Below the pieces are notes generated by a model. That model searched no databases and was not told where the DNA came from. It saw nothing but the letters and a program-made list of their open reading frames with translations. Shown here in pieces: positions 1 to 64,000 of a stretch of 64,000 nt of DNA. Origin of the DNA: Balanoglossus misakiensis. Lineage: Eukaryota > Animalia > Hemichordata. How positions within the stretch are numbered: position 1 is the first letter of the stretch; each line of letters begins with the position of its first letter. The stretch lies in the NCBI GenBank assembly GCA_040954595.2, contig CM082591.2, positions 6,934,047 through 6,998,046 of the forward strand, given 5' to 3'. Position numbers and translations under genes: made by a program.

Positions 1-1137
1 ACCAGAGATGGTCTGCTTTTCAGTAGTTGTCATATTGGTGAACAGAGAAGAATTATCTACTCCTTAGCCGAGAGGGCTGGTACTTTCTTTGACCAGGTGA
101 GTATTTTTGTGAATAAACCCTTGAGAAAATTATTGGTGTAAACCTTTCTAACTTTAAAGAATTTATTGGAAAGTAAAATGCATTGTTGTAAAATGCATTG
201 CAGATGATCTGAGAGATGGAAAACCTGCAGTTACTTAGGATGAGTCATGATAAATAGTCTGTCTCAACACCACTGGCTGTTCCAGATTGTCACTTGGATA
301 AAAAATTGGTAAGTTCCTAATTTGAATTACCTTTTTTGATTATTTATAATCATAACAAAATTAAAGTTTCTTGATATTGTGGAATATCTACATATGACAA
401 TTCCAAAGTCAAATGAAGAAATTGAATGATTGTAGCTAGTGGTTGAAATTGTAGAAATTGAGCATTTTCACCCTGGACCAGAGTTGTTTTATTTCTGGCC
501 ACTGTAACAAAGAGTGAACCTTTCACCCCTTTCTGTTGCATATGGATTCAACCATACCAATCAAAACAGAGGGTTTGAAACACTGTTCTATTTTATGTTG
601 CTTTATGCTGTCTGTGTCTGCCAATAATCAGCCTACTTGTACATTGGACATTTACACACAAATTGGCTCATAGCTTTTCTTTTTTCTATTCTGGCACACC
701 TTGATGCTCCATCAAATGCTCTTGCAGAATTGATCATAACAATCTCATCCACATGATATTGATATTGAGTCAATATCTGCACGCATTTTGATGTTTCTAA
801 TTTACAGACAAAAGTATTCACCAATGACCAGACAGCCAATCTATTCTTGCAAAGAATACAAAGTTGAATTCAAAGATGACAAGGTTGGTATCTTCTGACG
901 TTACTTTGTTTATGTTTGATCAAGTGAAAAGTTTCTTATAATGATTTTGAACTCTCTGAATTGTTGGTGACCAGACCTCTATTCTTATCTTGCCTCATAC
1001 TTGTAAAAATTTGCGTTGTGATGTCAAGGTTTCTGGTAAGTGCCATAAATGTTATGTCATCAAGTTTTCTTATATTATACATTTACACACAATGCAGTTT
1101 GGTAGTACCGGTAGAAGTCTGGCAACCAATGATTCAA

Positions 1138-1473
1138 CATTTACTTGAAGTTTTGAATCAACTGATCCCTTATTATCAACACATGTATTCAACTTATTTT
1201 CCAACACTGAGAATGCACATACCTGTTTTAGAAGGTTTTGCTGAAACACTGGCTCCCTTTGTATCCTCAGATATCTCTTTACTTCCTGTAGTGGAGAGAT
1301 GACTTAGACATTAATTTTACTTGAAGTTTTGAATCAACTGATCCCTTATTATCAGCACATGTATTCAACTGTTATTTTCTAACACTGAGATGAAATGCAC
1401 ATACCTGTTTCAGGAGATTCTGTTGAAACACTGGCTCCCTTTGTATTCTCAGATATCTCTTTACTTCCTGTAG
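1138..1473. repeat. ~180-bp tandem duplication of exon 3' half plus intron start
   Basis: ttttacttgaagttttgaatcaactgatcccttattatc...cttcctgtagt occurs at ~1140-1292 and ~1315-1473. Confidence 0.9.
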
Positions 1474-4400
1474 TCCCTGAATCACCAGCAGTTTCTTTAC
1501 TTCCACCAAAAAATCTCCTTATCTTGCTGATGACACCTTTGGATTGCTTTTCTTCTGCAAAAGAAAGTGATCAAACAATGAAAATATAGTATAATAATAA
1601 TAATAATTTATTTATATAGCGTCAGTATCCACAAAAATTGTGATCAATGGCGCTAAAAGCAAAAATAACACTACAACACATGGCTAAAAAGCAGATTTAA
1701 AAAGTAAAGTTTTAACATTTGATTTAAAAACAGATAAGTCTGGTGCCTGGTGAATGGTGAGTGGAAGATTATTCCAAAGAATTGGAGCAGCAACAGTAAA
1801 AGCATGATCACCATAACTCTTGGTGCATGATCGAACAGGGCAGAGTTTGAACTGATCAGCTGACCTTAAATTGCGACACGGAACATATAGTTTGGTCATG
1901 TTAGAAAGATAGATTGGACCAAGTTTATGAATGGATTTAAAAATGAGAACTAACATCTTAAAAACAATACGCTGTGTAACAGGTAGCCAGTGCAACTGAT
2001 ACAAAATTGGAATGATGTGACAGGTGATTTTTGAACGAGTAACAATTCTAGCAGCAATATTCTGAACACGTTGAATACGGTTGGTTGAATACTTCGGGAG
2101 CCCAAATAAAAGTGAATTCGAGAAGTAATGAATGCATGAACTAATTGCTCTGTGGCAGATTGAGATAAATATTTGCGAATAAGCGCAATGCGACGTAAAT
2201 GAAAAGTGGCAGAGCGGCAGATCTGTCCAATATGTGGCTTCATTGTCAGACAAGAGTCAAGGATCACTCCAAGGCTCTTAGCCTGACAATGGACGGGAAT
2301 CAGAGCATCGCCAACACGAATTTCTGAAATCCCTCTAACAGACAGATCACCCGAAGTACCAGAGAAAATAACAAATTCAGTCTTATCATCGTTTAAGCAC
2401 AAGAAGTTTTCAGACATCCAAAACCTAACATCAGATATACAAAGTTCAAGATTTGAAACAGTTCTTGCTGCGTTGTCTTTACTAAAAGACATATAAAGTG
2501 AAGAGTCATCTGCATAAAAACTATAAAGACAACCATGACTTTGAACTAATTCACCTAATGGAGACGTGTACATATTGAAAAGTATGGGACCAAGAACTGA
2601 TCCCTGTGGTACCCCAGTGTCGAGTGGATAGAAAGGTGATTGGGTGGAATTTACAAGTACACACTGACTACGATAGTGCTGTCAATTAATCTGATTACGT
2701 TTGGCTGATATTTAATGGAATGATTTCTTATTTCTTATGGGATATCTCATTTTCCTCTGTCAAGAATATACCGGGTACTGCTTTCCAACATCAGATTGAA
2801 TCATTTGGCCAACATTGAATGTTTACTCATCTCATTGGATATCTGTGACTGATTTTTCTCTATCAAGAATACTAGTATACTATACCATGCTTTCCAACAT
2901 CAGATTGATGTAAATGTAGTTCCAACTTTCTAAGTTTGTTATTGACAGGTTTTACTAGTGTACCTTTTTCCTTTGTCTTAAATTGTTTTGCTTTGGTTTT
3001 CTCAGTCTCAGTTCCATCTCCTTCCATCATCTTGGCCACAGCCTCAGTGTCTTCTTTTCCCATTGTCTCTGGTTGTGGATGTCTGGCTTTCTCTGCTCCT
3101 GTTTCTTCTGATGCCATCTCAGGTTGCATTGATGCTGGTTTCACAGGCTCATCTTCATCTTTTGTAGCCATGGTTACAGGTGATATGTCTCCTGTGTCAT
3201 CTTTCTTGAGGGGCACATCAGATGGTCTGAGTTTGCCTACAAATATTTGAAATTAAATGGTAAGTACGGTACTTGGTTATAATTCTTACAACAATGAAAC
3301 CTTTTTTATAATCTATATGAGCTGGAAGATTTTTCTTGATGCAGGAATAATGGAAGCAGATTTATATCAATCTCACCTTGTTCAGTTTCCAATTTTGCAT
3401 CTTCCAGTTGAAGAGTTTTAGCAGTTTTCAGTTGCAGCTCAGTGTCAGATTGCTCATCCTGGATTTTGGATAATTTTGACTTCAGCTCAGTTATGGTTTG
3501 TTCTTGTTGCTCAAGTTTAGATTCCAACTCTTGGATGTGTCTAGGGTCTGATTCTCTCAATCTTTGCTTCAGGGAAATGACATCCATAAGTTGTGTTGAG
3601 GCTACTTTCTCAACACTTGCAAGTTTCTGTTTGTACTGCTCTTCTAAGAGTGACTTTTCCTGAAGTGCTTCTTTCAACTGATTCTCTAGAATCATTTTCT
3701 CTGTCTGCAGTTTAGTGATTTCTCCAACTAGCTTTCTCTTATTCTCAACTGACTCAGTCTGCAGTTTAGTGTTTTCTTTAACTAGCTTTCTCTTATTCTC
3801 AACTGACTCAGTCTGCAGTTTAGTGATTTCTCCAACTAGCTTTCTCTTATTCTCAACTGACTCAGTCTGCAGTTTAGTGATTTCTCCAACTAGCTTTCTC
3901 TTATTCTCAACTGACTCAGTCACAATTTTGGACTTCTCTGTCAGGGCCCCATCCAACTGTTGTTTTAGTTCTTTGAGCTGATTTGCACTAGCTTCAAAGG
4001 GCAGTAAGCTTTTTGCTTGTAAGCTGATAGACTCTGCTGGTATGGGATGAATTGGTATGCCATGTAGTGTGATTTCTTCTTCCAATTCTGAAATGGGGAA
4101 TGTAGATAAATTTTATTGATATCAAGTAACCTTGGACATGTATTAAGTTCCATAATTATCACACATAGAGAATGATAATGTTGCTAAACTATTATAAAGT
4201 TTCATTCATGTTGCACAGTGAATAGCTGTGTATGTTCCTATTTACTTTTTGTTACAAAGTGCATCAAACATACTTCCCTTTGTAAAGCAAATGTGCTGTT
4301 TGCATCATATTTATGAATTACCTGAGTCACTAAAATCCATCCTTTCTGTGTCAGTCATTAGGTACCTTCTAACACCCAGTAACTCTAACACTTGAGGTCT

Positions 4401-7400
4401 GTGAGATAGGATATGCTGAACTTTCTCGGTCATTTTCACTGTAAGTTGTATGATGTCATACTGTCTTCCTTTCTGTCTTTTATACTGCTCACTGTTGAGT
4501 ATCAGAGGTGCATATTTGTCAGCTGACTTCTGGATTTCTTGTGTCGGATCAATCTCAAGGAACAACAACTTGGATAATATCCCACCTGCAAAATACACAC
4601 AAAATCAGGTTTTAAGTCTTGGCACATGAAGCATCAAATTAAGCTGGTTATGAAGAAAGAATAAGTGGTTCACGGTGTTGAATGTAAAATATAACCCATA
4701 ACCAGATATCACGGCCACAACAAAATCCTTCCTACATCATCCCTCAGATAAAAAAATGTCAGGACATTATAGTGCAAGTGTACACTGACAAGTCAAATAT
4801 GTGTGTAATTGTCAAGAGAAAAATTTGAATAACTGTTAAGAAACCATTCATGTCAGTAATTATTTACGATTGCATTTGAAATATCATGCCCAATCTCTGA
4901 GCATTTGAAAGACTGAAATGTTGAAGACCAAAATCCAATGTTGAAGACAAAAATCCATTCTAATCTGTGAATATTTATGAAGCCTTATGTGCAGTGTGTG
5001 CACATATCCCCCACTGTGTATATAAGGGACCGTTCAGTTTTTACGGCCGGGGGGGGGGGGGGGTTTACTTAAATTTTGAAGTCCAAAAGGGGGGGTCATC
5101 TGTTTTTTTTAAACGTTTAGGGGGGGGGTCACATATTTTTGCCACCGAAGTTTTACTTTTGAGTCCACAAAATTGCAGTTTCGCGCCCTTTATTTTACAA
5201 AATTTTCTAATGTGGGAGGGGGACACCCTCCCACATTAGGGGGACACCAACCCCCTCCATTCTCCCTTACATTGCATTTATTCGCTGGTTTGTCTAGTGT
5301 ACCAGGGCAGACTTCTTCCCACCCTACCCCGATGCTTCTTTTGAGTGGAGTGGCAAAATTAAAATTTGTCCTCCCTAACATTAAGTTAATTTGCTTTTGA
5401 GTTCATTAAAATGCAACTTTGAGCATTGTATTTTACCAAATTTTCGTATGTGGGAGGGGGACACCCCCTCCCACGCCCACCCCCGCCACTTTTCTTGTTT
5501 TACCGATTCTAGCAACTATTGTATTGACTTGTCATTTTATTTTGTTCATAGATTTCTTTATTGCAACGATATACTATTATATACTTCAATTACTTTTAAG
5601 AAATGTATAATTGAGGTGTGAGGAGCCTCATTCCCTTTATTTGATACAGTGTACATAGGATCAGGACGGCGAATGTTTTCGGCGTGGGGGGGGGTCATCA
5701 TATTTTTGGGTCTGTCAAAGGGGGGGGGGTCATCATTTTTTGGTGCTGGGTGAAGGGGGGGGGTCAGCCTGATTTTGAGAACCGATGACACAAACTTGCC
5801 GCCCCCCCCCCCCCAGCCGTAAAAACTGAACGGTCCCTAAGTGTTCGTTTGAAAATTGTGGTCAGTGTGTTCTAAGCAAAATATATGCCCAAGTTATCTG
5901 ATCACAGCTGGACCAGAAAGTCAAAAGATGAACAAATGTGGACTAGAGTACGTACCAAATGTTTCCAGTACTTGACTATTATTTATATTAAATTACTCAC
6001 TTTGTTTCAGGTCAGTCTGTTCAATATCAACATATTTTTCTATAACCTCCCGTTGCAAAGTTAGGTGTGTTCTGTCAACCTGAAATTGGAAGTTATGCTG
6101 CATAAAAGGCTTTATCCTTTTACCGGATACATTATGAAGTGCATAAATTCATCATGCATCTATCACTGTCATATTTTTTAGCACTCACAATAAATTGACC
6201 TGTGTAGTCAACATGACTCTGGAAGACAATAATCATCCAAGAGCAGCTTGGCTTGCAGTGTGGCACTTTAAGGGTTAAAATTACAAAGCATACCTCGGCC
6301 AGTATCTCATTGACATATTCATCGTCTACGCTGTCGTTACATACCACTGGTCCTATTCCTCCACCATCTCCTGAAAGATAATAAATAAAACATTTTTTCT
6401 AGGAAATCATATCTGTTACTGTTACAACAATTACGTATACACACAGAAGTCATTCAAAATTTAAGTTATCCTATTTCATCTATATGTCAAACAAGTTACA
6501 TGTACATTGAGTAGAAATGTTGATATGAAATCTTTGTCAAATTGCAACCAATTTTTTCTGGTTTAATCAATAATCTGAGAGTTTTATGATAGCCCTATCT
6601 GATAAACAAAACTTACTGTTCAGAAAGAATAGTTCCAGTTCATCAAACCTGGCTTGGTCATATGTAGCTATCAACTGTAGTGGAATTCCAGCTGTGTTGG
6701 CCTCTGTCATTTCATCTGTCATCAAGATTGGTTCTAATGCCGTGGCTAAACTTCTTGAATCTTCAAGACAGCTTCCCCGCAATCTGTAGAGATTGTAAAG
6801 TCTACGCATGTTGGCTGTGATTTGCAGAGACTCTGATTTCATACTGGTTATTTCCACTTCACCCAAATTCTCAGTGCAGACTTTCTTGACTTTCTCAGTG
6901 TCATCACTGTTGGATACGACATCAGATGCTCTTCTCTTCAACTGTTTATTGCAGTTGTTCCAAGCTGTAGATGCTGCCTGTTGCCTTTCCTCATTCTGGC
7001 CCTCATTTTCTGCTAGATGTTGCTGATAGGCAGTTTCATCCAGTTGGACATGGATTGCAATTTTTGTGTCAGTGGGATTATCTATGGATGATGACAGGTA
7101 GAACAACAATTATGTCAGAGACAATAATGACAATAAATTACATACATGCACCAAATGAATCTGAATTCCTGTTTGGTATGAGCATGGCCTAATCAAAACC
7201 GATCACTTGGTGATAGTTTTTTTTTTTAGCTAAGGAGACAAGCAGTTCAGATCAGTGTCTAAATTAATGTTGTGATAATTCAAACATGATTAGTAAGTTA
7301 CATAAGCCACGATTGGGTTGGGGGAGAATTAATCTACCGTACTAGTGGGAGAACCATGGATTGAAAATTGCTCCTTTAAGAAATGCAGGCACACTGACTA

Positions 7401-10027
7401 GCCTTGCAGGTCAAAAACCATTAAAACCACATGATTGCATCCCAAACAAAAACCTTGAGGGCAAAATATTTAAAATGTCCCATACCTGCAGGATTTATAT
7501 CCTTGCCACATGGGTCAACTCTGTCTTCCTGTTCCCTTATTTCGTCTGGTGTCAACAAACTGCTGAATTTGGCGTAACACTTGTTGACATCTTCACACTC
7601 CATGAGAGCCTTCTTCAGCTCCTTAGCTTCTTCAAAAGCTGACCTGGTGTTCTTGACACTCCATATTATCTTCTCTGAAATCTTATCAGATGAGTGTGAC
7701 ACTACAAATCTGTCTGCGTGGTATGGAAAGTATTTCTTGACTAACTTTCCAAGCTGGGAATATTCATCAGGATAGGTTGGTAGTCCAACTGCTATAGATT
7801 CTAAACCGCTATACGGATAGTCCTTGTAGACAGAGACAGGAAGACAACTGTGAGATTGATGCACTGATATCATTAAGGTCTTTTCTGAGTATTCTGGGTG
7901 AGGATATGCCATTACATGATTGCTGTTCATCTGCTGTAGAATATGCTTCAGTTCAGCCTCACCTGCTCCCCGTATTGACCAATTCAGAAGTTTGTTGTGA
8001 AAGTCTTTCACCAGGTTTGCTGCACTTCCAATAGCAGCTGCTATTGTCTCACATCTGTCCAAGGCTTCTTGTGTATCAATCTGCCCGTATGTCAGTATGC
8101 TGTGAGTAGTCACTCCATCTAGGAACGTTGGGTCTTTTCTGAAAAAGACTTCAGCAGGTCTGGGAAAAATCTCTTCATGAGGGATCATGTGTAGTTCCCT
8201 GCCATTAAAGGTAGCCCGGTATTCGTTCTTGAAATGCTCATACATACTTGGACCAATAGAAAATATGATGTCAGCTTCACTGGCCAGCTTCAGCATAATT
8301 TCACTAAACTTCCCTTTTGGTTGTTTCAACAGACAGTTGCCTTCTTCATAGGCATGGTTGATCATCACTAGTTCTGCATCAGGAAACAATTTTTTTCTGA
8401 TATTTGCAGCAGCAAATCCAGTCCTCGGAGCATAACCAACAACATATTTGATGTTTTGTAGCTGTCTGAGGTGAGGGTAGTAGGTTTCATGATATTTCGT
8501 CAACCATTTTAAATGTGGCTGATCTTCTTCTGGCTCTGCAGTTCTGTCTTCTTCTTGTTGTTGTGCTGGAATCAATTTAACCCGACACTTGGCAGCATCT
8601 GCCTTCTGGTCATCACTGACTTTGACACCAACAAATGTGGAGTAGGCGTTAACAGGTGTTTCTTCTTTGACTTTTCTTGCACAGAAATCTTGTACGAGAG
8701 TTCTGTGAAACCCAGTCAAGCCACAATCTTCTTTGTTCCAGTCGTCATACACAAATAATACTCCAGGAGGTGGATCTGGAAGATGGAGTTGATGAAGTTT
8801 GGCTTCAGGGAAGAGACTTTCGTGGATTGCTTTGGCTGCATTCTGTGTCTTTGGAGAATATCCGACTACATGTTGGATGTTTGTCAGTTCCTTCAGTCTA
8901 GGGAAGTATGTACCATGGTTAACAAGCCAGTGTACTCCAGGGGGGTCTTCATGAGGATCCATCCTCTTGTCTCTTACAGCTGAGATCAAAGTAGCACCAA
9001 CACTCTCTGCATCTTTCTTTTGTTCTTCACTCACTTCAACTTCAAGGGTAGTACAGTTGAATTCAGAAACTTCATCTGGCTTCAGTTTTGCTTCCCGAAA
9101 TTCAGTGACAAGTTTGTTAGTTGGTGTTGTCTGATCTTCTGATTCTGTCAGCCAGGTTTGCATGACCATTAATGCTGCCACAGGTGGTGGATTGGGAAGT
9201 TGGAGTTGGTGAAGTTTGGCTTCAGGGAAGAGACTTTCTTGAATTGCTTTGGCTGCATTGTGTGTCTGTGGAGAATATCCGACTACATGTTGGATGTTTT
9301 TCAGTTCCTTCAGTCCTGGGAAGTGGATACTGTGGCTGGCAAACCAGTGTACTCCAGGGGGGTCTTCAGAAGGATTCAACCTCTCGTCTCTTATAGCTGG
9401 GATCAAAGTAACATCAACACTCTCTGCATCTTTCTCTTGTTCTTCACTAACTTCAACTTCAAGTGTAGTACAGTACGATTGAGAAACTTTCTCTGACTTC
9501 AGGGTTTCTTCTCGAAATTTTGTGACAAGCTGATGAGTTGGTGTTGTTGTCTGATCTTCTGATTCTGTCTGCCAGGTTTGCATGACCATTAATGCTGCCA
9601 CAGGTGGTGGATTGGGAAGTTGGAGTTGATGAAGTTTGGCTTCAGGGAAGAGACTTTCTTGAATTACTTTGGCTGCATTGTGTGTCTGTGGAGAATATCC
9701 GACTACATGTTGGATGTTTTTAAGTTCTTTCAGCTTTGGGAAGTGGATACTGTGGCTGGCAAACCAGTGTACTCCAGGGGGGTCTTCATGAGGATCCAAC
9801 CTCTTGTCTCTTACAGCTGGGATCAAAGTAGCATCAACACTCTCTGCATCTTTCTCTTGTTCTTCACTAACTTCAACTTCAAGGGTAGTACAGAGGAATT
9901 CAGAAACATTCTCAGACTGGAGTGTGTGTTTTTTTAGATGTTTGATTATAGCTTGAGTTGGTTGGGAGGTTTTTGCCTCCTTGTCCCATGATTTCAATAC
10001 AACCAGTGCTGCAGATGGTTCTGACAT
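1223..10027 (-). CDS. Multi-exon gene: 3x GT4 N-lobe repeats + GT4 (conflict-type) glycosyltransferase-like domain + TRADD-N-like domain + coiled coil + charged low-complexity tail; 3' end not resolved
   Basis: Phase-compatible GT-AG exons read by eye: 10027(ATG)-7486, 7081-6617, 6370-6294, 6079-6001, 4585-4322, 4087-3377, 3236-2964 (alternative donor 2886), 1554-1405, 1285-1223. The 868-aa ORF has GT-B/GT4 features (VLFVYDDW..GLTGFHR, YVVGYAPRTG, ADIIFSIGP, GLESIAVGLP) like the GT4 domains of invertebrate NLR/Death-domain proteins. Confidence 0.8.
1591..2672 (-). mobile_element. 5'-truncated, frameshifted CR1/L2-group LINE (RT C-terminal part, 3' UTR, (TTA)n tail)
   Basis: GVPQGSVLGPILF and FYADD RT motifs, LHWLPV..RIVFK and FKSNVKTLLF C-terminal motifs; frameshift near 2115 (overlapping ORFs 1950..2573 and 1684..2253); (TTA)n tail at 1591-1607; possible ATAGT TSD at 1586-1590 / 2673-2677. 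Confidence 0.93.
3703..3918 (-). repeat. Four 54-bp coding tandem repeats (TESVENKRKLVGEITKLQ) in coiled-coil exon
   Basis: gtctgcagtttagtg at 3703, 3757, 3811 and 3865. Confidence 0.97.
5026..5837. mobile_element. PIF/Harbinger-type MITE with poly-G/C subtermini
   Basis: TIR GGGACCGTTCAGTTTTTACGGC / GCCGTAAAAACTGAACGGTCCC; TAA on both flanks. Confidence 0.88.
6617..7081 (-). CDS. Exon encoding probable TRADD-N-like domain
   Basis: Strand-helix pattern IAIHVQLDE...GEVEITSMKSESLQITANMRRLYNLYRLRGSC..SLATALEPILMT, directly after the GT4 domain, resembles TRADD-N-like domains that follow GT4 in invertebrate proteins. Splice sites catag|AT and AACA|GTAAGT. Confidence 0.55.
7486..10027 (-). CDS. 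Large single exon encoding the N-lobe repeats and the full GT4-like domain
   Basis: ORF 7421..10027; acceptor cttcttcccag(cag) at ~10038-10043; donor GCAG|GTATG at 7486. Confidence 0.85.
8764..10020 (-). repeat. Three tandem ~417-420 bp coding repeats (139-140 aa)
   Basis: caggtggtggattgggaagttggag at 9181 and 9601 (420 bp apart), variant at 8764 (417 bp); protein repeat CTTLEVEVSEEQ..DPPGVHW..NIQHVVGYSP..SLFPEAKLHQL. Confidence 0.97.
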
Positions 10028-10352
10028 AATTACATTCCTGCTGGGAAGAAGTATACCAGTATACAGTACGGTATAATACTGCTGTACCGGTAGGTGATGG
10101 TGAAATTTGTTTCAGGGAAAACTTGACAGTATGTAATTAGTATTGTGACATATTCATGACTGCGTACTCTACCGGTATACTACGTGATATGACATGATTG
10201 TAAAGCAGCTCCCTAAAGGTCAAATGAGGTCACAGTCAGTGTAAAGCCAGGACACAACATGAAGGATTAAATATTAACCATAGTCTGCATGTTGCATTAT
10301 GTCCTACTTTGATTGACAGAATAGTTGGAGCTTAAATTGGAAGTGGCCTGAC

Positions 10353-10710
10353 CAGAGGTTCCGTTAGATTTTTTTTCTATGCGTACTTCAATATGCATTC
10401 AGAATTTACTTTGCGTAAAATGTATCAAAATTGCATAGGAAGTTGAAAGCCTGTAACAGAACACCACCGTACAATGTTGCAAAGTTTAATCTGTAATGTA
10501 GCCTGAGTGAAAATTGCAACATTTCTGTGCGTAAATGTAAAGTTATCTGCGCGTCCAGTTATTTTTAGCTTGTAAACCTTGCCTATACAATTTCCTTATC
10601 TCTAGTGGCTAGAGTCAATACGTACTGGTGTACGCGTCCATCATTGTCTTTGCGTAATTATGGTCAGAAAGGCGTAAAATATGCAGGATTTTGCGTTAAT
10701 GGAACCACTG
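10353..10710. mobile_element. hAT-like non-autonomous element
   Basis: Termini CAGAGGTTCCGTTA / TAATGGAACCACTG; flanks GCCTGAC / GCCGGAC (imperfect TSD); internal TGCGTA/TACGC subterminal motifs. Confidence 0.6.
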
Positions 10711-10997
10711 GCCGGACTATAAATAATAATTCTCGTACAGTGGTCGACAGAATTACAAAATGAGGGATTATTCTGCCAGGGATATGTTGAACAAATGGAG
10801 GTTTATATATGAAAGTTCTAATGTCTTCAACAGTGTACATACATTAAAACAGAAGTTTGGAGTGTATGAAGCAAAGGAAATTAATTGTTCAGATATTCAA
10901 ATCAAGAAATGTCTGAACTATAGAGTGCGTTGAATTTTAGGGTTGGACTAATCGGACCTGCACTTTTGAAATGATCAACTTCAATACAACAACATAC

Positions 10998-11280
10998 CTG
11001 TTGACAGCTGTAACAGAGCAGCTGAACCTCCCACAGGACACGTCTTGTTTTCAGGTAGATTAATAAATGCACAGATCCACAAATTTTGGAGGAAGTTGAT
11101 TCTCATCAGGCAAAATCAGCAGAAAATCCCGGAGTTCAGTTATGGGCGTACAGGAGTGCTGTGTGTGGGTTGTCATGTGATATCTGTGTTGTACCCTGGT
11201 ACTTATTGACACAGTCTGGACAAGGTCAAAGTTCATTCGCTATCACCAACGTTCAGTTTGTGATACAAACAAGGAGACTA
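10998..11280 (-). other. Candidate non-coding first exon of the GT4-like gene (5' limit uncertain)
   Basis: Good donor CAG|GTATGT at 10998; the coding exon has an acceptor only ~10-13 nt upstream of its ATG, implying an upstream exon. Confidence 0.4.
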
Positions 11281-12144
11281 CTTATCATTGTATGCATGTC
11301 AACAATAGAATGCAACAGCTAGTATGAATAATGAGGATTTATTGGGGCATGTCGTCTGTAGTTTTTAAAACTTCTAAAGGTGCTTATTATACTCTTCAAA
11401 AACCTCACTGCAACTTCACGTGTTAATAGTACCTAATTTTCATGGTTTCCTTGGTAACTTATTTACAAACTTAAGCAGGTTATTCATAATGTTGATATCA
11501 TGATGTCAAAGCAGTTTTTGAGTTTGTTGCCATGGTTTTCAGAAGCCCTGTGACTGCATGTGGAACAGTGATCTAAGTACAACCAGCTAGAACTGCCCAG
11601 TGACATGGAAAGATTTGATTCTCAACACCACTGTAGCCTATATTAGTGGAGCGGCCAAACCCTAATTTTCAAAGCGATTGTGCATTTTGTGATAAAAGCA
11701 CCAAACTTGGCTCAGATGTGTGTTAATGTGTTCTAAACAAATTCAGATAGCGAGCCACTAAATATCTGTTGATGAGTTTCCATGGCAACCAATTTTTCAA
11801 AATGGCCACCAATACAGAAAATTTCACCCACCAAATAACAACTGTAAACACCAAAATAAATTTAGATAACTATATTTGATACAAGGAACTGTGGAAAGAA
11901 TGATTTGCAAAGATATTATGGTTACTAAACTACTTATAGGGGTAGGTAAGTTATCAAAACACAATTTAAAGGCGCAACTTTTAATCCCTTTGTTCTCGGA
12001 TTAATAGGTGTCTATGGTCAAACATTAGGCTAATTGCGATATTTTTAATAAACTGTCACTGTATGTGTATGTCATGATAATACAGAGAATATTTATATAT
12101 AATCTCCCAGTATTTCGAACGAGTATTACGTCAGCGAGGGACGA

Positions 12145-12216
12145 GTGACTCCCCCATAGCGGCCGTATCCCTCCGAGCCGATAGGCGAGGAGGGGATACA
12201 GCTATGGGGGAGTCAC
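12145..12216. repeat. GC-rich hairpin in AT-rich intergenic DNA, probably transposon-derived
   Basis: GTGACTCCCCCATAGC..GTATCCCTCC / GGAGGGGATAC.GCTATGGGGGAGTCAC inverted arms around GAGCCGATAGGCGA. Confidence 0.75.
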
Positions 12217-14019
12217 GATATTTTGAAAATCTGCTCAAAGCTGAACTTAGTATTGTAGGTTGAGCTTCATTTTGATCTGCGTACGCCTTTTCCCCTATAG
12301 AGGGCGCCCTTCCAAAACATGGTGTCATCTCCAAGCAGACAACACAAATTAAAATGAGTTCAGCATGCCGGAAGTAAAATTGATAATTAGGATATGCACA
12401 AATTACTTAGGATTATGTAAATGGTTTACAATCATGTTTATTAAAGTCTGCATGGCATCAGCATGGCATAAATTGTTTAGATAGATTTATTATTGATTGT
12501 GATAAAATGTGAGCTTTTTGAAAAATATTGCTTTAAGAAAAAGTTGATTAAAAGATGGCCAATTTTGAGATTTGCAAATCTGGGCATTTATTGAAATAAT
12601 ACATATCTTTCTGAACCAACTGTGTGTTTTGCTTTAAGCAAACACAAATCTGTTATCAAACAGAAAAATGAGCAACACTCATTCTTTTAGATAAAGTCAT
12701 TTTTGTTTTTGGATAATTGTGCATTTCAATTCAAAACACAAATGTGTGATAAAATTATGGAATTATGAAAAACATAATTTTTTTTTCTAACTTTGTGTAA
12801 AACTTACAGAGTTTATGCCAGATATTTGTATGCATTTGTCTAGTATGTTCACATTCAGAAAGCTAAATTTAAATATAGAATGTACTAATAGTTGCAAAAC
12901 GCTATAATATATGTAATTTATAGAATTTTAGAAAATATTTCCTTCAGCTACAAAGTATCTTCTCTCAATTTCAGGAGTAATCATCAGAAAAGGTATGGAT
13001 ACAAACAATTATTGCACACAATTGTCAGTTCTCATTTTTGGTGATCATTTTTAGATGAAAATAAAGAAATGGCAAAAAAATAATACAAACTCGTCTTTTG
13101 GAATCACTTTGCAATCACCAACGTAGTGGTGGTGGTGTTTGGGGGCGCACTTTTGGAGTTGGTCACAGACAGCTGCTTTCATATTGGACCGTACATGTCT
13201 GGGTCGGTCGTCAACAGAATCTCAACCTTATCTGACATTTCGATTTATTTGCAGTAAATTTATTCATGCTATTCATATCATGTAATCTATGACATCAACA
13301 TGTATATTTATGACTTCGACATTGTACATGTATATCAGAATTCGGTTACATAAGCATTTTGAACAAGTCTAATGTTATACATGAAATACATGCACTCTAT
13401 GGATATAAGAAATGGACGTGTAAAAATCTGTCAGCAACATAGAAAACAAAGTATATTGTTTTTCATTTTGATTTAAAGACAAGTTTTCAGTGACACGTGT
13501 TCTTGTTATATACTGACAATATGATTAGGAGGAATGGCTATGCCGTCAACACAAGATAGCATCACCGCAAAGTTTAGATTGCACAGCACACAGTGTACAC
13601 ATCGCCATTACGAAATCAACAGGTTGCATTTTTTGTCATTGAATGGGACGTCCCATTTGTTAAAAGAGGGGCTGCTTTGATTAAAAGTGAAACTAAAATA
13701 TGCAAGATATATATGCTCATAAATGACATTTTTGTTGCTTTCATGAAAGTGATCATTTTCCCAAATTATGGAATTTTTATATGCGTCTCAACATTTTCGC
13801 CAAACGACACCCCTTCGCCCCCACATTATAGCAGATAAATGCAGTTGCCAATTTCACCAGCATTTGCATATCGGCACAGCCATTTTTAAGTATGGGTAGT
13901 GAGGACAAAGGGAAGTTGTTTTATAATAGGTGGCGTTTGTGACGGTAGAACGTGTCGTTTAGTGACGACACACTGTAAAATCGATTACTTGTAAACATAA
14001 GAGTGTTGCAAATTTTCGG

Positions 14020-14062
14020 ATTGGTGACAAAGGCCATGTTACAGACGTCACTTGACTATAAA
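14020..14062 (+). promoter_or_regulatory. Candidate CPTP core promoter (inverted CCAAT, CRE-like, TATA)
   Basis: ATTGG at 14020, GACGTCA at 14044-14050, TATAAA at 14057-14062, ~70 bp upstream of the ATG. Confidence 0.4.
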
Positions 14063-14131
14063 CATACCACCAGAGCGGACAACTAGAACTCATTTTTAGA
14101 GAGTGGTCATTGCACTGTTACCACACAGGAA

Positions 14132-15699
14132 ATGGGAGGTGTTAATGCATTCGATCTGACAGTTGTTCTTGAAGAAGCTAAGGCTAGTCACCCCAAGGAG
14201 AACATTGTATTTCTTGATAAGTACTTAGCGGCATATTCTGAACTGGCCCGGTAAGTTGATCTTTTATTGATCAAAACTATATGTGTAATAAATCCGGATC
14301 ATTTGAATTGAAATGCCAAGCGAGCGCACCTTGGATTATACCATTCTCTGGCGGCGTAGGTTAGCATTGGGGTTAGGGTTAGCGTTACGTTAGCGTTATG
14401 ACTGTTTTTAAAATGACTTAGTTTTATGAATTAAATCAAGTTTCCGTTTTAAATTGGGCCATTTTGAATAAAATCATAACCATACCCTAACGCTAATGCT
14501 AACCTTAATGCTGACCATCGCCACCAGAGAATGGTAGAGTCCAAAGTGCACTCGCCTGGCATTTCAATTCAAAAGATCCATAAATCCCAAACGAGACACT
14601 TTATTACCAGGTGAAAGAAGTCTCGCTGACGACATTCATACTGCGTGTTGTATAACCCACCTATAGTGTGGCCAAATACAAATGTCAACAGAACACTAGT
14701 GTACATTTACACTTTGTTTTCACCGATCTAGCTGATTTCTACACAATTTGCTAGCTTTGAGGTCACTCTTTCAGAAACAAACATTTTCGCCATGTATAAG
14801 TCGCGCGTTTTTTTTTTTACAAAAACGAGGGAAAGTTGGCAGAATCACCAATATGGCATTTACTGTAATTTGAATCATGGGAAAAAAGTGCCAGGACCAA
14901 CTTCCGCCCACCTTGGTGTGGGTGATACCATTCTCCTATTGGTGTTACTGGGCGACAGACTAGGCGTATTTGCATAGCTATTGTTTGTACTTTGCATCAG
15001 TTGATAAACAATCAGGAGCAGAGTCGAAAATTTGTCATCTGTTGACAGTTTTTATGAGCTATAACCCATGAAAAATATGCAAATACGCTTAGCCTGTCAC
15101 GCATATGGATTTCCTTCAATGATTGCACGATTCTGCTTTGTTCTGCATCAACAACTTTTTGAATTTGTTTAATTTTCAGTTTCTTTGACCTACTCGGACC
15201 TATTTTCGCTTTTGTGGCTAAAGATCTACGGGACAAAATCCACACACTTGAACAACATCAAAAATCCGATCATGGTGATCACTACAGGACGGTACAATCC
15301 ATGATGAAATACGAAGTTGAACACAACATAGCGAAAGGCAAATCACACCACGGTTTGCATTCAGGATGCAAAACGTTAATGCGACTGCACCGGCCGCTGG
15401 AATTCATCATGGAGTTTATGCGACAGTTTCGAGACAGTGACGATTCGAAGAAGGTTGCGGTGCTCGCCATTGATGTGTACGACAGAACGCTCGCTAAACA
15501 TCACATGTGGATCATACGCAAGATGGCTCACATTGCAGTGTATACTCTGCCGGGACGGAGGGCGTTGATGGAGACTTTGTGTAAACAGCATCCTGAAAGA
15601 GTTGTCGAACTGATCACTCCAGTTGTAGCAGCTATTCAAATTATCTATGATGAAATCCAAGAGCTCTATGCAATGTACGGTCTATTAAAATTGTGGTGA
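14132..15699 (+). CDS. CPTP: Ceramide-1-phosphate transfer protein (GLTP fold, CPTP/GLTPD1-like), 212 aa
   Basis: Exons 14132-14250 (MGGVNAFDL...YSELAR, donor CG|GTAAGT) and 15180-15699 (acceptor ttttcag|T). Motifs FFDLLGPIFAFVAKDLRDKI, SGCKTLMRLHR, LAKHHMWIIRK, YTLPGR match the CPTP family. Confidence 0.92.
14296..14579. mobile_element. Palindromic MITE with degenerate TTAGGG-like internal repeats, in CPTP intron
   Basis: Long imperfect TIRs GGATCATTTGAATTGAAATGCCA / TGGCATTTCAATTCAAAAGATCC; 8-bp TSD ATAAATCC at 14288-14295 and 14580-14587. Confidence 0.88.
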
Positions 15700-15740
15700 T
15701 TTACATTTATATGTACCAGCTCGAGAGTGTTCAATTCTTT

Positions 15741-16041
15741 TTAACTCATCCTCGCGCTAAATTTAACAAAACTTACGGACAGAGAGCTTTTTCAGTTTGT
15801 GCACCCATTTTATGGAAAAATTTACCTATTGATATCAAAACCGCCAGAAATGTCAATATTTTTAAGCGTAATTTGAAAACATACCTTTTTACTCAGTTTT
15901 ATGTGTAATGTGTTCGTGTGATTGTGTCCTTTTAACTATTTTTACCAGCCTTGTATTTTTTAATCTACTCTTTTAGCTATGTACAATGCGCTGATACATA
16001 TGTGTAGCGTATTTTAAACAATTCTTAATAATTATAATAAT
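15741..16041 (+). mobile_element. Short 3' fragment of CR1/L2-group LINE in the CPTP 3' UTR region
   Basis: Encodes KTYGQRAFSVCAPILWKNLP..FKRNLKTYLF; (TAA)-rich tail; 11-bp TSD TTCAATTCTTT at 15730-15740 and 16042-16052. Confidence 0.88.
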
Positions 16042-16059
16042 TTCAATTCTTTGTATTAA

Positions 16060-16407
16060 AGCCTCTGGGGCTGCCACTTTTGCATGATTTGCATGATTTT
16101 ATTTTCAAACTTTAAGGTCCATCTAAATAAGCTTACTGATAGGTATACATGTCCACCTTATCGATGCCCGATTGTGACTGCATGTTGCAATTTGAACACG
16201 CTACGTATAAAACAGGTGCTGCACCAATTTAATCAGCCTCCATACAAACAGTACACAGCTATCGTGGTATACGTCGCCAAGAGATGACAAACTGATGCAA
16301 ATGCAAGTAAATATAGCTTAATGGTGAGGATTTTAGAGGATAGGGAATATATTTGAAGTATTTTACTGTGGAAAAAAATTATGTGAAATTTGGCAGCTAT
16401 AGGGGCT
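16060..16407. mobile_element. TTAA-flanked (Kolobok-like) MITE family A
   Basis: TTAA|AGCCTCTGGGGCTGCCA ... TGGCAGCTATAGGGGCT|TTAA; reverse-oriented relatives at 30142 and 55464. Confidence 0.82.
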
Positions 16408-17178
16408 TTAATCTTGACTCGCACTTAATTTCATGTAAGTTTACACCCAAATAATATTCATTGTATAATACTTACATGGACAAACAATTCGGAATTCTAG
16501 CGTTGTGCACTGAAGTCCACAGCAACTGTCAATTGAATGACTGACAGTACATAACATGACCCGAAGTTCTGTTATATATTGTTGTATTGTGTTGGGTAAA
16601 ATCTTAGTTGCTTTCACTGGTGTTATGATTTCAGTTCAAACTTTATGGGGAGAAAAAATTAAACTTATTTTATGTATTTTGAAATCAACAACAGAGTATC
16701 CAGCTAAGCCGTAGAAGCTGTATTTGACTACCATGTATTTTGACTCATGATTTTGCACATACTTTGAACAAAATTGTTATCAGTATTATGTTTTATGGGT
16801 GGATTTTAATTTAATTTGATTGTGAATATTACGCACAGAATACAAGAGTACAGAAAACGGAAGAATATAGAAGAATTGATGTTTACAAAGTATTCAAGAG
16901 AGGTCTGCTTGAATCGTTTATTATTATCCAACAAGGAATTTTACCTTGAATTGTTTACAACATAGGCAGTGAAAGGTGATTTACTCATAAATACAAGATT
17001 ACTAAAGAAGAGGCGTGAACTTTTCATTGTGTGTTACATATTTCATGTAATGGAATGTAAATATTTGTATAAAGTGCCATGATGGAGATGATTGTTAACT
17101 CCCAAAATTGAAACTTGACCTAGGATCAATTAAAAGTCACTGAACCAATATTTCTGAGAATAAAATTTAGGAGTACAT

Positions 17179-17238
17179 GTCTGTCTGTCTGCCTGCCTGC
17201 CTGTCTGTCTGTATGTATGTATGTATGTATGTATGTAT
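17179..17238. repeat. (GTCT)n/(GTAT)n microsatellite
   Basis: Direct observation. Confidence 0.9.
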
Positions 17239-17243
17239 TTGGT

Positions 17244-17314
17244 TAGCCCGGAGACCAGGGCGTCGATTCTAGAATACAACGCCGTCTCTTTTCGACGCCC
17301 TGGTCTCCGGGCTA
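17244..17314. mobile_element. 71-bp hairpin MITE with TAG..CTA termini (AcademH-like)
   Basis: TIR TAGCCCGGAGACCAGGGCGTCGA; 9-bp flanks GTATTTGGT / GTATTTTGT. Confidence 0.8.
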
Positions 17315-17467
17315 GTATTTTGTACATATTATATATGTATACGAGGTATGCGGTTCTACTGGTCCGATAAAACGAGCTAAATACAAGAGTAGAGCGGAGT
17401 ATAAGGAAGGGTAGTAGGAGAAACGAAAGACGGTAAAATCGCTGTTTCGTGAATCACTCAATCATAT

Positions 17468-17826
17468 GTGTTCTGCGCTTCAGAACGGAATATGCAAATG
17501 ACGAGACGGTGTTTGGAAGCATCCATGGATATTTTAGAACAAAACGTCGATCTACAGAGTCTACCGGAAAACTTTCTTTTGCGCTCAGGCCTACGTGTTC
17601 TACGCATCACAACGGAATATGCAAATGACGAGACGGTGTTTGGAAGCATCCGTGGATATTTTAGAACAAAACGTCGATCTACAGAGTTTACCGGAAAACT
17701 TTCTTTTTCGCTCAGGCTTATGTGTTCTACGCATCACAACGGAATATGCAAATGACGAAATGGTGTTTGAAGCATCCATGGATATTTTAGAACAAAACGT
17801 CGATCTACAGAGTCTACCGGAAAACT
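17468..17826 (+). repeat. 127-bp tandem repeat, ~2.8 copies
   Basis: gtgttct..ggaatatgcaaatgacga..gatctacagag starts at 17468, 17595 and 17722. Confidence 0.95.
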
Positions 17827-18384
17827 TGGCTAATCAAGGTATCGATATTCATTATAGTTTTATGCATACAGAAACTAAACCCATCTCTCTAATTTCTGAC
17901 ATTGTTTTCAATAGAACACAACCCACGATTGCATGTTAAATGTATACATTTATTTTTATATTCATGTTCTGCTATATTCACTTAGAAACATTCAAAATTA
18001 ATTGCAAAAGATCACTAGAGAGATCTTAAGACAATTTTCTCATTCCTCAAAGATATACTAGTACATTGTTGTACTTCAGTTTGGCAACCAGTGCAAACCC
18101 AACAAACAGCGACTAACGAATGATTGAAAGAAAATCATGTATTTGTAATTATTGAAGGTATAGTTCATATGAAAACTTATAATTACGTAATTAACACATG
18201 TCACCTCTTTCGAGATTAAACCGCAGAACAAAAAATCAGACGAGTTTGTATGTGCTACAACTATCCATTTACGTAATGATTTGCTGAGAGCCATCCGCTA
18301 TAATTGTAAGATTTTACATTAACGGTAAAATTGGAAATGAATAAACAAATAATTCAGTAAGGCCAGAAAGGATACTTGAATTAA

Positions 18385-18731
18385 AGGGACAAAGTCTCTC
18401 TCTCGCTGCCCCTTTTCTATTCATTATGTTTGATACAAGACACCGTTTGTTATTCTACATGTGGCTATATAGTGAACGAATCAACGTTTAATCACACACA
18501 CCTTCCATCCCGTTTGTTGGATATGAGAGTAAAAACTCGCCCGAAATGAATAAATGGTAGAGACCGATTGTTCATTTTGGCGAGTTCTTCACTCTTCTAT
18601 CTTCAAGTTGGATGGAAGGTATGGGTGGTTGAACGTTCATTCACTACATATCCATATGTAGAATAAAATAGTGTGTTGTATCAAACATAATTAATGGAAA
18701 AAGGGCAGCGAGAGAGAGATACTTTGTCCCT
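18385..18731. mobile_element. TTAA-flanked palindromic MITE family B
   Basis: TTAA|AGGGACAAAGTCTCTCTCTCGCTGCCC ... GGGCAGCGAGAGAGAGATACTTTGTCCCT|TTAA. Confidence 0.88.
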
Positions 18732-18923
18732 TTAATGATTGAAACTCGGAAGTCTTTTGTGCTATAATGAATACTATAGAATTATGAATACTGGTTTAAA
18801 ATCTCGGTTTCTGATTATACACTGAGGGTTTGAACTATATTTTTAACAACTTGAAACATGTGACGGAAATGTCACATGTTCATCCCGTTTAATGTTTTCC
18901 AAATACATCTCCAGCTGTTAATC

Positions 18924-21900
18924 TCACTTAAAACTGATCAGATATTCAGGATAAGCCATGGCATCTCGGAAGACGACGAACATAATTGGGTTCAACTGAT
19001 TGTCGACGACACTATCATAAGCATCAAGTTCGTCCTTTGGGTTCTTGGGAGGTGGTACAATCATTTTGGAGTTGCCGACTGTGTAGAGTCCCGTCAAAAC
19101 TCGTGCCAAATACATGTTCATAGTGCCACTGCTGTCAGACTCCGCATATCCACTGGCAGAGTATGACGCTTGCACTGCAAAGTAGGTGCCTTTTCCATAC
19201 GCGGTAGCTGTCATAAATTAAAAGTTATGAATGTTGCGCCATGATTCGATATGAGCAATATTCTACGTACCATAAGAACTGGCTGCGTTAAATAGGTTTT
19301 CACTTTGTGCTAGGGGGTCAAATCATATTATAATAATTGCATTCTGGGTAAAAAGTCGACAACACACTGTAGTAAGAGATAGAAGAAATGATATGTTTAT
19401 TGTATTTCATGACTTCCTTTGGTCAAACATTTCTGCCTTTGTAGTTGTAATATTAAAGTCAATCAACTTTTTTCATTTGTTTCTGTTATACAAAGTATCA
19501 GATTGACGCAATATCATTTAAGCTTATGAACTCCCATTTCTTAAACATGACAAAAATCGGCCATCTTGAAATTGTGTCGACCTTGTGAGATTTTCATCAC
19601 TCACTTAGGTAGCTTAAAACCTATTTAAGTTAGGGAAAATTGTAACGTAAAAGACTTACCATTTTTACCGGCGAAGCTTCTGTTAAATCCTCCAGCGTTG
19701 ATCTTGTCAATGGAATCTGCACTGGTACCGTGAAATAATTTGCGTTCATTCTGCGTTCCCGGTGGATTCTTTTCCTCCATGGCTTCCTTAAGTACCATAT
19801 ACTGACGATACAACTTTTCATTTTGTATACGTTGTATCTAAATAATACATAAATAAACCTTTGATGTGTACTAACTATCATTCACAGTGAAGCATACGTA
19901 CATCCAATGCAAGGCACGACAAGTCATGTTTAGAAACCTAAAGTAAATTGCGTTATCCACACTTAGCGATGCTTGACCGTTCTTTCACTTAACTCAGTGT
20001 AGTCGATCACAGGTATACAATAGAGAGTCCGAGATTCAGGAAGGATAAACGTACCTGTACAGTTTGCTTGGGAGTATATGTTTTCCTGAAATATGCGTCG
20101 ACGTTTTTATATTCCGGAGACTGGGGATTTAGGGGCACGCTTTTGAATCGACCGGTGGGAGGCATTGGATCCCAATTTGCGGGAACACCACCTGGTGGCA
20201 GATAAAAAGAAAACGTTTAAACCTAATACAACAGAAGTTATGGTTAAGTTTCAGCTCAGTTAAAGGGACAAAGTCTCTCTCTCGCTGCCCATTTTCATTA
20301 ATTATGTTTGATACAATGCACTGTTTATGTTATTCTACATTGTGGATATATAGTGAATCAACGTTCGACCACACACAACTTCCATCCCGTTTGTAGGATA
20401 TGAGAGTAAAAATCTCGCCAAAATGAATAAACGGTAAACACCGATTATTCATTTTGGCAAGTTTTTATCTCTCATGTCTACAAGCAGGGTGGAAGTTGCG
20501 TGTTGTCCGAACGTTGATTCACTATATATCCACATGTAGAATAACATAAACGACGTCTTGTATCAAACATGATTGCTAGAAAAAGGGCAGCGAGAGAGAG
20601 ACTTTGTCCCTTTAATATTTGTGATGCATACCCCGATGAAACAACATTTGGGTCACCTGTGTCTTGTCATATTATGAATTTTATAATACAGCAATGCTGT
20701 GTCGATGTATACTTACTTTGTTTTTCCACCCTCCTGACAGAAACCTTAGGTGCCACATTGTGCAGGTCAATCTCTTGCATGTCTTTGAAAACGATTCTGT
20801 ATTTACCACCGTCAATTTCAAAATCTACTGAAGGCTTCTTGTCTACGTGAGCCATTTCTATTATTCCCGTCACCCTTTCATCATAGTCTTCAAAAGTGCC
20901 ATCGTCGCCGAACTTCCATCGGACGTTCTTTGCCAAGTCCTTCTGTCGCTTTTCGTTGTGAATCTTGGTAGCCAGTTCGTCCAAAATCGAGTTGGCCTTT
21001 GTCTGTACCGTAAGAACATCATTACCTAGGCCTTTTATCACAAGAGTAGGAGTACCCGACATGGTGGCTTCTCTCACGGCAACCTGGAACAGAAGAGCTA
21101 ATCAAGTTAAAGGGGAAGGGTCACTTGAAATGCGCATGTGCGAATTACACCACACATACAATGGTCACAAAAGCATTTACTAAGGATCACCGTCAGAGCG
21201 CGTACTAAGACACACAGACAAAAGTGTTTGCCATTCATAAAAATATCATTATCATATTTCAACAGGAAAACGCCGCAGTGTCAGCTTTTCGGCCAATTCT
21301 GAGTTCCTGTGGTCTAAATAAAGGGAATGATATTTACATGTATACGTACGTTGTGTTGCAGGCCAATTAGTACAATATTCTTAAAGTCTTCATCACTTAA
21401 ATGCTGGACATGTTTGTGTATCTTCTGTAAAAATTAAAAAAAAACAGTGAAGAGTGATGGCATGTTCGAAATGAACCAGATTTATTTCATATAGGCCGTT
21501 CACATTACTCAAAAAAGGTTAGGCCCTTGTCCTAGCAAGGTATGTGGCCTAGCAAAAAACAGGTGTGAACGGGTCTGGCCGACCCTTGTCCGGACAATTT
21601 GGTCCCAGTCGAATGGGGTGGTGTGTGGTCGACTCTGGTCCGACTCTGGTCCCAGCCAGGTGTGTGTGTACACGTTTTGTCCGACTCTTGTCCTAGTTGA
21701 CACCTTTTACACTTGACATAAACAGTGTAGTCTATCATTTGACAATGGTGACAATCGCATTAAACAACCAGAAGAGGACCAACATGGTTCTGCTTTATAA
21801 GGTCAAAGGTTGGCGAGACGACTTTTGCCAGGACTATGCCAAACACAATGTGAACGGGGACTAAAAGATTAGCTTATCTTCTCACAATCATCAATTAGGA

Positions 21901-24900
21901 ACTAACAGATGTAAATACTATCTCAAATACTTCAGAACAGCATATTCTGCAGTAGTTTTCACAAATACGTATTTTTTAAGCTCGCATAAGACTTTCCAAA
22001 CTCCAAACTTACATGTTCAGTTGTTTCCTCCCTGATGTACGTCTGTAACTTCTTTACAGCGCCACCAATGTTCGCTTTTGAGTCAGAGTAGAAATTCAGT
22101 GTCAGTGTCTCGAGCTCCGTATGACTTGTCCAACCAGCTGCACTGCTCTCTGATTCGTTGTTGCCGGTGAATTTTGTTTTAATCGTCGAACCAATCGCAG
22201 ACGCCTTTCCTACAAAAGAACACGTTGTTTTGAAGTGCTGTGTCAGTTATGACTCTAGAATCGTGGATTTTATACATAATGTTATAATACACTGCACTCA
22301 CCGAACTACCATGATCCGTATCGACAATCAGTTAATAATGCATTGAGACGGAAAGTTAATATTATTTACCAATATATCCTTGAATATTCATCAGATTCTG
22401 TCAGCATTGACATATGACCTGCTTGTAACATTTCAATAAGTTATATCATACAATGTGCTTTCAGGTACTGTAAATTATATACTTGTGACATGTATCCAAT
22501 TCAAATTTCTAACTTACCAAGAACCTTCGAAATCACACCCTTGGTTTCTTCCACTGGTTTTCCTTGGAATTCTTTCATAACATTTTGGAACGTTTTGCAG
22601 TCTTCGGACTTGAAAATCACGACTCTGATATCCGTCAATGTTTGTGGCGTACACTTGTAGGAGAAGCTACCGATGGTGTCTAAAATTTTACCGATGACCT
22701 TTTTGGGCGCCATTTTTAATATTCCTACAAGAAAGCAGGACAAGCGCTTGAGGATTCGAGTGATTTACAACCAATCAAATGCCAAGCCTCTAAACGGAAG
22801 AATACCTCACTCTCTCCCAAAATCAGATGCCACGAGATATCTCTTTAAAGGTACTCGGTCACCTCCAATTTACATACGCCCATATATGGCTAAAATTGAG
22901 CATTTCAGTGTTCTAAAGAACAAATGGTGTCGCTCTTTTTTCGCGTGTGCCACCCACTACAAATCTGTAATTGGCTAGATCTCAATTTGCCATGGTAACT
23001 GTAGCTAAATTTACATAGGTGACCATATACCTTTAACCATGCACTGAAAATAGACACTTCTTTATTTACACGGAACACTGTTACATTTGTGTGTATTGGT
23101 TTATGACAATAGGAGAGATCACTGCTCGCGCTTAAAATAAAACTCACACGAATTTATACCAAAACTACTACCTGTTCCTAGTAAGGGCATGGATATGCTT
23201 TGGAAGTTACTGTCTTCTGCCAATTTGAACACATCGAATAGTGTCTTTTCGAAGTTTCCCGGTTTTAATACGACATGGATGATTTTTCGGCACTTCAGGT
23301 TTCCAGCATTGGTCGTAACTATGCTCCCACGTTTCAGTTTTCCTATAAAAGAAATGACAATGTCTTTAAACTAAATTAAACTACACTAAACTTACACTAA
23401 ACGAAACTAAACTAAACTAAACTAAACTAAACTAAACTAAACCAAACCATTAACTGTAGTGAAGTTTTCATGAGACCTTAAGGTCTTTAAACTCTGCTCC
23501 CATCCACCTGTCTTAGACTTTCCTTAAACTTGAATATTATATCTTTAATATACCTACCAAGACGTTTACATTCTTTGGCTATAGAAGCCCCGCCTGCTTG
23601 AAGTATTGCTGACTGAATACCAGTACCTGTAACAATCACAATAACACATATACATATATGTATATTGTACATTTTTCGCCTATACGTGTACATAAGATAC
23701 ATTCAAAGTTACCCTTCCTGAATCTTTCTTGTGATCCAATTGTCACTTTCTTAAAGGAGAAGTTCTGACCAGCCTGAATTTGCCTTTTGAGTTGAAATGA
23801 GTTACCTCTCTTGCCAATCTTTCATAAAATTTAATGATAGCATCACACATTTAATGAGGAGAGCTTTTCGAAATAAATAATATGTGTTGCGCCATTTCCC
23901 CTAATTATCCCCAATTATAGTGCCCCTTAGCGTCATTTTCTGGCAAGTTTACACCTTTGTATGACGCGTTGTTTTCGTGTTACTGAGAAGGAGTTAGGGG
24001 GTCCTTCTGGGGAGCCTCAATCTGTACATAGTATTAAGACATACTCAACGTTAGTATCGAGATTAAAGAAAAAGTTCATACATGGTCTTGCCTCAACACC
24101 GTAAGAGAAAGTGAAATATAAGAAAAATTCACCTCTGTCAAGATCGAGATCTTCATTTGTGCTGTTGATTATGGCATCCGTTGTTTCAGCTGTGATGTCT
24201 CCATGACAGGCTTCCAACCGAATTCTCCCAATCATCATATGACCATCTTTGATGGTATCTTGTGTAAATTCTGAGTACATGGATGGCTTGGTTTCTGAAA
24301 AATCACAAATGTTTAGATCAGTCCGGCTGAAAAGTAAAACAGTCTTGTGCAGGTAATGACAACAGTTAAACTGTCGAGAGTTTCAACGCGTGACTTTTCA
24401 TTTGAAAGTTGTTCCCATATTTTCGAATAAATCATTATTTCTAGGAAATGGAAACTAAAACATTACCATGTCTTTTTCGAGTTGTCTTTACCGAAGCTTC
24501 TGGGGAGTCTGACGTACCAGTAGGTACATGTATCTTTTGCATTTCATCCTCAAATGCCTAAAAGGGAAAAAGATACAGACGTAATCTGTGGTCAGTCATT
24601 CCATACTAAAAATCATATTTAATCCGTATTAAAGGCGCGACTGGATTGCATTAACACGTATCATGTTCACACAGGGTATAATTTGTGACACTATTTGCCT
24701 ATGGTAAACACAGAGCATTAATCATTTCAGTCGCATTGTGTCCACACACACAAAGTTTATGTATAGGCGCTAAGTCTCGGGCCCCATAGACAATGGAGTG
24801 CGGAGAGGTGTTAATCCTTACACCAGCTCAGGTCTGGCCGGGAAAGCCGTCTCAACGCGGACACGTTTTAGGACCACTTACACTGTCCACACATGTTTTT

Positions 24901-27900
24901 TAAGACGGTATCCGATCTAAGACGCTTCAGAACCGTGCCTGTCTGACCCCCATAACGGTTCATGCCAGTTAGATCCCTACTGTAAATAAACCAAGTGATC
25001 CTTTGTGGAAGAAATTCGACGGTACATCATTATCGCAGATGTGGAAGAAGTCATACTGGTCTTTCGATGACAGTATTCTTTTTCTACGTCTGGAGTCGCG
25101 ATAACACCCTTTCATCCATGAAAACCATGTTCACATTGAGGTTTGACGCATTACTGGAGAAAAGTACACACAAACAAAATACCTTGCACACTGCCACGTT
25201 CTGACCAAACACAACCACCCGGATGTTGGTTAAACTGCTATTTGGTTTTCGGGCACTGAACGTGTTGATCTCCTCATACATGATTTTTGCAACTGTATCG
25301 CTTGGGTACTGTAGACCACCTGTTCCCATGGCGGGAATGGCTATAGATGACATGTTGGCTTGGTCGGCTGATTCCAGACACTTCTTGATGACGCCTCTCA
25401 TCAACTATTGATTAAAGATGAGTGTGAATTTGATTACAAACAATCCACAATGTTCGAAAGAATCGTCTCACGTATCCCCTGGATTCGCCAATAGGAATAA
25501 GTGACACAGATTCCTTTGGATATATTTCATTCGTCATAACATGCATTATGACTATTAAAATAGACCAAGTATCGCACAAAATTCCAATCACATAACAAAT
25601 ATTGTTAGGCCTTCCCATGATTGCAAATATCCATCCCATAAAATGGACGTCAGATGGCTCTAAGGTAACATCTTTTATGCAAATTAGTCAATGTCAAATG
25701 TCTTACTGGGTCGCATTTTTGTCCGCCATCCCAATGTGTATCCAAAATGCAAACATGATAAACACGTTGACATTTCAAGTTGCCTCCTCCTGTGGACACC
25801 ACGTCTCCTTCTTGAACAGGGTTGGGTTTGTTTTGGGTCAGTTCTGTCTGAAGTTGCTGGCCGGCAGCCTTCACCATTGCTTTCGCTAATACCCCATTAT
25901 CCAAGGAGCATGATGTGGTGATTGGATTAACCAGTGCATCAGCCTGGAAAGTAATACCGGGTTCACACAGGGTTAAATCTGAGACACTATTTGCCTATAT
26001 GTTAAACACAGATCATTAATCCTTTGAGTCATGTTGTGTCCACACACATAAAGTTTATGTATAGGCGCTGAGGCTCGGTCCCATAGACAATGGGTTGCGA
26101 GGAGGTGTTAATCCTCAAATCTGAGACGTTCCAGGACCACTTAAACCGTTCACACACACATTTACGCAAGTATTTGGTCTGAGACGTTTCAGAAACGTCT
26201 TAATGGTGTGTGAGTGTGTGATCCCCATACAAAATAGCTATTAGTGGTAAATGTTGCTTTTGGTAAATTGTTGTACTTCGTGAGGTATGTAAAATGAAAT
26301 AATACTGTACCTGTTCTTGAACTATGTCACCTTTAATCAGACTAACCGTCTTCCCTTCTGGTGTCTTGTAGGAGTTTCCACTAACGGATATGAATGTAGA
26401 TCCTGATGGGACTTGTAGTACAAAAACATTAAAATGAACAAATTATTCTACAGTTTTCACAGTACAATATTCCTGCATTTTCATGAAATAAATTGATCCT
26501 CACATAAATCTTAATATTTATATAAAAGTGAACTTAAAATTGCGTTGTAAGAAAACCAGACTGAATTTTCTATATGTTAAAAAGGAACAAAAGCAAACGA
26601 ATTCAATTAGTTTCAGAAAATTTCTCATCCACACCTACCAGTAACTCCTTGCGCACCAGTAAACCGTTTTAACTCATCTTCAAAAGCCTGTGTTATATTT
26701 CAAAAGACACAGGTATTTAGTTTAGTGCCAATGCATCATAGAAATATTTTATAATAAATTAATGGACCATTTTCCAAACTCCACAATACCCTGCGAGATC
26801 TCGCGTGGCTAGGCAGTTTGTACGGGAGGACATTGTCACGTGACATAGAGATACACATTAAAGGTAAACGGTCACCTCTTATTTACATACGCCCATACAT
26901 GGCTAAAATGGAGCATTTCAGTGTTCTGAAGAATATATTGTGGCGCTCTTTTTTTGCGTGTGCCACCCACTAAAAATCGGTGATTGGCCAGATCTCAATT
27001 TGCCATGGTAACTGTAGCTAAATTTACATGGGTGACCGTATACCTTTAATTACTCAAGAATATGCAGAGAATCCTATTATTCAGACTAAGTGACAAACCT
27101 TGATACTTGCTTGATCTTTGTCATAAACAACGACCATGAGTTCTTTAACAGGAGTGGTTGGGTGTCTCTTACTGAAAGAAGTGAATTCCTCATAAATGAT
27201 ACTGGCAACGACATCTCGAGGGTAGTTGAGTCCCCCAGTGCCCAGAGCCGGTACAGCAATCGATGACATGTTAGCCTGGTGTGCATTCTGGAAGCACTTT
27301 TGAAGGACACTTTGCAAAAGCTGTGAATAAATAAAACGTTACTACAGAGGAGCTGGCATACACGACTGAAAGATGTACAAGGGTGAACGAATGAGGGCGC
27401 TCGGAGGGCAGACACCTACATGTAATAATGTAACATTCCTCATGCAAATCCGTAATATTCCCTACATTCACAGTCAATCAAAACCTCGATGACAGTCTTT
27501 TCACAAAATTTTATTGTATTTACAAAGAGCACTGGTTTAGTAGTATCTCTTGCTTCATCTAAAATCCAGAACGAGGATGTAAAGCTTCAAATCAAAATGC
27601 GCATTTATAGCTGCAATTGAAAATAGCACATGCGTAATGGTGTCAGTATACCTATTTATAAACTCGATCGACCTGCCTATGCTCATCATTGCAACCCCAA
27701 AACATAAAATAATTTTACCGGTTTGACTTTTGTGCCTCCATCCCAGGAAGTTCCCAAGATACACAAATGATAAACATGGCTGCAATTCAGATTTGCACCT
27801 CCCGTCACTATGACGTCACCCTCGTTGACGGTCTGTGGTTTCTTCTGATTGATATCATTCTGGAGTTGTGGCCCAGCAGCCTTTAGGATAGCTTGTGACA

Positions 27901-30900
27901 CGACACCAGTGGATAGGTCACATTTCGTGCCGGTTGTGTTCACAATGACATCAGCCTAAGAAGAACACATAAGATTCAATCACTAACCAAATCTCTCTTT
28001 TCTCTCATTTTGCAAACAAAAATCGAGCTGCAGTAGTTCCATGATTCTTCATGTCGAAGACAATTTGCAGCCGAGAGACCCACCTGTTGATTGGCTATGC
28101 TTCCCTTCACGATTCTGACAACCTTTCCTTCAGCTGTTTTGAAACTTGTTGTATTTATTGCTGAAGCACGTGGCGCACTTGATATCGGCTTCTTCGAGTC
28201 TGTAAGTCCTGTGATAAAATAGAAATTGCAGAATGTGTCAAGAATTGACAAAAACACGAACTTCTTGTTTCGACGAATTACCTTGGAAATTTTACCGCGA
28301 TAACCAGAAACCTAAAATTGATCAGCCACAAATTCTTCTGTTTTTAAATCATCACAAGAATTTCGCGATAAGACTGCACAAATTACCCAGCTTGACTTGT
28401 GATATCGGTAGGCCTACTCCATGTAGTCTTGCCATCTCATCTTCAAATGCCTGTCGTGTGAACATAAGAAAATCGTCAACTGTTGAGTGATCATCAAAAA
28501 GCACACGGTCAATGTTGCAAAACAATGCACAATAAAAGTGTCAACTAAAGCTATGCAAATTTAGTGACAGTTGCCATGACAAGTTGAAATGTACATCATT
28601 CGCCCAAAGTCAACATAACAGTGCCGATCGCGAAGCCAAAAGTAAGATCATCTAACAGTTAAATAAAATGATCAACCAATTGAGTACAGCCAAACCTGTC
28701 TATGAAGGGATTTCCCTAAACTGGCCTTGATAGACAGGTGGCCTATATAGACAGGTCAATTAATTCCCATGTAAATTGTATACACGTACAGGGACTGTGG
28801 CCACTATAGACACGTTTTCATTGTGTGGACGGAGGTGGCCGCTAAAACAGGTTTGGCTGTATTCTACTGTAACATTTGGTCTCATTTCCCCAAAACGGTG
28901 AGTGCCACTTTACCTTACAAGTTTGCTGGTCCTGATCGTACACCACCACTTTCACATCTGACAAGGTACTTCCTGAATGTCTCTTACTGAACTTGATGAC
29001 TTCTCCATAAATAATGCTGGCTGTGATGGCTTTAGGATATCGAAGGTTACCAGTGCCCATTGCAGGAATCGCTATTGAGGTCATTTTGTTTCGGTGCGCT
29101 TCTTTCAGACACTTGTGAATTACACTGTGGAGTACCTGTAAAAATATTAAGCAACTATTGTTGTCATTTCAATGCTAAACATACCACAAAATATAGGCCA
29201 ATCATTAAAATACACATTAGGTCCAACCTGATATGCTTTTACTCATCCATGAAGAGTTCGTTGTCAGTTGGCTATCTCATCTCTTTCTTTTGCTTACTGA
29301 TTTTCCTTTCGCTTTTTAGCGTCTTTTTGGGTCAATCGTGTATAGACTTCCCCCTAGACTCTATGGCAGTCTATGTGCCTGTCTATTCTTCGATATCAAA
29401 TGACCTCAGACGCGCTCAGGCGGCAGTTACGTGCGCATTCAAATTTCCAGATGACGGGCAACTTCAGCAACGTGGTGCACACAAAGACTGTGCAGATGAA
29501 ATGCAATGAGGCTGATGAGGCACCATACCTGATACATGTTACGTGTTTGGCGGTTCTAAAGTAAAAACATATTCGGAAAAACTTTTACTAGATGCCGAAA
29601 TATTGCTTGCCCGTCATCTGAAAATGACAACGCCGTTGGTCACATGGCCAGATCACGTGATTTATAGTAAAGAATAAGGAATACATGGAATAGAACTTTC
29701 ATACTGCGTACGACGCGCTGCCAGGCCAAGTCCATAGGACGTTCTATACGTAACGCGGACGCGTATTTCAGTATCACACAGTCCTGGAGCAAGACTAACT
29801 TCCCCCTAAATCTTATTTTTATACAAGATGAAGATAATGCAACACACCTTAGTAGCATTTTTGCCATCATTCCACGGAGTGCCTAAGATGCAGACGTGAT
29901 ACACAGCCTGGCAGTTCAGGTTACCTCCACCAGTAGTGATCACATCTCCTTCATTAACCGCACCACCAACCTTTGCGTTAATGTCATCTTGAAGTTGTTG
30001 TCCAGCGGTTTGTAAGATGGCTTGAGAGATTGCTCCAGTGGACAGGTCGCATGTCTTTACAATGGTGTTCACAATTACGTCGGTCTATTGATAAAATACA
30101 ATTAATCATTATTTTATTAGCGAAACGACCACAATACTTAAAGCCCCTTCAGCTGCCAAATTTCAAATATTTTTTTCCAAAGTAAAATACTTCGAATATA
30201 TTCCCTATCCTCTAAAATCCTCACCATTAAGCCATTACATTTGCATCATTTTGTCATCTCTTGGCGACGCGTACCACGATAGTTGCGTACTGTTTGTATG
30301 GAGGCTGATTAAATGGGTGTGGCACCCGTTTAATCCATAGCGTGTTCAAATTGCAACATGCAGTCACAGTCGGGCATCAATAAGGTGTTCATGTATACCT
30401 ATCAGTAAGCTTATTTAGATGAACCAATTTAAGTTGGAAAATAAAATCATGAAATTAATGCAAATAGTGGCAGCTCTAGAGGCCGAGAGGGGAGGTTTTA
30501 CAGTCACTGCTCTCAGTGCATGGGTAACATCGGAATGCTTTTATATTGTTAAAACAGTTACATACCGTTTGCTTTGCGATATTTCCCTTCACCAGCTCGA
30601 TGTTCATCCCCTCAACTGTTGAGAAAATGTTTGAGTATGAGGGTTTGACGGACCATGCAGATCGCTGTGGAATAAGAAAATCCTCATCTGTAGCATCAAT
30701 GTCATCTCCATCACTAGAATCCACCTCCGTTTCATCCATGTAATCTGAAATATAATAAAATAAAATGTCCGCAGTGATGTGGGATTTGTCTGGAAAAGAC
30801 GTACAGTAAACTCATGAATAGCACATTTCAAAAATCATCTTGGCAGTTTCAAGAAACACATCAAGACTTATCTGTTTACAGAACCTACTAACAATAACTT

Positions 30901-30974
30901 CACATTGGAATTTTGACATTGTAAAGCGCCATTGAACACTACTGCAGTTTGCACTCTATAAATACCTGTGTTGG

Positions 30975-31040
<66 letters not shown>

Positions 31041-34000
31041 AGTTGGTTGGTTGGTTGGTTGGTTGGTTGGTTGGTTGGTTGATTGATTGATTGATTGATT
31101 GATTAATTGATTATTTGATTGATTGATTGATTGATTGAGTGAGTGAGTGAGTGAGTGAGTGAATGAGTGAGTGTGAGTGAGTGAGTGAGTGAGTGAGTGA
31201 ATGAGTGTGAGTGAGTGAATGAGTGAATGAGTGAGTGTGAGTGAACGAGTGAGTGTGAGTGAGTGAGTGAGTGAGTGAGTGAGTGAGTGAGTGAGTGAGT
31301 GAGTGAGTGAGTGAATGAGTGAATGAGTGAGTGTGAGTGAACGAGTGAGTTTGAGTGAATGAGTGAGTGAGTGAGTGAGTGAGTGAGTGAGTGAATGAGT
31401 GAGTGTGTGAATGAGTGACTTCTTAGCACGAGACAAACTTACCTGTGTGGTCAGATAGGTCTGCAACCTCGATCACACAAGTTGTTTGTTCTTCCAGCGT
31501 TCGAAGATAAGATTTGCCCTTTTCTTGAGAGAACAGTTTCTGCACTCCTGGTTCACAAATTTGGAGTTTGTCTCTGATGACGCCGTCGATTATTTTCGTC
31601 AGTTCAGATTTGACTGCTTTAATGTCATCTTCTGTACCTTTAAGTGATATCGAAGGAACTTTTCCTGTCAGGACTGGGTTGATCTGAACCTCTTGCAGTT
31701 GTCCCTGTTTTAACTTTTCGATGGTGTCTTTCCTGAACTTCACGAGGAACTGTAGCTCTCCATGGCCGGCCTTAACTTTATCTTCTATAATGGTGTACAC
31801 TTTAATGAACTTCACAAGTTCTGTTTCTATGGCAGATAGTGACGCCTTGAAACCAGTGACCTTGACACTTGAGGTAGTGTCTCTAGAAACGGCAATCTTT
31901 GCTGTGTGGTCATCTTGCAATTTCACCACCATTCCATCCCAATCACTGTGTTTCAATGCCATTTCTGACTGCGGGGGTATTTTGATGGTGATCTCATCGG
32001 CGGTCTCCGTAATAATCGCAAAGGCTTTCTGTACGCTTTCTTTATTCACTGCCGTGCAGAGAATTCCCTCGTCTTCCACAATGAAATCCGCTGCCAGGGT
32101 TTCCTCTTTGAATGTGGTGGATATTGTGTCGGTGACTTTTTCTGTTGCCAAGAAACTGACAAGGGACTTCGAAGGTGGCGAAACCCTCATGGTAGCCACC
32201 CTTTGCAAAGACTCGTACATTTCTACTTTTGCAGCATACACATCCGAACGAGGTCCCTCGAAGGATATGCTTTGGTTTGCACCATCTATCTGTACATCCA
32301 AGTCTGGGAAAGATTTCACAACGGTCTTGTCAAACTTCAAAATCATCAACTGCTTCAGTTTGAGATTATCCAGCTTGGTCAGTTCTTGAATCCGCTGCCG
32401 CTGTCTCTCCAGTTCTTCTTGTACACCATGGATCACCTTCTGCACGTTGGTTTGAAGTTGGTTTGTGTCGTCTACTCGTCCGGTTATGATGACAGTCGAT
32501 GAGTCGTCGTCAACTTCTGGCTCTAACCCTTTTGCAGCAAGCTTGTTTTTGACCTGCAGCCAAATGCCCTCGGGCACTGGTATAGATACACTCTTAAACT
32601 GGTTTGTGTGTTCTAAGAGTGTGTCTTCAACATCTTTCGACCATGTCTTCACTATTGCATGAACATTTGGTGTGGTTTCAGACAACGTGGGTTTGATGAT
32701 GACAGAACTTCCAGAATTCTCTTCAAATTCTATCTGACTGTGTTTTTGCTGCATATCACTCTCCAGCTCCGTCAAGTAAGTCTCGTTTCCTTTTATGAAA
32801 TCCATGACTTTCGCATTGACAGTGACTGATACCGCTTTGGGTAGAGTAGGAACGGGTTGTTCTTTGCTCACAACATACCCTATGCTTTCATGAAATGGCT
32901 GAACTTCGACTGATGTTCTTTGGATCGTGTGCTGTCTTTTCAGAACGGAATCGACCACTGTAAAAACAAACCACGGAAATGTTTCTTTTAAGTCTTTACG
33001 TAAAATGCATGCAATATTCATGCAAAGGTTTGATTGCAATGTCCTCAGATGTAGAAATCTTAACCCAAGAAACCCTGATGCATAGACCAAGGAAGAACCA
33101 TAGCCCTCTCCTTTTCTCCGTACAGAGATTGTAGCTAACCTATCTAGGGGGACTGGTAGTCTCGGTTACCCAGAGCCCTCTGCTTCTTCCGCTGGAGTGC
33201 CCAACGGAAGAAGCAGAGGGCTCTGGGTAACCGAGACTAGGGGGACTGGCCGCACCAATTATAGTGGCTGTCGGTCAGACCCTCTAGCTAGGTTAGAATT
33301 ATCCACGCGCTACAATCTCTGAGAATAATGAACGTACTTTGTTCATACATGTATGTAGCAAGTCAAGTTCTTGCAGCACCTTACCATTGTAATCCTGAAA
33401 ATAGACAAGGGCGGAATTTCGCTCTGGGTCAATCTTCACTTCACTGACATTGCCTCCACCACTTCTCTTCATGTTGTCAAAATATAATTCGAGAACATCA
33501 TCGCTGATACGAGGAGGAAGACCTTTCACTAACACGCAGTTGGATACTTCAACGGACATGGCAGACAACTTAGCACGCTTGAATGGTTTCGATTTTATCT
33601 TGTTAAGCACCTGAATTAAATCTAGACAGAGAAAGGTTTACTTCTATGTTAGAATGAAACCGTTCATAAATATGACAACGATTTCAGTTTAGTTTTGTCA
33701 TTTAAACCATGATATCTAATACCACAGAATAGATTTTCCCATATCATAACAAGACATGCATGGAAAGTATTACTAGTGAAAATACATGTACAATAATGTT
33801 ACATTAAATACTGCAAAGATTAGTCTTATGTCGTACACCAATGGATAAACAAAAAAAATTAATATCTTTATTTATTAGCGGTTTTTAATATTTGATTTAC
33901 AAGTCAGATAATTAAGATCACTGCAGTAATTACCTTTTAATTCATCCTGGTATCTTACTAGGACTCTTCCACGTTTCTCGCCGAAGTAAAACTCTGCAGG

Positions 34001-37000
34001 CTCCTCAATACCAGTACAATTTTCAAGATACATCTCAAGTTCCTCCCTCCTGGTGTCATCAGGCAAACCATCAATAAGTATGCTCCTCTTTTCAGTTGGT
34101 AGAATTTGTCGTTCTTTCACCTTCAGCACAGTGTTGTCCACTACATGTCTCTTTGCCAATACTCGTGTAGCAGCTAAAAAGATACATTGGTGATGACATG
34201 AAATAGGTAGACCAGACTTACACAAAATATTAGTAAAACCCTGACAGGCGAGCCTGTAAGGCAGTGGACTGCGATTGATTTATTTTTGCCTTTCTATTGT
34301 GGAAATGACTTGCAAGGTTATAAACACACTTCTGACAATTGTCCCTCAAGCCATCACATTGCATAGGAAACCGCCACCATCATCGTGAAGAATAACTTTG
34401 ACAATGAAAGCAACTACTTACCTTCAGGATCCTTAAATACCACCAATACAATCTTTTCATCTTTAACCTCGAAGCTCTGAATACTTCCCCCACCAGATCG
34501 TCTTTTATTCTCAAAATACATTTCCAATGTTTCTGTGTTGGTATTGGAGCTATATCCTGATACTTCTAGTGCGACCAGTACAGTTTCGTCTGCACCTATA
34601 TAAAATAAAACCGGGTTATTTATGTGTAAATTTGAATACTATCAGCATGTTGTCTGTCTGTCTGTCGGTCTGTCCAGTTGCTATGATTATTGCATAATAT
34701 ATACCACTTAATATTTAGTCACTGCAGTAACCAAATGTCAGTTATGCTATTATATCCAACAATTTTCTTTGAATTGGCATTATTGGCAATCAAACTCTCT
34801 TTCAAAATGATCGGTCGTTACCTTTTCTCTCAACTTGTTCTTTCTTTTGTGTCTGGTCAGTTTTCATCTCCTGTTTCTTTTTGGTCTGGACTGGACTTTC
34901 CTCGGGCTTTTTCTCTTCCATTTTTGTTTTAGAACTTGGTTGTTGCTTGGTTACTCCACGTTCTGGAGACTGCTTCACAGCTGCAGGTTTGTCTGGTGAA
35001 GTCTGCGGCTGCCTCTGTGGAAGTGGTTGGTCAGGACGGCCAGGATATTGTGGATGAGTTGCCCCAGGAAAAGGCGGCAAACTGCCATACTGCATGTCAT
35101 GTTGGAAACCTCCCGGATGTGGGTAAGGTGGTGGATATCCTGGCCATGGACCATACGGGTGCTGCATCGGCCATCTTGGTTGTGGCTGACCCGGATGTTG
35201 CTGCCATGGTGGCGGTGGGGGTTGTGGCGACTGCTGGAAGTGCGACCATTCGTTGCCTTGTGGACCAGGTGGTAGAGTACCAAATTGAGGATTGTACCAC
35301 GATTCATTTAATCGCTGTTGATGTTGATGCTGTGGATGTTGCCATGGAGGATTCAAGAAGGGTTGCTGATGTTGTTGTTGTTGCTGCTGCTGCTGATTAT
35401 GATGAGGAAACTGGTGTTGTATATTCGGATGTTGCATGTCTGTCTGGGAATGCGGATACTGGTACGACCGTTGTTCATTCGGCTGTCCACTTTGCACAGT
35501 CGGATTCTTATGGCTTTGGTTTAATGGCGGTAGTGATTGAGGTTGTAATAACGGTTGTTGATTCTGGAGCTGAGGCTGTTCTTGCAGATGAGATTGGGGT
35601 TGTTGCTGCAAGTGGGATTCGGGTTGTTGCTGTAGACGAGATTGGGGTTGTTGGCTTGTCTGTGACAGTCGCTGATTCAAAATCACGGGTTGATTTTCAC
35701 GTTGATTATCTTGATGCTGTGCTTGTAGTGGTACATCATAACCCTGTGGTTTCCCCGCTGGCGTCATTGCTGGTTTTGGTTGTTGCTTCTTTTGTGGCTG
35801 ATAGTTTTGACCCATGGCATCTCTGCTGGTTGCGCGTTCAGGTTCCTCATCACTATGGCAATGTATGGCATCATCATCATCATCATCATCTTCCTCTTCT
35901 CTCATAGGCATGGGTTCACTTTCTTTTTCAACTTTCTGTTTTATTCCTATACTGTTTTCGGGTTGTTCCATAGATTGAGTATCACATGTGCCTGAATTTC
36001 CCCAAAGCTTGGATTCCTCGTGGACATCACTTTGTTCGGGTTGATCACTCTCTTCAGTGGTCTCGACGTCATCTTGTGGTGTATGGCCGGTTTCCAGTTT
36101 GTCTTGGTCTTCTCGCTGAAGTTCTTGAGTCAGTGTAGCTTCACTCTGTGTTGGTCTATTTGGCTTAGGTGGTAGTTTTGGGGGCGCCTTCTTTGGTATG
36201 TCTTGTGGGGCAGGTGATTGATCTTGCATTGCAAGCTTCTCGCCTGAATTTAGGGGTTGTTGTGGAGCGCTTTGCGACTGCTTCGGTTGTTCTTTGGCCG
36301 CTGGTGTGACATGTTGATTGGGGTCACCAGTTTCTGTCTCCGACTCGTTTGACTCTCTCCCACTATTCAAAGTCAAGGTCGTTTTAAGTTCCGCCATCAG
36401 ATTTCTTAGTGCCTGTGGTTTATCTGTTGAAGATGTGCTATGTTCCTGGACTTGTTGGTCCGATTCAGTTGGTGGTTTAGATTCTGATGCTGCGGCGCAT
36501 GGTACAGAATGCAACGTTGTGGATTGTCCGTTGACATCATCACTTGTATCTGATGGAGTCTCTCTTTCATCTTCCCCCTCACTCTGTGATGAGACATCGT
36601 CTCCTTCCTCGTCAACCTTTTCAGCATCACCACGTTCCCCTAAAAATATAAACTCCGAACTGTCATTCAGACAAGTTCCATCTCTACCAGTTGTAGATTC
36701 GGTTTCTTCATAATTGCCAGATGTGTCTTCGGCATCTGCCTCTTGCTGCATGGTCATCGACGCGCTTCCATCTTTCGTCTCTTGTTCCATGCTTTGACTG
36801 TCCCCACTTTGAGTTGGGTCCAATCCCGTCGTCTCAGTTGATTTATCGTCGAACTCTGAAATTTCCCAGACGTTGTTTCCATCAAGATCCTCGCCATGCT
36901 CAGCAAGAATGCTCCCTTCCATGGCATCGGTGTTTTTGTTCGGGGTGGGCTCACTTTCGCACTAAAACGAAAATTATGTTTTTACAGATTTTAGCATGCG

Positions 37001-39858
37001 GAGATCATTTGTATCAATTCACAGTTGAGCCAATAGACCATTTTCAAAACTCCACAAAAACCTCCGAGATCGCGCATGGGTGGGCAGTTTATATGACAGG
37101 GCGGGCATTCTCACGTGACACAGGACAAACAATGCATGGCCCGCCGCGTTAAATGGCACAAAAGTAACAAGTTTTGTTCAACTCTGCGCCTTTTCTAGTT
37201 TCATACAAAGTCTGTCTTGTATAACTTGACTGGCAACCCGTTGCTGTGGATCAATTTGGATGGACTGATTTACACACATTCGAAACAGCATAAAACATTC
37301 ACTTTTACACATTCACTCTCTGAATCGCGTCTCTTCTAAAGAGAGTAGTCGCCCATTCATCCGTCATGGGAAATAGAAATTGAAGTGTCCCTTGAATAAC
37401 CTTTAGTCAACACAATGACCAGTTCCACTGTTTGTCTGCGTATGACCTTTACCTCCGGTTTGTGTCACTATAATACAGTCACTGTGATATATTGTGATGT
37501 TCAGTCCAAATGAGGCCGCGTGAACAGTCCGACTTGCGCGCCCACCCGACAGCAGAAATACCAATGTCGCCAAGCTGGTTTGACGTTTAACGATAAGAAC
37601 AGCCTAAGCTAACACGGACGACAAAGCGAAACGTTTCGAAAAGCTATTTTAGGATATCGATTAGTGGCATTGGTTCACAACTCGAGATGGTTTACCTTAT
37701 CAGGAACAATGGTGCGGCGACCAGCTTGTTCCTCCTCTCTTGTCCCATACTCATGAAATATTCCGCCATTATCTCCCTCTATTTTGCTACCCACCTTTTC
37801 TGTTTCCACCCTCGCGTTTTCATCTTTTTCCATATTTGCTTCTTCAAGTTGCCCAACTGTCTGCTCTGTTTCTTCCTCCGTGTACGGATTTATAGCAACG
37901 GGAACTTTAAATCCACCGAAATTGATCCGTGGCCTAGAGTAATCCGATGTTATGTCTAAAAAGTAAAACGTATTACCACAATTTAGTATAAAAAAAACAA
38001 GTGTAAGATAGTACTTCCGCAAAAATTATGTTATTTCATTTTTTTCCAGAGTGTGTATAATGTGTGCCTAATGCACATTTCTCTAGTAAAAATCAAGTCC
38101 CGCGACCACAGTCCCCGATGACAGTGTATTTTGCACATCGTTCCCAATCTCAAGCTGTCTTAAAAGTTGCCTGGGTGTAAAATTCCTGGCTTTTAAGGCT
38201 GCATTCACAAACACCTCTGGAGGGGGGGGGGGTGGGGGGGGCGGGAGAATTCAATTTTTTACCGCTAATTTTCACATGCCCCCGTACACAACCCGAAGTA
38301 TTATCAAATCCCCCCTTCCGAACTGCTAACATTTTGAAATCCCCCCCCCCATTTTCTTTCACACAGCAAAACACATCACCTATCTATCTTGTAAAAAAGA
38401 AAAACAGCGCTCCCATGAAAAGAATTTGAAACTGATGTTTCCGTTATCAGTGGGTATTAAAACTGAACATTGTTTATATTTTTGAAGTATTTGTATTCTG
38501 TGTTGGCAGACATTGTAAACCGAGAAGTGAAGTGAAGGGGAGTGGGTTTGGAAGCGGGTGTCCCCCTTCCACGTAAGAAAATTTTATAAATACAGAGCTC
38601 AAAGCTGCATTTTAATGAACCCAAAAGCAAATTAACTCAACTACCTGTATGTTGGGGATGACAAATTTAACCTTCGCCGCTCAAAGTTAGCATTGGGGGG
38701 GGGGGGAGGCAAGTCCCCTGACCCGGGGCACTAGATAAACCAGTCAATGATTGAAAGGTGTTGATGAATGACGGGGGGTTGGTGTGGGAGGGGGTGTCCC
38801 CCTCCCGCATAAGAAAAATGTGTATTATGAAGGGTTCAAAACTGCATTTTTGTGGACTCAAAATAAATATTTAGTCCTCAAAGTTTTCATGTCCCCCCCC
38901 TTTCAGTCCCTAAATTATTTCAAATCCCCCCATACATACCCTCAATTTTTTTCAAATCCCCCCCTCAATTCTCCCGCCCCCCCCCTCCAGAGGTGTTTGT
39001 GAATGCAGCCTAAATGGGATCAGCACCACATTTAATGTAACAATTATCTGAATAGCCTATTATCATCTACGGAAGGGCTTCTTTCACTTTCGTTTTGCAT
39101 TGCCTTAGACTGGGAATACCCTTGAATACAGAATTTCACAGCAAAACTATGACTTCCATTGTCATGACAGTTTTAAATTCCTGAATCAGTCGATCACAGG
39201 AGTGAGATGTTGTTGTTTTTTCATTATTTTTACCAACACACCTGATCACAATGTAAGTGGTGGGGGTTGAATACGAATTGACTGTTACCATTCTAAAGTG
39301 TATTTGTGGAAGTTAAGGCCAAATAAAAAATATGTGTTGTTCCGAATACCCGACCTACCCTAATTTTAGCCCGCCGACCCTGAACTTTTAAGAGCTTCGT
39401 AAACCCGGAAGTAAAAACAACGATACAAAATTTATGAAAATTGCGAGAATCGCGCAAGAACTATGGCATCATTCTTCTACTCTACGACGGCCAAAGATAT
39501 AAAATTAAAAATTACAAATAAAAAATTCCCTACCTACCCTATTTTTGAAAACCATGTAATAGGAACAGCACATATTTTTATTTGGCCTAATGGTGTTATT
39601 ACATATTAAAGCATGTCATAGAGAAAAGATTAGCTTACCTATCGGAGAATCGAACTGCACGATGAAAGCCCGTTCATGATCTCTGTCTGGATCGTCGTCA
39701 TCCGCGCAGACAGCAGCAGGGCGGACCGAGATCACCTTGTTGAGTTTAAAGGTCTCTTCCTTGTTAAAGTAAGTTTTCAGTTTGCCGCCGACTGTATCGT
39801 CGTCAAAGTAAATGGGAATGTCGCCTGATACCAATATCGAGCGTGACATGACTGACAT
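18924..39858 (-). CDS. PARP14: PARP14-like macro-PARP, copy 1 (4 RRM, long IDR, KH array, 4 macrodomains, KH, WWE, mono-ART), ~2869 aa
   Basis: 29 phase-compatible exons: 39858-39639, 37955-37696, 36961-34822, 34595-34422, 34173-33934, 33621-33385, 32957-31443, 30744-30566, 30084-29848, 29135-28914, 28450-28387, 28208-28084, 27955-27719, 27320-27099, 26687-26639, 26402(or 26411)-26311, 25943-25707, 25404-25183, 24557-24467, 24294-24133, 23626-23558, 23342-23172, 22724-22518, 22209-22013, 21424-21350, 21083-20717, 20191-20055, 19837-19660, 19207-18924 (sum 8610 nt). Motifs: YFENKRRSGGG (RRM), SIAIPAMGTG (macro), WKFGDDGTFEDYD (WWE), LFHGT, YGKGTYFA, YPEYLI (PARP). Symbol denotes family likeness, not proven orthology. 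Confidence 0.92.
20264..20611. mobile_element. TTAA-flanked palindromic MITE family B (PARP copy 1 intron)
   Basis: Same TIRs as 18385..18731; TTAA on both sides. Confidence 0.88.
21493..21863. mobile_element. MITE with GTTCACATT / AATGTGAAC termini; paralogous copy at ~44347-44717
   Basis: TAGGCCGTTCACATT ... AATGTGAACGGGGACTA with internal GTCCGACTCT repeats. Confidence 0.65.
22849..23032. mobile_element. TTAA-flanked ~185-bp MITE family C (shared by both PARP copies)
   Basis: TTAA|AGGTACTCGGTCACC ... GGTGACCATATACCT|TTAA. Confidence 0.88.
23368..23448. repeat. (ACTAA)n microsatellite; longer in copy 2 (~46222-46332)
   Basis: Direct observation. Confidence 0.9.
24665..24960. repeat. Dispersed intronic repeat (TTCACACAGGG..GACACTATTTGCCTAT family); also ~25960-26230, ~47597-49070 (interrupted), ~50080-50350
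   Basis: Shared sequence ttcacacaggg..gacactatttgcctat..gtccacacaca..ccatagacaatgg in four places. Confidence 0.75.
26862..27045. mobile_element. MITE family C, present only in PARP copy 1
   Basis: TTAA|AGGTAAACGGTCACC ... GGTGACCGTATACCT|TTAA; empty site in copy 2 at ~51005. Confidence 0.92.
28687..28859. mobile_element. Tc1/mariner-type MITE (TA TSD); paralogous copy 52647..52808
   Basis: TA|CAGCCAAACCTGT ... ACAGGTTTGGCTG|TA. Confidence 0.82.
30142..30483. mobile_element. MITE family A (PARP copy 1 intron); copy-2 counterpart 55464..~55995
   Basis: TTAA|AGCCCCTTCAGCTGCCA ... TGGCAGCTCTAGAGGC; internal sequence is the reverse complement of 16060..16407. Confidence 0.8.
30845..30968 (+). 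mobile_element. Extreme 3' remnant of CR1/L2-group LINE; paralogous copy ~56355-56478
   Basis: Encodes SFKKHIKTYLF, followed by AAAGCGCCATTGA..CTATAAAT, similar to the 3' end of the LINE at 1591-1660. Confidence 0.7.
30969..31418. repeat. Compound microsatellite (GATT)n/(GGTT)n/(GAGT)n
   Basis: Direct observation. Confidence 0.97.
33157..33239. mobile_element. 83-bp hairpin MITE (AcademH-like) nested in an older inverted-repeat element 33123..33321; paralogous copy ~58699-58781
   Basis: TIR TAGTCTCGGTTACCCAGAGCCCTCTGCTTCTTCCG; 10-bp TSD GGGGGACTGG; outer TIR CAGAGATTGTAGC / GCTACAATCTCTG. Confidence 0.88.
38197..39010. mobile_element. PIF/Harbinger-type MITE family D in PARP copy 1 intron 1
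   Basis: TAA|GGCTGCATTCACAAACACCTCTGGAGGGG ... CCCCTCCAGAGGTGTTTGTGAATGCAGCC|TAA. Confidence 0.92.
39081..39096 (-). promoter_or_regulatory. ISRE/IRF-E-like motif in PARP intron 1
   Basis: Minus strand AAAACGAAAGTGAAAG matches the GAAANNGAAA consensus with an extra half-site. Confidence 0.35.
39317..39587. mobile_element. PIF/Harbinger-type MITE
   Basis: TAA|GGCCAAATAAAAAATATGTG ... CACATATTTTTATTTGGCC|TAA; internal CCTACCCTA motifs. Confidence 0.88.
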
Positions 39859-40264
39859 ACTGCATAAAAACTGACAGAGTTGCGCGTCTCTATGACTACC
39901 CCCACTACAGGGTGGCCCACTAAGTCGAATCGCGGCGGTGACGACTTAACATTGTTTTAAAAAACCTCTGGACTTGTCACACGTATTCATCTCGTGCGTT
40001 TTAATTCGGAGAATTACTCGACGGGCTATCGATTTTGATTGGATGTTTGCTGTCACAAGACCCAACTCATGACCACGCGGGTTTTTCCCCCACAGAATTT
40101 GTCCTACTTTCGTGGCGATTGCAAAGTGGCCGACAACAAGTGTTTGGAGATTGTAGATCTGCGAGTGGTTCATGTTCACTTGCGCGTATGCAGCAGCGTT
40201 GGTCACTTGAGCGGCGGACGTCGTTATTGTCGTCCGTTTTCCAACCCTGACTATGATGTTTTAA

Positions 40265-40616
40265 AGGGAAGGGGTGGTCACGCCGCGTGGGTGTCCCCCT
40301 TGTCGAGAATATGTCCTCCCATACCAGCACAAACCTCACTGCAGTCGCCACGACCTACTAGGATCTTCAGTTGCTGTCATGCCCAGTCTACAATAAAGGG
40401 AAGGGGTCGTCGCGCCTCGTTGGTGTCCCCCTTGTCGAGAATATGTCCTCCCCATACCAGCAGAAACCTCACTGCAGTCGCCACAACCTACCACTATCTT
40501 CAGTTGCTATCATGCCCAGTCTTTGCTACGGTTGGCCGCTTCGTTCATTCTAAAAATTATCTAATTTCAGGGATTTGTGGATGAACTGTAATGTAAGGCG
40601 CGACGACCCCTTCACT
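40265..40616. mobile_element. TTAA-flanked MITE with internal 132-bp duplication of its left end, upstream of PARP copy 1
   Basis: TTAA|AGGGAAGGGGT.GTC ... GACGACCCCTTCACT|TTAA; taaagggaaggggt at 40262 and 40394. Confidence 0.78.
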
Positions 40617-41104
40617 TTAAACGATGAACGCCCAATTTGCCTGTAACGTCTTTTACCTTCAGACTCTCGGTATCATCAGCATGTCGACCCTGGGGAAATA
40701 GTGTCGCTATGAATGACCGCCTCATAGGGGCAGGGGAAGTGAACCACAGACAAGGCCAAGTTCAGAGATCGCCGTCAAAAATGAAACTTCATACATGCTA
40801 TGGTATAGTGTTCATGATTTGCCTTGAGGAAAATGTATGATACAAATGAGTGGTGTATTTTCAACACGTCTGTCTGTTTTGTTGTACCATAAAATGGTTG
40901 TATTTTGCTTGCGACCTTACACCTCTTTTCTGTGGGCAGCTTGATTCATTTCCTTCTGCATGATCCTGATAGGCCGCCATATAAAACGCCGAGTCTGTCC
41001 ATGGTTTGCTGCACAGGGTTGTGGGAGGCGTGGGCGTGTACAAAGGTCACAGCATTGTCATCGAGTAGTACGGTGATACTCTACGGCAGTCGATAAGGAA
41101 TGGG

Positions 41105-41213
41105 ACTTTCATACTGCGTACGACGCGCTGCCAGGCAAAGCGTCGCGTCCATAGGACTTTATATATGTAACGCGGACGCGCATTTCAGTATCACACAGTG
41201 TTGGAGCAAGACT
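41105..41213. repeat. Dispersed repeat end (ACTTTCATACTGCGTACGACGCGC..GAGCAAGACTA), also ~29695-29797 and ~55022-55119
   Basis: Near-identical sequence in three places. Confidence 0.8.
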
Positions 41214-41533
41214 AGCCTGAGCGCATAAGAAAGTTTTCCGGTAGACTCTGTAGATCTAAATTATCCATGGATGCTTCCAAACACCGTCTCGTCATTTGCA
41301 TATACCGTTGTGATGCGTAGAACACATAGGCCTGAGCGAAAAAGAAATTTTCCGGTAGACTCTGTAGATCGACGTTTTGTTCTAAAATATCCATGGATGC
41401 TTCCAAACACCGTCTCCTTATTTGCATATTTCGTTGTGATGCGTAGAACACATCGGCCTGAGCGAAAAAGAAAGTTTTCCGGTAGACTCTGTAGATCGAC
41501 GTTTTGTTCTAAAATATACATGGATGCTTCCAA
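41214..41533 (-). repeat. 127-bp-family tandem repeat, inverted relative to 17468..17826
   Basis: Reverse complement of the same unit (ccggtagactctgtagatcgacgttttgttctaaaatatccatggatgcttccaaacac), ~2.5 copies. Confidence 0.93.
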
Positions 41534-41729
41534 ACAAAATCTCGTGGTATACCATGGCTGGGGGTGTTTTATTGCTTAACTATAGTAATATAAATACTGG
41601 TTTAAAATATCGGTTTCTGATTATACACTGAGGGTTTAAACTATAGTTCTTACATCTTGAAACATGTGACGGAAATGTCAAATGTACATCCCATTTAATA
41701 TTTTCCAAATACATCTCCAGCTTGAAATC

Positions 41730-44700
41730 TCACTTAAAAGTGATCAGATATTCAGGATAAGCCACGGCATCTCGGAAGACGACGAACATAATTGGGTTCG
41801 ACTGATTATTGACGACACTATCATAACAATCAAGTGCGTCCTTTGGGTTCTTGGGAGGTGGTTCAATCATTTTGGAGTTCCCGACTGTGTACATCCCCGT
41901 CAAAACTCGTGCCAAATACATGTTCATAGTGCCACTGCTATCAGACTCCGCATATCCACTGGCAGAGTATGACGCTTGCACTGCAAAGTAGGTGCCTTTT
42001 CCATACGCGGTAGCTGTCATAAATGAAAAGTTATGAAGATTGAGCCATGATTCGATATCAGCAATATTCTGCGTACCATAAAGTATTCATCTATACACAT
42101 GCGCATTCATTTCCTGTTGAACGAACTGGCTGCCTTAAATAGGTCTTTACTTTATAGCAAGGGAGTCAAATCATAATATAATACATGTATTCTGGGTAAA
42201 AAGTCGACAACTCACTGTAGTAAGAGATATAGAAGAAATGATATGTTTACTGTATTTCATGACTTCCTTTGGTCAAACATTTCTGCCTTTATAGTTGATA
42301 TATATTAAAGTCAATCAACTTTTTCATTTGTTTTCTTTTTTTCTGTTACAAAGTATCAGAATGACCGAATGTCACTTAAGCTAATTATGAACTCCCATTT
42401 CTTAAACATGCCAAAAATCGGCCATCTTGTAATTGTGTCAACCTTGTGAGATTTTCATCACTCACTTAGGTAGCTTAAAACCTATTTAAGGTAAGGAGAA
42501 TTGTAACGTAAAAGACTTACCATTTTTACCGGCGAAGCTTCTGTTAAATCCTCCAGCGTTGATCTTGTCAATGGAATCTGCACTTGTTCCGTGAAATAAT
42601 TTGCGTTCATTCTGCGTTCCCGGTGGATTTTTGATCTCCAAGGTTTCCTTATTTACCATATACTGACGATATAAATTTTCATTTTGTATACGTTGTATCT
42701 AAATAATACATAAATAACATAAGTAATCACTATGGTTTCACAGTGAAGCATACGTACATCCCAATTCAAGGCACGACAAGTCCTGTTCAGAAACCTAAAG
42801 TTACTTATCCTATCCACACTTAACGATTATTGACCGCTCTTATATTTAACTTAGTGTAGTCGATCACAGGTGTACAATAGAGAGTCCGAGATTCAGGAAG
42901 GATAAACGTACCTGTACAGTTTGTTTGGGAGTATATGTTTTCCTGAAATATGCGTCCACGTCTTGATATTCCTGAGACTTGGGATCGAGGGGCACGCTTT
43001 TGAATCGACCGGTGGGAGGCATTGGATCCCAATTTGCGGGAACACCACCTGGTGGCAGATAAAAAGAAAACGTTTAAACCTAATACAACAGAAGTTATGG
43101 TTAAGTTTCAGCTCAGTTAAAGGGACAAAGTCTCTCTCTCGCTGCCCATTTTCATTAATTATGTTTGATACAATGCACTGTTTATGTTATTCTATATTGT
43201 GGATATATAGTGAATCAACGTTCGACCACACACAACTTCCATCCCGTTTGTAGGATATGAGAGTAAAAATCTCGCCAAAATGAATAAACGGTAAACACCG
43301 ATTATTCATTTTGGCAAGTTTTTATCTCTCATGTCTACAAGCAGGGTGGAAGTTGCGTGTTGTCCGAACGTTGATTCACTATATATCCACATGTAGAATA
43401 ACATAAACGATGTCTTGTATCAAACATGATTGCTAGAAAAAGGGCAGCGAGAGAGAGACTTTGTCCCTTTAATATTTGTGATGCATACCCCGATGAAACA
43501 ACATTTGGGTCACCTGTGTCTTGTCATATTATGAATTTTATAATACAGCAATGCTGTGTCGATGTATACTTACTTTGTTTTTCCACCCTCCTGACAGAAA
43601 CCTTAGCTGCCATATTGTGCAGGTCAATCTCTTGCATGTCTTTGAAAACGATTCTGTATTTACCACCGTCAATTTCAAAATCTACTGAAGGCTTCTTGTC
43701 TACGTGAGCCATTTCTATTATTCCCGTCACCCTTTCATCATAGTCTTCAAAAGTGCCATCGTCGCCGAACTTCCATCGGACGTTCTTTGCCAAGTCCTTC
43801 TGTCGCTTTTCGTGAATCTTGGTAGCCAGTTCGTCCAAAATCGAGTTGGCCTTTCTCTGTACGGCAAGTACATCATAACCTAGGCCTTTTATCACAAGAG
43901 TAGGAGTACCCGACTTGGTGGCTTTTCTCACGGCAACCTGGAACAGAAGAGCTAATCAAGTTAAAGGGGAAGGGTCACTTGAAATGCGCATGTGCGAATT
44001 ACACCACACATACAATGGTCACAAAAGCATTTACTAAGGATCACCGTCAGAGCGCGTACTAAGACACACAGACAAAAGTGTTTGCCATTCATAAAAATAT
44101 CATTATCATATTTCAACAGGAAAACGCCGCAGTGTCAGCTTTTTGGCCAATTCTGAGTTCCTGTGGTCTAAATAAAGGGAATGATATTTACATGTATACG
44201 TACGTTGTGTTGCAGGCCACTTAGTACAATATTCTTAAAGTCTTCATCACTTAAATGCTGGACATTTTTGTGTATTATCTGTAAAAATTAAAAAAAAAAC
44301 AGTGAAGAGTGATGGCATGTTCGAAATGAACCAGATTTATTTCATATAGGCCGTTCACATTACTCAAAAAAGGTTAGGCCCTTGTCCTAGCAAGGTATGT
44401 GGCCTAGCAAAAAACAGGTGTGAACGGGTCTGGCCGACCCTTGTCCGGACAATTTGGTCCCAGTCGAATGGGGTGGTGTGTGGTCGACTCTGGTCCGACT
44501 CTGGTCTCAGCCAGGTGTGTGTGTACACGTTTTGTCCGACTCTTGTCCTAGTTGACACCTTTTACACTTGACATAAACAGTGTAGTCTATCATTTGACAA
44601 TGGGGAAAATCGAATAAACAACCAGAAAAGGACCAACATGGTTCTGCTTTATAAGGTCAAAGGTTGGCGAGACGATGTTGGCCAGGACTATGCTAAACAC

Positions 44701-47700
44701 AATGTGAACGGGGACTAAAAGATTAGCTTATCTTGTCACAATCATCAATTAGGAACTAACAGATGTAAATACTATCTCAAATACTTCAGAACAGCATATT
44801 CTGCAGTAGCTTTCACAAATATGTATTTTTTAAGCTCGCATAAGACTTTCCAAACTCCAAACATACATGTTCAGTTGTTTCCTCCCTGATGTACGTCTGT
44901 AACTTCTTTACAGCGCCACCAATGTTCGCTTTTGAGTCAGAGTAGAAATTCAATGTCAGTGTGTCGAGCTTCGTATGACTTGTCCAACCAGCTGCACTGC
45001 TATCTGGTTCGTTGTTGCCGGTGATTTTTGTTTTAATCGTCGAACCAATCGCAGACGCCTTTCCTACAAAAGAACACGTTGTTTTGAAGTGCTGTGTCAG
45101 TTATGACTCTAGAATCGTGGATTTTATACATAATGTTATAATACACTGCACTCACCGAACTACCATGATCCGTATCGACAATCAGTTAATAATGCATTGA
45201 GACGGAAAGTTAATATTATTTACCAATATATCCTTGAATATTCATCAGATTCCGTCAGCATTGACATATGACCTGCTTGTAACATTTCAATAAGTTATAT
45301 CATACAATGTGCTTTCAGGTACTGTAAATTATATACTTGTGACATGTATCCAATTCAAGTTTCTAACTTACCAAGAACCTTCGAAATCACACCCTTAGTT
45401 TCTTCCACTGGTTTTCCTTGGAATTCTTTCATAACATTTTGGAACGTTTTGCAGTCTTCGGACTTGAAAATCACGACTCTGATATCCGTCAATGTTTGTG
45501 GCGTACACTTGTAGGAGAAGCTACCGATGGTGTCTAAAATTTTACCGATGACCTTTTTGGGCGCCATTTTTAATATTCCTACAAGAAAGCAGGACAAGCG
45601 CTTGAGGATTCGAGTGATTTACAACCAAACAAATGCCAAGCCTCTAAACGGAAGAATACCTCACTCTCTCCCAAAATCAGATGCCACGAGATATCTCTTT
45701 AAAGGTACTCGGTCACCTCCAATTTACATACGCCCATATATGGCTAAAATTGAGCATTTCAGTGTTCTAAAGAACAAATGGTGTCGCTCTTTTTTCGCGT
45801 GTGCCACCCACTACAAATCTGTAATTGGCTAGATCTCAATTTGCCATGGTAACTGTAGCTAAATTTACATAGGTGACCATATACCTTTAACCTTGCACTG
45901 AAAATAGACACTTCTTTATTTACACGGAACACTGTTACATTTGTGTGTATTGGTTTATGACAATAGGAAAGACCACTGCTCGCGCTTAAAATAAAACTCA
46001 CACGAATTTATACCAGAACTAATACCTGTTCCTAGTAAGGGCATGGATATGCTTTGGAAGTTACTGTCTTCTGCCAATTTGAACACATCGAATAGTGTCT
46101 TTTCGAAGTTTCCCGGTTTTAATACGACATGGATGATTTTTCGGCACTTCAGGTTTCCAGCATTGGTCGTAACTATGCTCCCACGTTTCAGTTTTCCTAT
46201 AAAAGAAATGACAATGTCTTTAAACTACATTAAACTACACTAAACTTACACTAAACTAAACTAAAGTAAACTAAACTAAAGTAAACTAAACTAAACTAAA
46301 CTAAACTAAACTAAACTAAACTAAACCAAACCATTAACTGTAGTGAAGTTTTCATGAGACCTTAAGGTCTTTAAACTCTGCTCCTATCCACCTGTCTTAG
46401 ACTTTCCTTAAACTTGAATATTATATCTTTAATATACCTACCAAGACGTTTACATTCTTTGGCTATAGAAGCCCCGCCTGCTTGAAGTATTGCTGACTGA
46501 ATACCAGTACCTGTAACAATCACAATAACACATATACATATATGTATATTGTACATTTTTCGCCTATACGTGTACATAAGATACATTCAAAGTGTAAAAT
46601 GTAAAATATGCTCGACCGCAGTTCCTGTCTTCTGAATGATCTTTATTAAAAACCAACGTTTCGGCAGTACATATAAAGTAACCCTTTTAAAGGAAAAGTT
46701 CTGACCAGCCTGAATTTGCCTTTTGAGTTGAAATTAGTTACCTCTCTTGCCAATCTTTCATAAAATTTAATGATAGCATCACACATTTAATGAGGAGAGC
46801 TTTTCGAAATAAATACTATGTGTTGCGCCATTTTCTCTAATTATCCATAATTATAGCGCCCTCTAGTATCATTCTCTGGCAAGTTTTTAGGGGGTCTTTC
46901 TGGGGAGCCTCGATCTGTACATAGTATTAAGACATACTCAACGTTAGTATCGAGATTAAAGAAAAAGTTCATACATGGTCTTGCCTTAACACCGTAAGAG
47001 AATGTGAAATATAAGAACAATTCACCTCTGTCAAGATTGAGATCTTCATTTGTGCTGTTAATTATGGCAACCGTTGTTTCAGCTGTAATGTCTCCATGAC
47101 AAGCTTCCAGCCGAATTCTCCCAATCATCATATGCCCATCTGTGATGGTATCTTGTGTAAATTCTGAGTACATGGATGGCTTGGTTTCTGAAAAATCATG
47201 AACATTTAGATTATTCCGGCTGAAAAGTAAAACAGGCTTGTCTTATGTACAGTTAATGACAACGGTTAAACTAATTAACAACAGGCCAATTAAGTTGCTT
47301 CATCGAACGTTTCAACGCGTGACTTTTCATTTGAAAATTGGTTCCCACTTTTTTTTCAAATAAATGGTTATTTCTAGGAAATGGAAAGTAAAAAATTACC
47401 ATGTCGTTTTCGAGTTGTCTTTACTGATGCTTCTGGGGAGTCTGACGTACCAGTTGGTACATGTATCTTTTGCATTTCATCCTCAAATGCCTAAAAGGGA
47501 AAAAGATACAAACGTAATCCTTTGGTCAGTCATTCCATACTAAAAATCATATTTAATCCGTATTAAAGACGCGACTGGATTGCATTAACACGTATCAGGT
47601 TCACACAGGGTACAATTTAGTGCCTTTCTCACGTGCCGTCAACGCCGCCCCAGCTGCGGCCCTAGGGCGGCGTTAATTTGTAAGTGCCACGTGTGAAAAG

Positions 47701-50700
47701 GTGAGAGCGGCCCTGCGCCGCTCTTTTTTTGTGACGGTGTTGAGGGGTGGGACCTGGGTCGGGGCGCCGCACTAAACAGCGATTCAAATCACGTGTGAAC
47801 AGAAACACCGCACTAAACGCCGATCTAAACGCACTCTGCCGACGCGGTTTGAGGGGATACAAGTGGCAGTTTCTAATGAGCTTGCATGTAAAATTACCCC
47901 TCTGAAAAGAGCGATGTTTAGCACCTTGCTTAGTCAACGGTCAATTTGCCTTGTTGCTGATGGTCATCAGTAAAATGAGGAGCCCCAAAACCTACAGGCA
48001 AAGCCTTGAGGTAGTCGGAACTTACTGCAGCTGGGGCTCTGCTGAAAAAATTGAGACGCCCAGTGGAAGTGGTAGTGAAACTTGTAGCAAAGTTCATGGT
48101 GATAATTGCTAGGCAACTAGGTCTTGCCATTGTCTGGCTAAAAATACATCCCTGTGCGTGAATAAATTAAAAACGTCTTTGTCCCAAGGGACCAACTCAA
48201 AGCGTTCCCACATCCCGGTATGCTTTTACTACTAGCATGGAGTCATGCTACTAGTATATTACGTACTGGTTTCAAAGCTGTAAGACTCACAGGCGGTACC
48301 GTAGAAGCGCTTATACTTATAGGATGACTGTACAAAAACTGGAAAAGTGTGGATTTTCTCGGATCTTCCATTTATTTGATGTGGAACAACAAATGGGACA
48401 AGTGGCGAAATGTGTCCTTGATTTTCAATCGCACCATGAAGCCTATTTGAACCTAATTTGCATAAATGTCCGAGGGGGTCGTTCTGGCACTTTGACTCAT
48501 TTTTACCCCCATTGTTTCGTCTTTTTGTAAAGAATAATTATTTTTTCCTGGTCGAACCGAAGGATAGATTACGGTATACGCTGTTTGGGTATAAGTCCAG
48601 AGCTACATATACAGTAAACACATCACTGAATCCGCCATTGTGACCTTTAGCCACTCTGCTGTGGACGCATTGAGTGCGGTGATCCCGTCCCTTTTATACA
48701 CATGTCAATGCATAACTATTTGAGTCGCTGATAAGAAATGTTTGCCAACTTTTATAATCCCCAAAAGGGCGCCCTAATCATTGCACGTGAGAAAGCCCTT
48801 TTTGAGACACTATTTGCCTATGGTAAACACAGAGCATTAATCATTTCAGTCGCGTTGTGTCCACACACACAAAGTTTATGTATAGGCGCTGAGGCTTCCC
48901 CCCATAGACAATGGGTTGTGTTCATCCTTACACCAGCTCAGGTCTGGCCAGCAAAGCCGTCTCAAAGCTGACACGTTTTAGGACCACTTACACTGTCCAC
49001 ACATGTTTATTAAGACGGTATCCGATCTAAGACGCTTCAGAACCGTCTGAAATGGTGCCTGTCTGACCCCCATAACGGTTCATACCAGTTAGATCCCTAC
49101 TGTAAATAAACCAAGTGATCCTTTGTGGAAGAAATTCGACGGTACATTATCATCGTTGATGCGGAAGTCATACTAGTCTGAAATTCGATGACAGTATTCT
49201 TTTTCTTCGTCTGGAGTCGCCATAACACCCTTTCATCCATGAATGTTCACATTGAGGTTAGACGCATTACTGGAGAAAAGCACACACAAACAAATTACCT
49301 TGCACACTGCCGCGTTCTGACCAAACACAACAACCCGGATGTTGGTTAAACTGCTGTTTGGTTTTCTGGCACTGAACGTGTTGATCTCCTCATACATGAT
49401 TTTTGCAACTGTATCGCTTGGGTACTGTAGACCACCTGTTCCCATGGCGGGAATGGCTATAGATGACATGTTGGCTTGGTCGGCTGATTCCAGACACTTC
49501 TTGATGACGCCTCTCATCAACTATTGATTAAAGATGAGTGTGAATTTGATTACAAACAATCCACAATGTTCGAAAGAATCGTCTCACATATCCCCTGGAT
49601 TCGCCAATAGGAATAAGTGACACAGATTCCTTTGGATATATTTCATTCGTCATAACATGCATTATGACTATTAAAATAGACCAAGTATCGCACAAAATTC
49701 CAATCACATAACAAATATTGTTAGGCCTTCCCATGATTGCAAATATCCATCCCATAAAATGGACGTCAGGTGGCTCTAAGGTAACATCTTTTATGCAAAT
49801 TAGTCAAATTGAATGTCAAATGTCTTACTGGGTCGCATTTTTGTCCGCCATCCCAATGTGTATCCAAAATGCAAACATGATAAACACGTTGACATTTCAG
49901 GTTGCCTCCTCCTGTGGACACCACGTCTCCTTCTTTAACAGGGTTGGGTTTGTTTTGGGTCAGGTCTGTCTGAAGTTGCTGGCCGGCAGCCTTCACCATT
50001 GCTTTCGCTAATACCCCATTATCCAAAGAGCAGGCTGTGGTGATTGGATTAACCAGTGCATCAGCCTGGAAAGTAATACCAGGTTCACACAGGGGAAAAT
50101 TTGAGACACTATTTGCCTATATGTTAAACACAGATCATTAATCCTTTGAGTCACGTTGTGTCCACACACACACAGTTTATGTATAGGCGCTGAGGCTCGG
50201 CCCCATAGACAATGGGTTGCGAGGAGGTGTTAATCCTCAAATCTGAGACGTTCCAGGACCACTTAAACCGTTCACACACATTTACGCAAGTATTTGGTCT
50301 GAGACGTTTCAGAAACGTCTTAATGGTTTGTGAGTGTGTGATCCCCATACAAAATAGCTATTAGTGGTAAATGTTGCTTTTGGTAAATTGTTGTACTTCG
50401 TGAGGTATGTAAAATGAAATAATACTGTACCTGTTCTTGAACGATGTCACCTTTAATCAGACTAACTGTCTTCCCTTCTGGTGTCTTGTAGGAGTTTCCA
50501 CTAACGGATATGAATGTAGAACCTGACGGGACTTGTAGTACAAAAACATTAAAATTAACAAATTGTTCCCAATACTACTACAGTTTTCACAGTACATTTT
50601 TCCTACATTTTCATGAAATAAATTAATCCTCACATAAATCTTAATATTTATATAAAAGTGAACTTAAAATGGCGTTGTAAGAAAACCAGATTGAATTTTC

Positions 50701-53700
50701 TAATATTTCTATATTTTTAAAGGGAACAAAAGCAAACGAATTAGTGTATTCAATTTGTTTCAGAAAATATCTCATCCACACCTACCAGTAACTCCTTGCG
50801 CACCAGTAAACCGTTTTAACTCGTCTTCAAACGCCTGTGTAATATTTCAAAAGGCACAGGTATTTAGTTTAGTGCCAATGCATCATAGAAATATTTGTTA
50901 ATAAATTAATAGACCATTTTCCGAATTCCACAATACCCTGCGAGATCTCGCGTGGCTAGGCAGTTTGTACGGGAAGACATTGTCATGTGACGTAGCGATA
51001 CACACTAATTACTCAAGAATGTTCAGAAAATCATATTATTCAGACTAAAGTGACAAACCTTGATGCTTGCTTGATCTTTGTCATAAACAACGACCATGAG
51101 TTCTTTAACAGGAGTGGTTGGGTGTCTTCTGCTGAAAGAGGTGAATTCTTCATAAATGATACTCGCAACGACATCTCGAGGGTAGTTGAGTCCACCGGTG
51201 CCAAGAGCCGGTACAGCAATCGATGACATGTTAGCCTGGTGTGCATTCTGGAAGCACTTTTGAAGGACACTTTGCAAAAGCTGTGAATCAATAAAACGTT
51301 ACTACAGAGGAGCTGGCATACACGACTGAAAGATGTACAAGGGTGAACGAATGAGGGCGCTTGGAGGGCAGACACCTACATGTATAATGTAACATTCCTC
51401 ATGCAAATCCGTAATATTCCCTACATTCACAGTCAATCAAAACCTCGATGACAGTCTCTTCACAATATTTTTATTGTATTTACAAAGAGCACTGGTTTAG
51501 TAGTATCTCTTGCTTCATCCAAAATCCAGAACGAGGATGTAAAGCTTCAAATCAAAATGCGCATTTATAGCTGCAATTGAAAATAGCACATGCGTAATGG
51601 TGTCAGTATACCTATTTATAAACTCGATCGACCTGCCTATGCTCATCATTGCAACCCCAAAACATAAAATAATTTTACCGGTTTGACTTTTGTGCCTCCA
51701 TCCCAGGAAGTTCCCAAGATACACAAATGATAAACATGGCTGCAATTCAGATTTGCACCTCCCGTCACTATGACGTCACCCTCGTTGACGGTCTGTGGTT
51801 TCTTCTGATTGATATCATTCTGGAGTTGTGGCCCAGCAGCCTTTAGGATAGCTTGTGACACGACACCAGTGGATAGGTCACATTTCGTGCCGGTTGTGTT
51901 CACAATGACATCAGCCTAAGAAGAACACATAAGATTCAATCACTAACCAAATCTCTCTTTTCTCTCATTTTGCAAACAAAAATCGAGCTGCAGTAGTTCC
52001 ATGATTCTTCATGTCGAAGACAATTTGCAGCCGAGAGACCCACCTGTTGATTGGCTATGCTTCCCTTCACGATTCTGACAACCTTTCCTTCAGCTGTTTT
52101 GAAACTTGTTGTATTAATTGCTGAAGCACGTGGCGCACTTGACATCGGCTTCTCTGATTCTGTAAGTCCTGTGATAAAATAGCAATTGCAGAATGTGTCA
52201 AGAATTGACAATAATACGAACTTCTTGTTTCGACGAATTACCTTGGAAATTTTACCGCGATAACCAGAAACCTAAAATTGATCAGCCACAAATTCTTCTG
52301 TTTTTAAATCATCACAAGAATTTCGCGATAAGACTGCACAAATTACCCAGCTTGACTTGTGATATAGGTAGGCCTACTCCATGTAGTCTTGCCATCTCAT
52401 CTTCAAATGCCTGTCGTGTGAACATAAGAAAATCGTCAACTGTTGAGTGATCATCAAAAAGCACACGGTCAATGTTGCAAAACAATGCACAATAAAATCG
52501 TCAACTAAAGCTATGCAAATTTAGTGACAGTTGCCATGACAAGTTGAAATGTACATCATTCGCCCAAAGTCCACATAACAGTGCCGATCGCGAAGCCAAA
52601 AGTTAAATCGTCTAACAGTTAAATAAAGTAATCAACCAATTAAGTACAGCCAAACCTGTCTATAGCGGTCAGTGAAGGGACTTCCTTAAACTGGCCTTGA
52701 TAGACAGGTGGCCTTTATAGACAGGTCAATTAATTCACATGTAAATTGTACAGGGAGTGTAACACGGTGGCCACTATATGGAGGTGGCCACTAACACAGG
52801 TTTGCCTGTATTCTAGATTTGGTCTCTTTTCCCCAAAACGTGGAGTGCCACTTTACCTTACAAGTTTGCAGGTCCTGATCGTACACCACAACTTTCACGT
52901 CTGACAAGGTACTTCTTGAATGTCTCTTACTGAACTTGATGACTTCTTCATAAATAATACTGGCTGTGATGTCTTTAGGATATCGAAGGTTACCAGTGCC
53001 CATTGCAGGAATCGCTATGGAGGTCATTTTGTTTCGGTGCGCTTCTTTCAGACACTTGTGAATTACACTGTGGAGTACCTGTAGAAATATTAAGCAACTA
53101 TTTTTGTCATTTCAATGCTAAATATACCACAGAATATAGGCAAATCATTAAAATACACATTAGGTCCAACCTGATATGTTTTACTAGTCCTGTTTCATAA
53201 GTCAGGTCCATGACATATGTACCGACATCTGTGATTGGTCCATCTGGTAATCTTAGGTCCACTTGCAGCACGCTGATTGGAGGGACCTTATGTGTTAGGT
53301 CTTATTATTATGTATTATTCACTAGACCTTGTAGGTTAGGTCTTATTACTATGTATTATTCACTTTACAGCTCCTTGATTGGTTAAGGCTGCATTCACAA
53401 ACACCTCTGGAGGGGGGGGGGGGGGGCGGGAGAATTCAATTTTTTTTACCGCTAATTTTCACATGCCCCCCTTCCGAACTGCCAATATTTTCAAATCCCC
53501 CCCTTCCGAACTGCCAAAATTTTGAAACCCCCCCCCCCCCCATTGTCTTTCACAGAGCAAAACACATCACCTATCTATCTTGTAAAAAGAAAAACAGCGC
53601 TCCCATGAAAAGAATTTGAAACTGATGTTTCCCCTCATCAGTGGGTATTAAAACTGAACATTGTTTTTATTTTTTAAGTACATATATTTGTATTCTGTGT

Positions 53701-56484
53701 TTGGAGACTTTGTAAACCGAGAATTGAAGGGGGTGGGTTTGGGAGGGGGTGTCCCCCTCCCACGTAAGAAAATTTTCTAAAATACAGAGCTCAAAGCTGC
53801 ATTTTAATGAACCCGGCAAAAGCAAATTAACTCAACTACAGGTATGTTGGGGAGGACAAATTTAACCGTCGGCACTCAAAGTTATCATGGGGTGGGGCAA
53901 GTCCTCTGACCTGGGACACTAGATAAACCAGTCAATGATTGAAAGGTGTTGATGAATGGAGGGGGTGGGTGTGGGAGGGGGTGTCGCCCTCCCACATGAG
54001 AAAATTTTGTAAAATAAAGGGCGCGAAACTGCATTTTTGTGGACTCAAAATAAATATTTAGTCGTTAAAGTTTTCAAGTCCCCCCCTTTCAGTCCCTAAA
54101 TTATTTCAAATCCCCCCCCCTCACATACCCTCAATTTTTTCAAATCCCCCCCCCCCTCAATTCTCGTGCCCCCCCCCCCTCCAGAGGTGTTTGTGAATGC
54201 AGCCTAATGTGTAGGTCTCCAGTTTTCACTGCCTCGTTATGCAGAGTCTTTTGTACTTTTTGAATACTGTTGTCGTATTCTGTCTGGCATGCTACCTGCG
54301 CGTGGTCGAAGCTCGTGATCGATCCCAGTGTATAAAGAAAGGCACTCATATAATGATTGGATTTCACATTTTCCTTCACACTATTCATGGCATTTTATGT
54401 GAAACTGTGAACTAGATACTCGAAATAAAAATTGCCAGGAGAAATTTCGCATTTATTTCCAGTGGCGGTTTGTTGAAATGGGCTAGTGTTTTGTTACGTA
54501 ATGCCTTTCAGCGCATCACTTCGTGTAACATCTGGCCATACAGACTGACACGTTAACCAATCAGGGAGCTGTATGGTGAATAAATACATATTAATAAGAC
54601 CTAACCTACAAGGTCCTGCATAATGAGGCAGTGAACACTGGAGGACCAGACCTACACATTAACCAATCAGGGAGCTGTAAAGTGAATAATGCATAGTAAT
54701 AAGACCTAACCTACAAGGTCTGGTGAATAATACATAGTAATAAGACCTAACACATAAGGTCCCTCCAATCAGCGAGCCGCAAGTGGACCTCAGAGAAGCG
54801 GATAAACCAATCAGAACATGTAATACGTGTGCATAGGACCTGTAATGTAGGTCATATATTTTGAAACAGGACTACTCATCCATGAAGAGTACGTTGTCAG
54901 TTGGCTATCTCATCTCTTTCTTTTGCTTACTGATTTTCCTTTCGCTTTTTAGCGTCTTATTTTGTGTCAATCGTGTATAGACTTCCCCCTAGACTCTATG
55001 GCAGGCTATATTCTAATTAGAACTTTCATACTGCGTACGACGCGCTGCCAGGCCAAGCGGCGCGTCCATAGGACGTTCTATACTAACGCGGACATGCACA
55101 CAGTCCTGGAGCAAGACTAACTTTCCCCTAAATCTTATTTTTATACAAGATGAAGATAATGCAACACACCTTAGTAGCATGTCTGCCATCATTCCACAGA
55201 GTGCCTAAGATGCAGACGTGGTACACAGCCTGGCAGTTCAGGTTACCTCCACCAGTAGTGATCACATCTCCTTCATTAACCGCACCACCAACCTTTGCGT
55301 TAATGTCATCTTGAAGTTGTTGTCCAGCGGTTTGTAAGATGGCTTGAGAGATTGCTCCAGTGGACAGGTCGCATGTCTTTACAATGGTGTTCACAATTAC
55401 GTCGGTCTATTGATAAAATACAATTAATCATTATTTTATTAGCGAAACGACCACAATACTTAAAGCCCCTTCAGCTGCCAAATTTCAAATATTTTTTTCC
55501 AAAGTAAAATACTTCAAATATATTCCCTATCCTCTAAAATCCTCACCATTAAAGGTATACGGTCACCTATTGAAAATTAGCTGTAGTTACCATGGCAAAT
55601 TGAGATATAGCCAATCACTGATTTTCAGTGGGTGGCACACGCGATAAAAAGAGCGCCACCAAGTGTTCTTTAGAACGCTCAAATACGCCATTTCAGCCAT
55701 ATATGGGTGTATGTAAATTTGGAGGTGACTGTATACCTTTAAGCCATTACATTTGCATCATTTTGTCATCTCTTGGCGACGCGTACCACGATAGTTGCGT
55801 ACTGTTTGTATGGAGGCTGATTAAATGGGTGTGGCACCCGTTTAATCCATAGCGTGTTCAAATTGCAACATGCAGTCACAGTCGGGCATCAATAAGGTGT
55901 TCATGTATACCTATCAGTAAGCTTATTTAGATGAACCAATTTAAGTTGGAAAATAAAATCATGAAATTAATGCAAATAGTGGCAGCTCTAGAGGCCGAGA
56001 GGGGAGGTTTTACAGTCACTGCTCTCAGTGCATGGGTAACATCGGAATGCTTTTATATTGTTAAAACAGTTACATACCGTTTGCTTTGCGATATTTCCCT
56101 TCACCAGCTCGATGTTCATCCCCTCAACTGTTGAGAAAATGTTTGAGTATGAGGGTTTGACGGACCATGCAGATCGCTGTGGAATAAGAAAATCCTCATC
56201 TGTAGCATCAATGTCATCTCCATCACTAGAATCCACCTCCGTTTCATCCATGTAATCTGAAATAATAAAATAAAATGTCCGCAGTGATGTGGGATTTGAC
56301 TGGAAAAGACGTACAGTAAACTCATGAATAGCACATTTCAAAAATCATCTTGGCAGTTTCAAGAAACACATCAAGACTTATCTGTTTACAGAACCTACTA
56401 ACAATAACTTCACATTGGAATTTTGACATTGTAAAGCGCCATTGAACACTACTGCAGTTTGCACTCTATAAATACCTGTGTTGG

Positions 56485-56542
<58 letters not shown>

Positions 56543-56564
56543 AGTTGGTTGGTTGGTTGGTTGG

Positions 56565-56602
<38 letters not shown>

Positions 56603-59600
56603 AATTGATTATTTGATTGATTGATTGATTGAGTGAGTGAGTGAGTGAGTGAGTGAGTGAATGAGTGAGTGTGAGTGAACGAGTGAGTGAGTGAGTGAGT
56701 GAGTGAGTGAGTGAATGAGTGAGTGTGAGTGAGTGAATGAGTGAATGAGTGAGTGTGAGTGAACGAGTGAGTGTGAGTGAGTGAGTGAGTGAGTGAGTGA
56801 GTGAGTGAGTGAATGAGTGAATGAGTGAGTGTGAGTGAACGAGTGAGTGTGAGTGAATGAGTGAGTGAGTGAGTGAGTGAGTGAGTGAGTGAGTGAGTGA
56901 GTGAGTGAGTGAGTGAGTGAGTGAGTGAATGAGTGAATGAGTGAGTGAGTGAATGAGTGACTTCTTAGCACGAGACAAACTTACCTGTGTGGTCAGATAG
57001 GTCTGCAACCTCGATCACACAAGTTGTTTGTTCTTCCAGCGTTCGAAGATAAGATTTGCCCTTTTCTTGAGAGAACAGTTTCTGCATTCCTGGTTCACAA
57101 ATTTGGAGTTTGTCTCTGATGACGCCGTCGATTATTTTCGTCAGTTCAGATTTGACTGCTTTAATATCATCTTCTGTACCTTTAAGTGATATCGAAGGAA
57201 CTTTTCCTGTCAGGACTGGGTTGATGTGCACCTCTTGCAGTTGTCCCTGTTTTAATTTTTCGATGGTGTCTTTCATGAACTTCACGAGGAACTGTAGCTC
57301 TCCATGGCCGGCCTTAACTTTATCTTCTATTATGGTGTACACTTTAATGAACTTCACAAGTTCTGTTTCTATGGCAGATAGTGACGCCTTGAAACCAGTG
57401 ACCTTGACACTTGAGGTAGTGTCTCTAGAAACGGCAATCTTTGCTGTGTGGTCATCTTGCAATTTCACCACCATTTCATCCCAATCGCTGTGTTTCAATG
57501 CCATTTCTGACTGCGGGGGTATTTTGATGGTGATCTCATCGGCGGTCTCCTTAATAATCGCCAGGGCTTTCTGTACGCTTTCTTTATTCACTGCCGTGCA
57601 GAGAATTCCCTCGTCTTCCACAATGAAATCCGCTGCCAGGGTTTCCTCTTTGAATGTGGTGGATATTGTGTCGGTGACTTTTTCTGTTGCCAAGAAACTG
57701 ACAAGGGACTTCGAAGGTGGCGAAACCCTCATGGTAGCCACCCTCTGCAAAGACTCGTACATTTCTACTTTTGCAGCATACACATCCGAACGAGGTCCCT
57801 CGAAGGATATGCTTTGGTTTGCACCATCTATCTGTACATCCAAGTCTGGGAAAGATTTCACAACGGTCTTGTCAAACTTCAAAATCATCAACTGCTTCAG
57901 TTTGAGATTATCCAGCTTGGCCAGTTCTTGAATCCGCTGCCGCTGTCTCTCCAGTTCTTCTTGTACACCATGGATCACCTTCTGCACGTTGGTTTGAAGT
58001 TGGTTTGTGTCGTCTACTCGTCCAGTTATGATGACAGTCGATGAGTCGTCGTCAACTTCTGTCTCTAACCCTTTTGCAGCAAGCTTGTTTTTGACCTGCA
58101 GCCAAATTCCCTCGGGCACTGGTATGGATACACTCTTAAACTGGTTCGTGTGTTCTAAGAGTGTGTCTTCAACATCTTTCGACCATGTCTTCACTATTGC
58201 ATGAACATTTGGTGTGGTTTCAGACAACGTGGGTTTGATGATGACAGAACTTCCAGAATTCTCTTCAAATTCTATCTGACTGTGTTTTTGCTGCATATCA
58301 CTCTCCAGCTCCGTCAAGTAAGTCTCGTTTCCTTTTATGAAATCCAGGACTTTCGCATTGACAGTGACTGATACCGCTTTGGGTAGAGTAGGAACGGGTT
58401 GTTCTTTGCTCACAACATACCCGATGCTTTCATGAAATGGCTGAACTTCGACTGATGTTCTTTGGATCGTGTGCTGTCTTTTCAGAACGGAATCGACCAC
58501 TGTAAAAACAAACCACGGAAATGTTTCTTTTAAGTCTTTACGTAAAATGCATGCAATATTCATGCAAAGGTTTGATTGCAATGTCCTCAGTTGTAGAAAT
58601 CTTAACCCAAGAAACCCTGATGCATAGACCAATGAAGAACCATAGCCCTCTCCTTTTCTCCGTACAGAGATTGTAGCTAACCTATCTAGGGGGACTGGTA
58701 GTCTCGGTTACCCAGAGCCCTCTGCTTCTTCCGCTGGAGTGCCCAACGGAAGAAGCAGAGGGCTCTGGGTAACCGAGACTAGGGGGACTGGCCGCACCAA
58801 TTATAGTGGCTGTCGGTCAGACCCCCTAGCTAGGTTAGAATTATCCACGCGCTACAATCTCTGAGAATAATGAACGTACTTTGTTCATATGTAGCAAGTC
58901 GAGTTCTTGCAGCACCTTACCATTGTAATCCTGAAAATAGACTAGGGCGGAATTTCGCTCTGGGTCCATCTTCACTTCACTGACATTGCCTCCACCACTT
59001 CTCTTCTTGTTGTCAAAATATAATTCGAGAACATCATCGCTGATACGAGGAGGAAGACCTTTCACTAACACGCAGTTGGATACTTCAACGGACATGGCAG
59101 ACAACTTAGCACGCTTGAATGGTTTCGATTTTATCTTGTTAAGCACCTGAATTAAATCTAGACAGAGAAAGGTTTACTTCTATGTTAGAATGAAACCGTT
59201 CATAAATATGACAACGATTTCAGTTTAGTTTTGTCATTTAAACCATGATATCTAATACCACAGAATAGATTTTCCTATATCATAACAAGACATGCATGGA
59301 AAGTATTACTAGTGAAAATACATGTACAATAATGTTACATTAAATACTGCAAAGATTAGTCTTATGTCGTACACCAATGGATAAACAAAAAAAATTAATA
59401 TCTTTATTTATTAGCGGTTTTTAATATTTGATTTACAAGTCAGATAATTCAGATCACTGCAGTAATTACCTTTTAATTCATCCTGGTATCTTACTAGGAC
59501 TCTTCCACGTTTCTCGCCGAAGTAAAACTCTGCAGGCTCCTCAATACCAGTACAATTTTCAAGATACATCTCAAGTTCCTCCCTCCTGGTGTCATCAGGC

Positions 59601-61836
59601 AAACCATCAATAAGTATGCTCCTCTTTTCAGTTGGTAGAATTTGTCTTTCTTTCACCTTCAGCACAGTGTTGTCCACTACATGTCTCTTTGCCAATACTC
59701 GTGTAGCAGCTAAAAAGATGCATTGGTGATGACATGAAATAGGTAGACCAGACTTACACAAAATATTAGTAAAACCCTGACAGGCGAGCCTGTAAGGCAG
59801 TGGACTGCGATTGATTTATTTTTGCCTTTCTATTGTGGAAATGACTTGGTTATAAACACACTTCTGACAATTGTCCCTCAAGCCATCACATTGCATAGGA
59901 AACCGCCACCATCATCGTGAAGAATAACTTTGACAATGAAAGCAACTACTTACCTTCAGGATCCTCAAACACCACCAATACAATCTTTTCATCTTTAACC
60001 TCGAAGCTCTGAATACTTCCCCCACCAGATCGTCTTTTATTCTCAAAATACATTTCCAATGTTTCTGTGTTGGTATTGGAGCTATATCCTGATACTTCTA
60101 GTGCGACCAGTACAGTTTCGTCTGCACCTATATAAAATAAAACCGGGTTATTTATGTGTTAATTTGTATACTATCAGCATGTTGTCTGTCTGTCTGTCGG
60201 TCTGTCCAGTTGCTATGATAATTGCATAATATATACCACTTAATATTTAGTCACTGTAGTAACCAAATGTCAGTTATGCTATTATATCCAACAATTTTCT
60301 TTGAATTGGCATTATTGGCAATCAAACTCTCTTTCAAAATGATCGGTCGTTACCTTTTCTCTCAACTTGTTCTTTCTTTTGTGTCTGGTCAGTTTTCATC
60401 TCCTGTTTCTTTTTGGTCTGGACTGGACTTTCCTCGGGCTTTTTCTCTTCCATTTTTGTTTTAGAACTTGGTTGTTGCTTGGTTACTCCACGTTCTGGAG
60501 ACTGCTTCACAGCTGCAGGTTTGTCTGGTGAAGTCTGCGGCTGCCTCTGTGGAAGTGGTTGGTCAGGACGGCCAGGATATTGTGGATGAGTTGCCCCAGG
60601 AAAAGGCGGCAAACTGCCATACTGCATGTCATGTTGGAAACCTCCCGGATGTGGGTAAGGTGGTGGATATCCTGGCCATGGACCATACGGGTGCTGCATC
60701 GGCCATCTTGGTTGTGGCTGACCCGGATGTTGCTGCCATGGTGGCGGTGGGGGCTGTGACGACTGTTGGAATTGCGACCATTCGTTGCCTTGTGGACCAG
60801 GTGGAATAGTGCCAAATTGAGGATTGTACCACGATTCATTGAATCTCTGTTGATGTTGATAATGTGGTTGTTGCCATGGTGGATTCAAGAAGGGCTGTTG
60901 TTGTTGTTGTTGTTGTTGTTGCTGCTGCTGCTGCTGCTGATGGTGAGGAGGAGGAAACTGGTGTTGTATATTCGGATGTTGCATATCTGTCTGGAAATGT
61001 GGATACTGGTACGACCGTTGTTCATTCGGCTGTCCACTTTGCACAGTCGGATTCTTATGGCTTTGGTTTAATGGCGGTAGTGATTGAGGTTGTAATAACG
61101 GTTGTTGATTCTGGAGCTGAGGCTGTTCTTGTAGATGCGATTGGGGTTGTTGGCTTGTCTGTGACAGTCGCTGATTCAAAATCACGGGTTGATTTTCACG
61201 TTGATTATCTTGATGCTGTGCTTGTAGTGGCACGTCATAGCCCTGTGGTTTTCCCACTGACTTCATTGCTGGTTTTGGTTGTTGCTTCTTTTGTGGCTGA
61301 TAAGTTTGAGTTGTCAGCTGCTTCTGCTCTTCCGTCAGTGGCTGTTGTGATACAGGCTGCAACAACACGGGTTGTTCTTGGTCTGTAGAGATTGGATTCT
61401 GCTTCACTTTCAAATCCTCTGCACTTGGAAAATCAGCATCTTTTCTCAATCTGCCTGATTTAGTGCCATCTGCTGCGGCGGTCTTTACTGTCATGACCGT
61501 CTGTTCTTGAGCTGCCTGTTCCGTATTTGAACATTTATCACCTTCCCGGAGTTGCGAAGGTGCCGCTGTTTGCTCGAAGTCTTTGTTTGGCTTCAATTCA
61601 TCACTATGCAGCGTGGTCTGTACTTCTCCAGAATATTCTTTGATATTTGACGTATCTGGAGCCACCTGATTATCCTCCTGCTGTGACGTCATGTCGTTTC
61701 CTCCATGATAGGTTACGCCTCTGTTTGCATCACTCTGTCCTGAAGATGTCACTTGTGGATAGATAGCTTCTTTTTGACCCATGGCATCTCTGACGGTTGC
61801 GCGTTCAGGTTCCTCGTCACTATGGTAATGTATGGC

Positions 61837-61887
<51 letters not shown>

Positions 61888-63737
61888 TTCCTCTTCTCTC
61901 ATAGGCATGGGTTCACTTTCTTTTTCAACTTTCTGTTTTATTCCTAGACTGTTTTCGGGTTGTTCCATAGATTGATTATAACATGTGCCTGAATTTCCCA
62001 AAAGCTTGGATTCCTCGTGGACATCTTTTTGTTCGGGTTGATCACTCTCTTCAGTGGTCTCGACGTCATCTTGTGGTGTATGCCCGGTTTCATGTTTGTC
62101 TTGGTCTTGGTCTTCTCGCTGGAGTTCTTGACTCTGTGTTGGTCTATTTGGCTTTGGTGGTAGTTTTGGGGGCGCCTTCTTTGGTCTGTCTTGTGAGGCA
62201 GGTGATTGATCTTGCATTGCAAGCTTCTCGCCTGAATTTAGGGGTTGTTGTGGAGCGCTGTGCGACTGCTTGGTTTGTTCTGGTGTGACATGTTGATTGG
62301 GGTCATCAGTGTGTTCCTGTGGTATTTCTGTCTCTGACTCGTTGGACTCTCTCCCGCTATTCAAAGTCAAGGTCGTTTTAAGTTCCGCCATCAGATTTCT
62401 TAGTGCCTGTGGTTTATCTGTTGAAGATGTGCTATGTTCCTGGACTTGTTGGTCCGATTCAGTCTGTGGTTGAGATTCTGATGCTGCAGCGGAATTGCCA
62501 GATGTGTCTTCGGCATCTGCCTCTTCCTGCATGGTCATCGACGCGCTTCCATCTTTCGTCTCTTGTTCCATGCTTTGATTGTCCCCACTTTGAATTGGGT
62601 TAAATCCCGTCGTCTCAGTTGATTTATCGTCGAACTCTGAAATTTCCCAGACGTTGTTTCCATCAAGATCCTCGCCATGCTTAGCAAGAATGCTCCCTTC
62701 CATGGCATCGGTGTTTTGGTTCGGGGTGGGCTCACTTTCGCACTAAAACGAAAATTATGTTTTTACAGATTTTAGCATGCGGAGATCATTTGTATCAATT
62801 CACAGTTGAGCCAATAGACCATTTTCAAAACTCCACAAAAACCTCCGAGATCGCGCATGGGTGGGCAGTTTATATGACAGGGCGGGCATTCTCACGTGAC
62901 ACAGGACAAACAATGCATGGCCCGCCGCGTTAAATGGCACAAAAGTAACAAGTTTTGTTCAACTCTGCGCCTTTTCTAGTTTCATACAAAGTCTGTCTTG
63001 TATAACTTGACTGGCAACCCGTTGCTGTGGATCAATTTGGATGGACTGATTTACACACATTCGAAACAGCATAAAACCTTCACTTTTACACATTCACTCT
63101 CTGAATCGCGTCTCTTCTAAAGAGAGTAGTCGCCCATTCATCCGTCATGGGAAATAGAAATTGAAGTGTCCCTTGAATAACCTTTAGTCAACACAATGAC
63201 CAGTTCCACTGTTTGTCTGCGTATGACCTTTTACCTCCGGGTTGTGTCACTAAAATACAGTCACTGTGATATATTGTGATGTTCAGTCTAAATGAGGCCG
63301 CGTGAACAGTCCGACTTGCGCGCCCACCCGACAGCAGAAATACCAATGTCGCCAAGCTGGTTTGACATTTAACGATAAGAACAGCCTAAGCTAACATGGA
63401 CAACAAAGCGAAACGTTTCGAAAAGCTATTTCAGGATATCGATTAGTGGCATTGGTGCACAACTCGAGATGGTTTACCTTATCAGGAACAATGGTGCGGC
63501 GACCAGCTTGTTCCTCCTCTCTTGTCCCATACTCATGAAATATTCCGCCATTATCTCCCTATATTTTGCTACCCACCTTTTCTGTTTCCACCCTCGCGTT
63601 TTCATCTTTTTCCATATTTGCTTCTTCAAGTTGCCCAACCGTCTGCTCTGTTTCTTCCTCCGTGTACGGATTTATAGCAACGGGAACTTTAAATCCACCG
63701 AAATTGATCCGTGGCCTAGAGAAATCCGATGTTATGT
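41730..63737 (-). CDS. PARP14: PARP14-like macro-PARP, copy 2 (exons 2-29; exon 1 beyond window end)
   Basis: Exons 63737-63478, 62742-60354, 60127-59954, 59709-59470, 59157-58921, 58499-56985, 56256-56078, 55406-55170, 53078-52857, 52410-52347, 52168-52044, 51915-51679, 51280-51059, 50834-50786, 50522(or 50531)-50431, 50065-49829, 49520-49299, 47490-47400, 47187-47026, 46510-46442, 46196-46026, 45578-45372, 45063-44867, 44278-44204, 43937-43574, 43048-42912, 42698-42521, 42013-41730. Splice sites retained, exon length changes are multiples of 3, HGT/GTYFA/YPEY motifs intact. Confidence 0.92.
43121..43468. mobile_element. MITE family B (PARP copy 2 intron)
   Basis: Paralogous to 20264..20611, TTAA flanks. 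Confidence 0.88.
45703..45886. mobile_element. MITE family C (PARP copy 2, shared site)
   Basis: Paralogous to 22849..23032. Confidence 0.88.
47619..48799. mobile_element. ~1.2-kb non-autonomous TIR element present only in PARP copy 2
   Basis: Termini GCCTTTCTCACGTGC / GCACGTGAGAAAGCCC; copy 1 has the empty site cacagggtataatttgtgacac at ~24680; no transposase ORF. Confidence 0.85.
53185..54874. mobile_element. Foldback-type non-autonomous element present only in PARP copy 2
   Basis: TIR TAGTCCTGTTTCA / TGAAACAGGACTA, long inverted subterminal arms with TAATAAGACCTAAC repeats; empty site ttttactcatcc at ~29240 in copy 1. Confidence 0.88.
53387..54204. mobile_element. MITE family D nested in the foldback element
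   Basis: Same TIRs as 38197..39010; TAA TSD at 53384-53386 and 54205-54207. Confidence 0.92.
55553..55738. mobile_element. MITE family C, present only in PARP copy 2, nested in a family A element
   Basis: TTAA|AGGTATACGGTCACC ... GGTGACTGTATACCT|TTAA; empty site ctcaccattaagcc at ~30227. Confidence 0.92.
56479..56960. repeat. Compound microsatellite (GATT)n/(GGTT)n/(GAGT)n, copy 2
   Basis: Direct observation. Confidence 0.97.
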
Positions 63738-63978
63738 CTAAAAAGTAAAACGTATTACCACAATTTAGTAAAAAAACAAAACAAGTGTAAGATAGTACTT
63801 CCGCAAAAATTATGTTATTTCATTTTTTTCCAGTGTGTATAATGTGTGCCTAATGCACATTTCTCTAGTAAAAATCAAGTCCCGCGACCACAGTCCCCGA
63901 TGACAGTGTATTTTGCACATCGTTCCCAATCTCAAGCTGTCTTAAAAGTTGCCTGGATGTAAAATTCCTGGCTTTTAA

Positions 63979-64000
63979 GGCTGCATTCACAAACACCTCT
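63979..64000. mobile_element. Left end of MITE family D (cut by window edge)
   Basis: TAA|GGCTGCATTCACAAACACCTCT at the site paralogous to 38197. Confidence 0.8.

What the first reader, a model, noticed from the sequence alone, without database searches (positions are those of the whole stretch)
7486..10027. GT4 conflict-type glycosyltransferase preceded by three tandem copies of its own N-terminal lobe
Seen: three 139-140 aa repeats sit in frame ahead of a full GT4-like domain, and each aligns by eye with the first ~140 aa of that domain (repeat: W..CTTLEVEVSEEQEKDAESVDATLIPA..HW..HFPKLKELKNIQHVVGYSPQTHNAA..LFPEAKL; domain: W..STFVGVKVSDDQKADAAKCRVKLIPA..KW..YYPHLRQLQNIKYVVGYAPRTGFAA..LFPDAEL), joined by PNPPP linkers. 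Established: in GT-B enzymes the N-lobe binds the acceptor and the C-lobe binds the nucleotide sugar; GT4 domains occur as effectors in cnidarian and other invertebrate NLR/Death-domain proteins. Inference: the acceptor-binding half has been amplified as a stand-alone module (multivalent sensor, decoy or scaffold). I do not know a described protein with this architecture.
Basis: partly seen in the sequence, partly recalled or inferred. Interest (0 to 1): 0.8.

Follow-up and report, generated by a model that had tools for sequence, protein, structure and literature searches.

The report
Extra lobes on a dead glycosyltransferase
A likely immune gene of a probable acorn worm carries three tandem copies of the front third of its own sugar-transferase domain; relatives in the acorn worm Ptychodera carry one or two such copies, the copy next to the enzyme is predicted to pack rigidly on it, and the enzyme lacks its usual donor-binding residues, so the protein likely works as a binding scaffold or sensor rather than as an enzyme.

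Summary
A minus-strand exon (10027-7486, 847 codons) encodes three 139-142 aa units (67-76% identical) ahead of a full GT4-conflict domain (PF20706); each unit is 33-38% identical to the domain's start. The reading 'acceptor-binding half amplified as a stand-alone module' is only partly right. A unit holds 5 of the N-lobe's 7 strands and has lost the beta1-alpha1 loop and the Asn-His that face the active site. AlphaFold (unit 3 + GT4, pLDDT 93.6, pTM 0.90) implies rigid packing, not beads on a string. The extra unit is a family trait: 42 database relatives have one (39) or two (3), 40 of them named Ptychodera flava; named Glandiceps, Saccoglossus and Branchiostoma relatives lack it. The third copy is a recent out-of-register duplication. 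The GT4 lacks the donor-binding Arg/Lys pair and first Glu (0 of 33 unit-bearing domains keep Arg+Lys, against 30 of 34 canonical ones), so it is likely a pseudoenzyme. Downstream exons encode a TRADD-N-like domain and a coiled coil, the chassis of Kaur et al. 2021. No description of the extra unit was found. Verdict: a new variant of a known kind; no expression data, ligand unknown.

The parts
9602..10027 (-). Unit R1 (aa 1-142), starts at the ATG; its first ~115-120 nt are diverged and resemble the first unit of two-unit P. flava proteins
9182..9601 (-). Unit R2 (aa 143-282); head like R3, body like R1: product of an out-of-register duplication (inferred)
8765..9181 (-). Unit R3 (aa 283-421): 5-stranded Rossmann-like partial N-lobe, predicted to pack on the GT4 domain
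7598..8764 (-). GT4-conflict domain (aa 422-810), GT-B fold; keeps G436, H558, E743; has Q649, D657, K735 at the canonical Arg, Lys and first-Glu positions
7486..7597 (-). End of the first coding exon; GT donor at 7485, phase 1
6617..7081 (-). Predicted exon 2 (AG...GT, 465 nt, in frame): TRADD-N-like domain (DEDD2 clade, by homology to XP_006819467.1)
6294..6370 (-). Predicted small exon 3 (DGGG linker as in P0002, P0013), in frame
3377..4087 (-). Predicted coiled-coil exon with a 54-bp x 4.1 internal repeat; matches P0002 aa 914-1118; at least one small exon between it and exon 3 is unresolved

Best explanation
This is an acorn-worm-type GT4-TRADD-N-coiled-coil gene whose glycosyltransferase is likely catalytically dead and whose three N-terminal units, partial copies of its own N-lobe without the active-site residues, are predicted to dock on the GT4 and would extend a protein-binding surface. 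Shown: the architecture, the homology, the lost residues, one or two units in relatives, and the mosaic origin of the third copy. Predicted: each unit folds as strands 1-5 of a Rossmann lobe, and the last unit sits in a fixed position on the GT4. Inferred: the unit arose once in the Ptychodera lineage as an in-chain copy of an N-lobe/N-lobe contact (GT4 enzymes such as GlgM dimerise through N-lobes). Further copies would stack head to tail and raise avidity or reach. The block would bind a pathogen or host protein in the cytosol and relay through TRADD-N and the coiled coil to a variable tail. The number three itself is probably a recent copy-number variant.
For: Units lack the cleft-facing residues but keep 28 core positions shared with the N-lobe, and have their own conserved positions (C325, H386, N396, H402, H412). 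Across 23 unit-bearing proteins the unit is as conserved (57.5% mean identity) as the homologous N-lobe part (59.1%) and more than the C-lobe (43.1%). The N part is more conserved than the C-lobe in 519 of 528 pairs of unit-bearing domains, against 211 of 561 pairs in canonical EPFG-type domains (pairs are not independent). Arg+Lys are both kept in 0 of 33 vs 30 of 34; PMC3898925 assigns this pair to pyrophosphate binding. Model of unit 3 + GT4: pLDDT 93.6, pTM 0.90, above the ~0.74 (394/531) that a freely swinging unit would allow (my arithmetic). Units form one clade, 91/90. TRADD-N-like and coiled-coil exons follow in frame. No hydrophobic segment in exon 1 (max 19-aa hydropathy 1.08).
Against: No ligand or partner is known, and no RNA run holds the gene. 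The docking site is not known, because the model gave no coordinates or contacts. Unit-on-unit stacking was not modelled with an alignment. pTM had no control and can be overconfident. E743 (33 of 33), H558 (31 of 33), an acidic residue at 736 (32 of 33) and a basic residue at 657 or 658 (24 of 33, R658 here) are conserved, so nucleotide binding or unusual catalysis is not excluded; WsaF is active without the first Glu. Loss of the donor residues predates the unit (0 of 16 unit-less hemichordate-type domains keep Arg+Lys+Glu), so the unit did not cause it. The single-origin clade is not starred.
Confidence: 0.45

Rival explanations
1. The GT4 is an active transferase with a rewired donor pocket (D/E-X6-E, R658 for the missing Lys), and the units recruit or gate a protein acceptor, as the effector model of Kaur et al. 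proposes for GT4 domains.
For: E743 in 33 of 33, H558 in 31 of 33, G436 in 31 of 33, D/E736 in 32 of 33. Intact GT-B fold, Z 26.4 to 6kih_A and 26.2 to BshA 6n1x_A. WsaF departs from EX7E and is active.
Against: Arg649 is Gln in 28 of 33; only 1 of 33 has a basic residue at 649 together with one at 657/658. The donor lobe is the least conserved part. WsaF keeps its Arg and Lys.
Confidence: 0.22
2. The first extra unit only stabilises the fold or replaces a dimer contact, and copies two and three are neutral products of unequal crossing-over with no function of their own.
For: 39 of 42 relatives make do with one unit. The three copies are young (100/99 clade) and mosaic (max-chi 31.6, 0 of 10,000 permutations). 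The window shows other recent tandem duplications. dN/dS among copies is only 0.52-0.68, with p 0.03, 0.04 and 0.23 by a simple count that ignores transition bias.
Against: Two-unit proteins persist in P. flava with distinct first and second units, and R1's head tracks the first unit (scores 104-111 vs 46-59), so two units predate the split of these species. All three copies are intact and in frame.
Confidence: 0.2
3. The units are decoys: baits that mimic the GT4 N-lobe surface attacked by a pathogen inhibitor or protease, titrating it or triggering TRADD-N signalling.
For: Conflict-type family with many paralogues and variable tails (NHL, TPR, NB-ARC). Catalytic residues are lost while the fold is kept.
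Against: A bait in an arms race should change fast, but the units are as conserved as the N-lobe core and more than the C-lobe. Predicted rigid docking.
Confidence: 0.1
4. The array is an assembly artefact or the gene is a silent pseudogene.
For: No contig spans the array. The gene model is incomplete downstream.
Against: Copies differ by 13-21% in DNA. DNA contigs match copy-specific stretches exactly, e.g. 9581-9650 and 9484-9545 (possibly the source sample). 847 open codons and in-frame canonical splice sites. Same architecture in RefSeq models of another species.
Confidence: 0.04

Closest known systems
GT4 + TRADD-N (DEDD2 clade) proteins of hemichordates, cephalochordates and cnidarians (Kaur et al. 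2021, PMC8195603; Pfam PF20706)
   Same: GT4-conflict domain followed by a TRADD-N-like domain and a variable tail; lineage-specific expansion; predicted counter-invader role.
   Different: The passages, section and supplement rows I read show single GT4 or repeated GT4+GT4 domains, no partial N-lobe unit, and treat GT4 as a glycosylating effector. Ptychodera has 0 occurrences in the 12 supplements searched. Here the domain lacks Arg/Lys/first Glu and carries three partial N-lobe copies.
Uncharacterised Ptychodera flava RefSeq proteins (P0002, P0013, P0019, P0020 nearest; e.g. XP_070575125.1, XP_070573415.1 in the wider family)
   Same: Same unit with the same end point, same degenerate motifs, same TRADD-N-like exon; about 50% identity.
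   Different: One or two units, never three among the 160 other proteins held; the unit is not annotated.
Bacterial GT4 enzymes (BshA 6n1x, sucrose-phosphate synthase 6kih, PimA 2gej; GlgM 6tvp)
   Same: Two-lobed GT-B fold (Z 22-26). GlgM dimerises through N-lobe helices (PMC11046441 passage), a precedent for N-lobe/N-lobe packing.
   Different: 8-14% identity; they keep the Arg/Lys pair and EX7E; none of the 50 listed matches aligns to the extra unit (model range starts at residue 133 or later).
Streptococcal GtfB (recalled, no call)
   Same: A GT-B-fold protein without catalytic activity that serves binding.
   Different: A whole separate subunit partnering an active GtfA, not in-chain partial copies; bacterial adhesin glycosylation, not animal immunity.

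Membership tests
GT4-conflict (PF20706) | Score above Pfam cut-off over the full profile | tested here: met
   94.2 bits vs 26, profile 1-374 of 385
GT4-conflict (PF20706) | Two-Rossmann GT-B fold | tested here: met
   Model pLDDT 93.6; Z 26.4, rmsd 3.6, 344 aligned to 6kih_A; Foldseek GT-B hits
Catalytically active GT4 | Arg/Lys pair binding the donor pyrophosphate (PimA R196/K202, MshA R231/K236; PMC3898925) | tested here: not met
   Q649 and D657 here, with R658 adjacent; 0 of 33 unit-bearing vs 30 of 34 EPFG-type domains keep both. Mapping is by alignment to EPFG-type relatives, not by structural superposition.
Catalytically active GT4 | First Glu of EX7E | tested here: not met
   K735; conserved Asp/Glu one position later (32 of 33). 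Not decisive alone: WsaF is active without it.
Catalytically active GT4 | Second Glu of EX7E | tested here: met
   E743, 33 of 33
Catalytically active GT4 | N-lobe His and beta1-alpha1 Gly loop (role of the His recalled) | tested here: inconclusive
   H558 and G436 kept; first Gly is Cys (Gly in 0 of 33)
Catalytically active GT4 | Sugar transfer from an NDP-sugar | not testable with these tools
   needs an assay
GT-B N-terminal (acceptor) lobe, for the repeats | Homology to the N-lobe | tested here: met
   33-38% identity, z 27-33 against shuffles; PF20706 positions ~33-112
GT-B N-terminal (acceptor) lobe, for the repeats | Complete lobe (7 strands in this GT4) | tested here: not met
   Unit 3 has 5 strands; the GT4 N-lobe has 7 before the interdomain linker
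GT-B N-terminal (acceptor) lobe, for the repeats | Cleft-facing loop and Asn-His retained | tested here: not met
   G436 7 of 37, H441 1 of 37, N557 0 of 37, H558 0 of 37 units
GT4 + TRADD-N (DEDD2 clade) | TRADD-N domain after the GT4 | tested here: inconclusive
   Exon 2 matches XP_006819467.1 aa 586-706 (26%, E 5e-8), a protein listed as TRADDN-DEDD2+TM+Coiled-coil without coordinates; no Pfam TRADD-N hit; not folded. Likely, by transitive homology.
GT4 + TRADD-N (DEDD2 clade) | C-terminal LRRs or other variable tail | tested here: inconclusive
   Coiled-coil exon found; relatives' NHL tails have no match in the window; the gene may run past position 1
GT4 + TRADD-N (DEDD2 clade) | Role in immunity or cell death | not testable with these tools
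   predicted in PMC8195603, not shown there in the parts read

The most novel reading that the evidence does not exclude
Ptychodera-lineage acorn worms built a new repeat module from a fragment of a dead glycosyltransferase: a five-stranded Rossmann unit that stacks head to tail on a GT-B core, giving a three- to five-lobed receptor whose unit number (1-3) tunes recognition upstream of TRADD-N signalling. A separate degenerate GT4 subfamily (P0073, P0087) duplicated its whole N-lobe independently, which would make N-lobe amplification a recurrent route from enzyme to immune sensor.
Probability: 0.25. Interest if true: 0.7.

Novelty: new variant of a known kind. Interest (0 to 1): 0.45.

Why it matters
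GT4-conflict domains are hugely expanded in marine invertebrates (over 500 in Acropora according to PMC8195603) and are assumed to be glycosylating effectors. This clade suggests that many are pseudoenzymes whose conserved working part is the N-lobe core, and it marks that part by duplicating it. A natural series with 0, 1, 2 and 3 units makes the function of that surface testable. A GT-B fold with a rigid third partial lobe was not seen among the structure matches. The reach is limited: the unit is so far confined to one acorn-worm lineage, and its ligand is unknown.

Tried and rejected
Whole genome: none held, so paralogues in this species were not counted. Single-sequence fold of the 847-aa protein failed (pLDDT 35.5) and was not used. 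Expression: no RNA holder listed, not evidence either way. Runs X4/X5 (share 0.06) laid only 4 pieces each, and X3 none. phmmer of the GT4 against PDB sequences: 0 hits; the profile found only weak C-lobe hits. ESM Atlas with R2: best score 0.81, no family, no model, uninformative. Pfam gave no TRADD-N hit. No other GT4 or unit copy in the window. Fold searches were dominated by the GT4; the unit alone was not folded or searched (both folding jobs used). Literature searches returned no paper; others returned none whose title or abstract start points to this architecture. Earlier-findings look-ups by sequence and by words were empty. Rejected: whole-N-lobe repeat (5 of 7 strands); acceptor-site amplification (cleft residues lost); architecture unique to this gene (42 relatives); several origins of the unit (apparent exceptions were three truncated own N-lobes, and one search gives one clade, unstarred).

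Full report
Observation. The minus strand holds an open frame from ATG 10027 to a GT donor at 7485, 847 codons. Three units end at P[ND]PPP (aa 1-142, 143-282, 283-421). They are 67-76% identical to each other and 33-38% to the start of the following domain, with z 27-33 against 500 shuffles. Pfam PF20706 GT4-conflict covers aa 424-810 (94.2 bits alone, cut-off 26); each unit hits profile positions about 33-112 at 18-24 bits. Copies differ by 13-21% in DNA, which argues against an assembly echo. DNA contigs of one sample, possibly the source, match copy-specific stretches exactly, but none spans the array.

The gene. Relatives map further exons: 7081-6617 and 6370-6294 follow in frame at canonical sites, and 4087-3377 encodes a coiled coil. 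Exon 2 matches Saccoglossus XP_006819467.1 (E 5e-8, 26%), which Kaur et al. list as TRADDN-DEDD2+TM+Coiled-coil; Pfam gives no TRADD-N hit. Relatives end in NHL, TPR or NB-ARC tails; the tail here is not resolved. The nearest proteins are Ptychodera flava at about 50% identity, and the window's GT4 groups with P0002, P0013, P0019 and P0020 (SH-aLRT 99, quick tree of 57 of 122 domains). The host is thus probably an acorn worm related to Ptychodera (inference).

How common the unit is. Three word-based searches and one exhaustive profile search (131 hits among 1.84 billion representatives) gave, with cluster members, 160 other proteins. Of these, 39 have one abutting extra unit, 3 have two and none has three. 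40 of these 42 are named P. flava; P0038 and P0041 were not looked up; some are isoforms or fragments. P0033 also has a unit but was missed by this count because its own N-lobe is broken. Names were looked up for 30 proteins: six Glandiceps, two Saccoglossus (plus P0018) and one Branchiostoma protein have no unit, nor do nine P. flava proteins, some of which look N-truncated. In a tree of 54 selected rows the 20 units form one side of a branch (91/90, not starred), so a single origin is favoured but not shown.

How the third copy arose. The three window units form their own clade (100/99). R1 and R2 are 58-60% identical over the first 120 nt and 90-98% after; R2 and R3 share the head (98% over 60 nt). 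The switch near nt 115 is significant (max-chi 31.6, 0 of 10,000 permutations). R1's head scores 104-111 against the first unit and 46-59 against the second unit of the three two-unit P. flava proteins, while R2's head is ambiguous (68/62, 81/75, 78/88). The simplest history is a two-unit ancestor and an out-of-register 420-bp duplication (inference). A contig joint 9069-9982 and a loose end at 9918 hint at paralogues or alleles with fewer units or other heads.

What a unit is. A model of R3 + GT4 from a 71-row alignment (about 35 rows cover the unit) has pLDDT 93.6 and pTM 0.90. The unit has five strands in the same order as strands 1-5 of the seven-stranded N-lobe and stops just before the Asn-His. 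A freely moving unit would cap pTM near 394/531 = 0.74, so the model implies fixed packing; there is no control and no contact list. The GT4 part matches GT-B enzymes (Z 26.4 to 6kih_A, 26.2 to BshA); none of the 50 listed matches covers the unit. Units keep 28 positions shared with the N-lobe and lose the cleft-facing ones: H558 0 of 37 vs 28 of 29, N557 0 of 37 vs 29 of 29, H441 1 of 37 vs 27 of 29, G436 7 of 37 vs 28 of 29 (six truncated or outgroup rows left out). They are under constraint: 57.5% mean identity across 23 proteins, against 59.1% for the homologous N part and 43.1% for the C-lobe. dN/dS among the three copies, 0.52-0.68, is weak support only.

Is the enzyme alive? Among 122 complete domains, 34 carry the canonical GG / GR / KG / EPFGxxxLE set. 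The window has CG / GQ / DR / KDYPYSGLE. Arg and Lys are both kept in 0 of 33 unit-bearing, 2 of 16 unit-less hemichordate-type and 30 of 34 canonical domains. PMC3898925 assigns this pair to pyrophosphate binding and describes EX7E. The C-lobe is the least conserved part in this clade but not in canonical domains. Against inactivity: E743 is in 33 of 33, H558 in 31, an acid at 736 in 32 and a base at 657/658 in 24, and WsaF works without the first Glu. I put pseudoenzyme at about 0.65; I recorded this reading before seeing two earlier scan notes on other loci of this genome that say the same; these are not independent evidence.

Mechanism. Most likely (0.45) the protein is a cytosolic scaffold or sensor. 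A dead GT4 plus docked N-lobe fragments would form a protein-binding block that signals through TRADD-N and the coiled coil. The unit may copy in chain an N-lobe/N-lobe contact such as GlgM's dimer (PMC11046441 passage). Docking site, stacking, ligand and signalling are inferred. Rivals: rewired active enzyme 0.22, neutral extra copies 0.20, decoy 0.10, artefact or pseudogene 0.04.

Literature seen. PMC8195603: passages, section 11, searches of 12 of 13 supplements (file 4 was cut when stored) and part 15 of 61 of Figure 6 data. It lists GT4+GT4 architectures in corals and bacteria without domain boundaries; their lengths (738 aa and up) fit whole-domain repeats. PMC3898925 and PMC11046441: passages. 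All other papers: search listings only. GtfB and the role of the N-lobe His are recalled. Searches showed no description of the unit; the library lacks most subscription papers and bioRxiv supplements.

Verdict. A real, apparently undescribed variant of a known immune-protein chassis. The family-wide partial lobe and the degenerate active site are the interesting part; the count of three is a recent local event. Interest 0.45.

Noticed in passing
window 19276-39013 and 42123-64000: Two tandem copies of a PARP14-like gene (KH_PARP14, RRM_PARP14, WWE hits), 94-98% identical over most blocks, with a Gln/Pro-rich exon differing by large indels (34802-36961 vs 60334-62742).
   Followed up: partly
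window 15163-15699 +: Intronless glycolipid transfer protein-like frame (PF08718, 131 bits); possibly a retrocopy.
   Followed up: no
window 1684-2681 -: Frameshifted reverse-transcriptase (LINE-like) fragment, probably inside an intron of the GT4 gene; judged from the translation. Kaur et al. note retrotransposons near DEDD2-clade TRADD-N genes.
   Followed up: no
window 1140-1560 -: Two 182-bp repeats each holding an exon-like unit with AG/GT ends; may be repeated small exons of the same gene.
   Followed up: no
P0073 aa 1-332, P0087 aa 32-341: Unnamed ENA proteins of another degenerate GT4 subfamily with an N-lobe duplication at about 180-200 aa spacing: a probable independent parallel.
   Followed up: partly
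39 of 122 GT4 domains: A further large set of GT4-conflict domains lacks even the second Glu and mostly the His, so pseudoenzymes may be common in this family.
   Followed up: no
P0041 aa 23-240; P0034 aa 184-279: P0041 seems to carry a second extra unit rather than an own N-lobe; P0034 joins a partial unit to an ATIC-like protein, probably a gene-model artefact.
   Followed up: no
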